NCBI GenBank assembly: GCA_034670305.1
Contig: JAXMNT010000006.1
Span: 64,001-128,000 of the forward strand
DNA length: 64,000 nucleotides
Source of the DNA: Deltaproteobacteria bacterium
Lineage (GTDB): Bacteria > Myxococcota_A > Polyangia > Polyangiales > Houyiibacteriaceae
Direction: 5' to 3'
Shown: positions 1 to 64,000 of the stretch, one piece after another
How the letters are laid out: each line of letters starts with the position of its first letter
How positions within the stretch are numbered: position 1 is the stretch's first letter
Translations under genes and position numbers: made by a program
The notes under the pieces: model-generated
What the model was told of the DNA's origin: nothing
The model's database searches: none
Seen by the model: the letters and a program-made list of their open reading frames with translations, nothing else

Positions 1-105
1 GTGTGGCGGATCGAAGCTGCCTCCGAAGATCGCAAACGTGCCCTCGTCGTCCGCCGCGATGCCCTCGAGCCCATCGTCCGTTGCAGGATCGACCAAGACG
101 CTCAT
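1..105 (-). CDS. nadD: Nicotinate-nucleotide adenylyltransferase, 5' end (runs off the window)
   Basis: Manual translation from ATG 105 gives MSVLVDPATDDGLEGIAADDEGTFAIFGGSFDPPH, the NadD GGSFDPPH motif. ATGA overlap with the upstream stop at 102-104. Not in the ORF track. Confidence 0.85.
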   Translation of the reverse strand, partial: MSVLVDPATDDGLEGIAADDEGTFAIFGGSFDPPH

Positions 106-701
106 CCGCTGACCGAGACCTTGCTGGACTTGCGGCCCTGCAAGACTTCGCGCCACAAGGGCTCACCGGACGGCGCGTACGCCGCGACCGCGATGCGGCC
201 GTCTTCCTCGAGTTCCAGGAGGCCGACCTTGCCGGCTTCGAGTGGACCGGGCGTGAAGAAGTAGCGCGGTCCGAAACGCTTGAGCAGCATCTCCTGGCTC
301 TCGCCGTAGACGATGACGGCGGCGTTCGCGATGTCCTCCTCGTCGAGCACCTTCTTGTCGTGGATCACCAGCACGATGCGATCCCCGATCATCTCGATCG
401 CACGGGCCGGGGCGGGCGGGAGGGTTCGCACGGCGTCGAGTCGGCTGAGCTGTTCGTCGACGCTGAGGAAGGTCTCGATCTCATCCGCGGTGCCGACGGC
501 GGCGACCTCGGCGGCCAACGTCAGGAAGTCGCGTGTCTCTCCTTCACGCAGTTCGGCTTCCCACGCCAGGGTCATCTCGCGGGCCGCGTCGTCCGCACCA
601 AGGTAGATGGCCTGGTCCACGCCCGCGTCCCCGAGCAAGAATTCGGCGGCTTCCCGGAGCACTGTCAGATCGTGCGCGGGACCGATGAGGCCGATCCGCA
701 C
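102..701 (-). CDS. Calcineurin-like metallophosphoesterase-fold protein, probably inactive
   Basis: MRIGLIG...VDQAIYLG...VIHD...IVYGES...FFTPG follows the YfcE/MJ0936 motif order but lacks the DxH, GD and GHxH metal ligands. Confidence 0.55.
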   Translation of the reverse strand: MRIGLIGPAHDLTVLREAAEFLLGDAGVDQAIYLGADDAAREMTLAWEAELREGETRDFLTLAAEVAAVGTADEIETFLSVDEQLSRLDAVRTLPPAPARAIEMIGDRIVLVIHDKKVLDEEDIANAAVIVYGESQEMLLKRFGPRYFFTPGPLEAGKVGLLELEEDGRIAVAAYAPSGEPLWREVLQGRKSSKVSVSG

Positions 702-704
702 CGG

Positions 705-3700
705 TCAGTTCCGGTCCGCGCCGGCCCGCTGGCGCGCGTCGAAGTGGGCGTCGCTGATCGCGAAGTGCACGAGCTCTCGGGCCTCGGGCACCTTGTCGAG
801 CAGCACCACCCGGTCGGCGGACTCGTTGCCGAGGCCCGCGAGCTGAAGCAGCGCCTCTACGCCAGCTGGCACCGAGCCGAGCGCGAGGAGCGCCAACCGG
901 TCTCCGAGCTCGGCCGCCGCCACCCCGAGACGCGTCGGATCGTATCCGGGCGCGTTGACCATCTCGAGCAACACCAATCCGAGTGCGTCGCGAGAGCGAC
1001 GCGAGATCCCCTTGGTGAGCTTCTTGGTCAGGTCGTCGACGAGTTTGGGGTCGTGCGCGCCGATCTGGATGTGCGGGTCGTACACGCGGTGCAGCGCCGC
1101 CAAGAGCGGTGCCAGAAGCTCCGGGCCCGTGCGCATGGCCACCGTGAGGTGCGACTGGGCGATCGAGATCGCGCGGGCGAAAAGGAACGCCCGCTGCCGC
1201 TCGTCGGTGCCACTCGCGAGGTCGTCGCCGATGAGCAGCGTCACCGGGCTCGAACCGACCGGCAAACAGAGTCGCGGCGCGGCACTCGTGACGAGCAGCT
1301 GCACGTCGGTGGCGCCGAAGAAGGCCCCCACCCGCTGCGCTTCGGACCGAAGGGGTTCGGTGCGGTACTTCTGCGCCCGCCACGCTTTCGCGTCGAACGG
1401 GGCCGCCTTGTCGAGCGCCTCTTGCGAGAGCCGGAACACTTCGAAGATGGCGCGGCCGAGCGGGGCGGGTGCGAGCATGTCGCGCAGATCCGCGTCGAAC
1501 GCACCCGCGCCGGCGCCGGGGATCTCACCGAGTGCGCCTACGCGGGCTGAGAGTCCGACGTCCTGCACGCCGTAGGCGACCGATGCGGAGGCGGCGGCTC
1601 GGGCTGCGTCCGGCCGGCCCTTCCAGTCGAGCACATCGACCAGGCCGGTCCACGCCATGACGTCGCTTGGGGCATCTCGTACGCCCCGCCGGAAATCGCT
1701 CAGCGCGCGCCCGAGGTGCATGGCCAATGCGCTCGGTGCGTTTTGGCGCTCGTAGAGGTCGGCCATGGCGCGGAGCACGACCAGGTCGGTCGGGTCGACG
1801 CGCCGCGTCTCGTCGAGCACCCGTTCCGCGGTGCGTGCATCGCCGCTGGCTTCGTGTGCCCGCGCGATCCGCAACCGATGTCGGCGACGTTCGTCTGGGT
1901 CGATCTCGATGTCGTAGAGCCGCTGCAGCATCGGGACGGCTTTCTCGAGGTTGTTCTCGCGGATGTACAACTCCGCCAACCGGTCCATCGTCTCGAGGTC
2001 TTCGGGCAACAACTTCAACACGCGAGAAAACGCGGCTTCGGCGCGTCGCGGATCCGGCATGTGCCGGTCGTACAGATCGCCCAGCGTGAAGAACACCCAG
2101 CGCAACTCTTCGCGGTCCTGTCGAAGTCGGGCGATTCGAATCAGCGTCTCGGCGGCGGCGCGGTAATCCTGTTCTTCCAGACTCAGTTCCGCGAGCTTCC
2201 GCAACGTGCCGATGCGGTTCGGTTCGAGTGCCAGCGCGCGCCGGAACGCTTCGCGGGCACCGTTGCGATCCCCGGCTGCCAAGGCGAGCGCCGCGTGGGT
2301 CTCGTGCAGCTCCACGAGCGTCGATGCGTCGCCGCCGGCGTCGAGCCTCCGCTGGGTCAGGTCCGCCAGCCGTCCATGGTGGCCGCCGCGCTCCAGCAGG
2401 ATGCGCGCCCGCTCGAAGATGTCGGCGTAGGTCACGTCGATCTCGGAAGCCTTCTCGTACGCGCTCATGGCGTGCTCGACGTCTCCCGCTTCTTCCCATG
2501 CGCGACCCGCCGCGTAGAAACATGCGACCCGGTGGGTGTCGAGCTGGCTGGCGGCCGCCGCGAGTTCGAACGCATCTGCGGCCTGGGCGTGTTCTCCATC
2601 GGCGAGCAACGCGTCGGCTTGGGCTTCGGCGAGCAAGGGGTGGCGCGGCAACGCGGCGACGGCAGGTCCGAGCATCGCTGCAGCCTCGCCGGCATCGCTC
2701 GCAGCACGAACCGCTTCCGCGGCACGCAGCACGAACGCCGCTTGTTCTTCATCGCTCGCCGCGACGCCATCGATCACGGCCGCCCACGCGGTGGCGCGCG
2801 TCTGAGGATCTTCGGTCACGGCGAGCAGCCGCCGCGCAACCCAGGTCTCACCCGCCGGCCAGGCGTCACCGGTCAGCCGGTCGAACGCTTCCCGGAGCGT
2901 GGCGTCTCCGACCGTCGCGGGCGCATCCGCCCGAAGCAGCGCGAGACGCGCGCGCAAGCGCGCGGCGATCGCCACGCCGCGGCGATCGAGGTGCTCCATC
3001 AGTCGACCGCAGATCCGCGCGAGTTCGTCGTCGCGATTGTCGGTCATGAAGTGCCGCTCGAGCACCCGAAGGGTGGGCAAGTGGCCGGGCGCATCCTCCA
3101 GGATCGACTGAAGCGTGAGGACCGCACTGCTCATGTCGCCGCGTTCGTAGAGATCGAGGGCAGCGAGATCTTCGAGCGCCGCAAGCTTTTGCGCCGGGTC
3201 CGACGCTTCCTTCACTGCGACGAACCGTCGCTCGCCCACCCGCGCGTGCTGGTTCGACGCAAGCTCGGCGCGCTCGAGTGCGGCGGAGGTGATGGGATCT
3301 GGATGTTCGGCGAACAGCGTTCGGTAGAGGTTGGCGGCGGCAGCGTGGTCACCGGCCGACTCGTACGCCGCCCCCGCCCGCCAGACCGCGATGCGTCGGG
3401 CGCCCGGGTCCGAAGAGTCCTGTGCGCGCAGTTCGTAGAGTGTGGCGAGCGCAAGCGGATCGGTCCCGCTCGCGACGCTCAACATCGACTCCAGCACGGG
3501 GTCGTGCGACCCCCCGCCCTCGAGGTGGTCGTGGGCCTGCTGAAGCGCGGCGCCGTCGCCGCCCTTGGCGAACGCCAACTGCACGGCCAGCAGCGCCGAT
3601 TGTTTCGGCCCCGAAGCGGCATCGATTTGCTGCTCGAGCAAGACCCGCTGACCCTCGGCGTCGCCACGCTCGAGGTACGCACGTTCCAGCGCCCAAGACG

Positions 3701-6700
3701 CCGGGTGCGCGCCGGGGACTTCGTCGAGCGCAAACTTCCAGGCTTCGATCGCAGCGTCGGGATCCTCGCCCCGCCACTTGGCCCGACCAGCCTCACACCA
3801 CTCGAAGAACGCGGCGTCACCGGTCGAGTCAGAGGCGGCCTGTTGCCAGAGCGCGCCGGCGGCTGCTGGTTCGTTGGCCTCGAGCATCCGGACGAGCGCG
3901 CGTCGTGCCGGTGCGCCGCCCTCGTCCGCCGCCAGCTGCAAGGCGGCGCGTCGGTCGTCGCCCGCGAGTCGGGCCGCGAGTGCGAGAAGCACCCCCAGGC
4001 GCTGTTCGGGGGCCGCGCGCTCCGTCGCCGCCCGAAGGTGGGTCACGACTTCGGCGTCGTCGCCGGCCTTGGCGGCCAGGTCCAGCAAGAGGAGCGCTGT
4101 GGTGAGCGGTGCCTCGCCCCGTTCCGCGGCGGCCAGCAAGTACGCCCGCTCGTTGGATGGATCCGAGGTCGCGAGTTTGGCAGCCGCTTCGACCGCGGTG
4201 CCCTCCCCCTTGTGTTCCTCGCTCGGCGCGCTGAGCAGGGCGCCGTGTTTGCGCGTGAGGATCTCGCGGACCACTCGGATCGTGTCGAGGGTCTCGTCTG
4301 CGAGGGCCGCGTCCTTGAGGGCGGTCTGCGCGCCTTCGATGTCTTCGTTCTGTGCCCGGGCTTCGGCCAGGTCCAGCAACGCGAGCGCCCGGTTCGCGCC
4401 GCCGGTGGCTTCCGCAAGGGCGGTCAGCGCGGCGGTGCGTGCGTCCGCATCGCCCGCCCGGAGGGCCGCGAGTGCCTTCAACTTCAACCCCGCCGGTCGG
4501 GTGGCACCGTCGAGCAACGCCGTCGCTTCCGCCGGCTTCTTGGCGGCGAGCAACCAGCGCGCGGCGAGGCGGCGAAGGCCTTCCTGCAGGGAGGGCGTCT
4601 GCATCTGCGCCGATGCGGCCGAGAGCGCTTCGGCCCGGTCGACGGGATCTTCCGCCACGCGTGCCCGACCGAGGTTCGCTGCAAACCCCGCATGCCGAGC
4701 CGCCGCTTCGGTGTACGCCGTTCGGGCGCGGGCGGTCTGACCGGCCCGCTCCGCGTCTCGCGCCACGCGGGTCAACAAGGTGGAGGCGGCGACGTCGTCC
4801 TTCCAAACCTCCGCGGCCTTCTGGAGGGACACGGCGCCAGGGAGCCCGCGTCCCTGCGCACGCGCGGCTTCGTTCCACAGCAGGCCGGCCGGCACGCTGG
4901 GGTGTGCGGCCATCGCGGCGCGGCACGATCGTTCCGCGCCCTCCGCGTCGTCCATGCGCGACAGCTGGATCTCCGCGAGCAGCGTCAGCACGAGGCTCTT
5001 GTCGAGTGCGGAGAGCGGAAGGGCGGCCTCCGCTTGCAGCCGGGCCACGACCTCGTCCCAATCGCCGCGGTGCATGGCGGCGCGCCGGAGTGCGCGCAGG
5101 GCGAGCAGGTCGCGCGGGTCCGCCTCGTTGGCTTCGACGAACAGCGCGTGTGCTTCGTCGTGGCGCGCGAGCCGTTCGAAGATCTCGGCGGCGGCGACGA
5201 GGCACCGCGCTTTGCCTGTCGTGGGGCCGGACGCCGCGAGGCGCTTGAGCATCTCGCCCCGCTTGAGCAGCGTCTCGGGGTCGGTTCCGACGAACTCCAG
5301 CTTCTCTTCGCGGGGCTTGCGGTGTCGGACCGTTCGCTGCGCGGTGGCTGCACCTTGGTCTCGGGCGGCCGCCGCAGGATCCACGGCGGCCTCTGCCGCA
5401 TCGGCGTCGAACTCGAGCTCGGGCCCGTCGTCGTCTTCCTCCGCGACCTCGAGGGCTGGGGCATCGTCGCCCTCGTCGCCGAACTCGAGCGCTGGGCCGT
5501 CGTCGGATTCGCCGAACTCGAGCTCCGGGCCGTCGTCGTCGGGCTCGCCGAACTCGAGCTCCGGGCCGTCGTCGTCGGGCTCGCCGAACTCGAGCTCCGG
5601 GCCGTCGTCGTCGGGCTCGCCGAACTCGAGCTCCGGGCCGTCGTCGGGCTCGCCGAACTCGATCTCCGGGCCGTCGTCTTCTGGTTGGCCGACCGCGATC
5701 TCGGGCTCGTCGTCCAGTGCGGGCGGGTCCACGCGAAGCATGGGCGGGACCGGAATCTCTGTAGATATCGGCTCGAGCGATTCCCCCTCTGCGAGGGAGA
5801 CCTCCATCGTCGGCTCGTCCTGGCGAGGCGGCTTGGAGGACGTGCCGACGCGCGGCGCTGCGTCCGCCTCTGCCACGGCGTCTTCTGCGTCCTTGTCGAG
5901 GTCCCCGAAGAGAAGGTCGAGTTCTTCGTCCGGCTCGGCGAACGGGTCGAGGAGATCGTCCTCGCCGCTGGCGCTCGGACCCAGTTGGCTGGGCGTTGGC
6001 AACGAGAACGCACCCTTGGCTTGCGGACGTGGGAGCTCCGCTTGCGGAAGGCTGGGCGCGGGCAGGGCAGGCTGCGGCAGCCGGGGCGGCTTCGGTCGCG
6101 GCAACCCAGGCTTGGCCAGGGGCGGCGGCGCGGGCGGACGGGCGATGACGGGCGGTGGAGCGACCGGGGCGGCGACGGGCGGAGGCGCGACGGCCGGCGG
6201 TGCGACGGCCGGGGGCGCGACGGGCGCAGGCGCGATTCTCGTCGACTCGTCGTCGTCTTCGTCCTCGCCGAAGAGACCATCCAGATCCAATTCGACCGCA
6301 TCCCGGTAGTCGTCTGGGACTTTGCTTGCGCGCGGCGCGTCGCCTTCGTCTCCGGTCGTGCGGAGCTCCTGCAGCGAGGCGATGAGGTCTTCGGGCACCG
6401 CTGCGATGGCGGTGGCTTCGTCGCTGTCGTCGTCGCCAAACGAAGGGAATGCCTCGCGTACCTTGGCGGGGCTTGGCGGTGTGATCTTCGGCGCCTTCGG
6501 CTGCGGGATCTGCGGGACGGGCTTCTTCCGCGCTTCCAATCCGGGATCGGGCTGGTAGAGCGGACCTCGGCCGGCAGGGCGCGGTTTGGGCTTCGGCGCG
6601 GAGGGCTCCGGTGCAGGCGGTACGGTTTGCCGGAGCGGCGCGGCTTTCGCCTGCGCGGCGTCCTCGAAATCTTTCTCCCACGCGTCCAGCGCGTCGTCGA

Positions 6701-6740
6701 GATCCAGGTCGAGCTCGAAGTCGTCGTCTTCGGTACTCAT
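705..6740 (-). CDS. Giant TPR/alpha-solenoid protein (~2011 aa) with an acidic, Pro-rich N-terminus
   Basis: Start MSTEDDDF at 6740 overlaps the upstream stop (ATGA). Many TPR-like helix pairs (e.g. AREAFRRALALEPNRIGTLRKLAEL). Resembles myxobacterial AgmK-type TPR proteins. Confidence 0.8.
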   Translation of the reverse strand: MSTEDDDFELDLDLDDALDAWEKDFEDAAQAKAAPLRQTVPPAPEPSAPKPKPRPAGRGPLYQPDPGLEARKKPVPQIPQPKAPKITPPSPAKVREAFPSFGDDDSDEATAIAAVPEDLIASLQELRTTGDEGDAPRASKVPDDYRDAVELDLDGLFGEDEDDDESTRIAPAPVAPPAVAPPAVAPPPVAAPVAPPPVIARPPAPPPLAKPGLPRPKPPRLPQPALPAPSLPQAELPRPQAKGAFSLPTPSQLGPSASGEDDLLDPFAEPDEELDLLFGDLDKDAEDAVAEADAAPRVGTSSKPPRQDEPTMEVSLAEGESLEPISTEIPVPPMLRVDPPALDDEPEIAVGQPEDDGPEIEFGEPDDGPELEFGEPDDDGPELEFGEPDDDGPELEFGEPDDDGPELEFGESDDGPALEFGDEGDDAPALEVAEEDDDGPELEFDADAAEAAVDPAAAARDQGAATAQRTVRHRKPREEKLEFVGTDPETLLKRGEMLKRLAASGPTTGKARCLVAAAEIFERLARHDEAHALFVEANEADPRDLLALRALRRAAMHRGDWDEVVARLQAEAALPLSALDKSLVLTLLAEIQLSRMDDAEGAERSCRAAMAAHPSVPAGLLWNEAARAQGRGLPGAVSLQKAAEVWKDDVAASTLLTRVARDAERAGQTARARTAYTEAAARHAGFAANLGRARVAEDPVDRAEALSAASAQMQTPSLQEGLRRLAARWLLAAKKPAEATALLDGATRPAGLKLKALAALRAGDADARTAALTALAEATGGANRALALLDLAEARAQNEDIEGAQTALKDAALADETLDTIRVVREILTRKHGALLSAPSEEHKGEGTAVEAAAKLATSDPSNERAYLLAAAERGEAPLTTALLLLDLAAKAGDDAEVVTHLRAATERAAPEQRLGVLLALAARLAGDDRRAALQLAADEGGAPARRALVRMLEANEPAAAGALWQQAASDSTGDAAFFEWCEAGRAKWRGEDPDAAIEAWKFALDEVPGAHPASWALERAYLERGDAEGQRVLLEQQIDAASGPKQSALLAVQLAFAKGGDGAALQQAHDHLEGGGSHDPVLESMLSVASGTDPLALATLYELRAQDSSDPGARRIAVWRAGAAYESAGDHAAAANLYRTLFAEHPDPITSAALERAELASNQHARVGERRFVAVKEASDPAQKLAALEDLAALDLYERGDMSSAVLTLQSILEDAPGHLPTLRVLERHFMTDNRDDELARICGRLMEHLDRRGVAIAARLRARLALLRADAPATVGDATLREAFDRLTGDAWPAGETWVARRLLAVTEDPQTRATAWAAVIDGVAASDEEQAAFVLRAAEAVRAASDAGEAAAMLGPAVAALPRHPLLAEAQADALLADGEHAQAADAFELAAAASQLDTHRVACFYAAGRAWEEAGDVEHAMSAYEKASEIDVTYADIFERARILLERGGHHGRLADLTQRRLDAGGDASTLVELHETHAALALAAGDRNGAREAFRRALALEPNRIGTLRKLAELSLEEQDYRAAAETLIRIARLRQDREELRWVFFTLGDLYDRHMPDPRRAEAAFSRVLKLLPEDLETMDRLAELYIRENNLEKAVPMLQRLYDIEIDPDERRRHRLRIARAHEASGDARTAERVLDETRRVDPTDLVVLRAMADLYERQNAPSALAMHLGRALSDFRRGVRDAPSDVMAWTGLVDVLDWKGRPDAARAAASASVAYGVQDVGLSARVGALGEIPGAGAGAFDADLRDMLAPAPLGRAIFEVFRLSQEALDKAAPFDAKAWRAQKYRTEPLRSEAQRVGAFFGATDVQLLVTSAAPRLCLPVGSSPVTLLIGDDLASGTDERQRAFLFARAISIAQSHLTVAMRTGPELLAPLLAALHRVYDPHIQIGAHDPKLVDDLTKKLTKGISRRSRDALGLVLLEMVNAPGYDPTRLGVAAAELGDRLALLALGSVPAGVEALLQLAGLGNESADRVVLLDKVPEARELVHFAISDAHFDARQRAGADRN
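5478..5676. repeat. Intragenic 36-bp tandem repeat encoding (DDDGPELEFGEP)n
   Basis: Unit GCCGAACTCGAGCTCCGGGCCGTCGTCGTCGGGCTC exact at 5511, 5547 and 5583, with shortened or degenerate flanking copies. Confidence 0.9.
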
Positions 6741-9700
6741 GTACCCAGGCTCCGTCGAAGTTCGATCATCTGTGGAGAGATCCAGAAGTGAATGAGGTCG
6801 TTGGCATCCGCGGTGGCGCGGACGACCGCAAGCGATGGGTGTTCGTCGATGAGCGCCGTCACGATCGAGGTCAGGTCGCCGCCGACGAGCGCGCCCGCGC
6901 GCATGGCCCCTCGTCGCACGCCCACGCAGAACGCTTCGACGTCGCGGCCGCCATCCGGCACCTGCGCCGCCAGCGTCGCCGCGGCCTTTCGGGTCTTGCG
7001 CGGCATCGCTTTGTGGAGGCGTCGCGTCCAGTCGACGAGCCCTGCTCGGTCCATGCCCGCCGCGAGTGGGTGATCCGACGCCGCCGCCACCGCATGCAGC
7101 ATGGTCGCGCCATCGCTCGGCATGCGGCGCACGAGCGCGCTGAACCCGAGTCGAAGCGCACAGGCTTGCTGGGCCACGAGGAACCGGTGCACGGGATGCA
7201 GTGGCGACCGCACGCCGTCCCCGATGACCCACGCGTGTCGCTTCTTGCCCGGCATCGCGAGCAGTCGACCCGGGTCGTCTCCACCCACGAAGGTGTCCAT
7301 CTCAGGCAGGGCGAACAGACGCGACAGCACACCGATTTCATCGCGCACCGGATGCGGACCCGAACCGACCAGTTCTCGGCGTCCCACCCCGAGCGCCGTC
7401 GGGGTCAAATCGATGAGTTCGCACAGTACGGGATCGAGCAGGCGGGCGAGCTCCGCGAGCGGGCCGACGGCTTCGGGCATCATCACGCGCAGACGGGCGT
7501 CGTCGATCGACTCGATCGCCGCCCGCGTCATGATGCCGGTCTCTTCTTCGGCCGCGCGGGACTCTTCGGGCGTTGCTGCGCCAATGGCTTGCAGGGCTTG
7601 CAGCACCGTCTGCTCGAACACCCGGTCGCCCCGCCAGTCCGCCACATCGCGCAACCCGCGGAGCAGATCCGCAGCCAATCCGTCGCGTTGGATCATCGCG
7701 CGGATGGTCCCCTCGACCTCGTCGGCCAGCGCCTCGCGCGACGACGGGTCCGGCAGCAGTGCGGCAAGCGCCCGCGCGGCTTCGAGATCGGTCGGCGTGG
7801 ACTTCAGTGCACTTCGGTACGCCGCCTGGGCCGATGTGTGGTCCCCCGCCGCGACGTGAAGTTCTGCGGCACGCCGGGCATGGGCCGCCTTGTCCGCGCC
7901 CTCCGCGCCCGCGGCCGCCTTGGTGAGTGCCGCCGCGGCCGCTGCGGTGTTCCCCGTGCGCTCGGCCAGCCCGGCCATGCGCACGAAGAGATCGACCGTG
8001 CCGTATCCGAGGCCATCCACCGCAGCCAGCTCGACGAGCGCGCCGGCGGGATCGTCGAGTTTGTGCTCGAGGAAGTCGGCCGCGCCGAGACGCGAGATGC
8101 GTTTCTGTTTCGCGGGCACGTCCGCCTTGGCGATGAGGCGCAGTCCGTCGACCGCAGGCGCCCAGCTGCCGCGGGACACGTTGATCTCCACCGCGAGCGC
8201 CAGGCCGCCGACGTGCTGTTCGTCGAGCAGCACCAGGTTCTCGATCGCCTCGAGTGCTTCGTCGAGCTCGCCACGGCTGCGGTGCAGCCGCGCCAGTTCG
8301 TAGAAGAGCCGCTCCAGACCTTCGTCGGTCGCCTCGATCCGCCGCTTCACGATTCGGACGAGCGCTTCGGCGTCGGCCCGCTCGGCCAGAAGATCGTGCA
8401 ACCGATGGAACGCGTTCGGGCGTCCCGGGTTCTCGTCGAAGACCGCGGCGAGTCGCGGTTCGGCCCCCGCCGGATCGTCGAGGTGATCGAGCAGCACCGC
8501 CGCCGCTTCTTCTTGCAGACCGTGCGCCGCATCTCCATCGAGGTGGGCGAGCAGCTGGTCGCACGCGCGCACCACGTCTTCCCAGGCGCCGGCTGCGCGG
8601 GCCGCTGTGCGCAGCGCTTCCCACCCCGCCAGGTCCCAGGGATCGGCTTCGACGACGGCCCGGTTGATTTCGAGCGCTTGCTGACGACGCGCCGCGGAGA
8701 GCGCACGGCCTGCTGCCGCGCGGAGGACCGGCTGAGTGGATGGGCTCGCGTGTTCCAGGACCCCGAGCAGCGAGGCCGCGCGCGCGTCCGGATCGTCGCC
8801 CGGTTCCAGCGTCTCTTCGATCCCCGCCCGCGCCGAAGCGGTGTCCGGCGCACGGGCACCAAGGTCTTGCGCCAGGAGGAACACGTCGTCGGCTGCGTCG
8901 TTGCCTTCGACGACGAGTTTCGTGCGCAGGCCGTGGAGGAAGATGTCCGCGGACGCGACCTTGTCGCTCGTCGCGTCCGCCAGTCGCAACCAGACCTCTC
9001 CGCGCAACGTGCGGTCGCCGTCGGTGGTCAGCGCCAGGGCGGCCAGCATGGCCCAGACGTCGTCCTTGACCGGTTCGCCTTCCGCGACTTCGTCGGGCGC
9101 GAGTTCGCGGATCGCGTGTTCCACCGCCGCGAGGTCCAGCAGGTCGACTTCGGCCGTTTGGCCATGTTCCCGCCGCAACTGGATGCGGTCCGCACCCTCG
9201 GCGACCGCCAGCAATTTCTCGAGTCCGATGAGCCGCACGGCGGGCTCGGCCCCGTCTTCAGGGAGGGTGCTCAGCGCGAGCGCGGCTTCGACGCCGACGT
9301 GGGATTCGAGACACGACTGCAACGGCGACTCGGCGAGCGCCCCCTTGCCGAGCAGCGCGTAGTGTTCGCCCATCTCGAGCGTGGCGATGCGCGTCTCGCC
9401 AAGTGCGAGCTCTCGTGCCGAGAGTCCCTCCTGGGCCCGCAGCATCAACTCGTCGTCGTCGTGGGTCCGCGCCAGCCGCTCCAGTGCACGCAGTGGAGAC
9501 GGCGAATCGGGCGCTTGATCGGCGGCTTGCTCGTAGGTCTCTTTGGCCGTGTCGACGTCGTTGGCGGCTTCGGCTGCGGCACCCGCGAGCAGCAGCTCGA
9601 CGACCGCCGCGCGTGTGCCGCCGTGCGCCTCCGCCGCTTCGCGGAGCAACTTCACCACCGCGGCCGAGTCGCCCCGCGCGCGGTAGAGCATCTCGAGCAG

Positions 9701-11845
9701 CGCCACCGCGTAGGCATGTCCCGGCACCCGTTCGAGGGCTTGCTCCAGGGTGCTCACGGCGTCGTCCGTGGATCCAGCCCGTGCGAGCGAGCGGGCTGCG
9801 GCGCACAGATGGGCAGCGGTCAGGTCGTCTTCTTCGGCGCGTCGCGCGAGCGCGAGGTGGGCCTTCGCGACAAGCGCGTCGTCTCCGCCCGCCGCACCCA
9901 CGAGGCGTGCTTCGTCGGGCGCCCACGCCCGCACCGCGTCCACCCCGAGCAGCGCGCCGAGGGTGGCCGCGCGCTCGCCCGCAGGTCCGAGCCCGAGTTG
10001 TTCGAAGATCCAAGTCGAACGCTCGGCCGGTTCGAGGTCGTGCGCGAGCAACTGAGTCAGCGCTTCGCTCGCATCGGCCTCTCGACCGGCGCGCAGCATG
10101 GCGTTGCACCACGCGCGCAGGATCGGTGCCGGTCGAGGGGCGCGCTGTACGGCCTTCGCGAACAGGCTGTGCGCGCGATCCATCTCTCCGAGCGAGGCGG
10201 CGATCTCCGCGCCCCGCCACGCCGCCAGACTGCGATCCTCGTCTGTCCCGAGATCGGCGCGGGCTTCGAGCGCGTCGATCCAACCGGTGGACGCCCCGGT
10301 GGCAAGCCACCACGAATCGAGCGTCGCCTCGGCGACCACCGAGTCCGGGGCGAGTTGCAGTGCTCGGCCGGCCAGGGCCAGCGCCTCGGCTTCGTGTCCT
10401 CCGGCGGCCGCCGCTTGGGCTGCGTAGTAGAGCAGCACCGCGTCGGTGGACGACCCGGCCGCAGTTGCGACAACGGCGGCCGGGGAGGGCGATCCCGTTT
10501 CGGTGGCCGCGCCGACTTCGAGTTCCGGGGTTTCCGCCGCACCGGCTTCGGTGTCGGTCGCGTCCGGGGCGTCCGGGTCGGCCGACCCGACCAAGGCGGC
10601 CGGGGGCAGCAGGTCGGCCAGCGGGTCCGCTTCGACCGCCGCTCCGAACTCGATGTCGAGACCGTCGTCGTCCTGCGAGGCCTGGCTCTCGGCCGACGCA
10701 GGCTCGGCAGGAGTCGCTTGGTCCGCGACTGCTTCGGAGGGCGCCTGTGCGGCGGCCTGGAACAGTTCGACGGCGCGCGCCACCGTTTCGCCGTCGCCGG
10801 CCCGGAAAGCGGCTTCGACGTGGAGCAAACGGAGGAGCGGATCGTCGGGCACCAGCGCGGCGGCGCGTCCGAGCAGCGACACGCCGCGGGGCGCGTCGTC
10901 CAGACGTTGCAGCGCAATGGTGGCCGCCTCCAAGAAGTACGCGCCCGCTTTGCCAGCCGCGCGGCGCTGATCGGTGAACCGGTCCACGCTGAACGCGCCC
11001 GATTCGCCGCCTCCCTGACCCCGTGCCGCAGCCGCCGCCAGATCGCCGAGTCCTTCCAAAGCGGTGACGAGGCCATCGAACCGTTCGTGCCGTCGGCCGA
11101 TGCGCTCCATCGCTTCGAAGACCCGAAACGACACGGTCTCGGAGGCGAGGGCTTGCTCGAGGATCCCAAACGCTTCGTCGACTTGGCCTTCACCACCTTC
11201 CGAGAGGTGTTCGGCGAGGTCGATCTGCAAGAGGGCCCGCCACACCGGATGGGTGGTCGAGGCGACCCGGCTGCGCATCGCCTGGGTGATGAGTTCGGTG
11301 TCGTTCGTACGTCGGGCGGCCCGCTCCAGAAAGAGCGCCGCGGCGCCCCCTCCGGGTCCATCGGTGTCTTCGACCGTCAACGCTTCCGCGAGCCGATGAC
11401 TCGCTTTGGCTCCATCCCGCTCCCGATCCTCGATGAGTGCGGCGAGGTCGGCGGCGGCGGAGGCGGCTTCGTCGGGACGGCGCGCCGCAGACTGCTCGGC
11501 GTCGTACAAGCGGGCGAGGTTCTTGAATGAACGGCGTCGCTCGAAGATCCGAATGAGATCGTAGAGGGGCGGCCGGAACCCGGGCGCGAGGTTGTAGGCG
11601 TTGAGGTAGGCCTTCACCGCGCCTGCGGCGTCGAGGGCCCGTTCGGCCAAATGCCCGATCTGCCAGCTCAGGACCGCCTTGGTGTGCCGGTCTTCCTCGG
11701 CGTCCAGTCGATCGCGGAGAATTGCGATGTGCTCATCGAGGTTTCCGCCCCCGGACGGAGGCCGAGAGGGCCGGGGGGGATCGAGAGGTGCGGACCCGGA
11801 TGGAGATGCCCCGGGTGGAGCGGGAATGGACGGGGGTTTCGCCAT
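6737..11845 (-). CDS. Giant TPR/alpha-solenoid protein (1702 aa)
   Basis: Long Ala/Leu/Glu-rich ORF with TPR-like repeats (GAVKAYLNAYNLAP, AQAAYRSALKSTP). The C-terminal domain resembles that of 705-6740. Confidence 0.8.
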   Translation of the reverse strand: MAKPPSIPAPPGASPSGSAPLDPPRPSRPPSGGGNLDEHIAILRDRLDAEEDRHTKAVLSWQIGHLAERALDAAGAVKAYLNAYNLAPGFRPPLYDLIRIFERRRSFKNLARLYDAEQSAARRPDEAASAAADLAALIEDRERDGAKASHRLAEALTVEDTDGPGGGAAALFLERAARRTNDTELITQAMRSRVASTTHPVWRALLQIDLAEHLSEGGEGQVDEAFGILEQALASETVSFRVFEAMERIGRRHERFDGLVTALEGLGDLAAAAARGQGGGESGAFSVDRFTDQRRAAGKAGAYFLEAATIALQRLDDAPRGVSLLGRAAALVPDDPLLRLLHVEAAFRAGDGETVARAVELFQAAAQAPSEAVADQATPAEPASAESQASQDDDGLDIEFGAAVEADPLADLLPPAALVGSADPDAPDATDTEAGAAETPELEVGAATETGSPSPAAVVATAAGSSTDAVLLYYAAQAAAAGGHEAEALALAGRALQLAPDSVVAEATLDSWWLATGASTGWIDALEARADLGTDEDRSLAAWRGAEIAASLGEMDRAHSLFAKAVQRAPRPAPILRAWCNAMLRAGREADASEALTQLLAHDLEPAERSTWIFEQLGLGPAGERAATLGALLGVDAVRAWAPDEARLVGAAGGDDALVAKAHLALARRAEEDDLTAAHLCAAARSLARAGSTDDAVSTLEQALERVPGHAYAVALLEMLYRARGDSAAVVKLLREAAEAHGGTRAAVVELLLAGAAAEAANDVDTAKETYEQAADQAPDSPSPLRALERLARTHDDDELMLRAQEGLSARELALGETRIATLEMGEHYALLGKGALAESPLQSCLESHVGVEAALALSTLPEDGAEPAVRLIGLEKLLAVAEGADRIQLRREHGQTAEVDLLDLAAVEHAIRELAPDEVAEGEPVKDDVWAMLAALALTTDGDRTLRGEVWLRLADATSDKVASADIFLHGLRTKLVVEGNDAADDVFLLAQDLGARAPDTASARAGIEETLEPGDDPDARAASLLGVLEHASPSTQPVLRAAAGRALSAARRQQALEINRAVVEADPWDLAGWEALRTAARAAGAWEDVVRACDQLLAHLDGDAAHGLQEEAAAVLLDHLDDPAGAEPRLAAVFDENPGRPNAFHRLHDLLAERADAEALVRIVKRRIEATDEGLERLFYELARLHRSRGELDEALEAIENLVLLDEQHVGGLALAVEINVSRGSWAPAVDGLRLIAKADVPAKQKRISRLGAADFLEHKLDDPAGALVELAAVDGLGYGTVDLFVRMAGLAERTGNTAAAAAALTKAAAGAEGADKAAHARRAAELHVAAGDHTSAQAAYRSALKSTPTDLEAARALAALLPDPSSREALADEVEGTIRAMIQRDGLAADLLRGLRDVADWRGDRVFEQTVLQALQAIGAATPEESRAAEEETGIMTRAAIESIDDARLRVMMPEAVGPLAELARLLDPVLCELIDLTPTALGVGRRELVGSGPHPVRDEIGVLSRLFALPEMDTFVGGDDPGRLLAMPGKKRHAWVIGDGVRSPLHPVHRFLVAQQACALRLGFSALVRRMPSDGATMLHAVAAASDHPLAAGMDRAGLVDWTRRLHKAMPRKTRKAAATLAAQVPDGGRDVEAFCVGVRRGAMRAGALVGGDLTSIVTALIDEHPSLAVVRATADANDLIHFWISPQMIELRRSLGT

Positions 11846-11934
11846 CGAGGCCTGGGCGGAACATAGCAGCAGCCCGTGTAGGATTGAACTGCGATTCCGA
11901 TCCCGAGAATCGATGCGGTGAAGTGGAGCGAGGC

Positions 11935-11970
11935 GTGTCCCCGGACGGGGTTTGAGGCCGTGCCCCCAGG
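11935..11970 (-). repeat. Partial inverted copy of the triple-hairpin dispersed element
   Basis: Reverse complement CCTGGGGGCACGGCCTCAAACCCCGTCCGGGGACAC matches the first half of the copies at 14355, 33693 and 45215. Confidence 0.7.
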
Positions 11971-12002
11971 ACCCACACGGGATGGGGCTCGGGACGTCCG
12001 GA

Positions 12003-13556
12003 CTACTGCAGCGCGGTCGTGGCGGCTTCGACGGATGCCCGAAGTGCGCCGTTCTTCAGGAGATCCTCACAAGCCGAGATGTCGACGTGCAATGTGCGGT
12101 CGCCTTCGAGGGTCGGAACCGTGCGCCGGATGGTCTGGAGCGCGGCGCGCACGCCCACGCCGCCCTGCAGTGGCTTGCGCAAGTCGAGCCCCTGAGCCGC
12201 GACCATCGCCTCGATCGCCAGCACGATCCGCACGTGGCCGACGATGCGTTCGAGTTTGCGGGCCGAGATGCTGCCCATCGAGACGTGGTCCTCTTTGCCG
12301 GCGGAGCTTGGGATCGAATCCGTGCTGGCCGGATGACACAGTCCCTTGTTCTCGCTCACCAGCGCCGCCGCGGTCACCTGGGCCATCATGAACCCCGAAT
12401 CCAGCCCGGAGCGGGTGCCCAGAAACGGCGGAAGCCCCGAACTCATCGCCGGGTTCACGAGCTGTTCGATCCGCCGTTCGGCGATGTTGGCCAGCTCGGC
12501 GCACGCCATGGCGGCGGTGTCGAGCGCGATGGCGAGCGGTTGACCGTGGAAGTTGCCGCCGCTGATGACGTCCGCGCCGGCTTCGCTGTCGTTCACGAAG
12601 ATGAGCGGGTTGTCGGTGGCCGCGACCATCTCGCGTTCGAGCACTGTGCGCGCAAACGTGAGCGCGTCGCGGCTCGCACCATGAACTTGGGGCATGCAGC
12701 GCAAGGAGTAGGGGTCTTGCACCTTCCGACAGTCGCGGTGGCCCTCCATGATGTCGGAGCCCGCGAGGATCGCTCGGAGGTTGTTTGCGCTCGCCGCCTG
12801 CCCTGGATGCGGCCGCATCTGCTGGATGCGAGGATCGAACGGCCGCGCCGATCCCTCGAGCGCGTCGAGGGACATCGCACCCACGATGTCGGCCAGCGTG
12901 CACAGGCGCTCCGCTTCGAGCACCGCCAGGCCGCCGACCCCGAGCATGAGCTGGGTGCCGTTGATGAGCGCTAGGCCTTCTTTCGCCTGCAGCGCGAGCG
13001 GTTCGAGTCCGAGCTGCCGCAGCACGTCGCCGCCCGGTTGCCGGACGCCCTTGTAGAACGCTTCCCCTTCGCCGATCAGCACCAGCGCGAGGTGCGCGAG
13101 CGGCGCGAGGTCGCCGGAGGCGCCGACGGAGCCCTGCGCAGGAATCACGGGGACCGCATCCGCATCGATCAGCTGCACGAGCCGTTCGATCACCAACGGA
13201 CGCACGCCGCTGCACCCGAGCGCCAGGACCTGCGCCCGCAGCGCCATCATCGCCCGCGCGGACTGGGTCGAGAGCGCGGGGCCCACCCCACACGCGTGGC
13301 TGCGCAGCAGGTTGTGTTGAAGCGTCCGGATCTCCTTGGCGTCGATGCGCGTCTCCGCCAGCGCCCCGAAACCGGTGTTGACCCCGTAGACGTTGGGCGC
13401 GTCGTCGCCGGCATCCGCGAGCCGCTCGACGAACGCATGCGCCGCCTCGACGTTGGACCGGGCCCCCTCACCGAAGACAAGCCGCGTCGTGCCGTTGGCG
13501 ATGCGTTCGAGCTCCTCGAGGGACCAGGCGCTGCCGAGTTCGATTTCACGAATCAT
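12003..13556 (-). CDS. hutH: Histidine ammonia-lyase
   Basis: VYGVNTGFG, LLRSHACG, MIO-forming GSVGASGDLAPLAH, KEGLALINGT, QDPYSLRC, GGNFHGQP and EDHVSMG motifs. Start MIREIEL overlaps the SDR stop (ATGA). Confidence 0.92.
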   Translation of the reverse strand: MIREIELGSAWSLEELERIANGTTRLVFGEGARSNVEAAHAFVERLADAGDDAPNVYGVNTGFGALAETRIDAKEIRTLQHNLLRSHACGVGPALSTQSARAMMALRAQVLALGCSGVRPLVIERLVQLIDADAVPVIPAQGSVGASGDLAPLAHLALVLIGEGEAFYKGVRQPGGDVLRQLGLEPLALQAKEGLALINGTQLMLGVGGLAVLEAERLCTLADIVGAMSLDALEGSARPFDPRIQQMRPHPGQAASANNLRAILAGSDIMEGHRDCRKVQDPYSLRCMPQVHGASRDALTFARTVLEREMVAATDNPLIFVNDSEAGADVISGGNFHGQPLAIALDTAAMACAELANIAERRIEQLVNPAMSSGLPPFLGTRSGLDSGFMMAQVTAAALVSENKGLCHPASTDSIPSSAGKEDHVSMGSISARKLERIVGHVRIVLAIEAMVAAQGLDLRKPLQGGVGVRAALQTIRRTVPTLEGDRTLHVDISACEDLLKNGALRASVEAATTALQ

Positions 13557-14305
13557 GTGGTTGTCCAGCCGCCGTCCATCACGAGTGTCTGGCCGGTCAC
13601 GTACGCCGCGTCGTCGCTCGCGAGGAACACGGCACCGCCGGCGATGTCGCTCGGCTGTCCGATTCGTTTGAGCGTCGTCCGGTCGACGACCATCTGTTTG
13701 ATGGTCGGGTTCGCGACGAGAGCCTGCGCAAAACGTGTCTCGATGAGGCCCGGGGCGATCGCGTTCACGCGAATGCCGGACGGCCCGAGTTCGGCACCGA
13801 GCGTCTGGGTCATGGAGATCACCGCGGCTTTGGTCATGCCGTAGGCGCCCTGCAGTGGCGCGGCCATCTGTCCGAGCACGCTGGCGACGTTGATGATCGA
13901 GCCGGGGCTCTTGCGCGCGAGCAAGTGCTCCGCGACCGCCTTGGCGCACGCGAAGTACCCCTTCACGTTCACTTCGAACGTCTTGTCCCACGCCGCCCAC
14001 TCGCAGTTGAGCATCGGTCCGAAGTAGGGGTTGGTCGCGGCGTTGTTGACCAGGATGTCGACCTGCCCGAACTGTTTCACCGCGCCTTCGACCAATGCAG
14101 TCACCTGCTCGGGTTTGCCGGTGTGGCAGGCGATCGGAAACGCGTGATCACCGATCGATTCCGCCACCGGGACGAGGCCGTCGATCTTGCGCGATGCGAG
14201 CACCACGCGCGCGCCTTCTTCGGCCAATGCGCGGGCGATGGCCTCGCCGATTCCGCGGCTCGCGCCCGTGACGATCGCAACTTTGCCTTCGAGTCTGCTT
14301 CCCAT
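13553..14305 (-). CDS. Short-chain dehydrogenase/reductase (classical SDR)
   Basis: TGASRGIG, LVNNAA, catalytic YGMTK, IRVNAIAPG and TGQTLVMDGG motifs. Confidence 0.92.
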   Translation of the reverse strand: MGSRLEGKVAIVTGASRGIGEAIARALAEEGARVVLASRKIDGLVPVAESIGDHAFPIACHTGKPEQVTALVEGAVKQFGQVDILVNNAATNPYFGPMLNCEWAAWDKTFEVNVKGYFACAKAVAEHLLARKSPGSIINVASVLGQMAAPLQGAYGMTKAAVISMTQTLGAELGPSGIRVNAIAPGLIETRFAQALVANPTIKQMVVDRTTLKRIGQPSDIAGGAVFLASDDAAYVTGQTLVMDGGWTTT

Positions 14306-14354
14306 GCGCGGGACCATACTCGACCTCGTGCGGATATGAAGGAGCCGGCTGTTT

Positions 14355-14425
14355 CTTGGGGCACAGCCCCCAAACCCGTCCCGGTGACACCGCTGGCTCG
14401 GTTCGCGAGGCTCCACGCTGTCGAG
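14355..14425 (+). repeat. Triple-hairpin dispersed element (REP/MITE-like), copy 1, intergenic
   Basis: CTTGGGGCACAGCCCCCAAACCCGTCCCGGTGACACCGCTGGCTCGGTTCGCGAGGCTCCACGCTGTCGAG, near-identical to 33693-33765 and 45215-45286. Confidence 0.9.
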
Positions 14426-14468
14426 ACGCTACTATCCACCGCTGCTCGGTCTGGTTTAGGCTCGCCGG

Positions 14469-15092
14469 ATGGCCGGCGGCGACGACGACGACGGGGGCAA
14501 ACCCCCGCACAAGACCCATCGCGGGTACCACACGCCCGGCGTCGACGACCCGAAGGACATGTTCGGGGACGAGACGGTCGTCGAACCCGAGAAGGCCCGG
14601 CTGGACGAGAGCGGGGACTTCTACATCCCGCCCGGTGCCACCCTGAAGGCGCCGCGCCCTTTGCACGACGACGTGCCGCTGGTCGAAGTCGAGGTCGTAC
14701 ACCAGGTCGGGCGCGCCCCGCGGGTGGAACAGCCCGCCGGCGTGCTCGAGGTCTGGACCCAGAACCGCATCTACACGATGGACCCCGCGCTCACGTGCAT
14801 CTCCGTGGCCAACCGCGACAGCGGCAAGACCGATGAGAGCCACCCCTTCCTCGGCTACAAGATGGTCGGCGGGCAGCACCGCGACGGAGAGTCTTTCGAG
14901 ATCTCCTACCCGTATCCGCGGCCGGGCACCGAAGCGGTGTTCGAGCACCCCGACTCTCGGCGGGGTGCGTTCTCCCGCACCTCGACGGTGACCCGCGTCG
15001 TGCTCCGACTGCACGTCGTGACGGTTTCGCAGGGCGTCCTGGTTCCGACGTGGAGCCGCATCACCAACCACGATCTCAAACTTCCCGAGTAG
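14469..15092 (+). CDS. Hypothetical protein
   Basis: 207-aa ORF with GC3-rich codons and a globular C-terminal half (EVWTQNRIY...HPFLGYKMVGGQ). TAGGCT 6 nt upstream of the ATG. Confidence 0.75.
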   Translation: MAGGDDDDGGKPPHKTHRGYHTPGVDDPKDMFGDETVVEPEKARLDESGDFYIPPGATLKAPRPLHDDVPLVEVEVVHQVGRAPRVEQPAGVLEVWTQNRIYTMDPALTCISVANRDSGKTDESHPFLGYKMVGGQHRDGESFEISYPYPRPGTEAVFEHPDSRRGAFSRTSTVTRVVLRLHVVTVSQGVLVPTWSRITNHDLKLPE

Positions 15093-15095
15093 GCC

Positions 15096-15383
15096 GTGGA
15101 TCGCGACGCGCTCAAACGCTGGCTCACCGGGCCGAGCAAGACCTGGCGCTGGAACGACGGCGACCGGGAACGGTACCGCGGGGTGGAAGTGACGGCCGAA
15201 GGGCTTCGCTGGTTCCATTGGTCGCACATGCCGGAAGACGGCGGGCCCGAAGAGGTCGCCACCCAGACCGTGGACGCGTTTCTGACCTCGGGCCCGCCCG
15301 CTGGGTTCGAGATCGATTCGGCGCGCAGCCAGGAGATATCGGAGTGGATCGCGGCGAACCTGGAGCCCACGGAGTCCGAGTGA
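15096..15383 (+). CDS. Small hypothetical protein
   Basis: 95-aa ORF starting 3 nt after the previous stop and overlapping the next start (GTGA). Confidence 0.65.
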   Translation: MDRDALKRWLTGPSKTWRWNDGDRERYRGVEVTAEGLRWFHWSHMPEDGGPEEVATQTVDAFLTSGPPAGFEIDSARSQEISEWIAANLEPTESE

Positions 15384-16435
15384 CTGAAGCGGCGGTGAAA
15401 GAACCGTTGCCCGCGGACCGGTTCCTCTCCGCCGGCCGCAAGACGCATCTGCGGCTCTGGAACGTGACCGAGACCGCTCGCGAAGTACGTTACGTGCGGA
15501 CCGCAGATGGCTGGCACCTCGCGCTCTCGCGCTACGGCGACCTCGGCAAGGTGCCAGGCGCACGACGGCATCCGGTGCTGCTGGTCCATGGCCTCGGATC
15601 GAACCGTCTCGCGTTCGACCTCGCGCCGGAAGTGTCGCTCTCTGCGTTTCTGGCGCGCCTGGGGTTCGACGTCTTCGCGCTCGATCTGCGCGGCCACGGA
15701 CGCAGCGAGAAACCGCGGCTCTTTCATCCGAAGGACTGGGGCTGGAACTTCCACGACTACGCGTCCAAAGATCTCCCCGCCGCGCTCGATGGCGTGCTCG
15801 CGTGGACCGGCGCGCCCGGTGTGCACGTGGTCGGGCACAGCATGGGCGGCATCGCGCTTCACACGCGGGTGGCGAAACTCGACCCGCGCATCCGGAGCGG
15901 CACGACCCTCGGCGCATCGATCGACTACAGCGGCACCAAGACCGTCTTTCACGCACTCATCAAGTGGATCTGGGCGACCTACCTGATGCCCGCGGTGCCG
16001 CTCGGCGGGTTCACGCGTTCGATGGCGCCGCTCGCGCTCGCGTTCGACAACCCGATCGATCGGGTGAACGTCTTCCCGTCCAACGTCGATCGGCGGCTCT
16101 ACCGCCGGCTCGTCGGCACCGCGTTTCACGGCATCAGTTCTCCGGTGCTGCGAAGTCTGTCGAAAGCCTTTCGACCCGGCGGGCTGTGCGACGAGAACGG
16201 AGACGGCTACTGCGACGCGGTCCCAGGCGAGACGCCGGTGCTTGCGCTGGCCGGCACCAAGGACGTGCAGTGTGCACCCGAAGCCGCCGCCCGCCGATGC
16301 ACCGAGATGCGCGCGTTCGGCCGCGCGTTCGACCACGCAGACGACTACGGCCACTTCGATCTCATCATGGGCAAACGCGCCGCCAGCGAGACGTGGCCGG
16401 TCCTGGCCGAGTGGCTCACCGCCCACGACTCGTGA
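15380..16435 (+). CDS. Alpha/beta-fold hydrolase (lipase/esterase-like)
   Basis: LLVHGLG, DLRGHGRS, nucleophile GHSMGG, GTKD and YGHFDL motifs. Confidence 0.88.
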   Translation: MTEAAVKEPLPADRFLSAGRKTHLRLWNVTETAREVRYVRTADGWHLALSRYGDLGKVPGARRHPVLLVHGLGSNRLAFDLAPEVSLSAFLARLGFDVFALDLRGHGRSEKPRLFHPKDWGWNFHDYASKDLPAALDGVLAWTGAPGVHVVGHSMGGIALHTRVAKLDPRIRSGTTLGASIDYSGTKTVFHALIKWIWATYLMPAVPLGGFTRSMAPLALAFDNPIDRVNVFPSNVDRRLYRRLVGTAFHGISSPVLRSLSKAFRPGGLCDENGDGYCDAVPGETPVLALAGTKDVQCAPEAAARRCTEMRAFGRAFDHADDYGHFDLIMGKRAASETWPVLAEWLTAHDS

Positions 16436-16445
16436 GTGCATCGCG

Positions 16446-16787
16446 ATGGAACTGCATCACCTGGCGCTGAGGACCCGCGACGTCGAGCGGCTCGTCGCGT
16501 TCTACCGCCGGGTGTTCGATCTCTTGGTCGTGCGCGAAGGCCCGCACGGCTGCGGCCAAAGCGTGTGGCTACAGCTCGAGCATGGGGTGCTGATGATCGA
16601 ACCCGCAGCCGAAGACGAACCGTCGATCGATCCGCAGAGCCTCGAGCTCGTCGCGTTTCGGGTCGACCTCGCGCGGCGCGCGGAGATCGAAGCGCGGGTG
16701 TCGGTCGAAGCCCGCACCGAACACACGATCTACTTCCGAGATCCCGACGGCCGCCGCCTCGCCGTGTCCACCCACCCGCTCGACTGA
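16446..16787 (+). CDS. VOC/glyoxalase family protein
   Basis: [18 protein letters not shown] at the N-terminus and [11 protein letters not shown] near the C-terminus. Confidence 0.85.
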
Positions 16788-16810
16788 GCACGGGCGCGGC
16801 GACGCAAGGC

Positions 16811-16956
16811 CGGCATCGGCATCGGCATCGGCATCGGCGTCGGCTTCGGCGTCGGCTTCGGCGTCGGCTTCGCCTTCGGCTTCGGCTTCGGCATCGGCAT
16901 CGGCATCGGCTCCGGCATCGGCATCGGCTTCGCCTTCGGCTTCGCCCTTCGGCTTC
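16811..16956. repeat. Degenerate hexamer tract (DTCGGC)n between convergent genes
   Basis: About 24 units of ATCGGC/GTCGGC/TTCGGC. Confidence 0.95.
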
Positions 16957-16971
16957 ACGTGTTTGCTCGGA

Positions 16972-18351
16972 TCACCCGCCAGCGGCCACTTGGCGCCGCG
17001 CCACTGCAACCCCAGAGCGTGCCCCGCGCCAACGTTTGTCGGCCGCTCGGGCCCCGTGCGAGCGGAGCGACACCGGAAGCCCGGACGCGTCTTCGACGAA
17101 GCGCAGGAGCGCTGCTTCGCTCCCGACCGAAACCGTCCCGACCCCCACCTCGTTCAGGTGCGCCGTCAGCGCACTCTGGTGGTCCAAGTCTTCGGGACCG
17201 CCCAGCGGAAGTCGGTTCCGCAGCAGTCCCTCGTACCGGTCGACCGCACGCCACGACGCGTCGACGCGATCGAGGTGTGTCACCGCCAGCGCGTCCATGG
17301 GCGCGCAGTCGAGCGCGTAGCGGAGCAACACTCCGTCGAGCCAGCCGCGCCGGAACCCGCCCTGCCACCCCGTGTCGCCGTTGTGCGGTTCCGGTGTGCG
17401 TGCGTCCAGCGCACGGCACTCGGAGGGAAACGGCCCCTCTCCGTGGCGCGTCAGGTAGCTGCGCACCACCCCGAGCCGCACCGCCTCTCGGCCCGTCCCA
17501 TCCAGCATCTCGAGCGGGCGGGCGGCGGTGCAGGTGCTCCAGGTCGTGTGCGGATGGAAGCCGCGCCACTCGTCGAGCAGCACCCCCTGCGCGCCTTCGA
17601 ACAGGATCGGGTCGGGGCCCCGTGCGATCGCCTCGAAGTAGCCGCCGTCGACCAGCGCCGGTCGGTGCATGAGCGGCGCCAGCGCTTCCACGAACCGCTC
17701 GATCATCTCTTCGTCTTCGAGCAGGGCGAGTTCCACCGCGCTGAGCGGATCGGACGCATCGAGACCCAAGCCCGCGGCGATCGCCCGGGCCCGTTCGCGG
17801 ATGACGCGAAGCTTCCGGGGAAGGGCGGCCGGTCTCCACAGATCGGCCGCATGGAGGACCGCCGCGGGCGCTTCGAGCGACGACCGCACCGTCTCTCCGA
17901 CGCCGACTCCGACGGTGCCGTGGACCGGGACGCCCGCATGTGCGCGGGCGCGCTCCCGAAGCCGCACGAGCGCGCGTTCGTAGGGTGTGGTGACGAGCGC
18001 TCGGCCGTCGATGGTCCACCGTCCGAGCGCGTCGTGCACCCCGAGCCGCGCAAGCCGCGCCGCCTCTTCGAGGAGCGCAAGCGGCTCGAGAACGAAGTGC
18101 GGTCCGTGGTGGGTTCGCACGCTCGCAAGGAAGCTGGCCGCGCCGAACTGCGCGAAGCAGTGGTGACGCCCATCGCCGTCCACGACGTTGTGCCCGGCCT
18201 GTGCGCCGCCGTTCGCGCGCACGACGTGGATGGGCTGCAGGCCGCCCTCGGCATGGGCCAAGATGTCCCGCGCCAAGAAGTCGACGGTGGTGCCCTTGCC
18301 GCAGTCGCCGAACCCCAGGTCGACGACGATCCATGTTGCGCGTTCCGACAT
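16972..18351 (-). CDS. Adenylosuccinate synthetase-like protein (divergent PurA paralog)
   Basis: GFGDCGKG, RANGGAQAGHNV, EGAQGVLLD, TRHGEGPFPSE, RGWLD and VTHLD motifs. Strong SD (AGGAGG) upstream. Confidence 0.85.
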   Translation of the reverse strand: MSERATWIVVDLGFGDCGKGTTVDFLARDILAHAEGGLQPIHVVRANGGAQAGHNVVDGDGRHHCFAQFGAASFLASVRTHHGPHFVLEPLALLEEAARLARLGVHDALGRWTIDGRALVTTPYERALVRLRERARAHAGVPVHGTVGVGVGETVRSSLEAPAAVLHAADLWRPAALPRKLRVIRERARAIAAGLGLDASDPLSAVELALLEDEEMIERFVEALAPLMHRPALVDGGYFEAIARGPDPILFEGAQGVLLDEWRGFHPHTTWSTCTAARPLEMLDGTGREAVRLGVVRSYLTRHGEGPFPSECRALDARTPEPHNGDTGWQGGFRRGWLDGVLLRYALDCAPMDALAVTHLDRVDASWRAVDRYEGLLRNRLPLGGPEDLDHQSALTAHLNEVGVGTVSVGSEAALLRFVEDASGLPVSLRSHGARAADKRWRGARSGVAVARRQVAAGG

Positions 18352-18422
18352 CGTTCTCCTCCTCGAACGCGTCCGCCGCGGACGGTCCAGGCCTTTGGGA
18401 CCGGCGGCGGACGGTTCTCCGA

Positions 18423-19379
18423 CTAGCGGGTGTGGCCGCTCGCCATCGCGGCGGGCGGGAAGGGCGCGCGTTCGACCGCGCGTTCACCAAGCGTGTCCGC
18501 GAACGGACCGATGGCGGTGACGATCGCGCCGACCCGTTCGCGTTTCATGCCGGTCGCAGTGAGCCGTTCGGCCACCTCGTCCACATTCGCGAGCGCGCCT
18601 TCGCACAGACCCACGAGCGCGGCGGAGGCGGCGCAGGTGTCGGCGGCGCTCCCGAGCACAATCGCGTGTTCACCGAGCAGCTCGCGCCACTGGGCACCAC
18701 ACCGTCCCGCGCGGCGTTCGTCCGGAATGAGGAAGAACGGTTCGAAGCTGACCTGCAGCTCCGCGATGACGTCTTCGATCGGCATGTCGTCGCCCAGCGC
18801 GTCGCCGATGAGGCCGTCCACTTGAGACCGGGCGATGCGCGGGTAGGGGTGCTCGTCGCCGGTCATGAAGAAGTAGCCACGCTTCTTGCGCTTCTCCCAA
18901 CAGTCCATCGCCGTGTGCCGCGCCGCGAAGTACATGCCGAGCTCGTACGACTCCTGGAAGGTGCCGCCCCCGCCGCCCTCGAGAAAACTCCAGGTCAGCC
19001 ACTGGTCCATCAGCTCCGCTTCGGACTCGAACTGACCGACCTGCAGCGGCGCCCGATCGCTGTTCGCATCGCCGACGGCCATGAAGAGCACCTGCGGGCT
19101 CGCGATGCCGCAATCGAGCAGGAGCTTCATGAAGGTCGGAAGCTCCTTGCGCGCCAACAGATCCGGGATGTTGCCCATGGAGCCGGTGACATCGAGCGCG
19201 AACACGAGCCCGAGGCTGTTCGGATGTTCGTCGCTGTCGCGGCACTCCCGCACCCGCACCCCTTTGGGGTTCATCAGCGGATGGCAGGAGCGCTGCTTGA
19301 AGACCTCTTCGCGCGCGGTGTGCGCCCGGCCCGTCGTGAGCTTGTGGTGCGCATCAAAACTGTAACTTCCATATCCCAT
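18423..19379 (-). CDS. vWA-like (MIDAS) domain protein
   Basis: LVFALDVTGSMG (DxTxS), AVGDA, GQFES, GGGG..ESYEL and FMTGDE motifs. GAGG SD before MGYGSYS. Confidence 0.8.
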   Translation of the reverse strand: MGYGSYSFDAHHKLTTGRAHTAREEVFKQRSCHPLMNPKGVRVRECRDSDEHPNSLGLVFALDVTGSMGNIPDLLARKELPTFMKLLLDCGIASPQVLFMAVGDANSDRAPLQVGQFESEAELMDQWLTWSFLEGGGGGTFQESYELGMYFAARHTAMDCWEKRKKRGYFFMTGDEHPYPRIARSQVDGLIGDALGDDMPIEDVIAELQVSFEPFFLIPDERRAGRCGAQWRELLGEHAIVLGSAADTCAASAALVGLCEGALANVDEVAERLTATGMKRERVGAIVTAIGPFADTLGERAVERAPFPPAAMASGHTR

Positions 19380-19416
19380 GGCAACCTCGCTTTCGTTCTC
19401 TCGGTGGTGGGGTTCC

Positions 19417-20448
19417 CTACGCGTGCTTGCGTGATGCAGGCAGAACGAAAGGAACGAACTTGGGTGGTCCCCAGACCGCCTCGGCGGCCTTCGAGACTTG
19501 GTCTTTGAGGGCCCATGCGTCGTCGGTCGGCGGGCGGTCTGCGCAGGTCTCGAGCAGCTTCCGGACCGGCGCCGGAGCGCGCGCGCCATGGGTGAGCCAG
19601 AGGAGGGTGCGAGCCAGCATCGCCAGATCGAGCGCGGGCTCGGGCGGCTTGGTCGCGGCGGTGGGGTAGAGCGCGGCGAAGCGCGTGCTCCGGGCCGGCA
19701 AGAGGGAGCGGGTGCGACCAAGCCGCCAGGTCGTCGCGCCCCATCCGAGCAGCACCACCGCGTGCGCGTCGGGGCGCACGAGCAGATGCGGTGGCAGCAC
19801 CGTGCCGTGCACGACGCCCGCACGGTGCAGCCAGCCCAGCATGTCGAGCACCCGCTTCCACATCCAGACCGCGTGGCGGGGATCCACCCCGCGCGGGAAC
19901 GCATTTCGGATGTCACAGGCCGTGGCTTCGAACCCAGCGCGGAATCGAAACGCCGTCGCCAGCGGACCGCCCGACCGGACCTTGCCGGGCGTGCGCGATC
20001 CCGCCGCGTCGTGCAGCCGGAGCGCCCCGTGGGCGATGGGTTCTGGGAGCAGTCGTCGGAAGAACTCGGCGCCTTCGGTCTCGGATGCGCGGAGCTCGCG
20101 GACCACCCGGACTTCCCGCGCGAGCAGGTCGGCGTCCGCTTCCGCGCGCAACACCTTCAAAGCCACCCGCTGGGTCAGCCGCGTGTCTCGGTGGGCGAGA
20201 AACACATCGCTCGAGTCGCCGCGGCCGAGCCGACCGTCGATCACGTAGACGTGTTTGCCGAGACCGCAGCGCGGTTTGCCGGCGTCTTCTTTGCGGCCCG
20301 CCCAGGGCGGCACGACCACAGGGCGCAGCCGCCAGGCGTCCGGGACGTCCACGACCACGTGGTCACAGAAGGCGCAGACGAGCGCCGTGGCGCGGGTCGG
20401 AGGGAGGGGCGCGGTGCACTTGGGACAGGTGAGGGCGGTGAGGGCCAT
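19417..20448 (-). CDS. Protein-kinase-fold protein (pseudokinase) with an N-terminal Zn ribbon
   Basis: CPKC...CAFC, then LGRGDSSDVF, VALKV and LLAREV. HRD is replaced by HGT and DFG by LGW. Confidence 0.75.
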   Translation of the reverse strand: MALTALTCPKCTAPLPPTRATALVCAFCDHVVVDVPDAWRLRPVVVPPWAGRKEDAGKPRCGLGKHVYVIDGRLGRGDSSDVFLAHRDTRLTQRVALKVLRAEADADLLAREVRVVRELRASETEGAEFFRRLLPEPIAHGALRLHDAAGSRTPGKVRSGGPLATAFRFRAGFEATACDIRNAFPRGVDPRHAVWMWKRVLDMLGWLHRAGVVHGTVLPPHLLVRPDAHAVVLLGWGATTWRLGRTRSLLPARSTRFAALYPTAATKPPEPALDLAMLARTLLWLTHGARAPAPVRKLLETCADRPPTDDAWALKDQVSKAAEAVWGPPKFVPFVLPASRKHA

Positions 20449-20451
20449 GGC

Positions 20452-20472
20452 TTCGTGTGACAACTACACTAA
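20452..20472. promoter_or_regulatory. 21-bp operator-like box 1 (GT-N7-AC) overlapping the -10 element
   Basis: Minus strand reads TTAGTGT-AGTTGTC-ACACGAA. Confidence 0.6.
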
Positions 20473-20493
20473 GCAGCGGCGCGGGGCCGTCAA
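20466..20493 (-). promoter_or_regulatory. Sigma70-type promoter of the pseudokinase-vWA-PurA-like operon
   Basis: TTGACG-16 nt-TAGTGT on the minus strand. Confidence 0.55.
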
Positions 20494-20509
20494 GACGGCT
20501 GGGGCGAAT

Positions 20510-20530
20510 TAAGTGTCTTTTGGACACGAA
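20510..20530. promoter_or_regulatory. 21-bp operator-like box 2 (GT-N7-AC palindrome)
   Basis: Plus strand reads TAAGTGT-CTTTTGG-ACACGAA, with core palindrome GTGTC-N5-GACAC. Shares AGTGT and ACACGAA with box 1. Confidence 0.6.
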
Positions 20531-20573
20531 GTCGGAGGGCCCTGCAATACAGGGTGGAAACTGCGGATCTCAG

Positions 20574-20882
20574 GCCGAAGCCGAAGCCGATGCCGACGCC
20601 GACGCCGACGCCGATGCCGATGCCGAAGCCGATGCCGACGCCGATGCCGAAGCCGACGCCGACGCCGAAGCCGAAGCCGAAGCCGAAGCCGAAGCCGACG
20701 CCGAATCCGAATCCGAAGCCGACGCCGAATCCGAAGCCGAAGCCGACGCCGAAGCCGAAGCCGAAGCCGACGCCGAAGCCGATGCCGATGCCGGCTGTGT
20801 CCGACTCCGACTCCGAAGGAGAGGATGTGCGGTTCCCGTGCCCGTGCCCGTGCCCGTGCCCGTGCCCGTGCCCGTGGCCGTG
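20574..20882. repeat. Compound hexamer tract: (GCCGAH)n, then (TCCGAC)n, then (CCCGTG)7
   Basis: Main tract 20574-20793, second tract 20835-20876, directly 3' of the protease gene. Confidence 0.95.
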
Positions 20883-20895
20883 GTTCGAACGATCG

Positions 20896-22431
20896 TCAGG
20901 TTCGGCGGCGGAGCCAGAGCAGGGCGGCGAAGCCGAGTACGGGAAGCGGGCTGCCGGAGGACGACTGGGTTCGGCAGCTGCAGCCGCCGTCGGCGAGCCC
21001 GGTTCCCGCGTCCACCACACCGGCGTCCAAGGTGCCGCCGTCAGCGCTGCGACCCGCATCCGGATCGGTGCCAGCGTCCGTGCCCGGTCCCGCGTCTGCG
21101 TCTCCCACCGCGTCGAAGGTCAGCTCGAGTTCGAACGGGTCGATGTCCGAGTCGTAGGCGTCGAGGAAGAGGTGGTAGGTGCCGGTGGGCAAGGTCGCGG
21201 TGATGCGGGAGCCGCGATCAGTGTCGACGTCGATGTCGTCGTGGCAGTCGACTTCGCGCCCGTCGCAGCCTTCCCGCAGGTACAAGAGCGAGTCGAAGCC
21301 GCGGCTGCGCGCGACGAACCGGGTCGTGGACGAGAGCGTGAACTGGAACACGCGGTCGGGTCCGAGCCCACCACAGCTGCCCATCGCATCGGGGCCGTAC
21401 CCAACCAAGGTGCCGCTCACCGTTTGGTCGACCGCGTCGAGCGTCTCGGCCGCCTCGCAGCGATCGCCGAGGAGCGGTTCGACGCATGGCCCGTCGCATC
21501 CACACAGCTCGGAGTCCACGCCGGGCGTCGCGCACAACGCCTCGAGCGCAGGCCGCACGTAGGTGAGTCCTTCGCCGTCGTCTTCCGGCGGCGGATCGAT
21601 GACGTTGATCACGTTGCAGCCGCCCGCGTCGACGTAGTCGGTCTCGCCTCCGCGCAAGAGCGCGACGAGGTTGCCTTCGAGGTCGAACACCCCGGAGCCG
21701 GAGTTGCCATTGAACGCGTCGACCGACGCCGTCAGCCACGACGCGTCGCCGCTCGTCCACGTGACCTCGCCGGTCGTGTCGATCTTCATCGGGATGCCGT
21801 TGGGATGTCCGATGAGCGCGAGCGCTGTTCCGTCCGCCAGTCCGCTCGGCAAGAGCCGCACCGTCGCCGGCGTGTGGCCGACCACGGGCCGGTCGAGCTC
21901 CACGATCGCGTGGTCGACCCGGTCGTCGTCGAAGTACGCGAGCACCCGCGCGCAGCGGTAGACGTCGTCGGCGCCGAGGTCGACGAGTGCGCCATCCGCC
22001 ACGTAGCGCCAGCCGAAGATCCACACGCTCTCGCTGCAGTCGCTCGGCGTGTCCATGCAGTGTCCGGCGGTCAGCAGGTAGCGGTCGTCGATCAACGTGC
22101 CCGAACAGGTGCCGGGTTCGAGCTGCTCCCGAAACGCCACGCCCTCACACAGCGACTGCGCTTCGGCTAACGTGCGCGTGTAGTCGATGCCCACGACCGC
22201 GCCGGACTCGTCGAGGTTGTCCGGATCGATCTTCATCGCCACCGACTCGGCCGCCACCGACCTCAGTACTGCGCTCGGATGCGCGAACACTTCCGTGCGC
22301 CCATCGGTCTCGTACACCACCGGCTGTGCGATCGCCCCCGTGGGCTCGGGACCGCAGCCCATCCAGAGAAGGGCGGCGCACACCAAGCCGGCTCCGGCGC
22401 TTGCAGACATCCGACCGCGAGATGCGTCCAT
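20896..22431 (-). CDS. Trypsin-like (S1) serine protease, lipoprotein-type signal, MYXO-CTERM tail
   Basis: CSGTLI..LLTAGHC, DHAIVEL and GNSGSG catalytic triad motifs. C-terminus GGCSCR...[13 protein letters not shown]. Confidence 0.88.
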
Positions 22432-22535
22432 GGGCCCACGCTACCGCGACCTCCGGGTCTTGCCTACGCGTCTCGCGCCGCCGCTGTCGCGGCTTCGACC
22501 GTCGCGCTTTGCGCGCAGCCTGCTACACGCTGCCG

Positions 22536-23402
22536 ATGATCCGACTGATTCTCACGCACCCGGGCGGCGCCCACAAAGACGACCTACTCGCGGTGTGCGT
22601 CTTGATCGCCGAACACAACGCGCCCGTCGTCCGACGCGACCCGACCGAAGCCGAACTCGCGGACGCAAGCGTCGCCATTGTCGACGTCGGCGGCAGCCAC
22701 GACCCCGCGCTGAACAACTTCGACCACCACCACTTCCCGCGCGAACACGCGCCGACCTGCGCGCTGAGCTTGGTGCTCGACGGCATGGGCCTGTACCAAG
22801 ACGCGCTTCATTTCTGCGACTGGCTCGAACCCGCAGAGTGGTTCGACTCGCGCGGACCGAAGAAGACCGCCGAATGGCTGGGCGTGCCCCGCCGCGCGAT
22901 CTCCCAGCTGAACTCACCGATCGACATCACGCTCTTGCGCCGGTTCGCGCAAAAGTCGGAACTCGGCACGGACGATCCGCTCTACGCGTTCATGCGCTTC
23001 GTCGGCGAAGACTTGCTCGGCTACCTGAAGGTGGCGCGCACCCGCATCGACTTCGTCACCGAGCACAGCGCCCGCTGGTCGATCGCACACGGCGACGAGA
23101 CGATCGAAGCGGTGTACCTGCCCCGCACCGATCCGCCGGCCGACGAGCCGAGCACCGCCGTCGGCAACTTCATTCGCGCCGAGGGACTGGCCGACACCGT
23201 CGCCGCCATCGTGTATCCAGATCGCCGGGGTGACGGCTTCGGCATCGGCCGCTACGAAGACCACAAGCAGCTCGATTTCTCCCGGTGCGAGGGCGAACCC
23301 GACGTGCATTTCGCCCACAAGAGCGGCTTCATGCTCAAGACGAGCGCGACCGCCCCCGAACGATTGCAGGCGTTGATCCGCATGGCGTGGATCCCCGCGT
23401 GA
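22536..23402 (+). CDS. MYG1-family (DHH-like) hydrolase/exonuclease
   Basis: THPGGAHKDD, IVDVGG..DP..NNFDHH and HFAHKSGF motifs. Confidence 0.8.
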   Translation: MIRLILTHPGGAHKDDLLAVCVLIAEHNAPVVRRDPTEAELADASVAIVDVGGSHDPALNNFDHHHFPREHAPTCALSLVLDGMGLYQDALHFCDWLEPAEWFDSRGPKKTAEWLGVPRRAISQLNSPIDITLLRRFAQKSELGTDDPLYAFMRFVGEDLLGYLKVARTRIDFVTEHSARWSIAHGDETIEAVYLPRTDPPADEPSTAVGNFIRAEGLADTVAAIVYPDRRGDGFGIGRYEDHKQLDFSRCEGEPDVHFAHKSGFMLKTSATAPERLQALIRMAWIPA

Positions 23403-23468
23403 CTTCCGTCGCGGCCGCGCGTCGAGCCCGCCTCGTGACTTCGTCGCGCGCCGCGTGACTTCGTCGCG
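23398..23468 (+). repeat. Three direct repeats CGTGACTTC(C)GTCGCG upstream of the DUF2071 gene
   Basis: Exact 15-mers at 23434 and 23454, plus a copy with one inserted base at 23398. Confidence 0.8.
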
Positions 23469-23480
23469 GTAGGCTAGGGC

Positions 23481-24197
23481 GTGGACCGGATCGCACCGAC
23501 AAAGCGCCCGGAGGGAAAGAACGCCGGCACTCAGAACTGGCGCGAGCTCTTGTTCCTCCATTGGCGTGTGCCCACCGAGGCGATGCGCGCGGTCGTGCCG
23601 GCGCCGCTCTCCCTCGACCTCTGGGACGGCGCCGCGTGGATCGGCCTCGTCCCGTTCCTCATGCGCGACGTGCGTCCCTCGTGGTGGCCATCGGCGTTCG
23701 CGTTCAACTTCCTCGAGTGCAACCTGCGCACCTACGTGCACGTCGACGGAGTGCCGGGCGTCTACTTCTTCTCGCTCGAGGCGAGTTCGTTCCTCGCGGT
23801 GAAGGCCGCGCGCATCGGGTGGGGGTTGCCCTACCACCACGCCGAGATGGCCCATCGCCGCGATGGACAGAGCGCCCACTTCGAGACCACCCGCCGCGCG
23901 GACGGCACCCGCTTCGCGGTCGACTACGACGTCGGCGAACCGCTCGGTCCCTCGGCGCCGGGCACACTCGAACACTTCTTCTTGGAGCGGTACCTCCTGT
24001 ACTCGGAGAAGGGCGGCCGCCTCGTGCGCGGGCAAGTGCACCACCCGCCGTACCCCGCGCACGCCGCCACCGTGCGATCCTGGGAGGACGGTCTGGTGCC
24101 CGCGATCGGCTTGCCAGCGCTCGAAGGCGAACCCGAGCTCGTGCATTTCGCGCCCGGGGTCGACGTCGAGGTGTTCGACCCCAGGCCTCTCGAATAG
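23481..24197 (+). CDS. YqjF/DUF2071 family protein
   Basis: QNWRELLFLHW, LDLWDGAAWIGLVPF, ECNLRTYV, GVYFFSLEA and FLERY motifs. Confidence 0.88.
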   Translation: MDRIAPTKRPEGKNAGTQNWRELLFLHWRVPTEAMRAVVPAPLSLDLWDGAAWIGLVPFLMRDVRPSWWPSAFAFNFLECNLRTYVHVDGVPGVYFFSLEASSFLAVKAARIGWGLPYHHAEMAHRRDGQSAHFETTRRADGTRFAVDYDVGEPLGPSAPGTLEHFFLERYLLYSEKGGRLVRGQVHHPPYPAHAATVRSWEDGLVPAIGLPALEGEPELVHFAPGVDVEVFDPRPLE

Positions 24198-24323
24198 CGG
24201 CTGCGAACATCACGGCACAGGCGTGAACCGGAGGTCACGTGCGGGGTCGCGTACTCCGCAAAAACACTGCTCGAACACCACGAAATGCACTGCGTTTCGA
24301 CCGGACGACACCGCAGCGCGGCG

Positions 24324-24340
24324 CGGCACGGTTGGTGCTT
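24324..24340 (+). promoter_or_regulatory. Putative sigma54 (-24/-12) promoter
   Basis: CGGCACG-GTTG-GTGCT has exact GG-N10-GC spacing, upstream of an AGGAGG SD and ATG 24367. Confidence 0.5.
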
Positions 24341-24366
24341 TGGCGGGCTGCCAGGAGGTACATGCG

Positions 24367-24891
24367 ATGGGTTCGAAATGGATGGTGGGCAATGCGCTCT
24401 TGGGTGCGCTGGCACTCTTGGGCTGCGGAAGCGATGGGTTGTCGGAGACGGAGGTGACCAACATTCCACCCGGCGACGCCGTCGGCATGGAGCACTCGGG
24501 CATGTACGAACTCGAGGCGGTCACGGTGGCCTGCGCAGGCTCCTGTGCGCCGGTGAACGCGTTCGGGCTCATCATCTCGCCCTGCGACGTCGGTGACCGG
24601 AACACCGAGTTCGCGGAGATCGTCCAGGTCGACGGTTCGCTTCAGGTCGACCTCGAAGACGTGCTCTGGGCGAGCCGGCTCGAGGGCGGCGTCTGGAACG
24701 ATGGCTCGTTCGAAGTGGGCGGCGTCAAGACCGAACTCGGCGGGCAGATCCGGTTCATCGCGCACTCCACCGGCGTGCTCTCCGGCGGGACCTGGACAAG
24801 CGATCTCGAGCTGCGCAGCGTCGGCACGATCGACGACCAGAGCCGCGACTGCACCGCGACGGTGGAAGTGACCGGCACCCGGCTCGAGTAG
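24367..24891 (+). CDS. Hypothetical lipoprotein
   Basis: Lipobox LALLGC, SD AGGAGG, beta-rich mature part. Confidence 0.75.
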   Translation: MGSKWMVGNALLGALALLGCGSDGLSETEVTNIPPGDAVGMEHSGMYELEAVTVACAGSCAPVNAFGLIISPCDVGDRNTEFAEIVQVDGSLQVDLEDVLWASRLEGGVWNDGSFEVGGVKTELGGQIRFIAHSTGVLSGGTWTSDLELRSVGTIDDQSRDCTATVEVTGTRLE

Positions 24892-24945
24892 CGCTGGCGC
24901 GAAACGCGAGCGGACGCGGCGCGCGGGTGTGGTTAGGGTCCCCGG

Positions 24946-25701
24946 ATGGCAAAGCTCAACACTTTGGTCGCAGCGCTTCCCGACGACGACGCGCCTGCGC
25001 TCTACGCCCTGATGGCGGAACAGACGATCGACGCGATCGGAACCTTCCACAACTTCGCGATCTCCCTGATGCAGGACCGCCCACTGGTCGCGATGCGGCT
25101 GATGGCGTGGGTCATCGACGCGGGTCCGGAGCCTTCTGGATTCGTGGCAAACGAGCCGTACGAGCAGGAGGAACTCCGCCGGCTTCACAACAACGCGACG
25201 TACCTTGCGGTGTTCCACGGCACCCCCGAAGAGCGTCGCGCAATCGTGGAGCGGGCGTTGCTGGTCGCGGCGGAGAACCCGGCCATCTACCACAACGCGG
25301 CGTGCGTCCTCTGCAAGCTCGGCGACGCCCGCGCGGCGATCGAGACCATCCGGGCAGGCGTGGCGAGCGGCTACGACGATGCAACGATCGCTTCCATTCG
25401 CGAGGACGAAGACCTGGCCCTCATCTCAGGCACCGAGGCATTCATGGAGATCCTGGAAGGACGCGGCGAGGTGGTGCTGCCGCCTTGGGCGGAGGGGCTA
25501 TCCACGTACCAGTACACCCAGTTCCGCGAGGCGGTTCGGACGACGCTTGCGGATCCCGACATGTCGGAGTTCGAGGCTGGACGGGTCACCTCGTTCGGCC
25601 AGACCTTCGAGCTGGCCGGGCTCGCCGGCACTTGTCGCGGAATGACCGCGCTCGAGATCACCGTGCAGGTGCACCGCCACCTCCACGGCCAGATGCGCTG
25701 A
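24946..25701 (+). CDS. Hypothetical protein with a TPR-like motif
   Basis: IYHNAACVLCKLG..RAAIETIR..V..GY....IREDEDL resembles a terminal TPR module. Confidence 0.7.
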   Translation: MAKLNTLVAALPDDDAPALYALMAEQTIDAIGTFHNFAISLMQDRPLVAMRLMAWVIDAGPEPSGFVANEPYEQEELRRLHNNATYLAVFHGTPEERRAIVERALLVAAENPAIYHNAACVLCKLGDARAAIETIRAGVASGYDDATIASIREDEDLALISGTEAFMEILEGRGEVVLPPWAEGLSTYQYTQFREAVRTTLADPDMSEFEAGRVTSFGQTFELAGLAGTCRGMTALEITVQVHRHLHGQMR

Positions 25702-25814
25702 TTGCCCCGCAGTCGCGAGCCGTCGGCCGTCGGCGGCGGTCGGGTTTCGAAAGCACGCGTCCCATCGGCAGCCCGAGACGTTGACCGAGGGCGGCGTCGA
25801 GCCATGAAGACGTC

Positions 25815-26237
25815 ATGCACAAGCTGAAATCCGCGGCGCTCGGGCTGCTCTCGGCGGCGATGATCGCCGTGGGTGTTCTGCACTTCGTCGACCCCCAGCC
25901 GTTCGTTCGCATCGTGCCGTCCTGGTTCGTCGGCACGGGCCCGAACGCGGAGACCTACGCGCTCTGGCTCGTCTGGATCAGCGGCGTCGCTGAGGTCGCC
26001 GGCGGCGTCGGCGTGCTCGTCCCCCGCACCCGGCGCGCGGCCGCGTGGGGTCTCATCGCGCTCTACCTCGCGGTGTTCCCCGCGAACATCTACATGGCGG
26101 TCGAGCAGATCCAGCTCGACCCCGAACACCCGATGCCGAGCTGGCTCTTCTGGGTGCGCCTCCCCTTCCAGGCCCTCTTCATCGCGTGGGCCTACTGGTT
26201 CACCCGCCCCGAACCGAACCCGCCGCCAGCTCGGTAG
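25815..26237 (+). CDS. DoxX-like membrane protein
   Basis: GVLHF..P..F..IVP, SGVAEVAGG, AVFPANIYMA and RLPFQ motifs; 4 TM segments. Confidence 0.85.
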   Translation: MHKLKSAALGLLSAAMIAVGVLHFVDPQPFVRIVPSWFVGTGPNAETYALWLVWISGVAEVAGGVGVLVPRTRRAAAWGLIALYLAVFPANIYMAVEQIQLDPEHPMPSWLFWVRLPFQALFIAWAYWFTRPEPNPPPAR

Positions 26238-26270
26238 CGGTGGAGCTGTCTTCGATCGTAGCGTGTGCCG

Positions 26271-27215
26271 ATGTACGTCTGTCTCATCGAGGGCGGTGCG
26301 CGCTTGGCAACGAGCGACGCGAAACGAATCGTGTTGTGGGATCTGAGCGCAGCCGCGCCGGTCCAGATCGCGGAGGTCGCACAGGAGGGACAGATCCCCT
26401 TCTTCACGCGGTCACCAGCGGGCGAACGATTGACGGTGGCCGCGGGTCTCATCGCCCGCAGCTACACTCCGCTCGGATCCAAGCACTGGACGAGCGTGCC
26501 GTCGCACGTGGGCATCTACCGCGACACGGACCTCACCGAGGTCGTCCAACTCGAACTCGGGGTGCGCCTCGATCATGAGACGCTGGCGCTCTCGCCCGAC
26601 GGGTCGGCCCTGGTGTCGACACTCCGCGGAGCCGGGCCCATCGCATTCGACGCGAAGACGGGGGCCGAGTTGTGGCGCGTCGAAGGCAGCATCGGCTCCG
26701 GCGCGAGTTGGTCCTCGAATGGCCTGGTCGCCGCGGGCTCGACCGACCAAGGACCCGGCGAACTGTTCCTGGTGGACGTCGAAGATCGAACGAAGCGGTC
26801 GCTCCCCAAGCCCTCCTCGAAAGCACCACTCTACGACGCGCCCTTTCGTTCGGTGTTCAGCAAGGACGGGTCGGTGGTCGCGTTCTCGTGCCAAGCGTGG
26901 GGAAGCGCCGGGGTCACGTTGTACGACACCGAGACCCTCGCCGAACGATGGGCCCACACGCCCCAGGTGGTCGGGGACGAGGAAGCCGAGTTCTGGGACG
27001 CGCCCGAACTCGACTTCGCGTTCGACGACGCGTTGGTCCTGGCCGGACAGCATGGCCGCGTGGACGCCTACCGGACCGCCGACGGATCGGAGCGGACCCA
27101 GCTCGAGTTCGATCCGCCGGACGCGTCCTACTTCGCGGCCGACTCGGACAGGCGCTGCGTTTGGGTGACGCGCAAGGGTCAACCAACCCCCATCCCGATG
27201 CCGAAGGACTGGTAA
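26271..27215 (+). CDS. Beta-propeller (WD40/PQQ-like) protein
   Basis: LALSPDGS, FDAKTGAELW and VFSKDGS repeats. Start may be GTG 26265. Confidence 0.65.
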   Translation: MYVCLIEGGARLATSDAKRIVLWDLSAAAPVQIAEVAQEGQIPFFTRSPAGERLTVAAGLIARSYTPLGSKHWTSVPSHVGIYRDTDLTEVVQLELGVRLDHETLALSPDGSALVSTLRGAGPIAFDAKTGAELWRVEGSIGSGASWSSNGLVAAGSTDQGPGELFLVDVEDRTKRSLPKPSSKAPLYDAPFRSVFSKDGSVVAFSCQAWGSAGVTLYDTETLAERWAHTPQVVGDEEAEFWDAPELDFAFDDALVLAGQHGRVDAYRTADGSERTQLEFDPPDASYFAADSDRRCVWVTRKGQPTPIPMPKDW

Positions 27216-27273
27216 CGACCCCGAGGTGCCGTACATGCCGGGACCGTGGGATTGAGTTCGGAGCGCGGAGACC

Positions 27274-28140
27274 TCAGTCGGCGCAGCAGCGGAAGCCGAC
27301 CGCCGGGACCTGTCTGGTTCGCGGCCACGCCAACCTCGCGCCCATCGCGCAGCGGAGGCCGTGTTCGTTGTGTTCGAAGCTTCCGCCCCGAATGCGGCAG
27401 CCGTCTTCGGCTCCGTCGCCTTCGCAACTGTTGTCCCACTCGGCGGCGTTGCCACTCATGTCGTAGACCGCCGCGTAGCCGGCCTCCGGTGAGTGGCAGC
27501 CTTCGGAGCTGCCGACGTCGAGGTAGCCCCAGGTGGTGTGGTCCTCGGCGTCGGCGCCGCGGCAGATGGTCGTGTCGAGGTCGTTGCCGTACGGGTAGTC
27601 GTAGAGGCCGCCCGAAGTGCATGCCGCCTGCCACTCGCTGACCGCTGCATCCGCGTAGGACTCGAACGGGTACTCGGCGCCGTCGCCTACGCCGCCGCAG
27701 AGGCGTTTGCCCGCCGCTTCGCAGAATGCGTTCGCGTCGCACCAGTCGACACACACCACCGGGTACGCCGGGTCCGCGCCGCCGGGCGGCCACTGGCAAC
27801 TGGGCGTGAAGTCGTCGTTCGCCGCGCAGGCGCCGGTCTGGCCCGAGGCGTCGGGCGTCGTCTCGAGCCACGCTTCGTACTGCGCGCGGCTCACCTCGGT
27901 CGTGTCGATGCAGAAACCTTCCGGCATCCGCGCCATCTCGGGTCCGAGGCCGCCCTCGCTCATGCCCGCCGGACATCCGTCGGCGCCGAGTTCGGTCACG
28001 CGGTGGGTGTCGGGATCGGGCCGCAGTTCGTCTGTTTCGGAGGTCTCCGGTTTGAACAAGACATGCAGTACGAGCGCGGCGACCGGAATCAGCGCGAAGC
28101 CCATCAGCAACTGTTTGTGTGATGTACGCATCTTGTTCAC
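27274..28140 (-). CDS. Formylglycine-generating-enzyme (SUMF1/CLec) domain protein, membrane anchored
   Basis: IDTTEVS, PVVCVDW, GKRLC, YPYG, DMSGNAAEW, RGGSF and GFRCC motifs. GTGA overlap with the upstream stop. Confidence 0.85.
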   Translation of the reverse strand: MNKMRTSHKQLLMGFALIPVAALVLHVLFKPETSETDELRPDPDTHRVTELGADGCPAGMSEGGLGPEMARMPEGFCIDTTEVSRAQYEAWLETTPDASGQTGACAANDDFTPSCQWPPGGADPAYPVVCVDWCDANAFCEAAGKRLCGGVGDGAEYPFESYADAAVSEWQAACTSGGLYDYPYGNDLDTTICRGADAEDHTTWGYLDVGSSEGCHSPEAGYAAVYDMSGNAAEWDNSCEGDGAEDGCRIRGGSFEHNEHGLRCAMGARLAWPRTRQVPAVGFRCCAD

Positions 28141-29678
28141 CAGAACACCGGTGAGGAGTTTCGGTAGGGCGCGTCGTCGGCCATCGGGAAGTGCATCTCG
28201 ACGTCGTCCTCGGCGGGGAACCCTTCGGTTCGGTTGAGAATGTTCCCGCTCGCGGTCCCTGCGACGTGCCGCAACTTGTAGTGCTCCCGCTGGGTGCGGT
28301 TGATGCGGTTGTCTTCGAGCCGCGTGCACGCGATGAGGTAGCCGAGGATGATGCCCTCGTTCAGCGTGTTGTTCGACACGTAGTAACGCATGTTGTGCGC
28401 CATGTGGATGCCGGCGTCGTAGAGCGTGTTGCCCGCGATGTAGTTGCCGATCGGGTTCTCTCGAATGGGTCCATCGCGCCGGGTGTACCCGAGGATGCCC
28501 CAGCGTCCGTTCACCGTCCCCATCGACATTCGAATCGAGTTGTTGAGGATGACGTTGTCCGTCTCTTTCCAGATGATGATCGGTCCATCGACCTGTCGTT
28601 CCAGGTCACAGGGAAGCGCCGGGTCGTACTCGCCCGCTTCGTTCACCTGACACTGCGTCATGGTGTTCTCTTCGATCCAGGTGTTGCGCCCGGACGACGT
28701 CACGATGTCGCCGCCCGCGTTGTGATGGAAGTTGTTCTGGAAGATGTGGATGTCTTGGTCGGTGCGGCCGGCGCCTTCGATGTCGACGCCGAACTGAGGC
28801 GAGGTGCCTTCGATGTGGTGGATGTGGTTGTTCGCGATGACCACGTTGTGCCCGCCGACCACGGAGACGCCCTGACGCCGGTTGTGATGGATCTCGTTGT
28901 TCCGAATCGTGATGTGGGTGCTCGGCACGCTCGGTTCTTCGTCGCCGCCTCGGCTGCCGACAATCAACACACCGTCGCCGGTGAGCTCGTGCATCTCGAC
29001 GTCTTCGATGAGAATGTGGTTGGCCGAGGTCCACACGCACACGCCGTGTCCTTCGTCGTGCGCGGTGTCGCCCGCGAACACGTGCGTCTCTCGGTCACCG
29101 CGGATCTCGCCGCCGCGGATCGTGATGTTGTCGTTGCTCTGCACGCTGATGACGCAGTAGTTGTGCCGGTCGTTGGTGGCCATCTGGATGACCGCGCCGT
29201 CGGAGAGTTCCAGCGTCATGTCGCCGACCAGCTCGATGCCGCCCGCGTAGATGTCGTTGGTCGGCTCGCCCAGGTGGTAGGTGCCGGGCGGGACCACGAT
29301 CTTGTCGAAGCCGTTGTCCGTCGCCCAAACGATGGCTTCGTTCATCCGGTCGCGGGTCTCGACCGGGTCGCCCGAGTCGTTGTCGATCATCCAGCGCTCG
29401 AGCTCGATGACGTACTCGTTCGTATGCTCCGGCGGCAACTCCGCGGTCGGCCGTTCGCCAGGCTCCCAAGCGCACTCGCCTTCGCCCGGGATCGGGATCA
29501 CACCGCTCGCATCGCTGCGCGTGGCATCTGCGGGGGTCGCTCCGTCGATGGGGCGTCCGCCTCCGTCGGTTCCGCCGTCGCCGCCATCGCAGTCGCAGGC
29601 GACGAGCATCGAGCAGAGCGCGACGTGCAAGCAGAGCGCACGAAGTCGGGTGTCTGCCGGTCTTGAGTCTCGGTACAT
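28137..29678 (-). CDS. Right-handed parallel beta-helix lipoprotein (pectate-lyase-like fold)
   Basis: Lipobox LVAC, IVVPPGTY, and repeats such as ITIRNNEIHHNRRQGVSV and VVIANNHIHH. Start uncertain (29678 or 29723). Confidence 0.8.
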   Translation of the reverse strand: MYRDSRPADTRLRALCLHVALCSMLVACDCDGGDGGTDGGGRPIDGATPADATRSDASGVIPIPGEGECAWEPGERPTAELPPEHTNEYVIELERWMIDNDSGDPVETRDRMNEAIVWATDNGFDKIVVPPGTYHLGEPTNDIYAGGIELVGDMTLELSDGAVIQMATNDRHNYCVISVQSNDNITIRGGEIRGDRETHVFAGDTAHDEGHGVCVWTSANHILIEDVEMHELTGDGVLIVGSRGGDEEPSVPSTHITIRNNEIHHNRRQGVSVVGGHNVVIANNHIHHIEGTSPQFGVDIEGAGRTDQDIHIFQNNFHHNAGGDIVTSSGRNTWIEENTMTQCQVNEAGEYDPALPCDLERQVDGPIIIWKETDNVILNNSIRMSMGTVNGRWGILGYTRRDGPIRENPIGNYIAGNTLYDAGIHMAHNMRYYVSNNTLNEGIILGYLIACTRLEDNRINRTQREHYKLRHVAGTASGNILNRTEGFPAEDDVEMHFPMADDAPYRNSSPVFW

Positions 29679-29870
29679 GAAGGCCTTCGTACACCGTCGG
29701 AAACGGACGGCGTGGGTGCCCATGCTAAGCGATGACAGCGCTCGAACCGCCGCGGGAATCGCACATCGTCCAGTTCACCCTCGGTGCCCGGTTGGCGAAG
29801 CGGCAGGGACGTGCTTTGTCGGCGAAGCGGCAATCGGACGGCGGCTGCGGTCTCGTTGTAGTCTGGAGGG

Positions 29871-30536
29871 ATGCGGGGACTGCTGAGTGTGTGTTTGGTC
29901 GGTGCGTTGTTCTCGGTCGCCCACGCGGATGTGGTCATGCCACCGCCGGACTGTCCGATCGCCGGCACCGTGCCGGGCAGCACCGCGGGCCAGTCGCACG
30001 GCTCGAGGCAGTTCTGCGCCCCGAGTCTCTGCCCGCCCGACGGCTGCGGCGACGGCTTCGAATGCGTCGAGCGCGCGTTCCTCATCGAAGCGGTCGAATC
30101 CACCGAGCGTCCACGAGCGGATCGCGGAGCCGTCGGCGCGCTTGGCTCGCCAGTGCAGCGCTACGCGAAGGTCGTGCAGCGCTGCGACGACCCGGACGAG
30201 AGCCCGTACGAGTACGACGGCGTCGAGGGCATGATCCTGTTCGGAACGTCGGTGCAGGCGGCCGGCGGGGAAGGGTGCCGCGCCATGCGCGTGTGTGCGC
30301 CGGCCGGCACCAACGCCGAACCGACACCCGAACCGGAGGCGCCGGAGCCCGAGGTTGAAACCCGAGCGGGAGGTGTGGTCGTTCCTGGTGCGAGCATCGG
30401 CGCACCGGGCGCGGAGACCACCCGCACGCCGCCGACCGCCGAGGTCGAAGGCTGCGCCGGCTGCGCGTCGACGCGCCCCACCGGCGGGTTGTTCTGGGTG
30501 TTCGCGGCGTTGCTGTGGGCCGTCCGCCGCCGCTGA
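29871..30536 (+). CDS. Secreted Cys-containing protein with a MYXO-CTERM-like tail
   Basis: Signal peptide ending AHA-D. C-terminus GCAGCAS...LFWVFAALLWAVRRR. Confidence 0.75.
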   Translation: MRGLLSVCLVGALFSVAHADVVMPPPDCPIAGTVPGSTAGQSHGSRQFCAPSLCPPDGCGDGFECVERAFLIEAVESTERPRADRGAVGALGSPVQRYAKVVQRCDDPDESPYEYDGVEGMILFGTSVQAAGGEGCRAMRVCAPAGTNAEPTPEPEAPEPEVETRAGGVVVPGASIGAPGAETTRTPPTAEVEGCAGCASTRPTGGLFWVFAALLWAVRRR

Positions 30537-30570
30537 GCTGCCGCGGTTGGTTGGGATGCTCAGTCCGTGA

Positions 30571-31884
30571 TCACGGCTCCCGCGTGAACAGGCAGCGCGT
30601 ACCATCTTGGTCGCGCACGCCGAACACCGCGTTCGAGAGGTACGGTGGCTCTTCGTAGTCGTCGTCGTACCCGCCGTCGTCCTCGTCCTCGTCCTCGTCG
30701 CCTTCGTCTTCTTCCGCACCCGGTGGAACCGGACACATCGGCAGGTAGCGGCCTGGCTCGCCTGGCGCGTCGAAGACCACCGGGGTCCCGAGCAGGACGG
30801 CGTAGCCAGCGATGCGGCCGTTCTCGACGATGGCTTCAAGCGACGGCGCGGCGCCGTGCGGATCGCCGTGGGGCCGCTGGGACACCGCCACCGGTTCACC
30901 GATTCGGGCGCCGCTCCGCGCGTCGTGAATCGAGAAGTAGTGCGTCCATCCGTCCACCGTGAAGTGCACGAGCAGCCGCCGGCCCAGGCGAGTCACGACG
31001 CCCTGGAAGAATCCTTGCTCGTCCAGGTCCCCGCGCTCCGCCAGCTCGAACGCCAGCGTGCGCCGCCGCCCTTGCTGCAGCAGCACGCGGGTGATCGCGC
31101 CCTCTTCGAGTTCGGCCGCTTCGATGCGCAGCTGCGGGTTGTCGAGCCGCTCTGCCCACCCGGCCCGCCACCGCGGTCGGTCGGGGCTCGGCTCGTAGCG
31201 CACCGGATCGACACGCCATCCGCCGGGCGTGTCCGCTCCGGGAATCGCCGCGAGCGCTTCGGCTGCGCCGAACACCATGCAACCGACATCCATGTCCTCT
31301 TGGTCGATCGCCGGGTCCGGCACGACTTCCACGTCACAGTCCCACGTGTGCCGAAGCTCCGCCGTGTCGTCGAGGCTCCCGTCGCCTTCCTGCACGAGCG
31401 GCACCCGCCAGCGAAGCGCGCCTTCGAACATCGGCACGACTTGCGGCTGGCCGCGAATCGCCACCACGTAGTGCGGCCACCGGTCCCCGATGAGCGCCGG
31501 CATCAAACGCGCTTCCACGCCGGGCGGCGCGGGGTCCGCCGTCAGCCGTCCGACCACGAACACCCCGTGGTCGTACCGGGTGATCACCGTGGCCTCGTCC
31601 GGCGAGGTCCAGGTCCGCAGCCCGTGGCCGAGCCGCTCCCGCCAGCTCGGGCGCATCTCGACCGCCGCCGCGAGGACCTCGGTCTCGAGCCGCAACGTTG
31701 CGATCCAGGCCTGAAGTGGGTCGGTCTCGGGCGCCGCGGTTCCTGGCGCGACCTGCGGCTCAGCGACTTCCAGTTCAGCAGTTTCCGCCTCGGTGACTGC
31801 CGTCTCGGCGGCCCCGGGGGAAACCACGGTTGCGGACGCAGACGCGCCACACCCGATCACAAGAAGCACCCACATTCCGCGCAT
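30571..31884 (-). CDS. Hypothetical lipoprotein
   Basis: MRGMWVLLVIGC lipobox; GC3-rich 437-aa ORF. Confidence 0.7.
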   Translation of the reverse strand: MRGMWVLLVIGCGASASATVVSPGAAETAVTEAETAELEVAEPQVAPGTAAPETDPLQAWIATLRLETEVLAAAVEMRPSWRERLGHGLRTWTSPDEATVITRYDHGVFVVGRLTADPAPPGVEARLMPALIGDRWPHYVVAIRGQPQVVPMFEGALRWRVPLVQEGDGSLDDTAELRHTWDCDVEVVPDPAIDQEDMDVGCMVFGAAEALAAIPGADTPGGWRVDPVRYEPSPDRPRWRAGWAERLDNPQLRIEAAELEEGAITRVLLQQGRRRTLAFELAERGDLDEQGFFQGVVTRLGRRLLVHFTVDGWTHYFSIHDARSGARIGEPVAVSQRPHGDPHGAAPSLEAIVENGRIAGYAVLLGTPVVFDAPGEPGRYLPMCPVPPGAEEDEGDEDEDEDDGGYDDDYEEPPYLSNAVFGVRDQDGTRCLFTREP

Positions 31885-31947
31885 CGCCGGAGTCTACGCG
31901 CGAACCCGCGGGCGTTGAACTCCGCGCCTGCGTTGTTACCCTCCCTC

Positions 31948-32607
31948 GTGGAAAGCGGAACCGGTTGGAAGGGAAGCGTGTTCGTACTCGGCGTGCTCGC
32001 GTGTTCCCCTGCAGTGAGACCGGCCGAGGTCGCGTCGCCGGAGTCGTCGTCGTCGGCGCCCGAAGTTCCTCCGCAAGCCGAGCCTGAAACTGCGTTCCTC
32101 TACATCGGATCCCACGTCGAGATGGCGGTCCGCGATGGCCAAGCCTCCGCCATCCAGTTTCGCGTCTCACCCTCCGACCAACCCGTCTATCCAGGAGAGG
32201 TCTCGCTCGAAGACTTCGAGCCCTTCGATGTGCGCGGCTCCGGACGCATCGAACTCCCAGACGGTCGGTGGCTCGTGCAGCTCGGCCTGCCGATGGGCAT
32301 CGACGTCGCTTCAAGCACCGACGAAGACTGGGAAGGCATCCCAGACGCCTGCGGACCGGAGATGGCCTGCGAGGCCGCCGCCATCGTGCTCTACGACCCC
32401 ACGGGCGACGACGCGCGCATCGTCCACGGCGACGAAACGCAAGTCGAACACGACAACTGGGACGTGCTCGGCACCTTCCAAGACGGATCCGAACTCGGCC
32501 TCGTCGCCGGCCACTACATCCTCGGCAACGACGAGATCATCGTCACCCGCATCCGAGCCAACGAACTGCTGAGACAACAGATCCACCACTACGTCTCCGG
32601 CGGCTGA
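31948..32607 (+). CDS. Hypothetical lipoprotein
   Basis: VFVLGVLAC lipobox followed by an acidic globular region. Start uncertain (GTG 31948 or 31978). Confidence 0.6.
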   Translation: MESGTGWKGSVFVLGVLACSPAVRPAEVASPESSSSAPEVPPQAEPETAFLYIGSHVEMAVRDGQASAIQFRVSPSDQPVYPGEVSLEDFEPFDVRGSGRIELPDGRWLVQLGLPMGIDVASSTDEDWEGIPDACGPEMACEAAAIVLYDPTGDDARIVHGDETQVEHDNWDVLGTFQDGSELGLVAGHYILGNDEIIVTRIRANELLRQQIHHYVSGG

Positions 32608-32767
32608 CCCATGACACGGCCCAACTGACGTGATTCGAAGACGACTGGCTCGCCGTCGATGAGTTGGGACAGTGCATGTGCACCTCGTCGGGGAAAAAAG
32701 GTCAGACGTGGGAAGAACAGGCAGCGCTGGAGTTGCCAATGCTCGCATGTTGAGCCAGTACAGCGAC

Positions 32768-33559
32768 ATGAAACGGGCGACTTGTGGTTTCTTGGCTTTG
32801 GTTGCGCTTGGTGGATGTGCTTCCGCTTCTATGAGGAACATCAGCGCGGGTCATATTGGGTGTCGCGCCTCGGAGATCCAGATTGAGAGCAAGCGAAGAG
32901 GCTGGGCCACCTCGACATGGGTCGCGGTTTGCCGAGGGCAGCGTTTTCAATGTTCTGGGAGCTCGAGCAACACGCAGTGTGCGCCGGTGGGCGGAACCGT
33001 GGCGAGCGGACACGCCAGCACTCCGCAACCGGCTCCTGCGCCTCAACCTGCAGCCCAACCCGCGAACGTCACGCGGCCATCCGATGCGATCACTCGGGAG
33101 GTCGTGGGGGGAGATCCCACACTGATCGCGAGGATGTCGTTCGGCGACATTCGACTTGGTTTGGGAGTTCGCCCGCTGTCTCATCCGGAGACGGTTTGGC
33201 TAAGAGCGACGAACGGAAGCGCGCCACCGACTGGATGCCGTTTGCAGTTGATGGTCGATGGCACGCTGGTCGGTGTCGGAGCCATCAGCGTCGAGGGGCT
33301 GGAAGTCGTGGCGACTGCCGAGGCGGCACGGGTCGCTCGAATCGCGGACGCGAACCGGGTGGTCGGGCGCTACTGCGGGCAAGAGTTTCGATTTACGGAT
33401 CACCATCGAGCCATCGTCGCGGAGCTTCGGGTACGGTTCACCGAGGAACGATCCTTTGCGGAGAGTCAGACCGCGGAGACGCCCACGCAACCGCCACAGC
33501 AACCACAGCAAGACGGAGCCGCAGCTGCGGCCGAGGTCGAGAGCGCGGCGCCGAACTGA
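32768..33559 (+). CDS. Hypothetical lipoprotein with atypical codon usage
   Basis: MKRATCGFLALVALGGC lipobox, small Cys domain and Pro/Gln linkers. Visibly more A/T at third codon positions than its neighbours. Confidence 0.7.
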   Translation: MKRATCGFLALVALGGCASASMRNISAGHIGCRASEIQIESKRRGWATSTWVAVCRGQRFQCSGSSSNTQCAPVGGTVASGHASTPQPAPAPQPAAQPANVTRPSDAITREVVGGDPTLIARMSFGDIRLGLGVRPLSHPETVWLRATNGSAPPTGCRLQLMVDGTLVGVGAISVEGLEVVATAEAARVARIADANRVVGRYCGQEFRFTDHHRAIVAELRVRFTEERSFAESQTAETPTQPPQQPQQDGAAAAAEVESAAPN

Positions 33560-33660
33560 AGCCAGACACCCACGAGAACCGACGGCCGAGGCGTTTCTTC
33601 GCCAACGCCAGAGCAACGTGGGCGGGACCCCTCACCGGCATTTGTTAGGCTGAAGAGCCG

Positions 33661-34314
33661 GTGTTCATTCAGGTCACAACCAGACACTTTTCCTTGGGGG
33701 CACAGCCCCCAAACCCCGTCCCGGTGACACCGCTGGCTCGCTTCGCGAGGCTGCACGCTGTCGAGTATTTCGGGGCCGTTCTTGTGGGGAGCGTGTTGGT
33801 CTGCGGCGGCGTCGCGGGGTGTGCGTCGTGGGAAGCCGACCCGCGGGTGACCGCTGAAGTCTGCGAGTACGGCGAGCGCACCAGAATGGACCTCCGGCCC
33901 ACACCGGGGTTCGAAGGGTGCCGCGACGACTCGGAGTGCACCGAAGGCGTCGAGGGCCGCTGCACCAAGGTCGCGCTCAACCGGGGCGTCTGCACCTACC
34001 ACGACTGCCGCACGAACGAGGACTGCGCGGCGAACGAGCGCTGCGTCTGCGCCGCGGATCCCGACGGCCGCAACCGCTGCCTCGCGGACGACTGCGACTG
34101 CCCCGACAGCGACTGCGCGGTGGTCGTCGGATGCGGCAGTGGTGCGGGCGGCGTGCCAGTCGCCGAAGGCCTCGAGTGCCGGTCGCGCCGCGACCGCTGC
34201 ACCCACGACGACGAATGCGCCGAAGGCGAGTTCTGCACCCCGTACGAAGACGACACCCGGGACCGCGCCCGATGTTTTCGGTGCGAACGCGTCCAGTGCA
34301 ACGACTACCTTTAG
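33661..34314 (+). CDS. Cys-rich putative lipoprotein; 5' region contains an in-frame repeat element
   Basis: VAGC lipobox and C..D..C repeats. The true start could lie downstream of the repeat. Confidence 0.6.
   Translation: MFIQVTTRHFSLGAQPPNPVPVTPLARFARLHAVEYFGAVLVGSVLVCGGVAGCASWEADPRVTAEVCEYGERTRMDLRPTPGFEGCRDDSECTEGVEGRCTKVALNRGVCTYHDCRTNEDCAANERCVCAADPDGRNRCLADDCDCPDSDCAVVVGCGSGAGGVPVAEGLECRSRRDRCTHDDECAEGEFCTPYEDDTRDRARCFRCERVQCNDYL
33693..33765 (+). repeat. Triple-hairpin dispersed element, copy 2
   Basis: TTGGGGGC-ACA-GCCCCCAA, CGGTG-A-CACCG and CTCGC-TTC-GCGAG stems; matches 14355 and 45215. Confidence 0.9.
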
Positions 34315-34342
34315 ACATGGCACAACGGGATCCCGACCCCGT

Positions 34343-34354
34343 GAGCACCTGGGA
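34343..34354. repeat. Isolated core of the transposase-associated repeat (GAGCACCTGGGA)
   Basis: 12-bp exact match to the motif at 46587 and to the reverse complement of the 44257-44842 copies. Lies between convergent genes. Confidence 0.55.
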
Positions 34355-34380
34355 GCTTTCGGAACGTCGAGGCAGCACGT

Positions 34381-34856
34381 CTACGGACGGGCGGTTGTCG
34401 ACTCCGGTCGCAGGACGGACCGCCAAGCGGCGGCGCTGGTCAGGGCGGCGCCCGCGAACAGGAGCAGCACGGGCCAGCCGGGGGAGCGGCTTCGCGAGCT
34501 CGGCGTCGGCGTCGAGAGATCCGCGAACGATGCGCGCTTCGTGCAGGGTGCGCTCGGCGCGAACGGTGTCGCGAGGGGGTGTGCTTCGACCGAGGCGGTT
34601 CCACGAAAGCCGTTCTCTTCCTTGAGGACGACGTGTCCGTCCGCGCTGCCGCGCACGATTCGAAAGACGTTGTTCTGACCCCCGCGCACGCTCCACGCGT
34701 CGATGTGGGCATCGACGGACTCGGCGTCGTCGGGCAGCCCTTCCACCACGAACGTCGCCTGCGTCGCGTGGCGGCCGAGCTGGACGGATGCGGCGCCGAG
34801 GCGGGCGCGTGCCCCAGCGCTCTGCAGCTCGATGCCTTCCCGCAGCGCGTCGACCA
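34381..34856 (-). pseudogene. 3' half of a secreted, C-terminally anchored protein disrupted by an inversion
   Basis: VDALREGIEL...PVLLLFAGAALTSAAAWR. Joins in frame to 35134-35376(+) when 34857-35374 is flipped. Confidence 0.7.
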
Positions 34857-34858
34857 CG

Positions 34859-35137
34859 CCCGTGCTCGATGCGTTTGGCATCACGGACGTCGCGTGCGCG
34901 GACATCCCGCAGCAGTCGAGCGGGCTCGTCGGATTCGCCAAGGATGGCTACCCCATCTACGCACCGCTCGAAGACGGCTCGGTGCCCACCGGTCTCGACG
35001 CCTGCAACGGCACGTTCGGAGTCACCGCCGAGTACCCGGACGGCGTGTACCACTACTACGCGCTGAACGAGACCGCGCCGAACCTACCGACCTGCATCTC
35101 CGGCGCATCGGTCCGCAACCCGATGAGCGTGGAGTGA
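34859..35137 (+). pseudogene. 3' part of a YHYH-domain protein, inside the inverted segment
   Basis: LVGFAKDGYPIY...LDACNG...YHYY, the typical second half of the YHYH domain. Confidence 0.75.
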
Positions 35138-35376
35138 AGGCACGCGCCATCACGGGACTCGTCGTGTTGCTGCTCTTGGGGAGCGCACTTAGCGCACGGG
35201 CGCACGTGCCGAACATCGCGACGTTCCTCCTGGTGCATGAGCGCAGCGAGGCGGGCGGTGAAGGATGGCGGCTTCAGGTGCACCTCTCGACCGACGGCAT
35301 GCATCAAGCGCTCAGGCTGCGACACCCGGACGAGTCCCTGTCCACGCTCGATGTGCCGACTTACGAGCGCCGACTG
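35134..35376 (+). pseudogene. 5' half (signal peptide, ARA-H) of the gene completed at 34381-34856
   Basis: GTGA overlap with the YHYH stop. VKARAITGLVVLLLLGSALSARAH...TYERRL. Confidence 0.7.
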
Positions 35377-35592
35377 GGTGTTGGTCGGCGTGAAGTGCCA
35401 GTGCCAGTAGCCGGCCGGGTCCGCGTGTCCACCGCATGGATCGAGCGAGGGGATGCCGCCGCCGCTTGCCCCGGGGATCGGAGGCCCGTCGACCACCGAA
35501 GGCGGGTGGCCCGTGAGCGGCATGCCGTCCTCGACCGCGACCCCGTAGAGCTCCACGACGTCGATCTCGTTCGGCGTGTCGAGTCTCCCACC
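35374..35592 (-). pseudogene. Middle part of the YHYH-domain protein, 5'-truncated
   Basis: GVAVEDGMP...LDPCGGHADPAGYWHWHF. No signal peptide; begins right after the upstream stop codon. Confidence 0.7.
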
Positions 35593-36621
35593 TCAGTCGG
35601 AAGCGGCCGGCGGTGCCGGGCTCAACCAGACGTCCGTCGCGGGGTCGTACCGCCAGGTCGCGTCGCCGCTCGCGTCGACCGGGTCGATTTCGTACGTGTT
35701 CGGGTCGTCGCTCGCGCCACCGCTCGTGTGCACGACCAGATCCCGGTGACCGTCTCCGTCCACATCGCGCGGCTGCACGCGCCGCTGGATCTCCGTGTCG
35801 GGCATCTGGTGTCCGCCGCTGTCTTCCGCGCGCACGACCTGCGCTTGCATCACCAGCGAGTCCGCGTCGAGAAACCACTGCCGGTGCCGGGTGTCCATCC
35901 AGTCGGCGCCTCCGTCCATGGTGTCGAGCCTCAGCGCGAGCTCCCGCCGCCCGTCGTCGTCGAGGTCCTGCAGGTGCCGGATGCGGATGCGTTGCAACCC
36001 GCTGGTGTGCGTCTCACTCGCCCGATCGAACGTCGGCGTGGCCGCGCCCGCGGGCTGACTGAAGCGGAGCACGTGGACGTTCACCTGGCTGGGATCCCCG
36101 AGGATGGATTCGCTCAGATCGTCGCACGCCCACTCCGTCTCACAGCCCTCCATGGCGCGTTCGTGCCGTGCCAGCAGCGCCCGCACCGCGTCGTCGCCAC
36201 CCGCCGCCCGCGTCGCCGCAAACTTCGCAGCCCATCCGTCGAGTGCCACCACCACCAACGTCACCCGCCCCGAATCGCCAGCGAGGGTCGCCACCCGCAC
36301 GATCGCGCGGTGCCTGTCGGGCTCCGGCTCCCGCTCGAGCCCCGTCCGGTAAGGCAGCCGCGCGGCGACCAGCGCCGCGAGTGCGTCATCCAGCGGCGCC
36401 GAAGTCGACTCCACTTCGAGCGCGCCGGTGGCCGACACCAACACCCCGGTGTCGTCTGGCGCGCCGCCTTCGGGCGCCGTCTCCGGTGCGGCCGCGGGCG
36501 CGACCTCAGGCACGGGCGCAGCCTCCGGCGCGACAGCCTCCACGGGCGCCGGCTCGGCCGGCTCGTTCTCCCCCGAACACCCCAATCCAACCCACACCGC
36601 AAACATCCAAACGCGCCGCAT
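35593..36621 (-). CDS. Hypothetical lipoprotein with DxDxDG Ca-binding-like motifs
   Basis: VGLGC lipobox; DLDDDGRREL and DVDGDGHRDL motifs. Confidence 0.75.
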   Translation of the reverse strand: MRRVWMFAVWVGLGCSGENEPAEPAPVEAVAPEAAPVPEVAPAAAPETAPEGGAPDDTGVLVSATGALEVESTSAPLDDALAALVAARLPYRTGLEREPEPDRHRAIVRVATLAGDSGRVTLVVVALDGWAAKFAATRAAGGDDAVRALLARHERAMEGCETEWACDDLSESILGDPSQVNVHVLRFSQPAGAATPTFDRASETHTSGLQRIRIRHLQDLDDDGRRELALRLDTMDGGADWMDTRHRQWFLDADSLVMQAQVVRAEDSGGHQMPDTEIQRRVQPRDVDGDGHRDLVVHTSGGASDDPNTYEIDPVDASGDATWRYDPATDVWLSPAPPAASD

Positions 36622-36722
36622 GGCGCAAGACTACCCCACGCCGTCGCGCATCTCGGTCGGTCACCGACGAACACGCGAAGGGCGTTCCTTCACCGTCGTG
36701 GCGTGGGAAGGTAGGCTCACCC

Positions 36723-39700
36723 ATGCGAAGTCCCCGGTGGTTGCCCCTCGTCGTCGTCCTCCTTTTTGCCGCGTGTGGTGACGACGGTCCCGTGGGCGGC
36801 GATGGCGGGCCCGGCTGCCCTGATGCGGGCTGTGACGACGGGCTCTTCTGCAATGGTCCCGAGTCGTGCGTCGATGGGGCGTGTGTTGTGGGGGCCCCTC
36901 CCTGCGCGGCCGAGATGTGCGTCGAAGCTACGCGGACCTGTGAAGTCTCGGAATGCGACGCGGACGGCGACGGACGGGACGCGACCTCCTGCGGCGGCGA
37001 CGACTGCGACGATGCGGATCCGGACCGCTTCCCCGGCAACATCGAGGTGTGCGACGCGGAGGGCCACGACGAAGATTGCGACCCGGCGACCCTTGGCACC
37101 GACCGCGACGGAGACGGCTTCGTGAGCGTCGATTGCTGCAACGGCAGCGAGTGTGGGCTCGACTGCGACGACACGCTCCGAGGCTCGTTCCCCGGCAGCA
37201 CTGAGACCTGCAACGGAAACGACGACGACTGCGACGGGGCGATCGACGAAGGTGTGCTGCGGAACTTCTACCCGGATCTCGACGGCGATGGTTTCGGGGA
37301 CGAGAGCGCGACGCCCATCACCGCGTGTATGCCTCCGGCCGACCACGTCGAAGACGACCGCGACTGCGACGACGAGGAGGTGCTCTCCAACCCGGGCACC
37401 AGCGAAGGCTGCGACGGAATCGACAACGACTGCGATGGCGCCGTCGACGAAGCCGGGGTGGTCCGCTGGTACCGCGATGTTGACGGGGACGGGTTCGGCG
37501 ACGCCGGCGACTTCATCGACATCGAGGGCTGCGAGGTGCCGCCCGGCCGGGTGCTGCCCATGACCGACTGCGACGATGCCTTGGACACCACCCACCCGGG
37601 CGCGGAGGAATCCTGCGACCGCATCGACTCGGACTGCAGCTTCGTGGCCGACCGCGGCGGCGTCGACCCCGGCGAAGACCGGGACGGAGACATGCACGCA
37701 CCCCTGGGCGCGATCTGCCCGGGCGGCGGCTACCCGACCGACGACTGCGACGATCTAGACCCGGCGGCCTTTCCCGGCCAACGCGAGATCTGCAGCGGAA
37801 GCGACCAGGACTGCGACGGCACCGTGGACGAAGGCGGCGCGCTGTACTGCGGGCACGCCACTCGGTGCGACGCGGGAAGCTGCGTCTCCGAGCGGCAGAT
37901 CTCCGGCTGGAACGGCGGTGAGACCTTCGTGCTGACCGGACCCTTCACGGGGTTCGGCGTCGACCACCATGCGTGGGAGATGTGCGTCTTGCGCGACGGG
38001 GTGCCGCACTGCTTTGGCAACCGCTGCGGTGGGGACAGCGGGTTCGTCGGCGTCACGTGCGAAGGCACGAACGCGCCCATCGGAGTGCATCCGTTCCGAG
38101 CGGTGCGTCACCCCGAATGGCCGGCAGGCACGATGGCGGAGGAGATCGCCGTCGGACTGGATCACACCTGCGCACGCGTTGCGGGACGCGTGCTCTGCTG
38201 GGGCGACAACAGCGCTGGGCAACTGGGAGACGGCACGACGACAGCATCGAGTGCGCCCGTCGCGGTGGCCCTGCCGGCCGACGATGCCGTCGCGCTAAGC
38301 GCGGGCGACCACTTCAGCTGCGCCATTCGCCGAGACCGCACGGTGGCCTGTTGGGGGACCGGCGAAGAGCGTGCGCTCGGCAGCCCCATCAGCGGGTTCT
38401 CGAGCGAGCCTGTCGCGGTGCCCGGCATTGCCGGTGCGATCGCGATTGCGAGCGGCCGCCGGCATACGTGCGTTCGGCACGACGACGAATCGATCTCCTG
38501 CTGGGGCGCCAACAACCGCGGGCAGGTCGGGACGTCTGCCAGCGAGTTCGAGCTGCCGGCCGAGGTGGTGGGCCTCTCGGGCGTCCGTGCGCTCAGTGCC
38601 GGAACAGAATCGACGTGTGTGCTGCTCGCCACGGGACAAGTGCAGTGCCTCGGAAACGCGTTCATCCCGGACATCACGCGCGCCGACCTCGTCGACGTCG
38701 CGGCCAGCCGAGAGGGAGCGATCGCGCGCGCCAGCGACGGTCGGGTGGAAGGCTACGGCAGCGCACGCAATGGGCTTCAGGCGGTCGACCCGATCCCGGA
38801 CGACGGCGGCACCGATGAGGCAGTCGTGGCGGGCGTCGGCGCCGAACAGGTGGCCGTGAGCGCCAAAGTCGCCTGTGCGCTCCAGTCCGACGGGAGCGTT
38901 CACTGCTGGGGCGACGTCGACGGCCGCTTCGTCGACTTCGTCCCTGGAAATGCCAGCGGCTTCGTAGAGGTCGCCTCTACTTTCCAGCTCGGATGTGGTC
39001 GCACGGCCGCCGGCCGGGTCTCGTGCTGGGGCGGGCTCGCATCCAGCCGATACCTCGCGCCCGTGGACATGGGGCTGAGCGACGTGGTCTCGATCCAAGC
39101 GGCCGGCATGATGGCGTGTGCGCTCTCGTCGGCGGGCAACCTCGACTGCTGGGGCCGCGGGCCCTTCCAATTCGACACGGTGTCCAGTCTGACCAGCTTC
39201 GACCCGGTCCGCGTGATGGGCATTCAAGCCCGGCTCTTCGCGATGGACGGGCAGGAGTCCTCCCAGGCGACCCTCTGTGCCGTCCGCCCCGACGAGACGC
39301 TGGTGTGCTGGGGAGACAGCATGGACGACGCCGGTGAGGAGGTGGCCATTCCGACGGGGACGGCGCGGATCGAGCGCTTGGCCATCGCGAACCGCGAGGG
39401 TGGATGCGTGGTGGCCGGAGGTGCGGTGCTCTGCTTCGGAAGCCCGACCGATACCCACCCTGGCATGCCTGACGGCGCGGTCAGCGATGCACTCACGCCG
39501 GTTCCCGGCATCACCGACGCGGTCGACGTCGCCATCGGTCAGCGACACATCTGCGTGGCGCACGCGACCGGCGCGGTCTCTTGCTGGGGCAGCGACGCGA
39601 ACGACCAGTTCGGCGACGTGGGCTTCTCTGCGGAGACGAACGTGCCGCAGAACGTTCTGGGACTCAGCGGCGTGGTCGAGATCGACGCGGGGGGCACCGG

Positions 39701-39953
39701 GACCTGCGCGCGCAACGCGGCGGGCGAGGTGCGGTGCTGGGGCGACCTGCTCTCCTGGAACCGGCCCCCGAGCGGTCGGATTGCGGTGGGCCACGAAGTC
39801 CCCACCCACTTGCCGGGCGCGGACGGAGCCACGCAAGTCGTGGTCACCCTCAACGGCGCGGCCGCCCTCGTCGACGGCACCGTCGCGGGCATGGGCCGCA
39901 ACGCCGAAGAACGCTTCGGCTTCGGCCGCCTCATCCCCGTCACACTTCCCTGA
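36723..39953 (+). CDS. Large lipoprotein: Cys/Asp-rich putative metal-binding repeats plus RCC1-like beta-propeller repeats
   Basis: LFAAC lipobox, several DCDD....PG..E.C.G.D.DCDG..DE repeats, then HTCA....V.CWG.N..GQLG repeats. Confidence 0.88.
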   Translation: MRSPRWLPLVVVLLFAACGDDGPVGGDGGPGCPDAGCDDGLFCNGPESCVDGACVVGAPPCAAEMCVEATRTCEVSECDADGDGRDATSCGGDDCDDADPDRFPGNIEVCDAEGHDEDCDPATLGTDRDGDGFVSVDCCNGSECGLDCDDTLRGSFPGSTETCNGNDDDCDGAIDEGVLRNFYPDLDGDGFGDESATPITACMPPADHVEDDRDCDDEEVLSNPGTSEGCDGIDNDCDGAVDEAGVVRWYRDVDGDGFGDAGDFIDIEGCEVPPGRVLPMTDCDDALDTTHPGAEESCDRIDSDCSFVADRGGVDPGEDRDGDMHAPLGAICPGGGYPTDDCDDLDPAAFPGQREICSGSDQDCDGTVDEGGALYCGHATRCDAGSCVSERQISGWNGGETFVLTGPFTGFGVDHHAWEMCVLRDGVPHCFGNRCGGDSGFVGVTCEGTNAPIGVHPFRAVRHPEWPAGTMAEEIAVGLDHTCARVAGRVLCWGDNSAGQLGDGTTTASSAPVAVALPADDAVALSAGDHFSCAIRRDRTVACWGTGEERALGSPISGFSSEPVAVPGIAGAIAIASGRRHTCVRHDDESISCWGANNRGQVGTSASEFELPAEVVGLSGVRALSAGTESTCVLLATGQVQCLGNAFIPDITRADLVDVAASREGAIARASDGRVEGYGSARNGLQAVDPIPDDGGTDEAVVAGVGAEQVAVSAKVACALQSDGSVHCWGDVDGRFVDFVPGNASGFVEVASTFQLGCGRTAAGRVSCWGGLASSRYLAPVDMGLSDVVSIQAAGMMACALSSAGNLDCWGRGPFQFDTVSSLTSFDPVRVMGIQARLFAMDGQESSQATLCAVRPDETLVCWGDSMDDAGEEVAIPTGTARIERLAIANREGGCVVAGGAVLCFGSPTDTHPGMPDGAVSDALTPVPGITDAVDVAIGQRHICVAHATGAVSCWGSDANDQFGDVGFSAETNVPQNVLGLSGVVEIDAGGTGTCARNAAGEVRCWGDLLSWNRPPSGRIAVGHEVPTHLPGADGATQVVVTLNGAAALVDGTVAGMGRNAEERFGFGRLIPVTLP

Positions 39954-40026
39954 CAGGCAGTTCTACGGGACTACGGATGGCCCACCGGTTCCCACCAGCA
40001 GTCCGGGGCCCGGATCCCTCAGCACC

Positions 40027-43000
40027 ATGGAGTACGGCGCGCTCTGCACCCAGAGCTGCGACCCACTGGACAACGGAAGCTTCGGTGACCCGGACATCTC
40101 CCGGACGCCCTACGACTCGGCCATCTTTGAAGACACGTGCGCGTGGGCGTTCGTCGACGGCCATGGGCGGGGCATCGACCAGGTCCTCCACAACGCACGC
40201 CCGGGCGTCTCCGGGACGGTGGAGGAGTACTACCGGCTCTGGACCGCCTACCGCGCGGACGGATCTGTGCTCTCGGTCACCCGCGCGGAGACCGCCACCA
40301 CGGATCCGGACGACCGCACCGCAGTCGTAGGCAGCGACGGCGAGTCCCACACCCTCACCCGCACCTTCCTCTACGACTCCCTCGGACGCCGCATCGCTGG
40401 CACCGATCCAGACAGCGACGGCCGGGGAGGTACGGAGGACGAACGTCGCTGGCGCTACCTCTACAGCCGCGTGGGCGATCTCGTCGCGGTGCGTGATCCC
40501 CGCGGTTGCGGCGCGAACTTCTACTACGACCGCGCTGGCCGTCTGCTCGGCGAGGACTACGTCACCTGCGGCGAAGCCCAGCACAGCTTCGAGGACCCAA
40601 ACGAGGCGCTCCCGGATACAGGCGCAGTCGGCCTCGGCAACCTCGAGATGCCCGGCCTGCAGCAGGTGGACGCGCGCTACTACTTCGACGTTGCGCCATC
40701 GTTCGCGACGGGCGACATGTCGCCGCCCTCCGGCACGAACTTCCTTGGCAGACTGACGGGCTCGAGCGACCGCGGGCAGCGCTCGGTCGTCGACTACGAC
40801 GATCGAGGAAGGGCCTATTGGTCCGCTCGCCAGATGGCGCTGCTCCCCGACGCGTTGACCATCCCCGCCACACTCAGCGGCGACGACCCTGTGCTCTACG
40901 ACGAAGGCGACCTAGGGAGCGTACCGCTGCGCGAATGGGACACCGAACACACCTACGTCTCGACCACGCTCTTCAACCGTTTGGACATGGTCGTCGATCG
41001 CACCTACCCGACCGACCCGGACTGGGATGGCGTCGGCACCGCGCCGGTTGTTCGCGGCACCATGCTCTACAACCGCCGCGGACTGCCCCAGCGTGCGGAA
41101 GTGCACCTCGACAGCTTCTCGCAGCGGGTGGTGGACAACAACTACGACGAGAACGGCCTGCTGCACATCGCGTACTTCGGAACGATTCCGGGCACGCTCG
41201 GCTACAACATCTACACGCTCATCGACTACGACGAGCGTCTGCGTCCCACGCGCTGGCGACACACCCGCCACCCCGACCTGCAGCAAGGCTCGTTGCCGGA
41301 ACTGACCGCGTACGGCGAGATCATCGACAACCGGTACTTCTGGGACGCGGCCAACAACTTGGCTTTGGTCCAGAACCGAAGTGCGAGCACCGCGGACGAA
41401 CAGGAGGCCCGCGACTATCTGGTCCACCAAGACGCGCTCTACCGCGTCAACATGATCGAGTACGAATACCGCCCCGAGACCGGTACCCCGGACAACGTCG
41501 CCGACGCCACCGACTGGCGCGACACCCAGGCGGCGAACATCGGCGCCGATCCCATGCGCCGCGAACCCGCGCCGATGTTGCCGACCATGGAGGCCGAGCG
41601 GGTCAAGACGCTCGAGTACCGGCACGACTGGCTCGCGAACCAGGTGTCGTGGATCGACGACACGCTCGGCACCAGCGGCGAAGGCAACTCCTTCTACGAG
41701 CGCAGCATCGGCCAAGAAGGCCAGCTCGTGAACGGCGCGGACGAAGACATCGGCGCGCTCCGGCCGGCCGCGCTCTACTTCTCCGCCCAGCTCCCGACCT
41801 CCGCACCAAGCTTCGACGCGGGCATCGACCGCGGCGGCTGGGTCGACCTCGAGTACGGCGAGAGCGGCAACGTCGAGGAGATGACCGTGCGCGCCCGCTG
41901 CCACGACGCGAGCGCGATGGACGTCTGCTACGACGACACGTCGCTGGCGCTCAGCAGCCGCGAAACCCACGCCATCGCCCACTGCCGCTGCGACCGAGAG
42001 CAGCACTACCAGTACCGCTGGGACGAACTGAACCGCTTGGCAGAAGCCCGCCGCTACGACCGAGCCGGGACGGGCGTCTGGACCTTGGAGGCGAGGCAGC
42101 GCTACCGCTACGACGCCGGCAACGTCCGCACCGTCAAGCTCACGTCATCGGGAGGCATCGACCGAGCGTCGCTCTACGTGTTGCCCGGCGACTTCGAGCG
42201 ACGCGGCGTCGCGGTCGATCGCGACGTCATGTTGGGCGACGCCTGGCGACCGGCCGCAGGCGTCAACGCCGAGTCGCAGTACCTGGTGGCCGGCGCGCGC
42301 GTCGTTTGGAAACACGACATGCCGCTGGGGAGTGGTGGGAGCGGCTTCGAGACCGACGCGCGGATCACGGTGCCGTTGCCGGATCTCTTGCAGACGACGG
42401 TAGCGACCGTGGACCTGATCAGCGGCGAGCTGCTCGAGGTCGGCACGTTCTACCCGTCCGGGAACCGGGAGACGCTGCGGGGCCGCGACAGCAGCGGGGA
42501 CGGGCAGACGTTCCAGCTGGAGCCGATGGGGTTCACCGGGAAGGAAGGCGACGACGAGGTCGGGCTGGTCTACTTCGGGGAGCGGTATCTGATGCCGCAT
42601 CTGGGGCGGTGGGCCAGTGCGGACCCGTTGCAGGTGCATGCCGGTGGCGGTGGGGAGTTTGGGAACTCGTTCCACTACGTCGCAGGCAACTTGCTGCAGG
42701 CGCGAGACCCGACTGGTCTGGACTTCACGGAGGCAGGCAACGACTCCGAAGGCAACGCACAGTTCGTAGGGAGTTGGGAGAACGCGCAAGGCGAGCGAGT
42801 CGCAACGGAAGTTTGCTCGGGCGCTGCAGGGGCCTGCTTGAACCAGTTTCAAGACCAGGCGTTCCGTTCTGGATTCACGAGTCAGTATGACGCACTTGTT
42901 CAGGCGTTTGCAGACTTACAGTCGGCGATAAGTAGGATCGACGATCCTAACGTGCGCGCCATGCTCCTGACTAGCGCGGCTCAGGCAATGGCGCATGGAA

Positions 43001-43203
43001 TCGCGCGCGGACTTGCCGAGGGAGCTGCGCGGGACATCGCGGAAACAAGTCTGTACTGGATTCGAGGAATGACCGGTGCAGGAGAGGTGCTTCAATCCGA
43101 CTATGACGGAGGGCGAGCGACTGCGGATCTCGTGATAGCGCTTCTGGGGTCCGTCGCTGGACGGGCCTTATCTGTCGCGACAAGGCAGGGGGGAGGGCTG
43201 TAA
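40027..43203 (+). CDS. Rhs/YD-repeat protein, N-terminally truncated (orphan); toxin tip continues out of frame
   Basis: YDSLGR, YDRAGRL, YRWDELNRL, FTGKE.D...GLVYFGERY..P.LGRW.S.DP and DPTGL (42706-42720). Rhs-like sequence starts abruptly near 39955; first ATG is 40027. Confidence 0.85.
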   Translation: MEYGALCTQSCDPLDNGSFGDPDISRTPYDSAIFEDTCAWAFVDGHGRGIDQVLHNARPGVSGTVEEYYRLWTAYRADGSVLSVTRAETATTDPDDRTAVVGSDGESHTLTRTFLYDSLGRRIAGTDPDSDGRGGTEDERRWRYLYSRVGDLVAVRDPRGCGANFYYDRAGRLLGEDYVTCGEAQHSFEDPNEALPDTGAVGLGNLEMPGLQQVDARYYFDVAPSFATGDMSPPSGTNFLGRLTGSSDRGQRSVVDYDDRGRAYWSARQMALLPDALTIPATLSGDDPVLYDEGDLGSVPLREWDTEHTYVSTTLFNRLDMVVDRTYPTDPDWDGVGTAPVVRGTMLYNRRGLPQRAEVHLDSFSQRVVDNNYDENGLLHIAYFGTIPGTLGYNIYTLIDYDERLRPTRWRHTRHPDLQQGSLPELTAYGEIIDNRYFWDAANNLALVQNRSASTADEQEARDYLVHQDALYRVNMIEYEYRPETGTPDNVADATDWRDTQAANIGADPMRREPAPMLPTMEAERVKTLEYRHDWLANQVSWIDDTLGTSGEGNSFYERSIGQEGQLVNGADEDIGALRPAALYFSAQLPTSAPSFDAGIDRGGWVDLEYGESGNVEEMTVRARCHDASAMDVCYDDTSLALSSRETHAIAHCRCDREQHYQYRWDELNRLAEARRYDRAGTGVWTLEARQRYRYDAGNVRTVKLTSSGGIDRASLYVLPGDFERRGVAVDRDVMLGDAWRPAAGVNAESQYLVAGARVVWKHDMPLGSGGSGFETDARITVPLPDLLQTTVATVDLISGELLEVGTFYPSGNRETLRGRDSSGDGQTFQLEPMGFTGKEGDDEVGLVYFGERYLMPHLGRWASADPLQVHAGGGGEFGNSFHYVAGNLLQARDPTGLDFTEAGNDSEGNAQFVGSWENAQGERVATEVCSGAAGACLNQFQDQAFRSGFTSQYDALVQAFADLQSAISRIDDPNVRAMLLTSAAQAMAHGIARGLAEGAARDIAETSLYWIRGMTGAGEVLQSDYDGGRATADLVIALLGSVAGRALSVATRQGGGL

Positions 43204-43697
43204 GGGCAGGCGCTGATGTCGCGCGAGAAACGGTCGGAAGAAGGCAAACAAATCTCCCACTTAGACGTCAGTCTCAACGAAACAACTGCGTCGGAACTGT
43301 CTGCGGAATGATTCTTGACCGGCGCGACCCGGATCGTGTGATGACTGAGCTCGGTAAATACGTCGGACCCGGAGCCAATCCTGAAGGGGTGCCTGTCACT
43401 CGCTTGGTCAGTCTACTGCGTTCCAATAATATTAACGCCATGTTGCGGAGAGGATTAAGCACCAGTCAACTGGAGGATCTATCCAATTCCCCCCGTTCGA
43501 TCGTCGCGGTGATTCGATCCTCAACCGACCCCGACCTGAACCACGTCGTCATCGTGGATGGCCTCACCCAACGCGGGGGTAGGAGCGTAGTTGCTATCCG
43601 AGATCCTGGAACTGGGACTGCATACTTTGAATCGCTGACATCGTTTAGGAGGCGGTTTAGACAAGCCGGCTCGACGTATGTTAGCATTCTTGAATGA
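43188..43697 (+). pseudogene. Papain-fold/peptidase C39-like toxin tip of the Rhs protein (frameshifted)
   Basis: LPLRRQSQRNNCVGTVCGMIL...NHVVIVDG...IRDP gives Gln, Cys, His, Asp in C39 order. Joined to the Rhs frame by adding one G in the G6 run at 43188-43193. Confidence 0.7.
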
Positions 43698-44017
43698 AAC
43701 GATTTACGGGAACGCTCCGCGTAGACCTGCGTAGCAACGCCACTCTAGAACTTGAGAATCGTGGAGAAGTGCGCGTTGTCGCTCCAGTATTGATTGAATA
43801 TGCAATTTGTTCGGTGATCACACGGACTGGACCTCTGGCGATACTCGAGCCTGCTACAGTGTCGGGGATAGATGCTGGTTCCGCCATCCGTGATGTGATA
43901 GAGATCGTGATTGTCCAACATCCTGGTGTCGAAATTCGAGTGTTTGATCTCGAAAGATTGAAGTACACGGATCCCAAGTTGAGTGTTGTTGATGGCGTGG
44001 TTGTATTTGGCGCATAG
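43694..44017 (+). CDS. Putative cognate immunity protein
   Basis: 107-aa low-GC ORF overlapping the toxin-tip stop (ATGA). Function inferred from position only. Confidence 0.6.
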   Translation: MKRFTGTLRVDLRSNATLELENRGEVRVVAPVLIEYAICSVITRTGPLAILEPATVSGIDAGSAIRDVIEIVIVQHPGVEIRVFDLERLKYTDPKLSVVDGVVVFGA

Positions 44018-44035
44018 ATGTTGGCGGCCGTTGCC

Positions 44036-44926
44036 AGCAGCAGATCCGCCGGGTACAAGTCACGGTCTGGGAAGCGCTTCGCTTTGCTCCGTCCCGGGGA
44101 CTCCCTCCTGGCACGTTTTGAACGTGGTTTGAGCGTCTGATTGGGCTCGTTGCGCCCTTGCTTCGCGTGTCGCTCAGTCCGCTGGGCCGGATTCGGGCTT
44201 CCCAAGCTCTGTTTCGGTGCTTCGGCGTATCTGCCTCTTGCTCCGGACAGGTGTCTCAGCAGATCCGTCCCAGGTGCTCGCACTCCGGTCGGTCTCTGAA
44301 GGACCACTTTGGCTGGTGGGCATGTTTCTCCGCGCAGCAGCAGATCCGTCCCAGGTGCTCGGTGCAAGCAGCAGATCCGTCCCAGGTGCTCGCACTCAGG
44401 TTGGTCTCTGAAGGACCATTTTCACTGGCGGGCATGTTCTGAAGCGGGGAGAGCTGCTCTGCGCCTGTCACCGGCGAAGGAGCGCTTCGCGCGCTCCGTC
44501 CGGGGGACTCGCTTCTGGCACGGTTTTGAACGTGCTCTGAGGGTGTCGTTGGGTGGGTCGCGTCCTTGCTCGGCTCGTCGCTCGGTTCGCTCGGGCCGGG
44601 AATCGGGGTCCCGAACCTCTGTTTCGTGGGTTCTGCGACCTTGCGTCTTGCTTCGGACGTAGGTGTGCGCGGCTCGGGCTGTTGCCGGGCCGCGCTGTGG
44701 CTCTTGAAGCCCGCTGAGGTGGTTCAGTCGGGGTCTTCGTCGGCTCGAGGAGTTCCGCCTGGTCTGAGGAGGTCTCGGCGGACGGTGACTCGGTCGGTGT
44801 CGCTCAGGCCTCCCCCGCCAGCAGATCCGTCCCAGGTGCTCGCACTCAGGTTGGTCTCCTAAGGACCATTTTCACTGGTGGGCATGTTTCGAAGCAGGGA
44901 GAGCTGCTCTGCGCCGGTCACCGGCG
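44036..44926. repeat. Non-coding modular repeat array (REP/REPIN-like) downstream of the HUH transposase
   Basis: 24-mer CAGCAGATCCGTCCCAGGTGCTCG exact at 44257, 44338, 44369 and 44819. ~108-bp module at 44369-44476 and 44819-44926, partial at 44257-44328. ~175-bp diverged module at 44073-44248 and 44481-44658. Confidence 0.9.
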
Positions 44927-45042
44927 GCCCCGAATGTCGTGAACGAGACCCAGTTCTGCTCGGCCTGCGCTCGATCTGGGACTGCGGACGCAACGATGCG
45001 CCGCGCGGGACTCACGCACCGTGTTCGCAAACGCGGATGTGG

Positions 45043-46458
45043 CTACTGGGGTGGGTCGGAAGTCCCGAGTGGCCGGTCGCAAATCCGGGGTGGTCGGTCG
45101 GCACCTTCGGCGGCCTTGGTCGCTTCGGCTGATGCGCGTGGTCGACCACGTCGGGCGTCTCTCATGACGACGACGCGGCGGGCCTCGCTGGGCTGATTCT
45201 TGTCGAAGCTTCCTCTTGGGGGCACGGCCCCCAAACCCCGTCCGGTGACACCGCTGGCTCGCTTCGCGAGGCTGCGCGCTGTCGGGTGCTCGACCTGCGC
45301 TTCGGGTCGGTCGCTTTTCTCGAGCAACTCGGCCGGGACGCGCGGGGGCTCCGGTACGAACTCCATCGCTTCGGCGCGCACGACAGCCGCGGCCTCGTCC
45401 CTGAACGCGGTGCCGACTTCGGCAAGGACGCGCGCGACCTGTTCGTCGTCGGCGATGACGGGGTTCAGCCGGAGTTCGGCCTTCACCTCGTCCAAGGTGG
45501 GCTCGGGACCGGTGATGAGCAGGGCCGGATCGGCGGGCTCGACGTCGATCGGGAAGAGCTTCCGCATCTTGTACGTGCCGTACGGAAACGGGATCGGGTC
45601 GCCGGCGCGGAGCGCTTTCACACCAGCGCGGTGGGTGCGCCGAAACGTGGTGACCTCCGTCTTGGCTTGGATGTGCACGCGGCGTCCGGTGATCCCGGAG
45701 GCACCTTGCTTGTAGCTCGGAATGACTTCGCCGCCGGCCGTCCGACGGGTGCGGGGCTCGCTGTACGGGTGGATGCGTTTGATGCGTTGCACACCCATCA
45801 CCGGCCACTTGCGGGCCGCGTTCAGAGCTCGGATCGCTTCTCTCTGCAGCCGGCGCATGTAGTAGATCAGCTGGTCGAGATCGCCGTTGAACTTGCGGTA
45901 CAACCGGGCGGGCGGATTGAACCACACGTTGACGTACTCGTCGCGCAGCCTCGGATCGAAGTAGAACTCTGGACGCCGCACGCGGATGGGGAGCCCCTTC
46001 CACAACGAGAAGTCGAACACGAAGCCCGGCATGTCTTCGGGCCGCCTCACGAGACCAGCGGCGACGCATTGCACGGACTCGTAGACGAGGTGTGCGGCCT
46101 GCGCTTCGGCATCGAGCAGCCGCATGTGGTGGGTCGCACGGTCGTCGAAGATCTGACCCGGCTGGTCGTACCGCTCCCGGCCGAGCAGCGTGTTGAGCGC
46201 GCAACTCAGCTCGCCATGAAACAGCCGAAGGAACTCCGGGCGCTTCTCCTCGTTGTCGGTGAGGTCGAGGTGGTGGTGGTTGATGACCTTGGTCGCGCAG
46301 TGGAGTGAGACCCCCGTCTGCTGCTGCGCATGCCCCAGCGCGTACAGCCAAGCCTGGTCCACACCCGGATGCCAAGGAGCGAGGAACGCCTTCCGAAAGT
46401 TCGTACGACGCGTCAGCGCATAGCTCGCACCGCGTACGACTGGCCGTGCAGGAGACAC
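45043..46458 (-). mobile_element. HUH Y1 transposase, REP-associated (RAYT)/IS200-like
   Basis: N-terminal RPVVRGASYALTRRT, HUH motif INHHHL, and catalytic-Tyr region LVYESVQCVAAGLVRRPEDMPG (cf. Y...NPV.AGLV..P.DW). Start codon uncertain. Confidence 0.8.
45215..45286 (+). repeat. Triple-hairpin dispersed element, copy 3, inside the transposase 3' region
   Basis: Matches 33693-33765 with few differences. Read antisense in frame as TARSLAKRASGVTGRGLGAVPPR. Confidence 0.9.
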
Positions 46459-46585
46459 GCTTCGCACAGAGCACACCCCGTACCGTCTCCGTTTCTCAGA
46501 CGTTTCAACAATTTCGGCTGGCGCCCGCCACCCAACCGCCGGCGGCCCGCCACCCCGAACGGCTGCGACCCAGGCAACAGACTTT

Positions 46586-46624
46586 CGAGCACCTGGGACT
46601 GATGAGCGCGGACGCACTCATCAG
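46586..46624. repeat. Inverted copy of the repeat core plus a hairpin upstream of the transposase
   Basis: CGAGCACCTGGGAC (46586-46599) is the exact reverse complement of 44829-44842, followed by a CTGATGAG-N10-CTCATCAG stem. Confidence 0.8.
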
Positions 46625-46793
46625 CGCGGACGCACGCGGCACATGCACAAGTTCATGAAATCGCGGTGCTGAACGGAGAACGTGTGTTTGGCTCATTGAT
46701 CTCGCGAGTGGGGATCGTCACCTCGGAACATGGGACACTTCTGGTCCGAGCACCAGTTCGCGGAGCAGTCGAAGTGCTCGGTAGGTTTCGGCC

Positions 46794-47207
46794 ATGACTC
46801 AGCGCCCTCAGGCATCGGTAGCGGAACTCGCGGATGCGATCGACTCATTGGCGCCGTCGTCGGACCCAGTTACCGAGCTGGCACGGAAGCACAGCTCACT
46901 TCCGCTCAGTGGAGATATGGGTGGCGTCATTGCCCTCACCAAATCTGGCGATATCGTTTGTCTTAGTTGGGAGGGGGACGTGGGTCCGCTGGACGATGTT
47001 CGCACTCGGGACGTCGCGCTCGCAGTGGGCTGCAAGCGCTTTCCGTTTCTCGAACGGTTCCTTCCCAGGCGGGAGCCGATGGACCCGACCTGCCCGGTTT
47101 GCGAAGGCAGCGGCGTCGAACCACTCACCGCCAACGTCGGTCTCGAGGGAATCGTCTGTTGGTGCGGTGGGCTGGGCTGGATCCCATCGGACTGGCCCAA
47201 CCGATGA
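46794..47207 (+). CDS. Hypothetical protein with a C-terminal CxxCxGxG Zn-finger-like motif
   Basis: CPVCEGSG...VCWCGGLGW; 137 aa with atypical codon usage. Confidence 0.65.
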   Translation: MTQRPQASVAELADAIDSLAPSSDPVTELARKHSSLPLSGDMGGVIALTKSGDIVCLSWEGDVGPLDDVRTRDVALAVGCKRFPFLERFLPRREPMDPTCPVCEGSGVEPLTANVGLEGIVCWCGGLGWIPSDWPNR

Positions 47208-47349
47208 GCTCGCGGCTGATACGGCGTTGAGTCGTGCGTGGTCTGAGGGCGTGAAACAGCCGAAGAAACTCCAGCTGCGTCGGCCAGCGTTCCCGGCGAT
47301 GGACTCGAGCGAGTGGGGACGTTGCCGAGAATCGTGGAACGCGCGAATC

Positions 47350-47391
47350 AAGAAATGAAACTGCCCTCCCAGGAGGACCTGAGAGGGCAGT
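47350..47391 (-). terminator. Intrinsic terminator downstream of the tRNA
   Basis: Stem ACTGCCCTC(C)CAGG / CCTG(A)GAGGGCAGT followed by TTCATTTCTT on the minus strand. Confidence 0.75.
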
Positions 47392-47399
47392 GACAAACT

Positions 47400-47476
<77 letters not shown>

Positions 47477-47490
47477 TCGAGTGGACGGCG

Positions 47491-47518
47491 ATTATAGAAA
47501 TCGGCGGTCGACTGTCAA
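47491..47518 (-). promoter_or_regulatory. Consensus sigma70 promoter of the tRNA
   Basis: TTGACA-16 nt-TATAAT followed by a GC-rich discriminator. Confidence 0.88.
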
Positions 47519-47588
47519 GGCGCCGCGAGAAGATTGGCAAACTTCTTCGCGATGGACGGGAGAGGGCGTTGCGGAAACGGCGTGGGCT

Positions 47589-47657
47589 CCGGTTTCGGGG
47601 TCGGTTTCGGGGTCGGTTTCGCCTGCAGTTTCGGTTTCGGGGTCGGCTTCGGTTTTC
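47589..47657. repeat. Short degenerate hexamer tract (NTCGGN)n
   Basis: GGTTTCGGGGTCGGTTTCGGGGTC..., directly 3' of the 47662 stop. Confidence 0.8.
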
Positions 47658-47661
47658 GCCG

Positions 47662-48564
47662 CTATGGAAGCCGCGCCAACACAGCGGCGTTTGGCCGGCC
47701 GATCACCACCCGGTCCACGCCCACCACGCCCTCGAGCCGCGTCGCTTCGATCATGATCTGCAGCCCGGCGGGCGCGACGTCGGTGGTGCCCCGAAGGATC
47801 ACCGTTCGCCCAGCACCCGCGACCTCCGCGTAGTGCGCATCGCCGCTTCGCACGCGGAGCAGACGCAGCGAACGTTCGCCGTCGACCCAGCCGTCGAAGA
47901 GGTTCCGGTCGATCGTCACCAGGCTCTCCGAGAGCTCGCTGAGATCCACCGCCCCCTGTGCGAGTCGCACGTTGGCGATGACGCCCTCGAGGTTGGTGCG
48001 CAGGCCGAGGCCGAACGTGTTGGTCGCAGACGTGTCCATGGCGCGGGTGGCCCGAACGTCGGCACACGCGGCGAGATCGCCCGCGTAGGTCTCGTGCGAC
48101 ATGATTGCGCAGTAGCGGTCTTCGGGCGGCAAGGGCCCGAACTGAACCTCTCCACCGGCAAAGGTCGGCACGCAGATCGGGCTGCGAAAGTTCACCGTCA
48201 TCTCGCTTGCACTGTCCATCTCGGTGACCGAGAAGACGGAGTCGAAGAGGTCCTCGCACCGCGTGACCGCGTCGAGCACGCCGGTACTTCCGGGCGCGTC
48301 TACGCCAGGCGCGTCGACCATCGGCGCGTCCACACCGGGCGCGTCCGCACCGGGCGCGTCCACACCGGGCGCGTCCACCGGCCCCCCATCGGTGCCGCCG
48401 CCATCCACGCCGCCGCCATCCACGTTGCCACCGTCGAGACCCGCGCCGTCCAGGCCGCCGAGCACATAACCGGACGAGTCGGGCAGACAGCCAAGCGCCA
48501 CCAACGACAGGGCGACGCCTACCGCACGTGCCGTGGCCCAAGCGCCTGTCGAGACTTCCCCCAT
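47662..48564 (-). CDS. Hypothetical lipoprotein with GVDAP/VDGG linker repeats
   Basis: LVALGC lipobox and a (DAPGV)n linker. Confidence 0.72.
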   Translation of the reverse strand: MGEVSTGAWATARAVGVALSLVALGCLPDSSGYVLGGLDGAGLDGGNVDGGGVDGGGTDGGPVDAPGVDAPGADAPGVDAPMVDAPGVDAPGSTGVLDAVTRCEDLFDSVFSVTEMDSASEMTVNFRSPICVPTFAGGEVQFGPLPPEDRYCAIMSHETYAGDLAACADVRATRAMDTSATNTFGLGLRTNLEGVIANVRLAQGAVDLSELSESLVTIDRNLFDGWVDGERSLRLLRVRSGDAHYAEVAGAGRTVILRGTTDVAPAGLQIMIEATRLEGVVGVDRVVIGRPNAAVLARLP

Positions 48565-48619
48565 CGCGCCGAGTCTGACCGATCGCGCGTGCGCGGGCCA
48601 CGCGGGGACGCCGTCGCGT

Positions 48620-48970
48620 TCAGAACGCGGCTTGAAACGCCGCGAACGCGAGGATGAGCGAGAGCAGGAACGAGAGCGTGAGGAGGATCGCACCCAGGTA
48701 GAAGAACGGGAGCACCAGAAACTTCTGCGCGATGGACAGCAGATGGTGGTGTTCGAACGAGCGCTGGTACCACTCCTTCGGAAGCGCCCGCCGTGCCGCC
48801 GCGAAGAGGCCGGCGAAGTAGACCAGCTCGCACACGATGGCGACCAGGCTGAGCTGGATCATGAAGAGCCACCCGGACTCGAGCAGGTTGCCTTCCGCCA
48901 CATACGCGACCCCGCCGGAGAGCAGTGCGCCCAGTCCAAAGATCCCAACCACGATCGAAAGCTCCCGCAT
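48620..48970 (-). CDS. Small membrane protein
   Basis: 116 aa with three hydrophobic segments; GAGG SD. Confidence 0.65.
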   Translation of the reverse strand: MRELSIVVGIFGLGALLSGGVAYVAEGNLLESGWLFMIQLSLVAIVCELVYFAGLFAAARRALPKEWYQRSFEHHHLLSIAQKFLVLPFFYLGAILLTLSFLLSLILAFAAFQAAF

Positions 48971-49080
48971 CGCCTCGTTTCTGAATACCGCGCGGGGGCG
49001 GGGCGCGCTTCCAGAGGCGCGCGTTTTGACCATCCGTCATCTGGGGGGGTGGGGCGGCGACAGGATGTCGCTGAGGCGGA

Positions 49081-49352
49081 GCCGAGGCCGATGCCGACGC
49101 ACCGTGGCCGAGGCCGATGCCGAAGCCGATGCCGATGCCGATGCCGATGCCGATGCCGATGCCGATGCCGATGCCGATGCCGATGCCGATGCCGACGCCG
49201 ATGCCGACGCCGATGCCGACGCCGATGCCGACGCCGATGCCGCGACCGCTTCCGGGACCGCCTCCGCTTCCGCTTCCGCTTCCGCTTCCGCTTCCGCTTC
49301 CGGGACCGCTTCCGCTTCCGGGACCGCTTCCGCTTCCGCTTCCGCTTCCGCT
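49081..49352. repeat. Compound hexamer tract: (GCCGAY)n, then (TCCGCT)n
   Basis: Directly 3' of the kinase stop at 49362. Confidence 0.95.
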
Positions 49353-49361
49353 ACTGCTGGC

Positions 49362-51716
49362 TCAGACGTCCATGGCGAGGCGGAAGCCGAGGTCGGCGCT
49401 GATGTGGCTTTCGAGCATGGAGCCGCGGAAGCTGGCGAGGGAGCGGTGGGCGCGGGCGCTCCAGGCGCCGCCTTTGACGCAGCGGTGTTCGGGGTCGTCT
49501 AGATAGGGGGTGCTGGTCCAGTCGGCGACGCCGCCGGCCAGGTCGATGACGCCGAAGGGCGACACGTCGGTTTCGAACGCGCCGATGGCCTCGGGGCGCG
49601 GCTGTCCTTCGCGGGAGACGCGCATCTTGCACAGCGCGGGGTCGAAACGGTCGCCCCAGGGATACAGGCGGCCGTCGGCACCTCGGGCGGCGCGCTCCCA
49701 TTCGACGTCGGTGGGCAGGCGGTAGGTGACCCGGTCGCGTGCGCCGGCCCACGCGGCGTACGCCTCCGCGTCGAGCGCGCTGATGGCGAACACCGGGTAC
49801 TCCGGCAACCACACGTCTCCGTCCGCGTCCGCCGCGGGGATCACGACCTTGCCGCTTCGCAACTTCCAGTAGGGGCTGTCCGCGCTGGCGCGTGGTGCCC
49901 GCAGGAGTGCCGCTTCCGCGTCCGGCTGCGCACGCAAGAAGCCGAGGTAGTCCGCGCAGCTCACCGGCCGGCGACCGATCGCAAAGGTCGGCGCGAACAC
50001 CGCGCTCATGCGCTCCCGCAAGACCACGTCGTCGTCGCCGCCGAGGAGCGCCGGGCCGCCGTGAATGAGGGTCATGCCGGCAGGCAACGCGTCGGCGAGC
50101 GTTGGGTCGAAGGTGAGCCGCACCCGGTCGGAGCCTTCCACCCGCAGCGGCAAGTACACGGCGCTCTCTGCCGAGGGCGGTTTGGATGCGCGGCGCCACA
50201 CCAACCGGTACGAACCCGGCGAGAGATCCGCCGCGTGTTCTTCGATCGGTCCGATGGGCACGACGCCCAGCCGACCGCGCGCGGGTTCGAAGAGTTCGAC
50301 GTCCAGTGGCTCGGCGCAGTCGATGTCGATGTGGGCGACGTCGAAGAGACGCGCGCGCACCGTGTCGCCACCGATCGCGATCGCTTTGCTCATCTCTCGG
50401 CGGGCGAGTCCCGCGCGACCGGTCTTCAGGTGCCGTTCGCGCCGCCCGAGGTGGAGGTCGACGAGCTCGTCGCGCGCGCGGCGGCTCTCCGGCATGGCGC
50501 GCAGGGCGGCTTCGAGGGCGAGCGCGGCGTGGTGTTCCGCGTCGTCGTGTTGCTGCACGAGCTGCTCGAGATCTTCTTCGAGCAACCACAGCAGCTCCTT
50601 CTCGGAGAGCGGCGCATGGTCCGGGGTGTCGCGTCGGCGGGTCCGGAGTTCGGTCGCGGTCCGGAGAAAACTTCGCTCGAGGCTGGCCGCGAGCGTGCGG
50701 TGTTCGCGCGCTTCCGCGAGCCGCCGTTCGTGTTCCTCGCGCCGGCGTTCGTCGTCGAACCGGCCCTCGAGCCAGCCGTCCACGACTTCGATGAGTTCCT
50801 TCGCGGTCTGCGGCCGCTGGTGCGGGTCCTTCTGGAGGCACCGCAGGGCGAGGTCGCAGAGATCCTGAGGCAGGCTCGGATCCTTGTCCCGCGGGTCGGC
50901 CGGGATCTCGTTCATCACCGCGATGAGCTGCTCCGGCATGGTGTCTTTTCGAATCGGTACGTTGCCGGTCAGCAACTGGTACAGGATGCAGCCGAGCGAG
51001 TAGATGTCGGTGGGCGGACCCACGGGGCTGCCCGCGACCTGCTGCGGAGACATGTAGCGCGGCGTGCCGACGGCGGCGCCTGGCGCGGTGAGTTTGCTGA
51101 GCCCGCCTGGTCGAACGACGTCGTGTTTGAAGAGCCGCGCGAGTCCGAAGTCCGCGACGAGGAGCTCGTCGTTCGGCCCGAGGATCATGTTCGCCGGCTT
51201 GAGATCACGGTGTACGACGCCGGCTTCGTGCGCGGCATGCACACCCAGGCACGCATTCGTGAAGAGGCGCATCAAGCGCACGAGGTGCGCGCGCTCTTGG
51301 CCCTGCTGCATCGCGGCGAGCATGTCGGAGAGGGTGCGCTGCGGGAGCAGGGGCATCGTGTAGAACGGGCGCCCGTCCTTGAGGCGGCCGACGTCGTAGA
51401 TCGGGATGATGTTCGGGTGCCCGATCTGCGCCATCAGGCGCGCTTCGCTCGCGAAGCGGCTGACGCTGCTGGGGTCCAGCGGCGCTTCGGGGTCGGCGGC
51501 GCGCAGCACCTTCAGGGCGACCTCGCGCCCGAGCACCACGTCCTCCGCGCGGAAGACCTCGCCCTGGGCGCCGAGCCCGAGCTGCTGGAGGAACGTGTAG
51601 CGTTCGCCCTCGGGCACCTGCCAGGAGCGGGTGTGCTCCCCGGCCGGCATCGCGGAGTGCATCGTGCCCGCAAGCGCGTCGTCTCCCGGAGGCGGCAGTT
51701 CGGTGTCGTCCTTCAC
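49362..51716 (-). CDS. Ser/Thr protein kinase with a C-terminal FGE-sulfatase (SUMF1) domain
   Basis: Kinase motifs VALK, HRDLKPAN, DFGLA and GTPRYMSP; FGE motifs RLPTDVEWERAARG, YPWG, DLAGGVADW and GFRL. Confidence 0.92.
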   Translation of the reverse strand: MKDDTELPPPGDDALAGTMHSAMPAGEHTRSWQVPEGERYTFLQQLGLGAQGEVFRAEDVVLGREVALKVLRAADPEAPLDPSSVSRFASEARLMAQIGHPNIIPIYDVGRLKDGRPFYTMPLLPQRTLSDMLAAMQQGQERAHLVRLMRLFTNACLGVHAAHEAGVVHRDLKPANMILGPNDELLVADFGLARLFKHDVVRPGGLSKLTAPGAAVGTPRYMSPQQVAGSPVGPPTDIYSLGCILYQLLTGNVPIRKDTMPEQLIAVMNEIPADPRDKDPSLPQDLCDLALRCLQKDPHQRPQTAKELIEVVDGWLEGRFDDERRREEHERRLAEAREHRTLAASLERSFLRTATELRTRRRDTPDHAPLSEKELLWLLEEDLEQLVQQHDDAEHHAALALEAALRAMPESRRARDELVDLHLGRRERHLKTGRAGLARREMSKAIAIGGDTVRARLFDVAHIDIDCAEPLDVELFEPARGRLGVVPIGPIEEHAADLSPGSYRLVWRRASKPPSAESAVYLPLRVEGSDRVRLTFDPTLADALPAGMTLIHGGPALLGGDDDVVLRERMSAVFAPTFAIGRRPVSCADYLGFLRAQPDAEAALLRAPRASADSPYWKLRSGKVVIPAADADGDVWLPEYPVFAISALDAEAYAAWAGARDRVTYRLPTDVEWERAARGADGRLYPWGDRFDPALCKMRVSREGQPRPEAIGAFETDVSPFGVIDLAGGVADWTSTPYLDDPEHRCVKGGAWSARAHRSLASFRGSMLESHISADLGFRLAMDV

Positions 51717-51735
51717 GTCTCAGGTTCCTCGATGG

Positions 51736-51968
51736 TCAGCTCTCACGCAGCGCTTGATGGACCGCGTGAATGGTCGCGAACGACGGCTGTCCCGGCCTCC
51801 GTCCATGATGCCGAAGCTGTTGGCCGGGCTGACCATGGCGTCGGCTGGATGCTCGAAGTAGTCCCCTTGGGTGACTTCGAATCCCTCCACGCCCTCGAAC
51901 GCGTGACGCCAGGCGTGCACGAGCGGCGCGTGCCGGTCGACGAGCCGGATGGTGGGCAGCGGGCTCAC
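51736..51968 (-). pseudogene. Macro-domain (ADP-ribose processing) gene with an internal deletion
   Basis: GDYF...ADAMVSPANSFGIMDGG stops abruptly near 51794. A short tail QPSFATIHAVHQALRES* follows in another frame. Confidence 0.7.
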
Positions 51969-54133
51969 GGAGGGCTGAAGTCGATGGGGGGGAGGACGGG
52001 GTCGGCCGCGGGGGGCGGGGCGTCGGTGCTGCCGGCTGCGCCGGTGGGGAGACCGAGGTCGCTCGCGATGCCGGCGAGCGCGCTTGCCCACGCGGAGGGG
52101 CCGGAGAACATGACGGTCGCGCCGTCCTGATCGACGACGGTCCGGGTGGCGGCTTCTCCCCCGGAGGCGACCAAACAGTTGGGCATCACGATGCCGGTCA
52201 TGCCGGCCCCGTCGAAGAGCTCGAGCGCGCAGCCTTCGGTGGTGCAGTCGCGGCCGATGTCGAGGTCGAAGTTGTTGGCGCCGGTTTGGATCGTGAAGTC
52301 GCCGACGTCGGAGGCAGCGCGGATCTCATCGGCGCGGGTCGCGTCGCGCCTCGTGCCGCCAAAGGTCGTTCCGAAGACTTCGCCTTCGGCGCCGAAGAAG
52401 CCGACCCCGACCCCGAGGTTGTTCGAGACGGTGGAGCCGCGCACCACGAGGTACGCGCCCTCCTTGGCTTCGAGTCCGCGTCCTTCGTTGTTCTGCACGA
52501 CGGATGCGTCCAAGACTTCGAAGCGGCGTCCACCGGAGACACGCACGCCGGTGCCGAGCCCGCCTTCCACGAGCACACCGGTCAGCGACGACGGGGACGC
52601 GCCTTCGGATCCGTCGATTTGCACGCCCACGCTGGTGGAACGGCGCACCGCGCCACCGGTCATCTGCAGGATCCCGAGCTCACCCGTGGCCACGCCGATG
52701 CGTGCCCCGGTGACGGCGGTGTTCTCGGCGGAGAGCAGGCCATCCTCGACGTAGAGCCCGACGAACCCGCCTTCGATCGCCACGTTGGTCACCGCCACGG
52801 TGCCGAAGTACGCGGCGATGCCGAACGAGGTGGCGCCCGTCACCGCGGCGTCTCCCGCCGTGAACGCGATCTCGCCTCCGGCGAACGCGATGGCGCCAAC
52901 GCTGGCGCCGGTGGAACGGAACACGGCGGTGTCTTGCATCACGAAGTCTCCTCCGAGCGCGGTGACGTGGATGGCGTCCGCGCCGGTGACCGTCAGCGAA
53001 CCGCGGAGGGAAGTCGTGCTGGCGCCGTCGGTGCCGCGGACCGTGACACCGAACCCATCGGCCGGTACGTCGAGCACGTTCGTGCCGCCGAGTTCGACCG
53101 TGCTGTCTTCGAAGATGAGCGCGGAGTCGGCGGCGGACAGCGACACGTTCTCGACCGTGGCGGCGGCGCAGTCCTTCAACCCGAACCCGATGCCTTCGAC
53201 GTTGGTCACATCGAGACCGTCGACCCGTACCTGGGAGGCGAGGATCGCGTTGATGCCGTCTTGCTCCGAGAACGCGTCGAGGTTCGAGATGGTGACGTTG
53301 GGGCCGATCTCGATCGAGGGGTTGTCGCTGCGGCCGTCCAAGAAGAAACCAGAGACGCCGCCGTTGATCGTCAGGTCCGCGAGCTGCACGCCGACGCCGT
53401 ACGTCCACACGCCGATCCCGAGTCCGTCGCCGAGCTCCATCACGGTGTCGTCCGAGACTTGGATCGTCGCGGGCGAGATCCCGAAGAGGGCGATGCGGCC
53501 GAGGCCGAGCGGCATGACCAGCATCGCCATCGGCCGGAACGAACTCGCGCGCACGTCGAGCAGGCCACCGATGACCAGCACGTTGGTGGTGCTGCGTTCG
53601 ATGCGGACCCGCTCGAGCACCCCGCCGTCGCGGAGGAAGAGCCCGATCTGACACCCGAGCAACGTGATGTCGCGGAACACGACCGGCGCGTTGGACTCGA
53701 GCAGTACGTCGAGTTCGACGGTTGTTTCGGGCGTGAAGGCGTTGGGGACCGGGATCGTGCGACACGCGCCGGCGGCGGCGGCGATGGCGGTGGTCATGTC
53801 CGGCGACACCGCTTCGAAGGTGACGGCCACGTTGATGGCTTCGGTGGGCGGCGCGTGTTCGCCGGGCTCGAGGCAGAACACGTCGCCTTCGGACGCCATC
53901 GACATCGCTTCGTCGATCGACGCGAAGGGCGCAGCGGGTGAGCCATCGCCTCCGGGGGCGCCCCCGCTTCGAATGCGGCGGCAGGGCGGCGGTGCGTCCA
54001 TGCGCGCGTCGAAGAGGATGCCGGTGTCCGGGAGACCGCCGTCGACACCGCCGTCGTCGTCGCCACACCCGAAGGCCAGCGATGCGGTACACAACGTGAG
54101 GATCGCGGGTCCGAGGGTGCGCACAAGCGACAT
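51965..54133 (-). CDS. Right-handed beta-helix lipoprotein (DUF1565-like start)
   Basis: LAFGC lipobox, GDGSPAAPFASIDEAM, and repeats such as VVRGSTVSNNLGVGV. Confidence 0.8.
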   Translation of the reverse strand: MSLVRTLGPAILTLCTASLAFGCGDDDGGVDGGLPDTGILFDARMDAPPPCRRIRSGGAPGGDGSPAAPFASIDEAMSMASEGDVFCLEPGEHAPPTEAINVAVTFEAVSPDMTTAIAAAAGACRTIPVPNAFTPETTVELDVLLESNAPVVFRDITLLGCQIGLFLRDGGVLERVRIERSTTNVLVIGGLLDVRASSFRPMAMLVMPLGLGRIALFGISPATIQVSDDTVMELGDGLGIGVWTYGVGVQLADLTINGGVSGFFLDGRSDNPSIEIGPNVTISNLDAFSEQDGINAILASQVRVDGLDVTNVEGIGFGLKDCAAATVENVSLSAADSALIFEDSTVELGGTNVLDVPADGFGVTVRGTDGASTTSLRGSLTVTGADAIHVTALGGDFVMQDTAVFRSTGASVGAIAFAGGEIAFTAGDAAVTGATSFGIAAYFGTVAVTNVAIEGGFVGLYVEDGLLSAENTAVTGARIGVATGELGILQMTGGAVRRSTSVGVQIDGSEGASPSSLTGVLVEGGLGTGVRVSGGRRFEVLDASVVQNNEGRGLEAKEGAYLVVRGSTVSNNLGVGVGFFGAEGEVFGTTFGGTRRDATRADEIRAASDVGDFTIQTGANNFDLDIGRDCTTEGCALELFDGAGMTGIVMPNCLVASGGEAATRTVVDQDGATVMFSGPSAWASALAGIASDLGLPTGAAGSTDAPPPAADPVLPPIDFSPP

Positions 54134-55308
54134 CACATCGTCTCCGCGAGACAGGTGCCCGTGTTGCAAGTCATGCCGGCGGGGCAAATCGACTCGTCCA
54201 TCGAGCAGTCGAGCAAGCAGAACCCCAGCATGGCGTCGGTGCCCTGTTCGCGGGTGAGTGCGCCCGAACCGTCGGGGTCGAGCACCCGGCAGACCGAGCC
54301 GTCGGGGCAGCCCTGGAGTCCATCGGGCAACGACTCCGCCGCGCAGTAGAGCGATGAACAGAACCCGCCGGCGCACACGGGGTAGGGCAGGGCGCTGCTG
54401 CACTGATCGGGTGCGGAGCATCGGTCGCCGATGTCGCCGCCGAGTTCCCGGCCCACGACGCCGAGGGCGCAGTACGGGCCCGTGGCGTTGCCGGTGGGAT
54501 CCGCTTCGGGCGGGATGCATCGGGTGAAGGGCGGGCACACGTCGTCCGGGTTCGCGCCGTTCGTTCCGTCGACGAGCGGGTCGCACACCGGCGAACACAA
54601 CCAGACCGCGACGTCCCAGGGCGCCCAGTACGGAATGCACTGCTCTTCGCCCGGACAGCCCACGATGTCGCAGTCGACGTGAATGCAGTGGCCGAGGGTG
54701 CATCGCTGGTCGGGCGCACAGTCCGCGTTGCCAGTGCAGTCCGCGTAGGACGCGGCGCCCGGCGTGTTGCCGTAGCTGCAGGTGGCGCGATCGACGTCGC
54801 ACTGTCCGAACGGTTCGTCACCCAAGCGGCCGCCAGGTGGATCGGTGTCGCGCACCATGCAGTGCGCGTCGTTGTCGCAGCCCCGCACGCAGATGCCTTC
54901 CAGGGCGCACGAGTACCCGGGCCGGCACCCGCCGTTGTCGTCGGCGTTGCGGTCGCAGGTCGACAGGCACATGCGCACGAAGTCGAGCGCGTTGGCGTAG
55001 GCGGGGCCGCACTTGGTATCGATCGGACAGTCCGCGTCGGTGTTGCAGGAGCGGGTGCAGTAGCCGTCGGCCCACGGGCGGGCGTCTTCGGGACCTTCGA
55101 AACACTCGAGGCCGGCCTGGCATCCAAGGCTGCCTTCGTGGGTGCACGCACCGCCGACGCCGAGCGGGACCGGGCCGACATCGACGCCTGTGCCGACGTC
55201 GCTGGTCGCGTCCGTACCGGCGTCGGACGCTGTGGTGTCGTCGTCTCCGCAGCCGGCCCCGGCCAGGATCCACACCAGTGCCATGCAGCAACGCGTTTGC
55301 TGGTTCAT
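54133..55308 (-). CDS. Cys-rich repeat lipoprotein
   Basis: AGAGC lipobox; GYCTRSC..DADCP and C..NADC repeats. Confidence 0.8.
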   Translation of the reverse strand: MNQQTRCCMALVWILAGAGCGDDDTTASDAGTDATSDVGTGVDVGPVPLGVGGACTHEGSLGCQAGLECFEGPEDARPWADGYCTRSCNTDADCPIDTKCGPAYANALDFVRMCLSTCDRNADDNGGCRPGYSCALEGICVRGCDNDAHCMVRDTDPPGGRLGDEPFGQCDVDRATCSYGNTPGAASYADCTGNADCAPDQRCTLGHCIHVDCDIVGCPGEEQCIPYWAPWDVAVWLCSPVCDPLVDGTNGANPDDVCPPFTRCIPPEADPTGNATGPYCALGVVGRELGGDIGDRCSAPDQCSSALPYPVCAGGFCSSLYCAAESLPDGLQGCPDGSVCRVLDPDGSGALTREQGTDAMLGFCLLDCSMDESICPAGMTCNTGTCLAETM

Positions 55309-55458
55309 TCCCGAGCCTCCCTCACCGGGCTCGGGGGCACCACCTCCGAACCACCGAGCTTCTACCCCATGTCCGGCCAAACCATGCCACGAACGCGGCG
55401 CGCCTGCGTGGATTTCCCCAGCAGGCAGTCGGACCAGTCCGCTCCGCGGGCCGATGCG

Positions 55459-56724
55459 CTATTGGTTCATGTTCATGATCAGCGGGATCAACGCGCAGCA
55501 GCTCGAGAGCAGAAGCACGAACAAGGCGATCAAACAGCCGAGCGCTTGGTTGCCCGCCATGCGGGTGCCGGCCCGGGCGATGCCCATGGGCTGCGCGGCG
55601 AACCCGAGCCCGTTGACGCTGTCCGCGCGGTCGGTGCTGCTCCGGTCGAGGATCAGCGCCTGCGGGATCAGCTGGCCGGACTGGGGCGCCATGGCGTCGG
55701 GCGCGGCCTTCACCGCGGTTCCGATCGCGACGAGCTCCACGAGACCCTGCGCGATCTCCCGGATCTCGAGCCGGGTCGACATCACCCGTTCGGCGCCGAT
55801 GCGCTCGGCGTCCTGGCGTACGAGATCGAGACAGTTCTCGCGGGCTTCGTAGATGAGCCGCGTCACTTCGGGAAGTTCACCGCGTTTGATGCTCTGAAAG
55901 AGCGCGCCGATGCCCGCCGCCACGCCGAGCGAGTACACGCTCGTCGCCATCACGATCTGGTGCGGGACGTAGCCGATCTTGGCGAGGTTCCAGAGCTCCT
56001 CCCCGCTGAGTTCGCTGGTGACGACCTGCTGCTCGGGCACCTGCCCGGCGGAGAGCGCGTGGTGGAACGAAGCGGTGCCGGTGAGCAAGAGCTCCACCGT
56101 GCCCGGGCCGTACGGCAACATCAGGATGTTGGTGTCGACGACCGCATTGGCGCCGGCCTGCGAAGCTTCGAGCCGGAGCCGCTGCAGGGCGGTGTGGCGG
56201 ATCTCGTTGTACATCGACGAGTACTCTTTGACCTCGCCACGCGCCAACGTGCGGAACTGGCCCATCACCCCGCGCCCGATGCCGAGCGCGTAGGCGATGT
56301 TGCCCATCGCAAAGCGCACCGGCTGGTAGCCGGCGTCGAGCTGGCAGTAGAGGCCGATGCCAGACGCGGCGGTCGAGAAGAAGCGGCCTGGGCTCTGACC
56401 CGGCGCCGGATGCACGCCGGTGCCCTGAGAGAGGAACTCGGTGAACCCAGCAAGGCGCCCGAGCTTGCTTCGAACCCCCGTGACGCCGATGGCGCCGTCC
56501 CGCTGCGCTTCCTCTTCCATGCGCTGGATCGCCTTGTGGCGTCCTTCGCTGATGAGATCGGTGACCTGGCGAACCTCGCCACCCGCGAACGTGCGCCCCA
56601 TCGCGCCGAGCCCGCCCGCGAGGCCGATCGAGACGACGCTGTTGCCGACCACGATCTCGCCAGGCGTGAGCCCCTTCTGCGCCAAGCAGTAGATCTCGTT
56701 GCCGCTCATCCCCGAGATAAACAT
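55459..56724 (-). CDS. Tandem YbjQ/UPF0145 (heavy-metal-binding-like) domain protein with a C-terminal TM helix
   Basis: Three copies of GE...T/S..I/M.E.R..A..R...EA...GA..V; AGGAG SD. Confidence 0.82.
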
Positions 56725-56825
56725 TCGTTCTCCTGTGCCTCCGGTGCGCTCCCGAGGTCACCTCCCCAGCCGCGCGCCGCAGAGCCTACCACCGGCCGCC
56801 GCGCCCCGGCGCCCAGCATCCGCGG

Positions 56826-57099
56826 CGGCATCGGATCGGCGTCGGCGTCGGGGGTCGGAGTCGGGGTCGGCTTCGGCTTCGGCTTCGGCTTCGGCTTCGG
56901 CGTCGGCTTCGGCTTCGGCTTCGGCTTCGGGTTCGGCGTCGGCATCGGCATCGGCATCGGCATCGGCATCGGCATCGGCATCGGCATCGGCATTGGCATC
57001 GGCGTCGGCGTCGGCGTCGGCGTCGGCTTCGGCGTCGGCTTCGGCGTCGGCATCGCCTTCGGCTTCGGGGTCGGCTTCGGCACGGGCACGGGCACGGGC
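56826..57099. repeat. Compound hexamer tract: (DTCGGC)n, then (CACGGG)3
   Basis: About 40 units, intergenic. Confidence 0.95.
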
Positions 57100-57135
57100 G
57101 TCTTCGACGTGCCGGTGTGTGGTTGCCCGGTCCGC

Positions 57136-57318
57136 TCAGATGTCGAGCAACGACTCGAGCGCCGTCCGCAGCGTGTCCGCTTGCTCGCGCTCCGGCGAAG
57201 ACGCCGGCACCGTCGCGAGCTGCGCCAGTGCGCTTCGGACCCCCTCGCGGTCGAGGGTGCGTTCGTGCTTCTGCCGGCCGAGCAACTCGGTCGCGGCTCT
57301 GAACGGATCCACCCCCAT
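57136..57318 (-). CDS. Possible small helical protein (60 aa)
   Basis: [13 protein letters not shown]...ALESLLDI with plausible codon usage; no recognised motif. Confidence 0.4.
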
Positions 57319-57433
57319 CCCCAGGGTACGAGCGAGTCGTGTTTGCAGATCGACACCGGGCGAACAGTCTTTGAAGGCCCCATGCCCAGTGTGCAGGGTT
57401 GTGCCGGTACGACTTCTGCTAGAACGGTTGTCC

Positions 57434-58387
57434 ATGACCCGTTTCCTCGCTTTGGTGTCGGTCGCAGTGCTGTGCCTGGCCTCTGCGTGTGGAAGCGCGG
57501 ACGACGCGCCGGTGTCCGACGCCGGACCCAACGACACCAGCACCCCGACCGATGCGTTCCAAGGCGACGCGCCCGACGGCGATGTCGTGTGCGACGAGTT
57601 CACGGGGCGGTGCGAGAACCGTCGCTGTCGGCGGCTGACGTACTTCGACGGCACGCCGGAGATGGGGCTCGACGTGCCTGGGTTCGTGGACGGCATGGAC
57701 GCGGAGTACGTGTTCGGGTTTCAGGGCGGCGTCATGATTCAGCCGGCCGTGCGGTTGCCGGACACGATCACCGGCGACGAAGTCTGCGTCGAGATCGAAG
57801 TCCGCCACACCGTCGACCCAGCGTTCCCGGACGAGAGCGGTGAGATCGACGGGTTTCCCTCCGCCACGTTCCGCACAACGCTGCAGACCGATGGCGCGGC
57901 GCTGCTGAGAAGCGAGCGGGTGGACGATCAGATCGGATGGCGCGCGGCCGATGGGGTGCGCATGCAGCTCGAAGTGATCGCCCGCGGCATCGACTGGGCA
58001 CGCACCAGCGGACCGATGTCGATCCGACTCGTCGACGCGGATGGATTTCAAGAGTGCGATCTCGTCGCCAAAGAAGCGCGCTTCGGGTGCATTCAGCACG
58101 TCGTGTCGGGCGACTACGAGGTGCTCGACATCGAAGACGTGCCGGGTTCGGCGTGCACCGATCTCGTCGACGTGACCCTCCAGATCACCTCCGACGTCGA
58201 GGTGCCCGAGATGTGTTTCCCGTCCATGCGGGTGCTCGAGGTGCAGCGCGGCTGCGTCGCCTCCGAGGGGTACGAGGTGGGGGGCACCGGTCGGGTGGAG
58301 TGGCGGTACGAAGCGATCGCGGGCTCGTGTGGTGGTGAACCGGCGGACGAGATAGGTGGGTTCCGGACCATGTTCTGCTGCAGCTGA
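57434..58387 (+). CDS. Hypothetical lipoprotein
   Basis: LASAC lipobox and [11 protein letters not shown] motif. Confidence 0.75.
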
Positions 58388-58394
58388 TCTGCGG

Positions 58395-58614
58395 CGCTGA
58401 CGCCGACGGCGACGCTGAGGCCGACTCCGAAGCCGAAGCCGAAGCCGATGCCGATGCCGAAGCCGATGCCGGTGCCGAAGCCGAAGCCGACACCGACACC
58501 GAAGCCGACACCGAAGCCGACACCGACACCGAAGCCGACACCGACACCGAAGCCGAAGCCGACGCCGACGCCGAAGCCGACGCCGATGCCGAAACCGACG
58601 CTGAACGCCGATGC
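58395..58614. repeat. Degenerate hexamer tract (RCCGAH)n between convergent genes
   Basis: GCCGAA/GCCGAT/GCCGAC/ACCGAC units. Confidence 0.95.
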
Positions 58615-58620
58615 GTCTCG

Positions 58621-59664
58621 TCAGGTCTGGCGGAGTTTTCTTTTGTCTCGCCCGGCGCGGAGGCCGGCGAGTAGGGCGGTGGCGTTCTTGCCCAAATCGG
58701 CGGAGTGGTAGCCGCCCTCCTGCACCGCGACGGTGGGGAGGTGGAGGCGGCCGAGGAGCTCACCCACCGCACCGAAGTCGGAGGTCTCGAGGCCGAAACC
58801 GCCCACGGGGTCCTTGTGGTAGCCGTCGAGCCCGGCCGAGACCACCAGGTGCGCGGGGTCGAATGTTTGGATGGCGGGCACCACGATGCGCCGCACCTTC
58901 TGGAGGTACGTCTTGCCCATCGTGCCGCGGGGGAGAGGCACGTTCAGGTTGAACCCGATCCCTTTGCCGGCGCCGGTCTCGTGGGCGAAGCCGCAGTAGA
59001 ACGGGAAGAACTCACGGGGGTCGCCGTGGATGTTGATCACGAGCACCTTCGGGTCTCGGTAGAAGATCGATTGCGTCCCGTTGCCGTGGTGGAAGTCGAT
59101 GTCGAGGATGACCACGCGGCCTTTGCGGCGGAGCACGTGGGCGGCGACCGCGGCGTTGTTGAAGTAGCAGTAGCCGCCGAACGCGTCCTTCTGGGCGTGG
59201 TGTCCTGGCGGGCGACTCAGCGAGTAGCTCAACGGTTCGCCGTCGCGGACCGCGCGGGCTGCGTCCGCGGCACAGCCCGCCGACCAGGCCGAGGCCAGCC
59301 AGGTGTGGCGGTTGAGCGGCGTGCCGGCATCGAAACAGAACGCACCCGCCTGGCGGAGGTTGGTCGGGTCGCCGCGTCCGGCCATCTCGCGCGGAAAGAC
59401 GTGGGGGTAGAGATCCTCGCCGTCCGGGAGCTGCGCGGCCGTGTGGTAGAGCGTCAGCAGGTTGTAGGCGTGGATGCGGCGCAGCAGCGCGAGCGGGAGC
59501 TCGTCTGGCGCACGCAGCTCGTAGTCCGCTTTCCCCTTCTTGAGCTGTGCGAGGATGCTCTCCGCCCGGGCTGTGGTCTCCGGGTGTTTGATGCGTTTGC
59601 CGAACGCCCATTCGTAGCGGGGTTTGAACTCGAGCTGGGCGGGGTGGAAGTACGCGGGGATCAT
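58621..59664 (-). CDS. Histone deacetylase family / acetylpolyamine amidohydrolase-like protein
   Basis: [35 protein letters not shown] and QEGGY motifs. Confidence 0.92.
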
Positions 59665-59834
59665 TGGGCGCGCACCATAGCCGGTTTGCTTCCTCGTGCA
59701 GACGATCGTCACGTCTCGAACACCAATGCCCATGTTTTGTGGAAAATCACGCCATCGATGGTCGTTTACCCCTGCAAAACAGTCCAATTGGCGCGGTCGG
59801 CTTGCGAAGTGCCTATTTTTGTGCATAGTCCGGC

Positions 59835-60767
59835 GTGACCTCGCTTCAAATCAGTCTCGCTTCCGTCCCATCTCCCAGCGCCTGTCCGGTCCCCGCATCC
59901 GACGCCGCCGACCTCCCCGAGCCGCCGCAACGGCTCGAGTTCGAGATCGAGGACGAGATGGTCCGAGCCCTGGACGATGGCTACTCAGGCCGCCTTCGCT
60001 GCGATCATCCAGCCGCCGACGTCGATGGCGAGGCGCTTGGGGAGCAGCTGCTCGCAACCGCCGACGAACGTGGTCGTGGCCGTGTCGTCGTGCTGGCCCC
60101 ACCAGCGGTGGCCGACGGACTGCTGGCGGCTGGTTTCGAAGAAGAAGGCCGGATCCCTGGCTTCTACCGAGGTACCTCCGACTGCCTCGTGCTCGGGGCG
60201 TACCCCGACGAAGAGCGCAGCGACCTGGCGCGGCCAGTGCTCGTGGAAGAGGTCCACGATCTGCTGGAGCAACAAGACGCCGCGCCCGCTGCGCGCCGCG
60301 ACGTGGAGACGAGCCTGGCAACGGTAGAGGACGCGGAGAAGATCGCGGAGCTCTTGGGGGACACGTTTGCCCAGTACCCAACACCTAGCAGTGACCCGGC
60401 ATACGTCGCCGAGGCGATCCGCGACGGTGTGCCGTTCCGCATCGTCGAACGGGAAGGCGAGATCGCCGCGTGCGCCAGCGCGGACCTGGTGCGGGAAGCC
60501 TGCACCGCTGAACTCACCGATTGCGCGACCCGGCCGACCCACCGCGGCCAGGGGCTCATGCAGGCCATCCTGAACGACCTGATGGACGACCTGCGCGACC
60601 TGTCCTACCCGACCGCCTTCACCTTGGCGCGCGCCCGCATCCCGGGGGTGAACCTCGCGTTCCAGCGCCTCGGCTTCGAACTCTGCGGCACCATGCCCCA
60701 GAGCTGCCGCATCGGCGACGGCATCGAAGACATGAACATCTGGGCCCGTTCGCTCGAAGCCGCCTGA
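59835..60767 (+). CDS. ablB: Putative beta-lysine N-acetyltransferase (AblB/YodP-like GNAT)
   Basis: YPTP..DP.YV, AELTDCATRP.HRGQGLM, TLARA, F.RLGF...G and IEDMNIW motifs. Confidence 0.75.
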   Translation: MTSLQISLASVPSPSACPVPASDAADLPEPPQRLEFEIEDEMVRALDDGYSGRLRCDHPAADVDGEALGEQLLATADERGRGRVVVLAPPAVADGLLAAGFEEEGRIPGFYRGTSDCLVLGAYPDEERSDLARPVLVEEVHDLLEQQDAAPAARRDVETSLATVEDAEKIAELLGDTFAQYPTPSSDPAYVAEAIRDGVPFRIVEREGEIAACASADLVREACTAELTDCATRPTHRGQGLMQAILNDLMDDLRDLSYPTAFTLARARIPGVNLAFQRLGFELCGTMPQSCRIGDGIEDMNIWARSLEAA

Positions 60768-60774
60768 GACCGCT

Positions 60775-61923
60775 TCAGGGGCAGTGTTCGCCGAGACCCG
60801 TGAAGGTGTCGATCGCGAACGCGTCCCATTCCACCGACGGATCGAACGCGTCCATCGTCATGGTGTCGCCCATCGTCACCGAGCACTTGCGGCGCAGGGT
60901 GCGGTCCTTCGTGCTGACGCCGCCGCCGGTCCAGGCTTCGCCCGGATCGTTGAGGTCGTTGGCGCCGAAGCTGTCCAACGTCACGCCATCGCACTGAAGT
61001 ACGTACGCGTCGTTGCCGTTGTGCGAGATCTGGCCGCCCGAGATGTCGCAGAGCGGCGCAGGGATGTCGCCCGTGCTGTTGCACGCGACGAAGCTCGCGT
61101 TCGGCCCGAGGGACCCGGTGAGCGGCGTCATGCGCAGCGTGGAGGTGCCGGCGTTGACGTAGAGCAGCAACACGCAGCCGGACAGGTCCGCGGTCCCACC
61201 GCCGATGTTGCTCACCTCGACCGCCTTGTTGTTGCCGCTTCCTTCGACGACTTCGCTGATGATCAGGATCGGGTCCGGTCCGGCATCCATCGGGCCGACG
61301 TCGGTGCCGGCATCGGTGCCCGCGTCGGTGCCCCCATCGGTGCCTGCGTCGGTGCCCGGCGCATCCACGCCCGGCGCATCGGGCGTGAACCCGTCCACGC
61401 CCATGTCGGGGCCTGCGTCGAACGGAACGGTCGCGTCCACGCCTGCGTCGGACATCTCACCGATGCACATGCCGGCGTTGCAATCGGCGTCCGGCGACGC
61501 ACACATCACGTCCAAACAGGAGCGGGTGAGCTCCACCCGAACCACCTGGTTGGTGCCCGATGAGAAGCGGACGTTGGAGACCACGCGCCGAACCCGCTCG
61601 GTGCCGGCCCGAAGACCGAACACCCGGATCTGGATGGCTTCGCCCGCGGCCGTGCTGCCCGGTCGAATGACGAGGGTCTGCGGCCAGGTGCCCGGAAGAT
61701 CGGTCGTGGTGTCGGCCATCACGCCGGAGGGCGCAGTCACCATCACCCGCAACTGATCGAGGTCGGCGGGCACCGACAGATCGCTCGAGCTGACCTCGAC
61801 CGTGATCGCGGTCTGGTCCGCGCAGCCAAACGCCAGGCTGCCCAGGGTCAGCAGTGCGATGCCCGAAGACAACACCGCGAAGCCCGCAGGGGGGCGCCAG
61901 GATTCTCGGGAGAAGAAAGCCAT
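60775..61923 (-). CDS. Lipoprotein with a C-terminal lamin-tail domain
   Basis: LAFGC lipobox, DAG linker repeats, IISEVVEGSGNNKAVEVSN, HNGND and TLRRK. Confidence 0.8.
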   Translation of the reverse strand: MAFFSRESWRPPAGFAVLSSGIALLTLGSLAFGCADQTAITVEVSSSDLSVPADLDQLRVMVTAPSGVMADTTTDLPGTWPQTLVIRPGSTAAGEAIQIRVFGLRAGTERVRRVVSNVRFSSGTNQVVRVELTRSCLDVMCASPDADCNAGMCIGEMSDAGVDATVPFDAGPDMGVDGFTPDAPGVDAPGTDAGTDGGTDAGTDAGTDVGPMDAGPDPILIISEVVEGSGNNKAVEVSNIGGGTADLSGCVLLLYVNAGTSTLRMTPLTGSLGPNASFVACNSTGDIPAPLCDISGGQISHNGNDAYVLQCDGVTLDSFGANDLNDPGEAWTGGGVSTKDRTLRRKCSVTMGDTMTMDAFDPSVEWDAFAIDTFTGLGEHCP

Positions 61924-61961
61924 CCAGAGGACCATAGCCCGCCGGAGCAAAAGGGGCACGG

Positions 61962-62759
61962 TCACTCGTCGACCGGCGGGGCGGCCCCGAAGCCGAGCAC
62001 CATCCGCCCACCGCCGGTTTGGCGGGCCCCCGCGATGGCCGCCGTCATCCACCCAAACGCCCGTTCGATCGCGTCCTCAACGGGCCTTCCTTGAGCGAGG
62101 CCCGCCGCGATCGCGGAGGAGAGCGCGCAGCCGGTGCCGTGGATGTCGTGCGGCACGCGCGCCCGCTCGAACCGGCGCACCCCGCCCGCGGTCACGAGCA
62201 TGTCCACCGAACGGCCCTCATCGGCGTGGTGCCCTCCCTTCACCAGCACCGCCGAGACCCCGCGGGCCAACAGTGCCTCCCCCGCGCGGATCGCGTCGTC
62301 CGCCGACTGCACATCGACGCCGCTGAGCAGGGCGGCCTCTGGACCGTTCGGGGTCAACACTTCGACGCGTTCCCACCAGTGGGCGAACCACGATGCGTCG
62401 CCGAGCGTGGTGCCGCTGGTCGAGACCAGCACCGGGTCGAGCACCACCGGCCCGTCGCCGAGCGCCTCCCACGCGGCCTCGGCGACCTCGCGGCTGCCGA
62501 GCGCCCCGACCTTGATCGCGGCCGGTGGGCAATCCGCGAAAAGCGCGCGAATGGACGCGGCCACCACCGCCGGCGCCAGCGGCGTGACCGAGGCCACGCC
62601 CATCGTGTTCTGGACGGTCAGCGCCGTCGGTACCGCCATGCCGAACACATCGAAGGCCGCGAACGTTTTGAGGTCAGCCTGGACGCCTGCACCGCCGGAT
62701 GGGTCCGAGGCGGCGATGGTGAGCGCGATCCGTGGGGGCGCTGGCGGGTCGGCGATCAT
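61962..62759 (-). CDS. thiD: Hydroxymethylpyrimidine/phosphomethylpyrimidine kinase
   Basis: TIAASDPSGGAGVQADLKTF, TALTVQNT, VLDPV, TPN..EA, VKGGH and HGTGC motifs. Confidence 0.9.
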   Translation of the reverse strand: MIADPPAPPRIALTIAASDPSGGAGVQADLKTFAAFDVFGMAVPTALTVQNTMGVASVTPLAPAVVAASIRALFADCPPAAIKVGALGSREVAEAAWEALGDGPVVLDPVLVSTSGTTLGDASWFAHWWERVEVLTPNGPEAALLSGVDVQSADDAIRAGEALLARGVSAVLVKGGHHADEGRSVDMLVTAGGVRRFERARVPHDIHGTGCALSSAIAAGLAQGRPVEDAIERAFGWMTAAIAGARQTGGGRMVLGFGAAPPVDE

Positions 62760-62785
62760 GCAGAGGCATGCTAGCCCAGGCGTCT

Positions 62786-64000
62786 ATGTCCAGCCGGACT
62801 GCTTCCAGCTTCTGCCGATGGCTCGTCTGCGCGTCGCTCGCGCTGTCGGGTCTCGCTGTGGCGGGCGTGTCGGGGTGCGACGAGCCGGCGCCGCAGACCG
62901 AAGCCGAAGTCGCCCCGCCCGAGGTGGAACCCGAGCCGGAACCCGAACCGGCGCCGACCGTGGAGCACACCGTCGAAGCGGGCCAGACGCTCTGGGACAT
63001 CGCGCGTTCCTACGAGGTCTCGGTGGATGAGATCATGGAACTCAACGAGATGAGCGACCGCGACGTGCGGAGGCTCAGCAAGGGGCGGGTGCTGCGCGTG
63101 CCGGCCGCGGAAGTCGTGGAGGTCACCCGGAACGAACCGGTGCGCATCGAAGACCTGCCAGCCCTCGAAGACGGCGCATACCACGTGCTTGCGGACGGCG
63201 AGACGCTCTGGGACCTCGCCTCCACCTACGACGTCGGTGTCGAGGACCTCATGACCCGCAACGAGCTGAGCGACGACGACGTGCGCGGGCTGCGACCGGG
63301 CCGTCCGGTCATCGTGCCAGGCGTGGAGCAGTCGGCGATTCGAGTCGCGGAACCCGCGGCGCGTTCACGCGGCATGCGCCACCGCGTCGCGCGCGGAGAG
63401 ACGATTTGGGATCTCGCGCGCTCCTTTCGAGTGAGCGTCTCGGCGTTGATGTCCGCCAACAACCTCTCGCAGGAAGAAGCGTCGGGCTTGCGCGAAGGGC
63501 AGCGGCTCTGGATCCCGGGCGGCGGGCGACGCAGCGCCATTCGAACCAACGACGACCTCTCGCCCCGGCAGCGGCGCGCCCAACGGAAGGCCGAACGACT
63601 CGGACTCGGCAGCGCGAAGATCGCGCGCCAGCTCTTGCACGGCCGGGTCGAGCGTCGGTGGATGCGGGCGGCCGGCGGCAACCGCATGCCCGGCACACTG
63701 CGATGGCCCGTGACCAACGGCCGGTTCGTCCGGGGCTTCGGTTCGGGCGAAGGCGCGTACCACCTCGCGGTGGACATCGCCGGCGACCTCGGCTGGAACG
63801 TGCGGGCCGCCGCGCGGGGCATCGTCGCGTACAGCGGCGACGAGGTGCGCGGGTACGGGCACATGGTGCTCGTCATTCACCCGGGCGGGTGGGTGACGAT
63901 GTACGCGCACAACTCGATCAACTTCGTCGTGGCGGGCGAAGAGGTGCCGGCCGGCGGCGTGCTCGCGGAGCTCGGCAGCACCGGCATCAGCCGAGGGCCG
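62786..64000 (+). CDS. LysM x3 plus M23 peptidase lipoprotein (runs off the window)
   Basis: Manual translation: VSGC lipobox; HTVEAGQTLWDIA, HVLADGETLWDLA and HRVARGETIWDLA; then WPV, HLAVDI, GYG and YAHN. Not in the ORF track. Confidence 0.88.
   Translation, partial: MSSRTASSFCRWLVCASLALSGLAVAGVSGCDEPAPQTEAEVAPPEVEPEPEPEPAPTVEHTVEAGQTLWDIARSYEVSVDEIMELNEMSDRDVRRLSKGRVLRVPAAEVVEVTRNEPVRIEDLPALEDGAYHVLADGETLWDLASTYDVGVEDLMTRNELSDDDVRGLRPGRPVIVPGVEQSAIRVAEPAARSRGMRHRVARGETIWDLARSFRVSVSALMSANNLSQEEASGLREGQRLWIPGGGRRSAIRTNDDLSPRQRRAQRKAERLGLGSAKIARQLLHGRVERRWMRAAGGNRMPGTLRWPVTNGRFVRGFGSGEGAYHLAVDIAGDLGWNVRAAARGIVAYSGDEVRGYGHMVLVIHPGGWVTMYAHNSINFVVAGEEVPAGGVLAELGSTGISRGP

Follow-up and report, generated by a model that had tools for sequence, protein, structure and literature searches.

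PurZ makes a non-standard product and still uses aspartate. In the phage sequences surveyed in PMC12884076, Ser replaces Asp13 in 100% of PurZ proteins. PMC2330246 describes NrtR sites as 21-bp palindromes whose core is GT-N7-AC, and reports that NrtR binding in vitro is suppressed by ADP-ribose. The TerY-P triad, as described in PMC11090510, is made up of a TerY vWA protein, a PP2C phosphatase and a Ser/Thr kinase with a C-terminal Zn ribbon.

The locus analyzed here lies in a window of 64 kb, i.e., the whole stretch of Deltaproteobacteria DNA that was studied (64,000 nucleotides). It consists of three co-oriented ORFs on the minus strand, in the order KIN-VWA-PURL, separated by intergenic gaps of 37 nt and 71 nt. 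GGAGG-like ribosome-binding sites are found upstream of VWA and of PURL. The features are as follows.

16972-18351, minus strand: PURL, a divergent PurA paralogue of 459 aa
18423-19379, minus strand: VWA, a vWA/MIDAS protein of 318 aa
19417-20448, minus strand: KIN, a Zn-ribbon kinase-fold protein lacking the catalytic aspartates
20455-20469: operator-like box 2, minus-strand GTGTAGTTGTCACAC, overlapping the putative -10 and transcription start region
20466-20493, minus strand: putative promoter, suggested by eye, with TTGACG (20493-20488), a 16-nt spacer and TAGTGT (20471-20466)
20513-20527: operator-like box 1, minus-strand GTGTCCAAAAGACAC, a perfect 5+5 palindrome with a GT-N7-AC core
16811-16956, 20574-20793 and 20835-20882: hexamer tracts flanking the cassette

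An earlier note on this window had described three closely spaced co-oriented genes, one of them encoding a Zn-ribbon pseudokinase, with no other purine genes nearby. As an observation the trio is confirmed as a whole, and no purine gene lies within ~5 kb of it. The note also had the genes bounded on both sides by hexamer tracts. The tracts are real; they recur at four other places in the window and are missing from the locus of the closest fetched relative. Hence they are a genome-wide feature rather than a boundary of the module. The neighbors in the window encode an aromatic amino-acid lyase, an SDR, a hydrolase, a glyoxalase, a trypsin-like protease, MYG1 and a DUF2071 protein, and they resemble housekeeping genes.

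The KIN ORF extends from 19417 to 20463 (348 aa). Its real start is likely the ATG at 20448, giving MALTALTCPKC, as in the N-termini of relatives. In the numbering of the 348-aa ORF, the N-terminal Zn ribbon (CxxC...CxxC) is formed by C13, C16, C30 and C33. Conservation analysis indicates that KIN retains the Gly of the G-loop, Lys103 of VAIK and Glu117 of αC, and that it has neither the HRD nor the DFG aspartate, reading HG(T)xxPxH and GW at those places. His219, His226 and His234 are invariant. The AF2 model (pLDDT 89.3) matches VRK1, PknG and PknB in Foldseek (E 5e-10 to 2e-9). KIN matches phrog_3043, labelled 'kinase', at 8.8e-21, and scores 16.8 bits against Pfam Pkinase, under the cut-off of 31.7. 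Judged by its motifs, KIN is a catalytically dead kinase.

VWA has an intact MIDAS, DVTGS...GGGT...TGDE, with D63-x-T65-x-S67, GGGT around residue 140 and T173-G-D175-E; T65 is nearly invariant. The protein has no match in Pfam (vWA models included), NCBIfam or PADLOC, and matches phrog_2971 at 6.5e-57. Its AF2 model (pLDDT 92.2) finds the integrin β I-domain and the collagen VI vWA domain in Foldseek (E about 1e-5). VIA-align gives Z 15.4 and rmsd 3.0 over 193 aligned residues, the top 50 rows all being vWA domains. With both the Rossmann-like fold and the MIDAS motif present, VWA belongs to the vWA domain superfamily. It also has a C-terminal helical part and a conserved 55-residue N-terminal extension, which begins with an invariant Met-Gly.

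PURL matches PF00709 at 165 bits, and its family profile aligns over the whole length to PurA of E. coli (1ade) and Yersinia (3hid), with E of 2.4e-60 to 5.2e-61 (2.4e-60 for 1ade). Its scores are well under the NCBIfam purA equivalog cut-offs, 124.1 versus 402 for NF002223 and 93.2 versus 395.55 for TIGR00184. The roles assigned below to E. coli PurA residues are general background, save that of Asp13 (PMC12884076). PURL retains the P-loop GD.GKG (Asp13 and Lys16 equivalents), His41, EGAQG (Gln224) and T(H)LD (Asp333). In PURL numbering, D16, K19, H54 and the glutamine of EGAQG vary little or not at all, D16 being invariant in 44 sequences; the Asp333 equivalent is likewise invariant. We take Asp333 of PurA to be a guanine-binding residue, and Thr300, Thr301 and Arg303 to be the L-aspartate-binding loop of the E. 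coli enzyme. That loop, ATTGR.RR, has become (W/Y)QG.FR. That is, the equivalents of T300 and T301 are W329 and Q330, and R303 is lost; W329, Q330 and G-x-F-R are found in 24/24 PURL sequences from bacteria, plasmids and phages, versus ATTGRPRR in three canonical PurA proteins. The replaced loop fits a non-aspartate nucleophile, as the earlier note had proposed, and PURL apparently no longer uses aspartate. Further changes are N38Q, GTTGRGIGP to HG(S/T)CG.G.GE, GTYPFVTSS to GFHPHTTWS, TRVG to TRHG, T129 to C and K331 to H, and R143 is not conserved. The remodelled pocket is presumably the one that holds the IMP 5′-phosphate in PurA, so the PURL substrate is probably not plain IMP.

Two assignments were rejected. 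PURL is not the purine-pathway purA of this genome, since a canonical purA is present on another contig (G000:C4:66359-67591, 582 bits); PURL is not the sole PurA, as the earlier note's reading required. The PHROGs family to which PURL is assigned, phrog_1211, bears a PurZ-type label. PURL is not PurZ, because it keeps the Asp13 equivalent invariant where PurZ has Ser; against the PurZ model NF038379 it scores 30.4 bits (cut-off 300), over residues 8-71 only.

The order KIN-VWA-PURL is kept in 63 of the 72 fetched loci, from about eight phyla, and in the primary loci of 5/5 relatives; the trio is therefore co-conserved, as the earlier note's reading called for. The loci come from Myxococcota, Verrucomicrobiota, Burkholderiales, Vulcanimicrobiota, Acidobacteriota, Leptospirales, Fibrobacteria and Chloroflexi. 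KIN is present in 71/72 and PURL in 63/72. Four of the nine loci without PURL are cut by a contig end, and all five genomes bearing the others have a PURL-class gene elsewhere (553-622 bits, versus ~177 for canonical PurA). PURL-class matches (543-623 bits) were found in 7/41 related genomes. Six of these seven genomes also encode VWA; in the remaining one, PURL lies at the end of a contig. Canonical PurA is present in all seven. Stand-alone VWA paralogues, with neither KIN nor PURL in the fetched flanks, occur at loci L019, L021 and L022. No fourth gene is conserved beside the cassette in the 72 loci.

The cassette is also found on 21 plasmid records, megaplasmids included. VWA was found in 219 phage records and PURL in 224. 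Roughly 200 of these are lytic Mycobacterium phages of cluster C1; Rhizobium and Vibrio phages carry the cassette as well. In phage Patter, gp263 is a kinase, which matches the KIN profile at 5.5e-37, gp264 is VWA, and gp266, after gp265, is 'PurA-like'. The C1 homologues show 39% identity for VWA and ~40-43% for PURL. A literature search found no functional study of the cassette or of its C1 counterparts. Across phyla and phages the linkage of PURL to VWA is strict, save for four genomes in which PURL is encoded apart from KIN-VWA. The cassette is widely shared, and it looks self-contained and horizontally mobile.

The earlier note gave the cassette its own promoter and paired operator boxes. 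The boxes stand; a sigma-70 consensus scan for the promoter returned 0 sites. Box 1 sits 20 nt upstream of the putative -35. Both boxes are 15-bp palindromes, GTGT-N7-ACAC, upstream of KIN. The window has no third match to this motif; 0.61 matches are expected there, and 12/100 shuffles give at least two. The whole genome holds 60 matches versus ~62 expected, i.e., the 8-base core is not enriched, and boxes 1 and 2 are the only pair within 150 bp among the 60. A 19-bp pattern, [AT][AC]GTGT-N7-ACAC[GT][AT], has five sites in the 7.93-Mb genome, where composition gives, as a rough estimate, 1.4. Two are at the cassette, one is before a Nuc_deoxyri_tr2 gene, one is inside an ORF, and one is 2 nt before pncB of the operon pncB-prs-nadE-nrtR-pncA. 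The genome has a single NrtR_WHD gene (99.6 bits). The case for NrtR is thus built on the position of the boxes, their pairing and their match to the box of the nrtR operon. As read from the DNA, the cassette shows two marks of an NrtR regulon: its putative promoter contains palindromes with the GT-N7-AC core, and the genome encodes an NrtR.

A box at the box-2 position is found in the relative G004 (TTAGTGTCTATGGTACACGAA) and in the Sandaracinaceae-type loci L027 and L026, and, by eye, with one mismatch in L025 and L029. Only 6 of 65 upstream regions from other genomes contain GTGT-N5-9-ACAC, and all six are mutually related. Within the clade to which this window belongs, the cassette has no conserved Nudix neighbor. 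In Agrobacterium vitis, a divergent NrtR gene (PF21906, 2e-15) adjoins the cassette, and the spacer contains two 21-bp palindromes, TTAGAC-N9-GTCTAA, lacking the GT-N7-AC core. A Nudix gene follows the cassette in 70/73 Rhodococcus/Nocardia-type loci, with sub-threshold NUDIX and NrtR_WHD matches; the single Rhodococcus locus analyzed has, upstream of the operon, a perfect 21-bp palindrome built on a GT-N7-AC core. NrtR-like genes and 21-bp palindromes go with the cassette in Rhodococcus and Agrobacterium plasmids. Rhizobium phage TM30 has genes annotated as phosphoribosyltransferase-like and as NMN adenylyltransferase/NUDIX protein no more than 4 kb from VWA-PURL. The Nudix/NrtR link raised in the earlier note is thereby borne out, by the upstream boxes and by the adjoining genes. 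Together, the boxes, the site at the pncB operon and the NrtR-like genes beside the cassette make it probable that the cassette responds to ADP-ribose/NAD. The operator-like boxes at the cassette and their match to the NrtR operon are the new element here.

The reading we prefer, while giving it somewhat less than an even chance, is that of a mobile vWA-PURL core with KIN, controlled by NrtR, which uses a non-aspartate ligase chemistry to remodel or repair the nucleotide/NAD pool. The core would be the vWA/MIDAS protein and the PURL ligase, with, in most cases, a kinase-fold protein ahead of it that binds nucleotide but is catalytically dead. In this genome, the cassette's own promoter would be covered by two NrtR-type operators. 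The single NrtR would repress the cassette, and induction would follow when ADP-ribose accumulates, that is, when NAD is being cleaved. The kept and changed residues suggest that PURL still binds GTP and moves its γ-phosphate to an oxygen of a nucleotide-like substrate, perhaps derived from NAD or ADP-ribose. The activated position would then be attacked by a nitrogen nucleophile other than L-aspartate. VWA is proposed to be the obligate partner of PURL, serving either as a regulator or chaperone that binds peptides in a Mg2+-dependent manner or as the acceptor, and KIN may be a ligand-binding adaptor. Biologically, the likely task of the cassette is to remodel or repair the nucleotide/NAD pool when the cell is stressed by NAD breakdown. 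Bacteria and large lytic phages alike would benefit from such a function, if true.

The earlier note favored a stress or anti-phage module. In a rival reading of this kind, the cassette would be an anti-phage or stress abortive module of TerY-P type, in which KIN and VWA sense the invader and PURL, as effector, drains GTP or IMP or makes a toxic nucleotide; we consider it unlikely. Conflict systems repeatedly combine vWA and kinase modules, and TerY-P-like modules act in defence, according to PMC11090510; Nudix-HTH regulators are proposed in PMC9503650 as ADP-ribose sensors of such systems. The cassette is distributed patchily, as if by horizontal transfer, with ~60% identity across phyla. Near the cassette are found, in A. 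vitis, genes for a MoxR-type AAA_5 protein, DUF5682 and a T6SS VgrG, and, in Acetobacter, an AbiEii gene. The KIN N-lobe weakly matches PD-T4-6, Mad6 and PglW in PADLOC (best 4.1e-11, 41 bits, its best stretch covering only residues 72-126); these matches span only residues ~70-127, and PURL, like VWA, has no PADLOC match. No defence gene is conserved beside the cassette in the 72 loci, and the neighbors in the window are housekeeping-like. Moreover, an abortive-infection system would not usually be carried by phages, as this cassette is by some 200 lytic mycobacteriophages and by phages of Rhizobium and Vibrio; the kinase is inactive, and the module has no PP2C. The anti-phage role is therefore not borne out, and the earlier interpretation as a whole is partly supported.

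It is more improbable still that PURL conjugates nucleotide to protein, joining an activated purine nucleotide to the α-amine of the N-terminal glycine of VWA after Met removal, so that VWA is substrate rather than helper. This would suit the Met-Gly start of every VWA copy examined (81 bacterial and three phage, the latter at 30-40% identity), the invariant G2, G4, Y6 and S7 in 48 aligned sequences, the constancy of the VWA-PURL pair in all lineages, and the less charged surface of the former aspartate pocket, now W-Q-G-x-F. On the other hand, AF2 packs VWA residues 11 onward on the domain (pLDDT >95), leaving only the first 10 looser (73), and the four genomes with PURL encoded apart from VWA fit a soluble product as well. 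Finally, an ordinary second adenylosuccinate synthetase, co-transcribed by chance with two unrelated genes, is scarcely credible: public records so label PURL homologues, and the PF00709 match and retained catalytic residues agree, but the equivalog scores, the replacement of T300/T301/R303 in every member together with the changes at N38, T129 and R143, the canonical purA in all seven PURL-bearing genomes and the PURL-VWA linkage across phyla and in phages speak against it.

Returning to the described systems, the cassette resembles TerY-P as a compact mobile three-gene module with a vWA/MIDAS protein and a Zn-ribbon kinase-fold protein. It was nevertheless rejected as a TerY-P triad, a likeness drawn in the earlier note, since the third gene is a PurA paralogue instead of PP2C, and the ribbon of KIN is N-terminal on a protein without catalytic aspartates. 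PURL shares with PurA its fold, full-length alignment and key residues, and differs in being a second copy beside canonical purA. Like PurZ/PurZ0 of the 2-aminoadenine pathway in Z-genome phages, PURL is a phage-carried PurA paralogue; unlike PurZ, it has lost the aspartate site. With NrtR regulons the cassette shares the operator type, the same box preceding the genome's own pncB-prs-nadE-nrtR-pncA operon, whereas its putatively regulated genes are not known NAD enzymes. Further counterparts are the cluster C1 mycobacteriophage genes (e.g., Patter gp263-gp266, Catera gp250). Their kinase-fold protein is without the Zn ribbon, retains the catalytic-loop Asn and a DFG-like Asp, and has, by eye and with no Pfam DnaJ match, an HPD-containing N-terminus; moreover, a small additional gene, gp265, separates VWA from PURL. 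The three gene families of these phages, and their order, match those of the cassette.

Three co-oriented genes, as claimed in the earlier note, make up the cassette KIN-VWA-PURL, which lies on the minus strand. They and the repeat tracts of the window are as follows.

19417-20463, minus strand: KIN, a Zn-ribbon kinase-fold protein without catalytic aspartates; likely start at ATG 20448 (ORF call and relatives' N-termini)
18423-19379, minus strand: VWA, a vWA/MIDAS protein; ORF with corrected start
16972-18351, minus strand: PURL, a divergent PurA paralogue; ORF
16811-16956, 20574-20793 and 20835-20882: hexamer tracts bordering the cassette
47590-47655, 49081-49352, 56836-57081 and 58395-58611: further hexamer tracts, flanking another gene

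Starting KIN at ATG 20448 gives the N-terminus MALTALTCPKC, which is similar to those found in relatives. The intergenic gaps are 37 and 71 nt, with GGAGG-like ribosome-binding sites ahead of VWA and of PURL; in relatives, the genes frequently abut or overlap. The window has a G+C content of ~69%, and the top protein and locus matches come from Sandaracinaceae and other Myxococcota. An Rfam search of 16500-21300 gave no match at E ≤ 1.

The earlier note had the trio bounded by hexamer tracts. The tracts are real, i.e., long intergenic arrays of 8 to 37 copies of 6-nt units (GCCGAA, GCCGAT, CGGCTT and similar), often paired in opposite orientation around a gene or operon and open in all six frames. 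As module boundaries they were rejected, because tracts also lie elsewhere in the window and none are present at the related locus of genome G004. They are a trait of the source genome's intergenic DNA, not of the cassette. The window also holds, at 5408-5714, a tandem repeat of 8.7 copies of a 36-nt unit with nested 69/105/141-nt periods.

The trio is conserved as a unit. Among 41 related genomes, VWA is strong in six, the source genome included, and a weak, different vWA protein occurs in a seventh. All five other VWA genomes have the order KIN-VWA-PURL at the primary locus, two of them with a tandem second VWA; three more stand-alone VWA paralogues have neither KIN nor PURL in the fetched flanks. 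A wider scan, taking one genome per species, gave 72 loci from Myxococcota, Verrucomicrobiota, Burkholderiales, Vulcanimicrobiota, Acidobacteriota, Leptospirales, Fibrobacteria and Chloroflexi, so that the similar trios in other phyla that the earlier note mentions are found in at least eight. KIN is upstream of VWA in 71/72 (the exception begins 120 nt before VWA), and PURL is downstream in 63/72. Four of the nine loci lacking PURL are at a contig edge; the other five have space for it, and no coherent gene was found there downstream of VWA. All five of these genomes carry a PURL-class gene elsewhere (553-622 bits vs ~177 for canonical PurA). In four of them it has no VWA within its 1.5-kb flanks, where no recognisable partner gene was found either. 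The 72 loci share no conserved gene beyond these three; a search for one showed just local synteny in eight Myxococcus-type loci.

PURL-profile scores in the 41 relatives are bimodal, with seven genomes at 543-623 bits and canonical PurA at ≤195 bits. All seven also encode a canonical PurA and six encode VWA; in the seventh, PURL is truncated by the end of a 9010-nt contig. Single in-frame stops interrupt a PURL (a TGA; G045:C60:4051-5358, L101), a VWA (codon 27; L087:6001-6978) and a KIN (codon 143; L093:1123-2091), each possibly a decaying copy or an assembly error.

KIN consists of a kinase fold preceded by a CxxC...CxxC segment with four near-invariant cysteines. In Foldseek, the AF2 model of KIN (pLDDT 89.3) matches VRK1, PknG, PknB and CK1 (E 5e-10 to 2e-8). 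G82, K103 and E117 are retained. Where HRDLKPxN is expected, KIN has H219-G-x-x-x-P224-x-H226, and G-W stands where DFG is expected; conservation analysis finds H219, H226 and H234 invariant. With both catalytic motifs replaced, KIN is predicted to be a protein that cannot act as a canonical phosphotransferase, and nucleotide binding probably persists.

VWA has no match in Pfam, NCBIfam or PADLOC. Its AF2 model is confident (pLDDT 92.2) and has the vWA domain fold. Foldseek returned integrin beta I-like and collagen VI domains (~E 1e-5). The 50 chains listed by VIA-align are vWA domains without exception (Z 15.4; 193 residues aligned at rmsd 3.0). VWA conserves its MIDAS residues, and its N-terminus varies unusually little: Met-Gly begins 81/81 bacterial and 3/3 phage copies, and the 48 sequences aligned all share G2, G4, Y6 and S7. 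Among 1.84 billion cluster representatives, this family, the putative obligate partner of PURL, has 835 at E ≤ 1e-30 and 2105 at E ≤ 1e-3; the protein atlas search returned only unnamed or 'VWA domain' clusters. Duplication is common (L019, L021, L022; L018, L020; L032, L037, L047 and others), the second copy being in tandem before PURL, after PURL (Myxococcus, Pyxidicoccus) or stand-alone, in the last case with KIN and PURL absent beside it.

PURL matches PF00709 at 165 bits, well under all NCBIfam purA equivalog cut-offs. It is not the sole PurA of its genome, since a canonical purA lies on contig C4 (582 bits). Both refutations proposed in the earlier note, a trio without co-conservation and a sole, normal PurA, therefore fail. 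For its active site, the family profile was aligned to E. coli PurA, comparing 24 PURL sequences from bacterial, plasmid and phage clades with three canonical PurA sequences. The roles of the E. coli residues (aspartate loop etc.), Asp13 excepted, we take to be those of E. coli enzymology.

Active-site signature of PURL relative to E. coli PurA
Asp13 and Lys16 (P-loop): retained
His41: retained
Gln224: retained
Asp333: retained
Asn38: Gln
GTTGRGIGP: HG(S/T)CG.G.GE
Arg143: without conservation
GTYPFVTSS: GFHPHTTWS
TRVG: TRHG
TKLD: THLD
ATTGR.RR (aspartate loop): (W/Y)-Q-G-x-F-R

The Arg kept in the PURL loop is the equivalent of Arg305 or Arg306, depending on the placement of a one-residue gap. 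The altered signature, together with the retained Asp13, indicates that PURL is neither a functional PurA nor a PurZ. The identity with PurZ is ruled out by Asp13 and by a score of 30 bits on the PurZ model against a cut-off of 300. We infer that PURL still uses GTP to phosphorylate an oxygen of its substrate, that the nucleophile has changed, and that the substrate has changed in part. Complex prediction for PURL with VWA scored 0.04 vs a mark of 0.32, a value that counts neither for nor against a complex.

The earlier note also proposed a promoter of the trio's own and paired operator boxes. The boxes are present. The promoter (TTGACG, 16 nt, TAGTGT) is putative and was picked out by eye, a sigma-70 consensus scan of 16500-21200 giving 0 promoter sites, with terminator-like sites at chance level. 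An inverted-repeat search of 20430-20600 with a 6-nt seed found none, the box arms being only 4-5 nt. The window has two copies of GTGT-N7-ACAC (20455-20469 and 20513-20527), and these fall inside the ~110 nt separating the hexamer tract from KIN. The window expectation is 0.61, and 12/100 shuffles had two or more; genome-wide, the bare core is not enriched (60 matches vs ~62 expected). The cassette pair is, however, the only one in the genome with members ≤150 bp apart. When the box is lengthened by a further palindromic position and flanked by A/T at both ends, five sites remain in 7.93 Mb, two of them at the cassette. Of the other three, one falls within a contig C27 ORF, one is upstream of a nucleoside 2-deoxyribosyltransferase-like gene (PF15891; G000:C1:360564, L186), and one, TTAGTGTACAAAGAACACTAT, ends 2 nt ahead of the pncB start codon (TTAGTGT-N7-ACACTAT; G000:C1:280334-280352, L185:835-853). 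pncB is the first gene of the operon pncB-prs-nadE-nrtR-pncA, which contains the sole NrtR_WHD gene of the genome (99.6 bits). The predicted NrtR regulon outside the window includes the pncB operon and the PF15891 gene. According to Rodionov et al. (PMC2330246), NrtR sites are 21-bp palindromes with a GT-N7-AC core, and binding is suppressed by ADP-ribose in vitro.

Similar palindromes occur in other genomes. The G004 relative has TTAGTGTCTATGGTACACGAA in the equivalent position ahead of KIN. GTGT-N5-9-ACAC is found in 6/65 upstream regions of other genomes vs 0.44 expected, the six belonging to two kin groups (Sandaracinaceae-type and Vulcanimicrobiota). Upstream of a Rhodococcus operon lies TTTTAGTCGTTTAGACTAAAA, a perfect palindrome whose core is GT-N7-AC, and the fourth gene of this operon has sub-threshold NUDIX (E 0.0018) and NrtR_WHD (E 0.0037) matches in the correct order. 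In A. vitis, the NrtR-KIN spacer holds two 21-bp palindromes of different sequence. The box positions, the pncB-operon box and the palindromes of other genomes make putative NrtR control of the cassette, and hence a link to NAD/ADP-ribose, the best-supported new statement.

The cassette is also carried by phages and plasmids. Phage records gave 219 VWA and 224 PURL matches, ~200 of each from Mycobacterium phages; part of the remaining PURL matches are weak hits on other PurA-type genes. In PHROGs, KIN, VWA and PURL are assigned to phrog_3043, phrog_2971 and phrog_1211. VWA is found on 21 plasmid records.

Gene order in phage and plasmid records
Mycobacterium phage Patter: gp263 'serine/threonine kinase', gp264 (VWA), gp265 (88 aa), gp266 'PurA-like adenylosuccinate synthetase'
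Rhizobium phage TM30: HIRAN-domain protein, VWA, PurA-like
Vibrio phage (one): unknown protein, VWA, PurA-like
Rhodococcus and Tsukamurella plasmids: KIN-like, VWA, PurA-like, NUDIX
Acetobacter plasmid: trio, no Nudix gene
Rhodovulum plasmid: divergent NUDIX gene; PurA-like gene absent from the gene table, which is incomplete
A. vitis plasmid: NrtR (divergent), KIN-like, VWA, PurA-like, then AAA_5 and DUF5682

The Nudix/NrtR neighbours that the earlier note suggested looking for are present: NrtR adjoins the A. vitis cassette, and the order VWA-PURL-Nudix is seen in 70/73 Rhodococcus/Nocardia-type loci, 25 of which have a KIN homologue by tblastn. Alphaproteobacterial Nudix adjacency is based on three plasmid records, the Acetobacter one being without a nearby Nudix gene; a related-locus search with the A. 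vitis VWA returned one locus. The KIN profile picks up Patter gp263 (5.5e-37). This protein (L105:2772-3902) and the Rhodococcus plasmid homologue (L108:3912-4994) are without the Zn ribbon. The N-terminal stretch of the phage/actinobacterial homologues has an H-P-D motif that looks J-domain-like by eye; Pfam gave no DnaJ match in gp263 (Pkinase only) or in the Rhodococcus protein (no family). In RHph_TM30, the HIRAN-domain gene is immediately upstream of VWA (L106:1-4000), and VWA-PURL has, at ≤4 kb, one gene with a phosphoribosyltransferase-like annotation and one annotated NMN adenylyltransferase/NUDIX. On the A. vitis plasmid (L109:7364-10757), a MoxR-type AAA_5 ATPase and a DUF5682 protein follow the cassette, with a T6SS VgrG gene nearby.

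What, then, might the cassette do? The earlier note's observation is confirmed and its reading, a stress or anti-phage module, partly supported. Carriage by lytic phages, the absence of PADLOC matches for two genes of the trio (VWA and PURL), the housekeeping-like neighbours in the window and the lack of conserved defence neighbours in 72 loci argue against a classical abortive defence system, without refuting it. A long shot, which we think very unlikely to be correct, casts PURL as a GTP-dependent 'N-ligase' acting on ADP-ribose, not IMP, to yield NAD+ or an NAD analogue. PURL would first add a phosphate to ADP-ribose, or to a related product of NAD breakdown, at the anomeric oxygen. Nicotinamide or another nitrogen nucleophile, held by the invariant Trp-Gln-x-x-Phe in place of the aspartate site, would then displace the phosphate, forming NAD+ or the analogue. 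Bacteria would induce the cassette via NrtR upon NAD cleavage, whereas to large phages it would be a means of surviving immunity that depletes NAD; VWA and KIN would gate PURL. If true, the N-ligase proposal would add a third, unrelated route of NAD reconstitution.

No paper returned by the literature searches studies the cassette or assigns it a function. Among the entries that the searches listed, only phage genome records and announcements use the label 'PurA-like'. The supplement of PMC12884076 has a phage tree of PF00709, which may include the PURL clade. The present analysis adds genome-level co-occurrence, split-trio cases included, a signature table over bacterial, plasmid and phage clades, the exclusion of PurZ and the NrtR operator evidence. 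The cassette has spread through eight or more bacterial phyla and is also carried by megaplasmids and by phages in their hundreds. The putative NrtR link offers an entry point, with ADP-ribose as inducer, a regulator and a small set of candidate substrates from NAD breakdown. Tractable carriers include Myxococcus, Variovorax, Rhodococcus jostii RHA1 and the C1 mycobacteriophages on M. smegmatis mc2 155. Should the product prove to be rebuilt NAD, a protein-nucleotide adduct or a new nucleotide, it would bear directly on a current question, the phage-bacteria contest over NAD/nucleotide pools.

PurA paralogues have given one earlier surprise, PurZ and the Z-genome. PMC12884076 describes Asp13 as essential and reports Ser at this position in all phage PurZ sequences, whereas PURL keeps the Asp. 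The PURL clade is a second, larger clade of PurA paralogues, with a different active site.

Follow-up and report, generated by a model that had tools for sequence, protein, structure and literature searches.

A PurA-like ligase paralog with altered substrate pockets, encoded in a three-gene cassette behind candidate NrtR operators

Adenylosuccinate synthetase (PurA; EC 6.3.4.4) is represented by the Pfam family PF00709, by the NCBIfam models TIGR00184 and NF002223, and by structures such as 6bs7, 3hid, and 1ade. Phage PurZ, the 2-aminoadenylosuccinate synthetase (NF038379), belongs to the same superfamily, and the phage genes taken here as PurZ references lie beside a DNA polymerase gene and genes for pyrophosphohydrolases of dATP or nucleotides. 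At the level of gene organization, the TerY-P triad, a candidate defense system, combines the vWA protein TerY with a Ser/Thr kinase and a PP2C phosphatase. The NrtR regulon has operators that are 21-bp palindromes with a GT-N7-AC core, as described by Rodionov et al. (2008; PMC2330246), who also name nrtX-nrtY loci in Streptomyces, Frankia, Proteus mirabilis, and Hahella chejuensis.

We analyzed 64,000 nucleotides from a Deltaproteobacteria bacterium (assembly GCA_034670305.1, contig JAXMNT010000006.1, positions 64,001 to 128,000; hereafter the window), which contain a cassette of three genes on one strand: gene A (kinase-like), gene B (vWA/MIDAS), and, third, gene C (PurA-like). Like PurZ, the gene C protein is a PurA superfamily member that also occurs in phages, but its neighbors are the vWA and kinase-like genes rather than those found beside PurZ; unlike PurA, which stands alone, it sits with a vWA protein and a probable pseudokinase. 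The cassette resembles the TerY-P triad in that its three genes include one for a vWA/MIDAS protein and one for a kinase-fold protein. It differs in that there is no PP2C gene, the third gene encodes a PurA-like ligase, and the catalytic Asp of the kinase is not conserved; the TerY-P combination of vWA protein, active kinase, and PP2C is thus not found in the window cassette. In common with the NrtR regulon as described in PMC2330246, the cassette is preceded by 21-bp GT-N7-AC palindromes, which it shares with the genome's NAD-salvage operon containing nrtR; unlike the members of that regulon or of the phage NAD+ reconstitution pathways, genes A, B, and C are not homologous to known enzymes of NAD biosynthesis or salvage.

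The Bixzunavirus (cluster C1 mycobacteriophage) Alice carries this cassette, with its gene order unchanged, as gp246 (annotated "serine/threonine kinase"), gp247, and gp249 ("PurA-like adenylosuccinate synthetase," which is a family label only). These proteins are 30%, 40%, and 43% identical to the window A, B, and C proteins, respectively, and the two modules have the signatures EPHN..WQG.FR, THLD, and MGSG.W in common. In contrast to the window, the phage has an intein-like insert of ∼250 aa in its B homolog, a 90-aa gene between B and C, and an HPD-type motif at the N terminus of gene A in place of the zinc ribbon. In the literature we found no description of the gene C family, of the A-B-C cassette, or of NrtR paired with adenylosuccinate; passages of PMC7824862, PMC7159879, and PMC13464706 mention neither adenylosuccinate nor PurA.

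Placement and active-site residues of gene C

Gene C occupies exactly 16972-18351 on the minus strand, from ATG to stop, and encodes 459 aa. Its reading frame, its PF00709 match, its clade, and its residue conservation point to a PurA-like GTP-dependent ligase paralog. The Pfam match (165.3 bits, E = 2.5e-48) runs from position 1 to position 330 of a 416-position profile, which means that the protein is strongly diverged in its C-terminal third. Against the PurA equivalog models the protein scores 124.1 (NF002223, cut-off 402) and 93.2 (TIGR00184, cut-off 395.55), and against the PurZ model NF038379 it scores 30.4 (cut-off 300). In an unrooted tree of 39 sequences (quick search, SH-aLRT supports), the 27 gene C family rows make up one side of a branch with a support of 93, and the seven canonical PurA rows group separately (95). 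Four of the five PurZ-type phage proteins form a further clade (99); the fifth, from Rhizobium phage RHph_Y65, is a long branch adjoining the gene C family, which is not placed inside the canonical PurA clade. A canonical PurA is encoded elsewhere in the source genome (L001, 1486-2754; 582 bits), with the motifs GDEGKGK, NAGH, GTTKRGIGP, EGAQG, GATTGRPRRCGWLD, and TKLD, and canonical PurA was also found in all five other gene C carrier genomes tested. An earlier note on this DNA, made from the letters alone, had held the protein to be neither PurA nor PurZ and had named a phylogeny with both among its checks. The missed cut-offs, the tree (outside canonical PurA and outside the clade of four PurZ-type proteins), and the separate canonical gene support that view: gene C forms its own clade in the PurA superfamily.

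Residues were counted over 121 family sequences (the window protein and its 120 best matches), and gene C was aligned with the canonical PurA of the source genome and with the proteins of Vibrio phage VP5, Salmonella phage PMBT28, and Arthrobacter phage KingBob; the VP5 and PMBT28 proteins are annotated as 2-aminooxy adenylosuccinate synthetase or adenylosuccinate synthetase. PurA positions are given by the E. coli residue numbers of the literature, mapped onto gene C through alignments. The gene C translation contains GDCGKG, AGH, GTVGVGVG, EGAQG, TRHGEGPFPSE, EPHNGDTGWQGGFRRGWLD, and THLD. It has the fold and P-loop of PurA and the Asp/Lys/His/Gln set with which PurA phosphorylates the 6-oxo group of the purine at the expense of GTP, and it keeps the guanine-specific Asp and the TR.G.GPFP.E and GW.D motifs. 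Within the family these residues are close to invariant: the P-loop Asp (Asp13) is found in 118 of the 121 sequences, the P-loop Lys (Lys16) in 119, the His of AGH (His41) in all, and the Gln of EGAQG (Gln224) in 120, all four being present in the window protein, and the guanine-specific Asp of (T)HLD is found in 120. The PurZ references are different here, since they have Ser in the P-loop (GSTGKG in VP5 and PMBT28, GSEAKG in KingBob) and retain a Thr-Thr/Arg-Arg-type donor loop.

The aspartate-binding set of PurA (Thr300, Thr301, Arg303, and Arg131) is not kept in the gene C family. Thr300 and Thr301 are replaced by Trp329 (118/121) and Gln330 (121/121), giving Trp-Gln-Gly-x for the Thr-Thr-Gly-Arg loop; the Arg303 position is variable (R in 30, A in 29, and G in 28 of 121); Arg131 is Val in 94 of 121; and TKLD has become THLD. 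The IMP 5′-phosphate clamp (Asn38, Thr128, Thr129, Thr239, and Arg143) is likewise not kept as a whole: Thr128 (T/S, 121/121) and Thr239 (120/121) remain, but Asn38 is Gln (Gln51) in all 121 sequences, Thr129 is Cys in 105 (Val in the window protein, 1/121), and the Arg143 position, supplied in PurA by the other subunit, has no conserved Arg. Asn324 of EPHN and His64 are each present in 121 of 121. Since the new residues are as invariant across the 121 sequences as the catalytic ones, the replacements are not drift or decay.

Several particulars of the earlier note agree with these alignments: the catalytic Asp in GDCGKG where PurZ has Ser; the retention of the AGH His, EGAQG, and TR.G.GPFP.E; and the exchange of the GxTTGRxR loop, of TKLD for THLD, and of GTTGRGIG for GTVGVGVG. 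Its statement that the enzyme can still phosphorylate the purine O6 holds as far as the phosphotransfer residues are concerned; for IMP it is not secured, because the acceptor pocket is also changed (at Asn38, Thr129, and Arg143). The note is supported on family placement and incomplete as a reading of the locus, having missed the acceptor pocket, the three-gene cassette, and the NrtR-type operators. With the Thr-Thr/Arg aspartate loop lost, an amine donor other than aspartate is a reasonable inference. The intact catalytic core and the conserved new pockets suggest that gene C should catalyze a reaction not yet recorded, probably a nucleotide reaction without prior description.

The three-gene cassette

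Gene A (19417-20448, minus strand) is assigned to a zinc-ribbon and protein-kinase-fold protein from a weak Pfam Pkinase match (E = 0.005), from PADLOC kinase models that match at E values as low as 4e-11 (defense kinases of the PD-T4-6 group), and from its predicted model (pLDDT 88), which has the VRK1/PknB/CK1 fold. Its reading frame extends to a TTG at 20463, and the ATG at 20448 agrees with homologs. The catalytic loop reads HGT in place of HGD, and the DFG Asp is absent. Almost all members of the gene A family have the beta3 Lys and the alphaC Glu, but neither the Asp of HRD nor that of DFG is conserved, which makes the product a probable pseudokinase.

Gene B (18423-19379, minus strand) encodes a vWA/MIDAS-type protein of 318 aa with the motif DVTGSMG and a Met-Gly N terminus, its start having been chosen by alignment with 50 orthologs. 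Met1 and Gly2 are invariant in all 51 aligned sequences, within an N-terminal pattern MG[YS][GS]x[YW]S that mycobacteriophage Alice gp247 also shows. The protein has no match in Pfam, NCBIfam, or PADLOC (the last at E up to 0.1), and its AlphaFold model (pLDDT 91) has a vWA fold similar to integrin beta I-like and collagen VI domains. A complex prediction for the gene C and gene B proteins scored 0.20, against a mark of 0.32, a value that favors neither an interaction nor its absence.

Among 80 loci, gene B lies upstream of gene C in 74 and gene A is present in 67; hosts include Myxococcota, Burkholderiales, Chloroflexota, Verrucomicrobiota, Actinomycetota, and Planctomycetota, among others. 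The gene C signatures NGGAQAGH, HG[TS]CG.G.GE, and EPHN...WQG.FR are recognizable in the window, with HGTVG there instead of HGTCG. All three plasmid loci examined have the A-B-C order, and megaplasmid cassettes adjoin an AbiEii toxin gene or T6SS VgrG. Two loci with ample flanks (L005 and L045) have gene C without A or B, and so gene C can stand alone. The distribution is patchy and horizontally scattered, the gene C tree is discordant with the species tree, and 201 Mycobacterium phage records carry the cassette. Carrier genomes number roughly 576.

Apart from A and B, no neighbor family occurs in more than 13 of the 80 loci, as judged by BLAST among 699 greedily chosen nonoverlapping ORFs (from 5,174). 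Neighbors were also scanned with Pfam in 62 nonredundant loci (18 near-duplicates, mostly Variovorax and Actinomadura, having been set aside); this covered 124 of the 153 ORFs lying no farther than 1.3 kb from the cassette, the remainder being ORFs longer than ∼700 aa and a few scanned separately. In the window, the cassette is flanked by genes for a trypsin-like protease, an alpha/beta hydrolase, and an aromatic amino-acid lyase; neither an NAD gene nor a PP2C phosphatase gene is found in these surroundings, and a sigma-70 promoter scan of 16800-20600 gave no sites. We also considered a natural-product biosynthetic cluster, a setting in which PurA homologs occur, and dropped it since the neighbors are not biosynthetic and A and B are the sole conserved partners.

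Candidate NrtR operators

Two candidate NrtR operators precede gene A. Operator 2 (TTAGTGTAGTTGTCACACGAA, 20452-20472) matches TTAGTGT-N7-ACACTAA at 13 of 14 positions and ends 4 nt before the gene A ATG; operator 1 (TTCGTGTCCAAAAGACACTTA, 20510-20530) matches at 12 of 14. Allowing up to two mismatches, this pattern has only four sites in the whole 7.9-Mb genome (a control pattern has none), of which these are two. The third lies 19 bp before an operon consisting of NAPRTase/NAMPT-like, Prs-like, NadE, nrtR, and isochorismatase-family genes (nrtR being near 285 kb on contig 1 of the assembly), and the fourth is at a Nuc_deoxyri_tr2 gene. A shorter palindrome, GTGTC-N5-GACAC, has 11 genomic sites, of which just one further example has an AT-rich spacer, and that one is inside a long ORF; the 15-nt core was not found near nrtR in the source genome, and we set it aside in favor of the 21-bp motif.

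We extended the search to 81 loci (1.14 Mb), requiring a match at 12 or more of the 14 positions. Of the 26 matches, 17 are within 330 bp before gene A, a region that makes up 2% of the sequence. The reversed pattern gives no matches over the same loci, and 20 shuffled palindromes give zero to three each, with zero or one upstream of gene A. Boxes precede gene A in 14 of the 68 loci that have the gene, the window included. The nrtR gene itself adjoins the cassette in seven of 80 loci and on one Agrobacterium plasmid, and NadE, an NMNAT-Nudix fusion, or PnuC lies beside it in three (L044, L051, and L055). The published M. smegmatis NrtR palindrome (PMC6800001) matches within Alice gp246 with one mismatch, where 0.01 matches are expected by chance. 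Most cassette loci, including all those of Variovorax, have neither a box at this threshold nor an adjacent nrtR; NrtR motifs vary among lineages, so the absence of a box elsewhere is uninformative. From these motif matches, the candidate NrtR link appears to hold for the source genome and may be less than general across cassette loci. As part of a candidate NrtR regulon, the cassette would be de-repressed when ADP-ribose, a product of NAD+ cleavage, accumulates.

Possible functions of the cassette

We give roughly an even chance to the reading in which gene C, a member of a mobile clade, is a catalytically competent GTP-using ligase and the enzyme of an A-B-C cassette in a candidate NrtR regulon. 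The protein would bind GTP through the P-loop and the guanine-specific Asp, and the retained Asp/Lys/His/Gln set would transfer phosphate to an oxygen, of carbonyl or lactam type, on a purine-like nucleotide. The phosphate would then be displaced by a nitrogen nucleophile other than aspartate, the Thr-Thr/Arg donor loop now being Trp-Gln-Gly-x-Phe. Because the 5′-phosphate clamp is partly lost, including the Arg from the other subunit, the acceptor probably does not carry a plain 5′-monophosphate, and it may have an ADP-ribose- or dinucleotide-type group instead. Genes A and B would supply regulatory or scaffolding partners, and a build-up of ADP-ribose from NAD breakdown would switch the cassette on through NrtR. 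There is also a slim prospect that the cassette is a further NAD+-rescue route in bacteria and large phages: NADases would free ADP-ribose, NrtR would let the cassette on, gene C would use GTP to place a phosphate on an oxygen of a substrate derived from ADP-ribose or of hypoxanthine-dinucleotide type, a nitrogen nucleophile (nicotinamide or ammonia, for instance) would displace the phosphate, and NAD+ or its adenine half would be rebuilt, with the vWA protein and the pseudokinase acting as a gate.

By analogy with TerY-P, the cassette may instead be the effector of a conflict system, providing anti-phage defense in bacteria and counter-defense in phages, with an enzyme that acts on a nucleotide signal or a toxic nucleotide analog, either producing or eliminating it. 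The patchy, horizontally scattered distribution, the discordant tree, the megaplasmid copies beside AbiEii or VgrG, the many phage records, and the resemblance of gene A to PD-T4-6 group kinases are all consistent with such a role, and the candidate NrtR link would suit NAD-depleting immunity. We nevertheless consider it unlikely, since neither B nor C has a PADLOC match at E up to 0.1, the PP2C phosphatase is missing, and around the 80 loci one finds mostly housekeeping genes or a varied assortment, not defense islands; it also overlaps the GTP-ligase reading more than it excludes it.

It seems to us quite improbable that gene C is a direct AMP synthase, for which ammonia would be the amine donor to IMP or a closely related 6-oxopurine nucleotide. 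Such an enzyme would need GTP but not PurB, would form AMP in a single step, and would supply adenylates for NAD resynthesis. This reading would account for the loss of only the carboxylate-binding loop while the purine-activating residues are kept, and for the operators common to the cassette and NAD-salvage genes; in addition, a class-II glutamine amidotransferase (GATase_4) adjoins the cassette in two loci (L043 and L060), and a glutamine-dependent NadE lies beside it in two others (L051 and L055). But the IMP 5′-phosphate clamp is altered as well, with Gln for Asn38 in every sequence, Cys for Thr129 in 105 of 121, and no conserved Arg143; the amidotransferase neighbors occur in just two of the ∼62 nonredundant loci scanned, and the constant vWA and kinase-like partners are left unexplained.

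Very unlikely, in our estimate, is a noncatalytic role in which the gene C protein is a regulatory GTP-binding subunit working with the vWA protein and the pseudokinase. Gene A already looks catalytically dead, and the rewritten substrate loops and diverged C-terminal third of gene C would be in keeping with a GTP switch, but the near-invariance of its chemical residues (general-base Asp 118/121, His 121/121, Gln 120/121) argues otherwise, as pseudoenzymes usually lose these. We assign a still lower probability to a protein-directed ligase, for which the amine donor would be the free N-terminal glycine of gene B, leaving a purine nucleotide tethered to that protein: The invariant Met1-Gly2, the N-terminal pattern shared with Alice gp247, and a donor loop that has lost carboxylate ligands and gained aromatic residues are circumstantial, a conserved N terminus can be explained in many other ways, and gene B is missing from the gene C loci L005 and L045. 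Hardly credible is an ordinary second adenylosuccinate synthetase, as the PF00709 match and the names of relatives would have it, given equivalog cut-offs missed three-fold, absent aspartate ligands, a separate clade, and canonical PurA coexisting in the source genome and in five of five other carriers.

Returning to the GTP-ligase reading, its consequences for annotation are wide. About 1,900 protein clusters (at the 50% identity level) match the gene C protein at E up to 1e-30, and wherever the source records of its best matches give a name, it is "adenylosuccinate synthetase/synthase"; since the defining aspartate site is absent in the gene C family, this name is probably a misannotation throughout. 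With the substrate identified, the PurA superfamily would gain a new reaction, this large block of annotation would be corrected, and a new means of coping with NAD depletion might come to light. The cassette reaches many phyla and hundreds of mycobacteriophage genomes, and together with the shared operators it offers a testable tie to the turnover of NAD and ADP-ribose, which is central to the contest between phages and bacterial immunity.

At three gene C positions that are otherwise well conserved, the window copy differs from its family: Residue 147 is Val rather than Cys (1/121), residue 434 is Ala rather than Pro (2/121), and residue 332 is Gly rather than Arg or Ala. Taken with HGT for HGD in gene A, these substitutions could make this copy of the cassette less active.

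A three-gene cassette in bacteria, phages, and plasmids

The PurA-like gene of the window (gene C; 16972–18351, minus strand) is a widespread, probably misannotated branch of the PurA superfamily and lies within an undescribed three-gene cassette, preceded on the same strand by genes for a kinase-like protein (gene A; 19417–20448) and a von Willebrand factor A-like (vWA) protein (gene B; 18423–19379). A literature search found no description of the gene C family or of the A-B-C cassette; the nrtX-nrtY genes of Rodionov et al. (2008; PMC2330246) might overlap with it.

Scanning 185,579 species, each represented by one genome, with a sequence pattern, we obtained at least 599 matching stretches and at least 576 confirmed relatives. 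The cassette counts rest on the best 80 loci of these relatives, with the window ORFs as queries. Gene B is present in 74 of the 80 and gene A in 67, with order and strand constant. Of the six loci without gene B, four (L009, L014, L034, and L060) run into a contig end, and in the other two (L005 and L045) gene C truly stands without A and B. Contig ends likewise cut eight of the 13 loci without gene A; three more (L077, L079, and L081) have gene B and no detectable A. No further gene family occurs in more than 13 of the 80 loci around the cassette; the most frequent (13 loci) is a histidine kinase, which looks unrelated. Among rarer neighbors, an Hsp70-family gene follows gene C in three of the 80 loci (L042, 9339–11108; L047; L054), two RlaP-family nucleotidyltransferase genes lie downstream from gene C in L049 (9351–11139), and class-II glutamine amidotransferase (GATase_4) genes adjoin the cassette in L043 (4015–4800) and L060 (1305–2267). 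In the window, a 146-aa ORF on the minus strand (16569–17009) shares 38 nt with the 3′ end of gene C; it matches no family, lacks a counterpart in all 80 related loci, and may not be a gene. The window cassette holds no pyruvate-kinase-like gene.

Gene B, which has no match in Pfam, NCBIfam, or PADLOC, is the most conserved of the three genes, with identity of up to 71% across phyla. Its AlphaFold model (51 sequences; pLDDT 91) resembles vWA domains (integrin beta I-like, collagen VI, and the pilus adhesin SpaC; Foldseek E ~1e-5), and a DVTGSMG motif and a later G-D-E are invariant, in keeping with a metal-ion-dependent adhesion site. The N terminus is unusually fixed: Met1 and Gly2 are found in 51 of 51 sequences, in the pattern MG[YS][GS]x[YW]S. 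The window gene A encodes a Zn ribbon (CPxC...CxxC) and then a kinase fold (pLDDT 88; closest folds VRK1, PknB, and CK1). The beta3 Lys and alphaC Glu vary hardly at all among its homologs; the catalytic-loop Asp and DFG Asp are not conserved. With its motifs HGT and LGW, the window protein is probably a pseudokinase. Gene A proteins of Actinomycetota, Chloroflexota, and phage Alice have, in place of the Zn ribbon, a short segment with HPD, the tripeptide typical of J-domains, at its end.

Gene C matches 224 phage records, including 201 Mycobacterium phages, with ~40% identity across 80% of the protein; these homologs are labelled "PurA-like adenylosuccinate synthetase" or, in RefSeq, PurZ enzyme. 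Mycobacteriophage Alice has, in order, a kinase with 30% identity to gene A (gp246), a protein with 40% identity to gene B (gp247; 2945–4729 of the Alice locus, L083), a 90-aa protein (gp248), and a protein with 43% identity to gene C in which the family signatures are present (gp249). Immediately ahead of the invariant F-x-x-G-D-E strand, gp247 carries an intein-like insert of ~250 aa, whose first residue is Cys (after ...KGY), whose last residues are ...SSN, and which is followed by Cys. Gene B matches 21 plasmid records; in the three examined (Rhodococcus, Agrobacterium vitis, and Acetobacter persici), two hypothetical proteins and an "adenylosuccinate synthetase" stand in the order of the cassette. 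That the cassette is a conflict-system effector seems to us unlikely.

Conserved and substituted residues of the PurA-like protein

Gene C is a single ORF of 459 aa with a third-position GC of 0.84 (window GC, 68%). Pfam assigns its product to Adenylsucc_synt (PF00709; 165 bits, E = 2.5e-48), in a match that spans profile positions 1–330 of 416 only, and the closest solved structures are of canonical PurA (6bs7, 3hid, and 1ade; E ~1e-20). All of the motifs named in the earlier note are found in the translation, and their canonical counterparts, read from the genome's own canonical PurA, are those it had assumed; the P-loop has the Asp it described, whereas Ser stands there in the phage proteins taken as PurZ references. 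Of 8,000 candidates scored in a search of 5.8 billion proteins, 4,950 matched at E ≤ 0.001; among 1.84 billion cluster representatives, searched exhaustively, 1,927 matched at E ≤ 1e-30. The best 120 of the 4,950 relatives show 44%–56% identity, and every named one among them is labelled adenylosuccinate synthetase.

In the alignment of gene C with these 120 relatives (121 sequences), the phosphotransfer set is near-invariant (Asp in 118, Lys in 119, His in 121, and Gln in 120). By E. coli PurA residue numbers, mapped to gene C through the alignments, Asn38 is replaced by Gln in 121 of 121 sequences, Thr129 by Cys in 105, Arg131 by Val in 94, and Thr300-Thr301 by Trp-Gln in 118 and 121, respectively. 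Newly invariant are His64, Glu153, His303, and Asn324, and the family-specific residues lie in three segments whose PurA counterparts are the loops closing over the substrates. Judged from the alignment, the substituted positions are a family-wide trait, as fixed as the phosphotransfer set, and gene C joins a conserved catalytic core to new, conserved pockets. The window copy departs from the consensus at Cys147 (Val, 1 of 121) and Pro434 (Ala, 2 of 121).

We propose that the enzyme would use GTP to phosphorylate a carbonyl-type oxygen on a purine-like nucleotide, that a nitrogen nucleophile other than aspartate would then displace the phosphate, and that the acceptor would bear a 5′ substituent other than a simple monophosphate. 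At the 5′-phosphate site, Thr128 and Thr239 are retained, and a conserved Arg is absent from the family alignments at the position of Arg143; that gene C is a direct ammonia-dependent AMP synthase we hold to be slightly less likely even than a conflict effector. The guanine-specific Asp is kept in 120 of the 121 sequences. With the phosphotransfer set near-invariant, a GTP switch is improbable. A protein-directed ligase is more improbable still.

Gene C scores far below the cut-offs of the NCBIfam equivalog models for PurA (124 bits vs. a cut-off of 402, and 93 vs. 395) and PurZ (30 vs. 300). A canonical PurA (582 bits) lies on a different contig of the same genome (7.9 Mb, 105 contigs), and in five out of five other carrier genomes tested we find both a canonical PurA (577–617 bits) and the paralog (184–213 bits). 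With these cut-offs missed and a canonical PurA elsewhere in the genome, the view that the protein is neither PurA nor PurZ holds, and an ordinary isozyme is the least probable reading of all.

In an unrooted tree of 39 sequences (IQ-TREE, quick search, SH-aLRT support only), comprising 27 paralogs (window and phage Alice included), seven canonical PurA, and five phage PurZ-type proteins, the paralogs with gene C fall on one side of a branch (93), outside canonical PurA (95); four PurZ-type proteins group together (99). The fifth, from Rhizobium phage RHph_Y65, falls with the paralogs on a long branch, a join that may be a long-branch effect, and has the paralog signatures NGGAQAGH, RHGSCG, and.QG..R. 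Groupings in the paralog clade cross phyla (Fibrobacteria with Variovorax; Planctomycetota with Thermoanaerobaculia), and this mismatch between branching order and phyla suggests that the paralogs spread horizontally. Overall, the observation of the earlier note is confirmed and its interpretation partly supported. A more divergent PurA-like branch, on the Agrobacterium and Acetobacter plasmids (L101, 5885–7063; L102, 5963–7165) and in RHph_Y65 (L098, 901–2151), retains GDEGKG, has T-C-x-D in place of THLD, and has NGGAQAGH, RHGSCG, and the.QG..R donor loop in common with the rest of the gene C family.

NrtR-type boxes and NAD genes

An NrtR-type regulator (Nudix and winged-helix) adjoins the cassette in seven out of 80 loci (L041, L043, L044, L051, L053, L055, and L062) and likewise on the Agrobacterium plasmid. 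Also beside the cassette are NadE and an NMNAT-Nudix fusion (L051, directly upstream), NadE (L055), and PnuC with an AAA_28 protein (L044). Upstream of gene A we find a recurring 21-bp palindrome, TTAGTGT-N7-ACACTAA; most NrtR motifs, according to Rodionov et al. (2008; PMC2330246), are 21-bp palindromes with a GT-N7-AC core. The 81 loci (window included; 1.14 Mb) hold 26 matches at ≥12/14, 17 of them at −300 to +30 of the gene A start, which is 2% of the sequence. These boxes occur in 14 of the 68 loci with gene A (window counted), Myxococcota, Chloroflexota, and Gammaproteobacteria among the sources; in L079 and L081, which are without A, the box lies just ahead of gene B. As controls, the reversed pattern gave no matches in the 81 loci, and 20 shuffled palindromes gave 0–3 each, with 0–1 upstream of gene A. 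Most of the 80 loci have neither this box nor an adjoining nrtR; NrtR motifs vary by lineage, so the lack of the box there carries little weight.

In the window genome the palindrome occurs four times at two mismatches or fewer, and the control pattern not at all. Two candidate boxes precede gene A (20452–20472 and 20510–20530), one lies 19 bp before an NAD-salvage operon (L119; contig 1, 275500–287500), and the last lies where a Nuc_deoxyri_tr2-family gene begins (L120, 5053–5553). The operon encodes NAPRTase/NAMPT-like, Prs-like, and NadE proteins, the only NrtR-type protein of the genome, and a possible nicotinamidase of the isochorismatase family; its adjacent pair of Prs-like and NAMPT-like genes resembles the prs-nadV operons described in PMC2330246. 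By these predicted sites, the cassette and the NAD-salvage operon have candidate operators in common. For M. smegmatis NrtR, PMC6800001 reports gel-shift evidence for the palindrome GTTTTCGA-N7-TCGAAAAC, which has one match in the Alice locus, with one mismatch (2589–2611), inside gp246 and ~330 bp upstream of gp247 (chance expectation 0.01; 2 of 200 shuffles matched). Expression of the cassette would, we propose, rise as ADP-ribose accumulates, and the cassette gives a testable tie to ADP-ribose/NAD turnover.

Two tandem hexanucleotide arrays, GCCGAA x 36.7 (20574–20793) and CCCGTG x 8 (20835–20882), span the gap from a trypsin-like protease gene to the NrtR-type boxes of the cassette. Elsewhere in the window, two TPR-repeat ORFs of 2,175 and 1,702 aa (705–7232 and 6737–11845) overlap by ~500 nt as listed, and beside them a 665-aa aromatic amino-acid lyase (12003–14000) has a Pfam match only from residue 160; the listed starts of all three are provisional.
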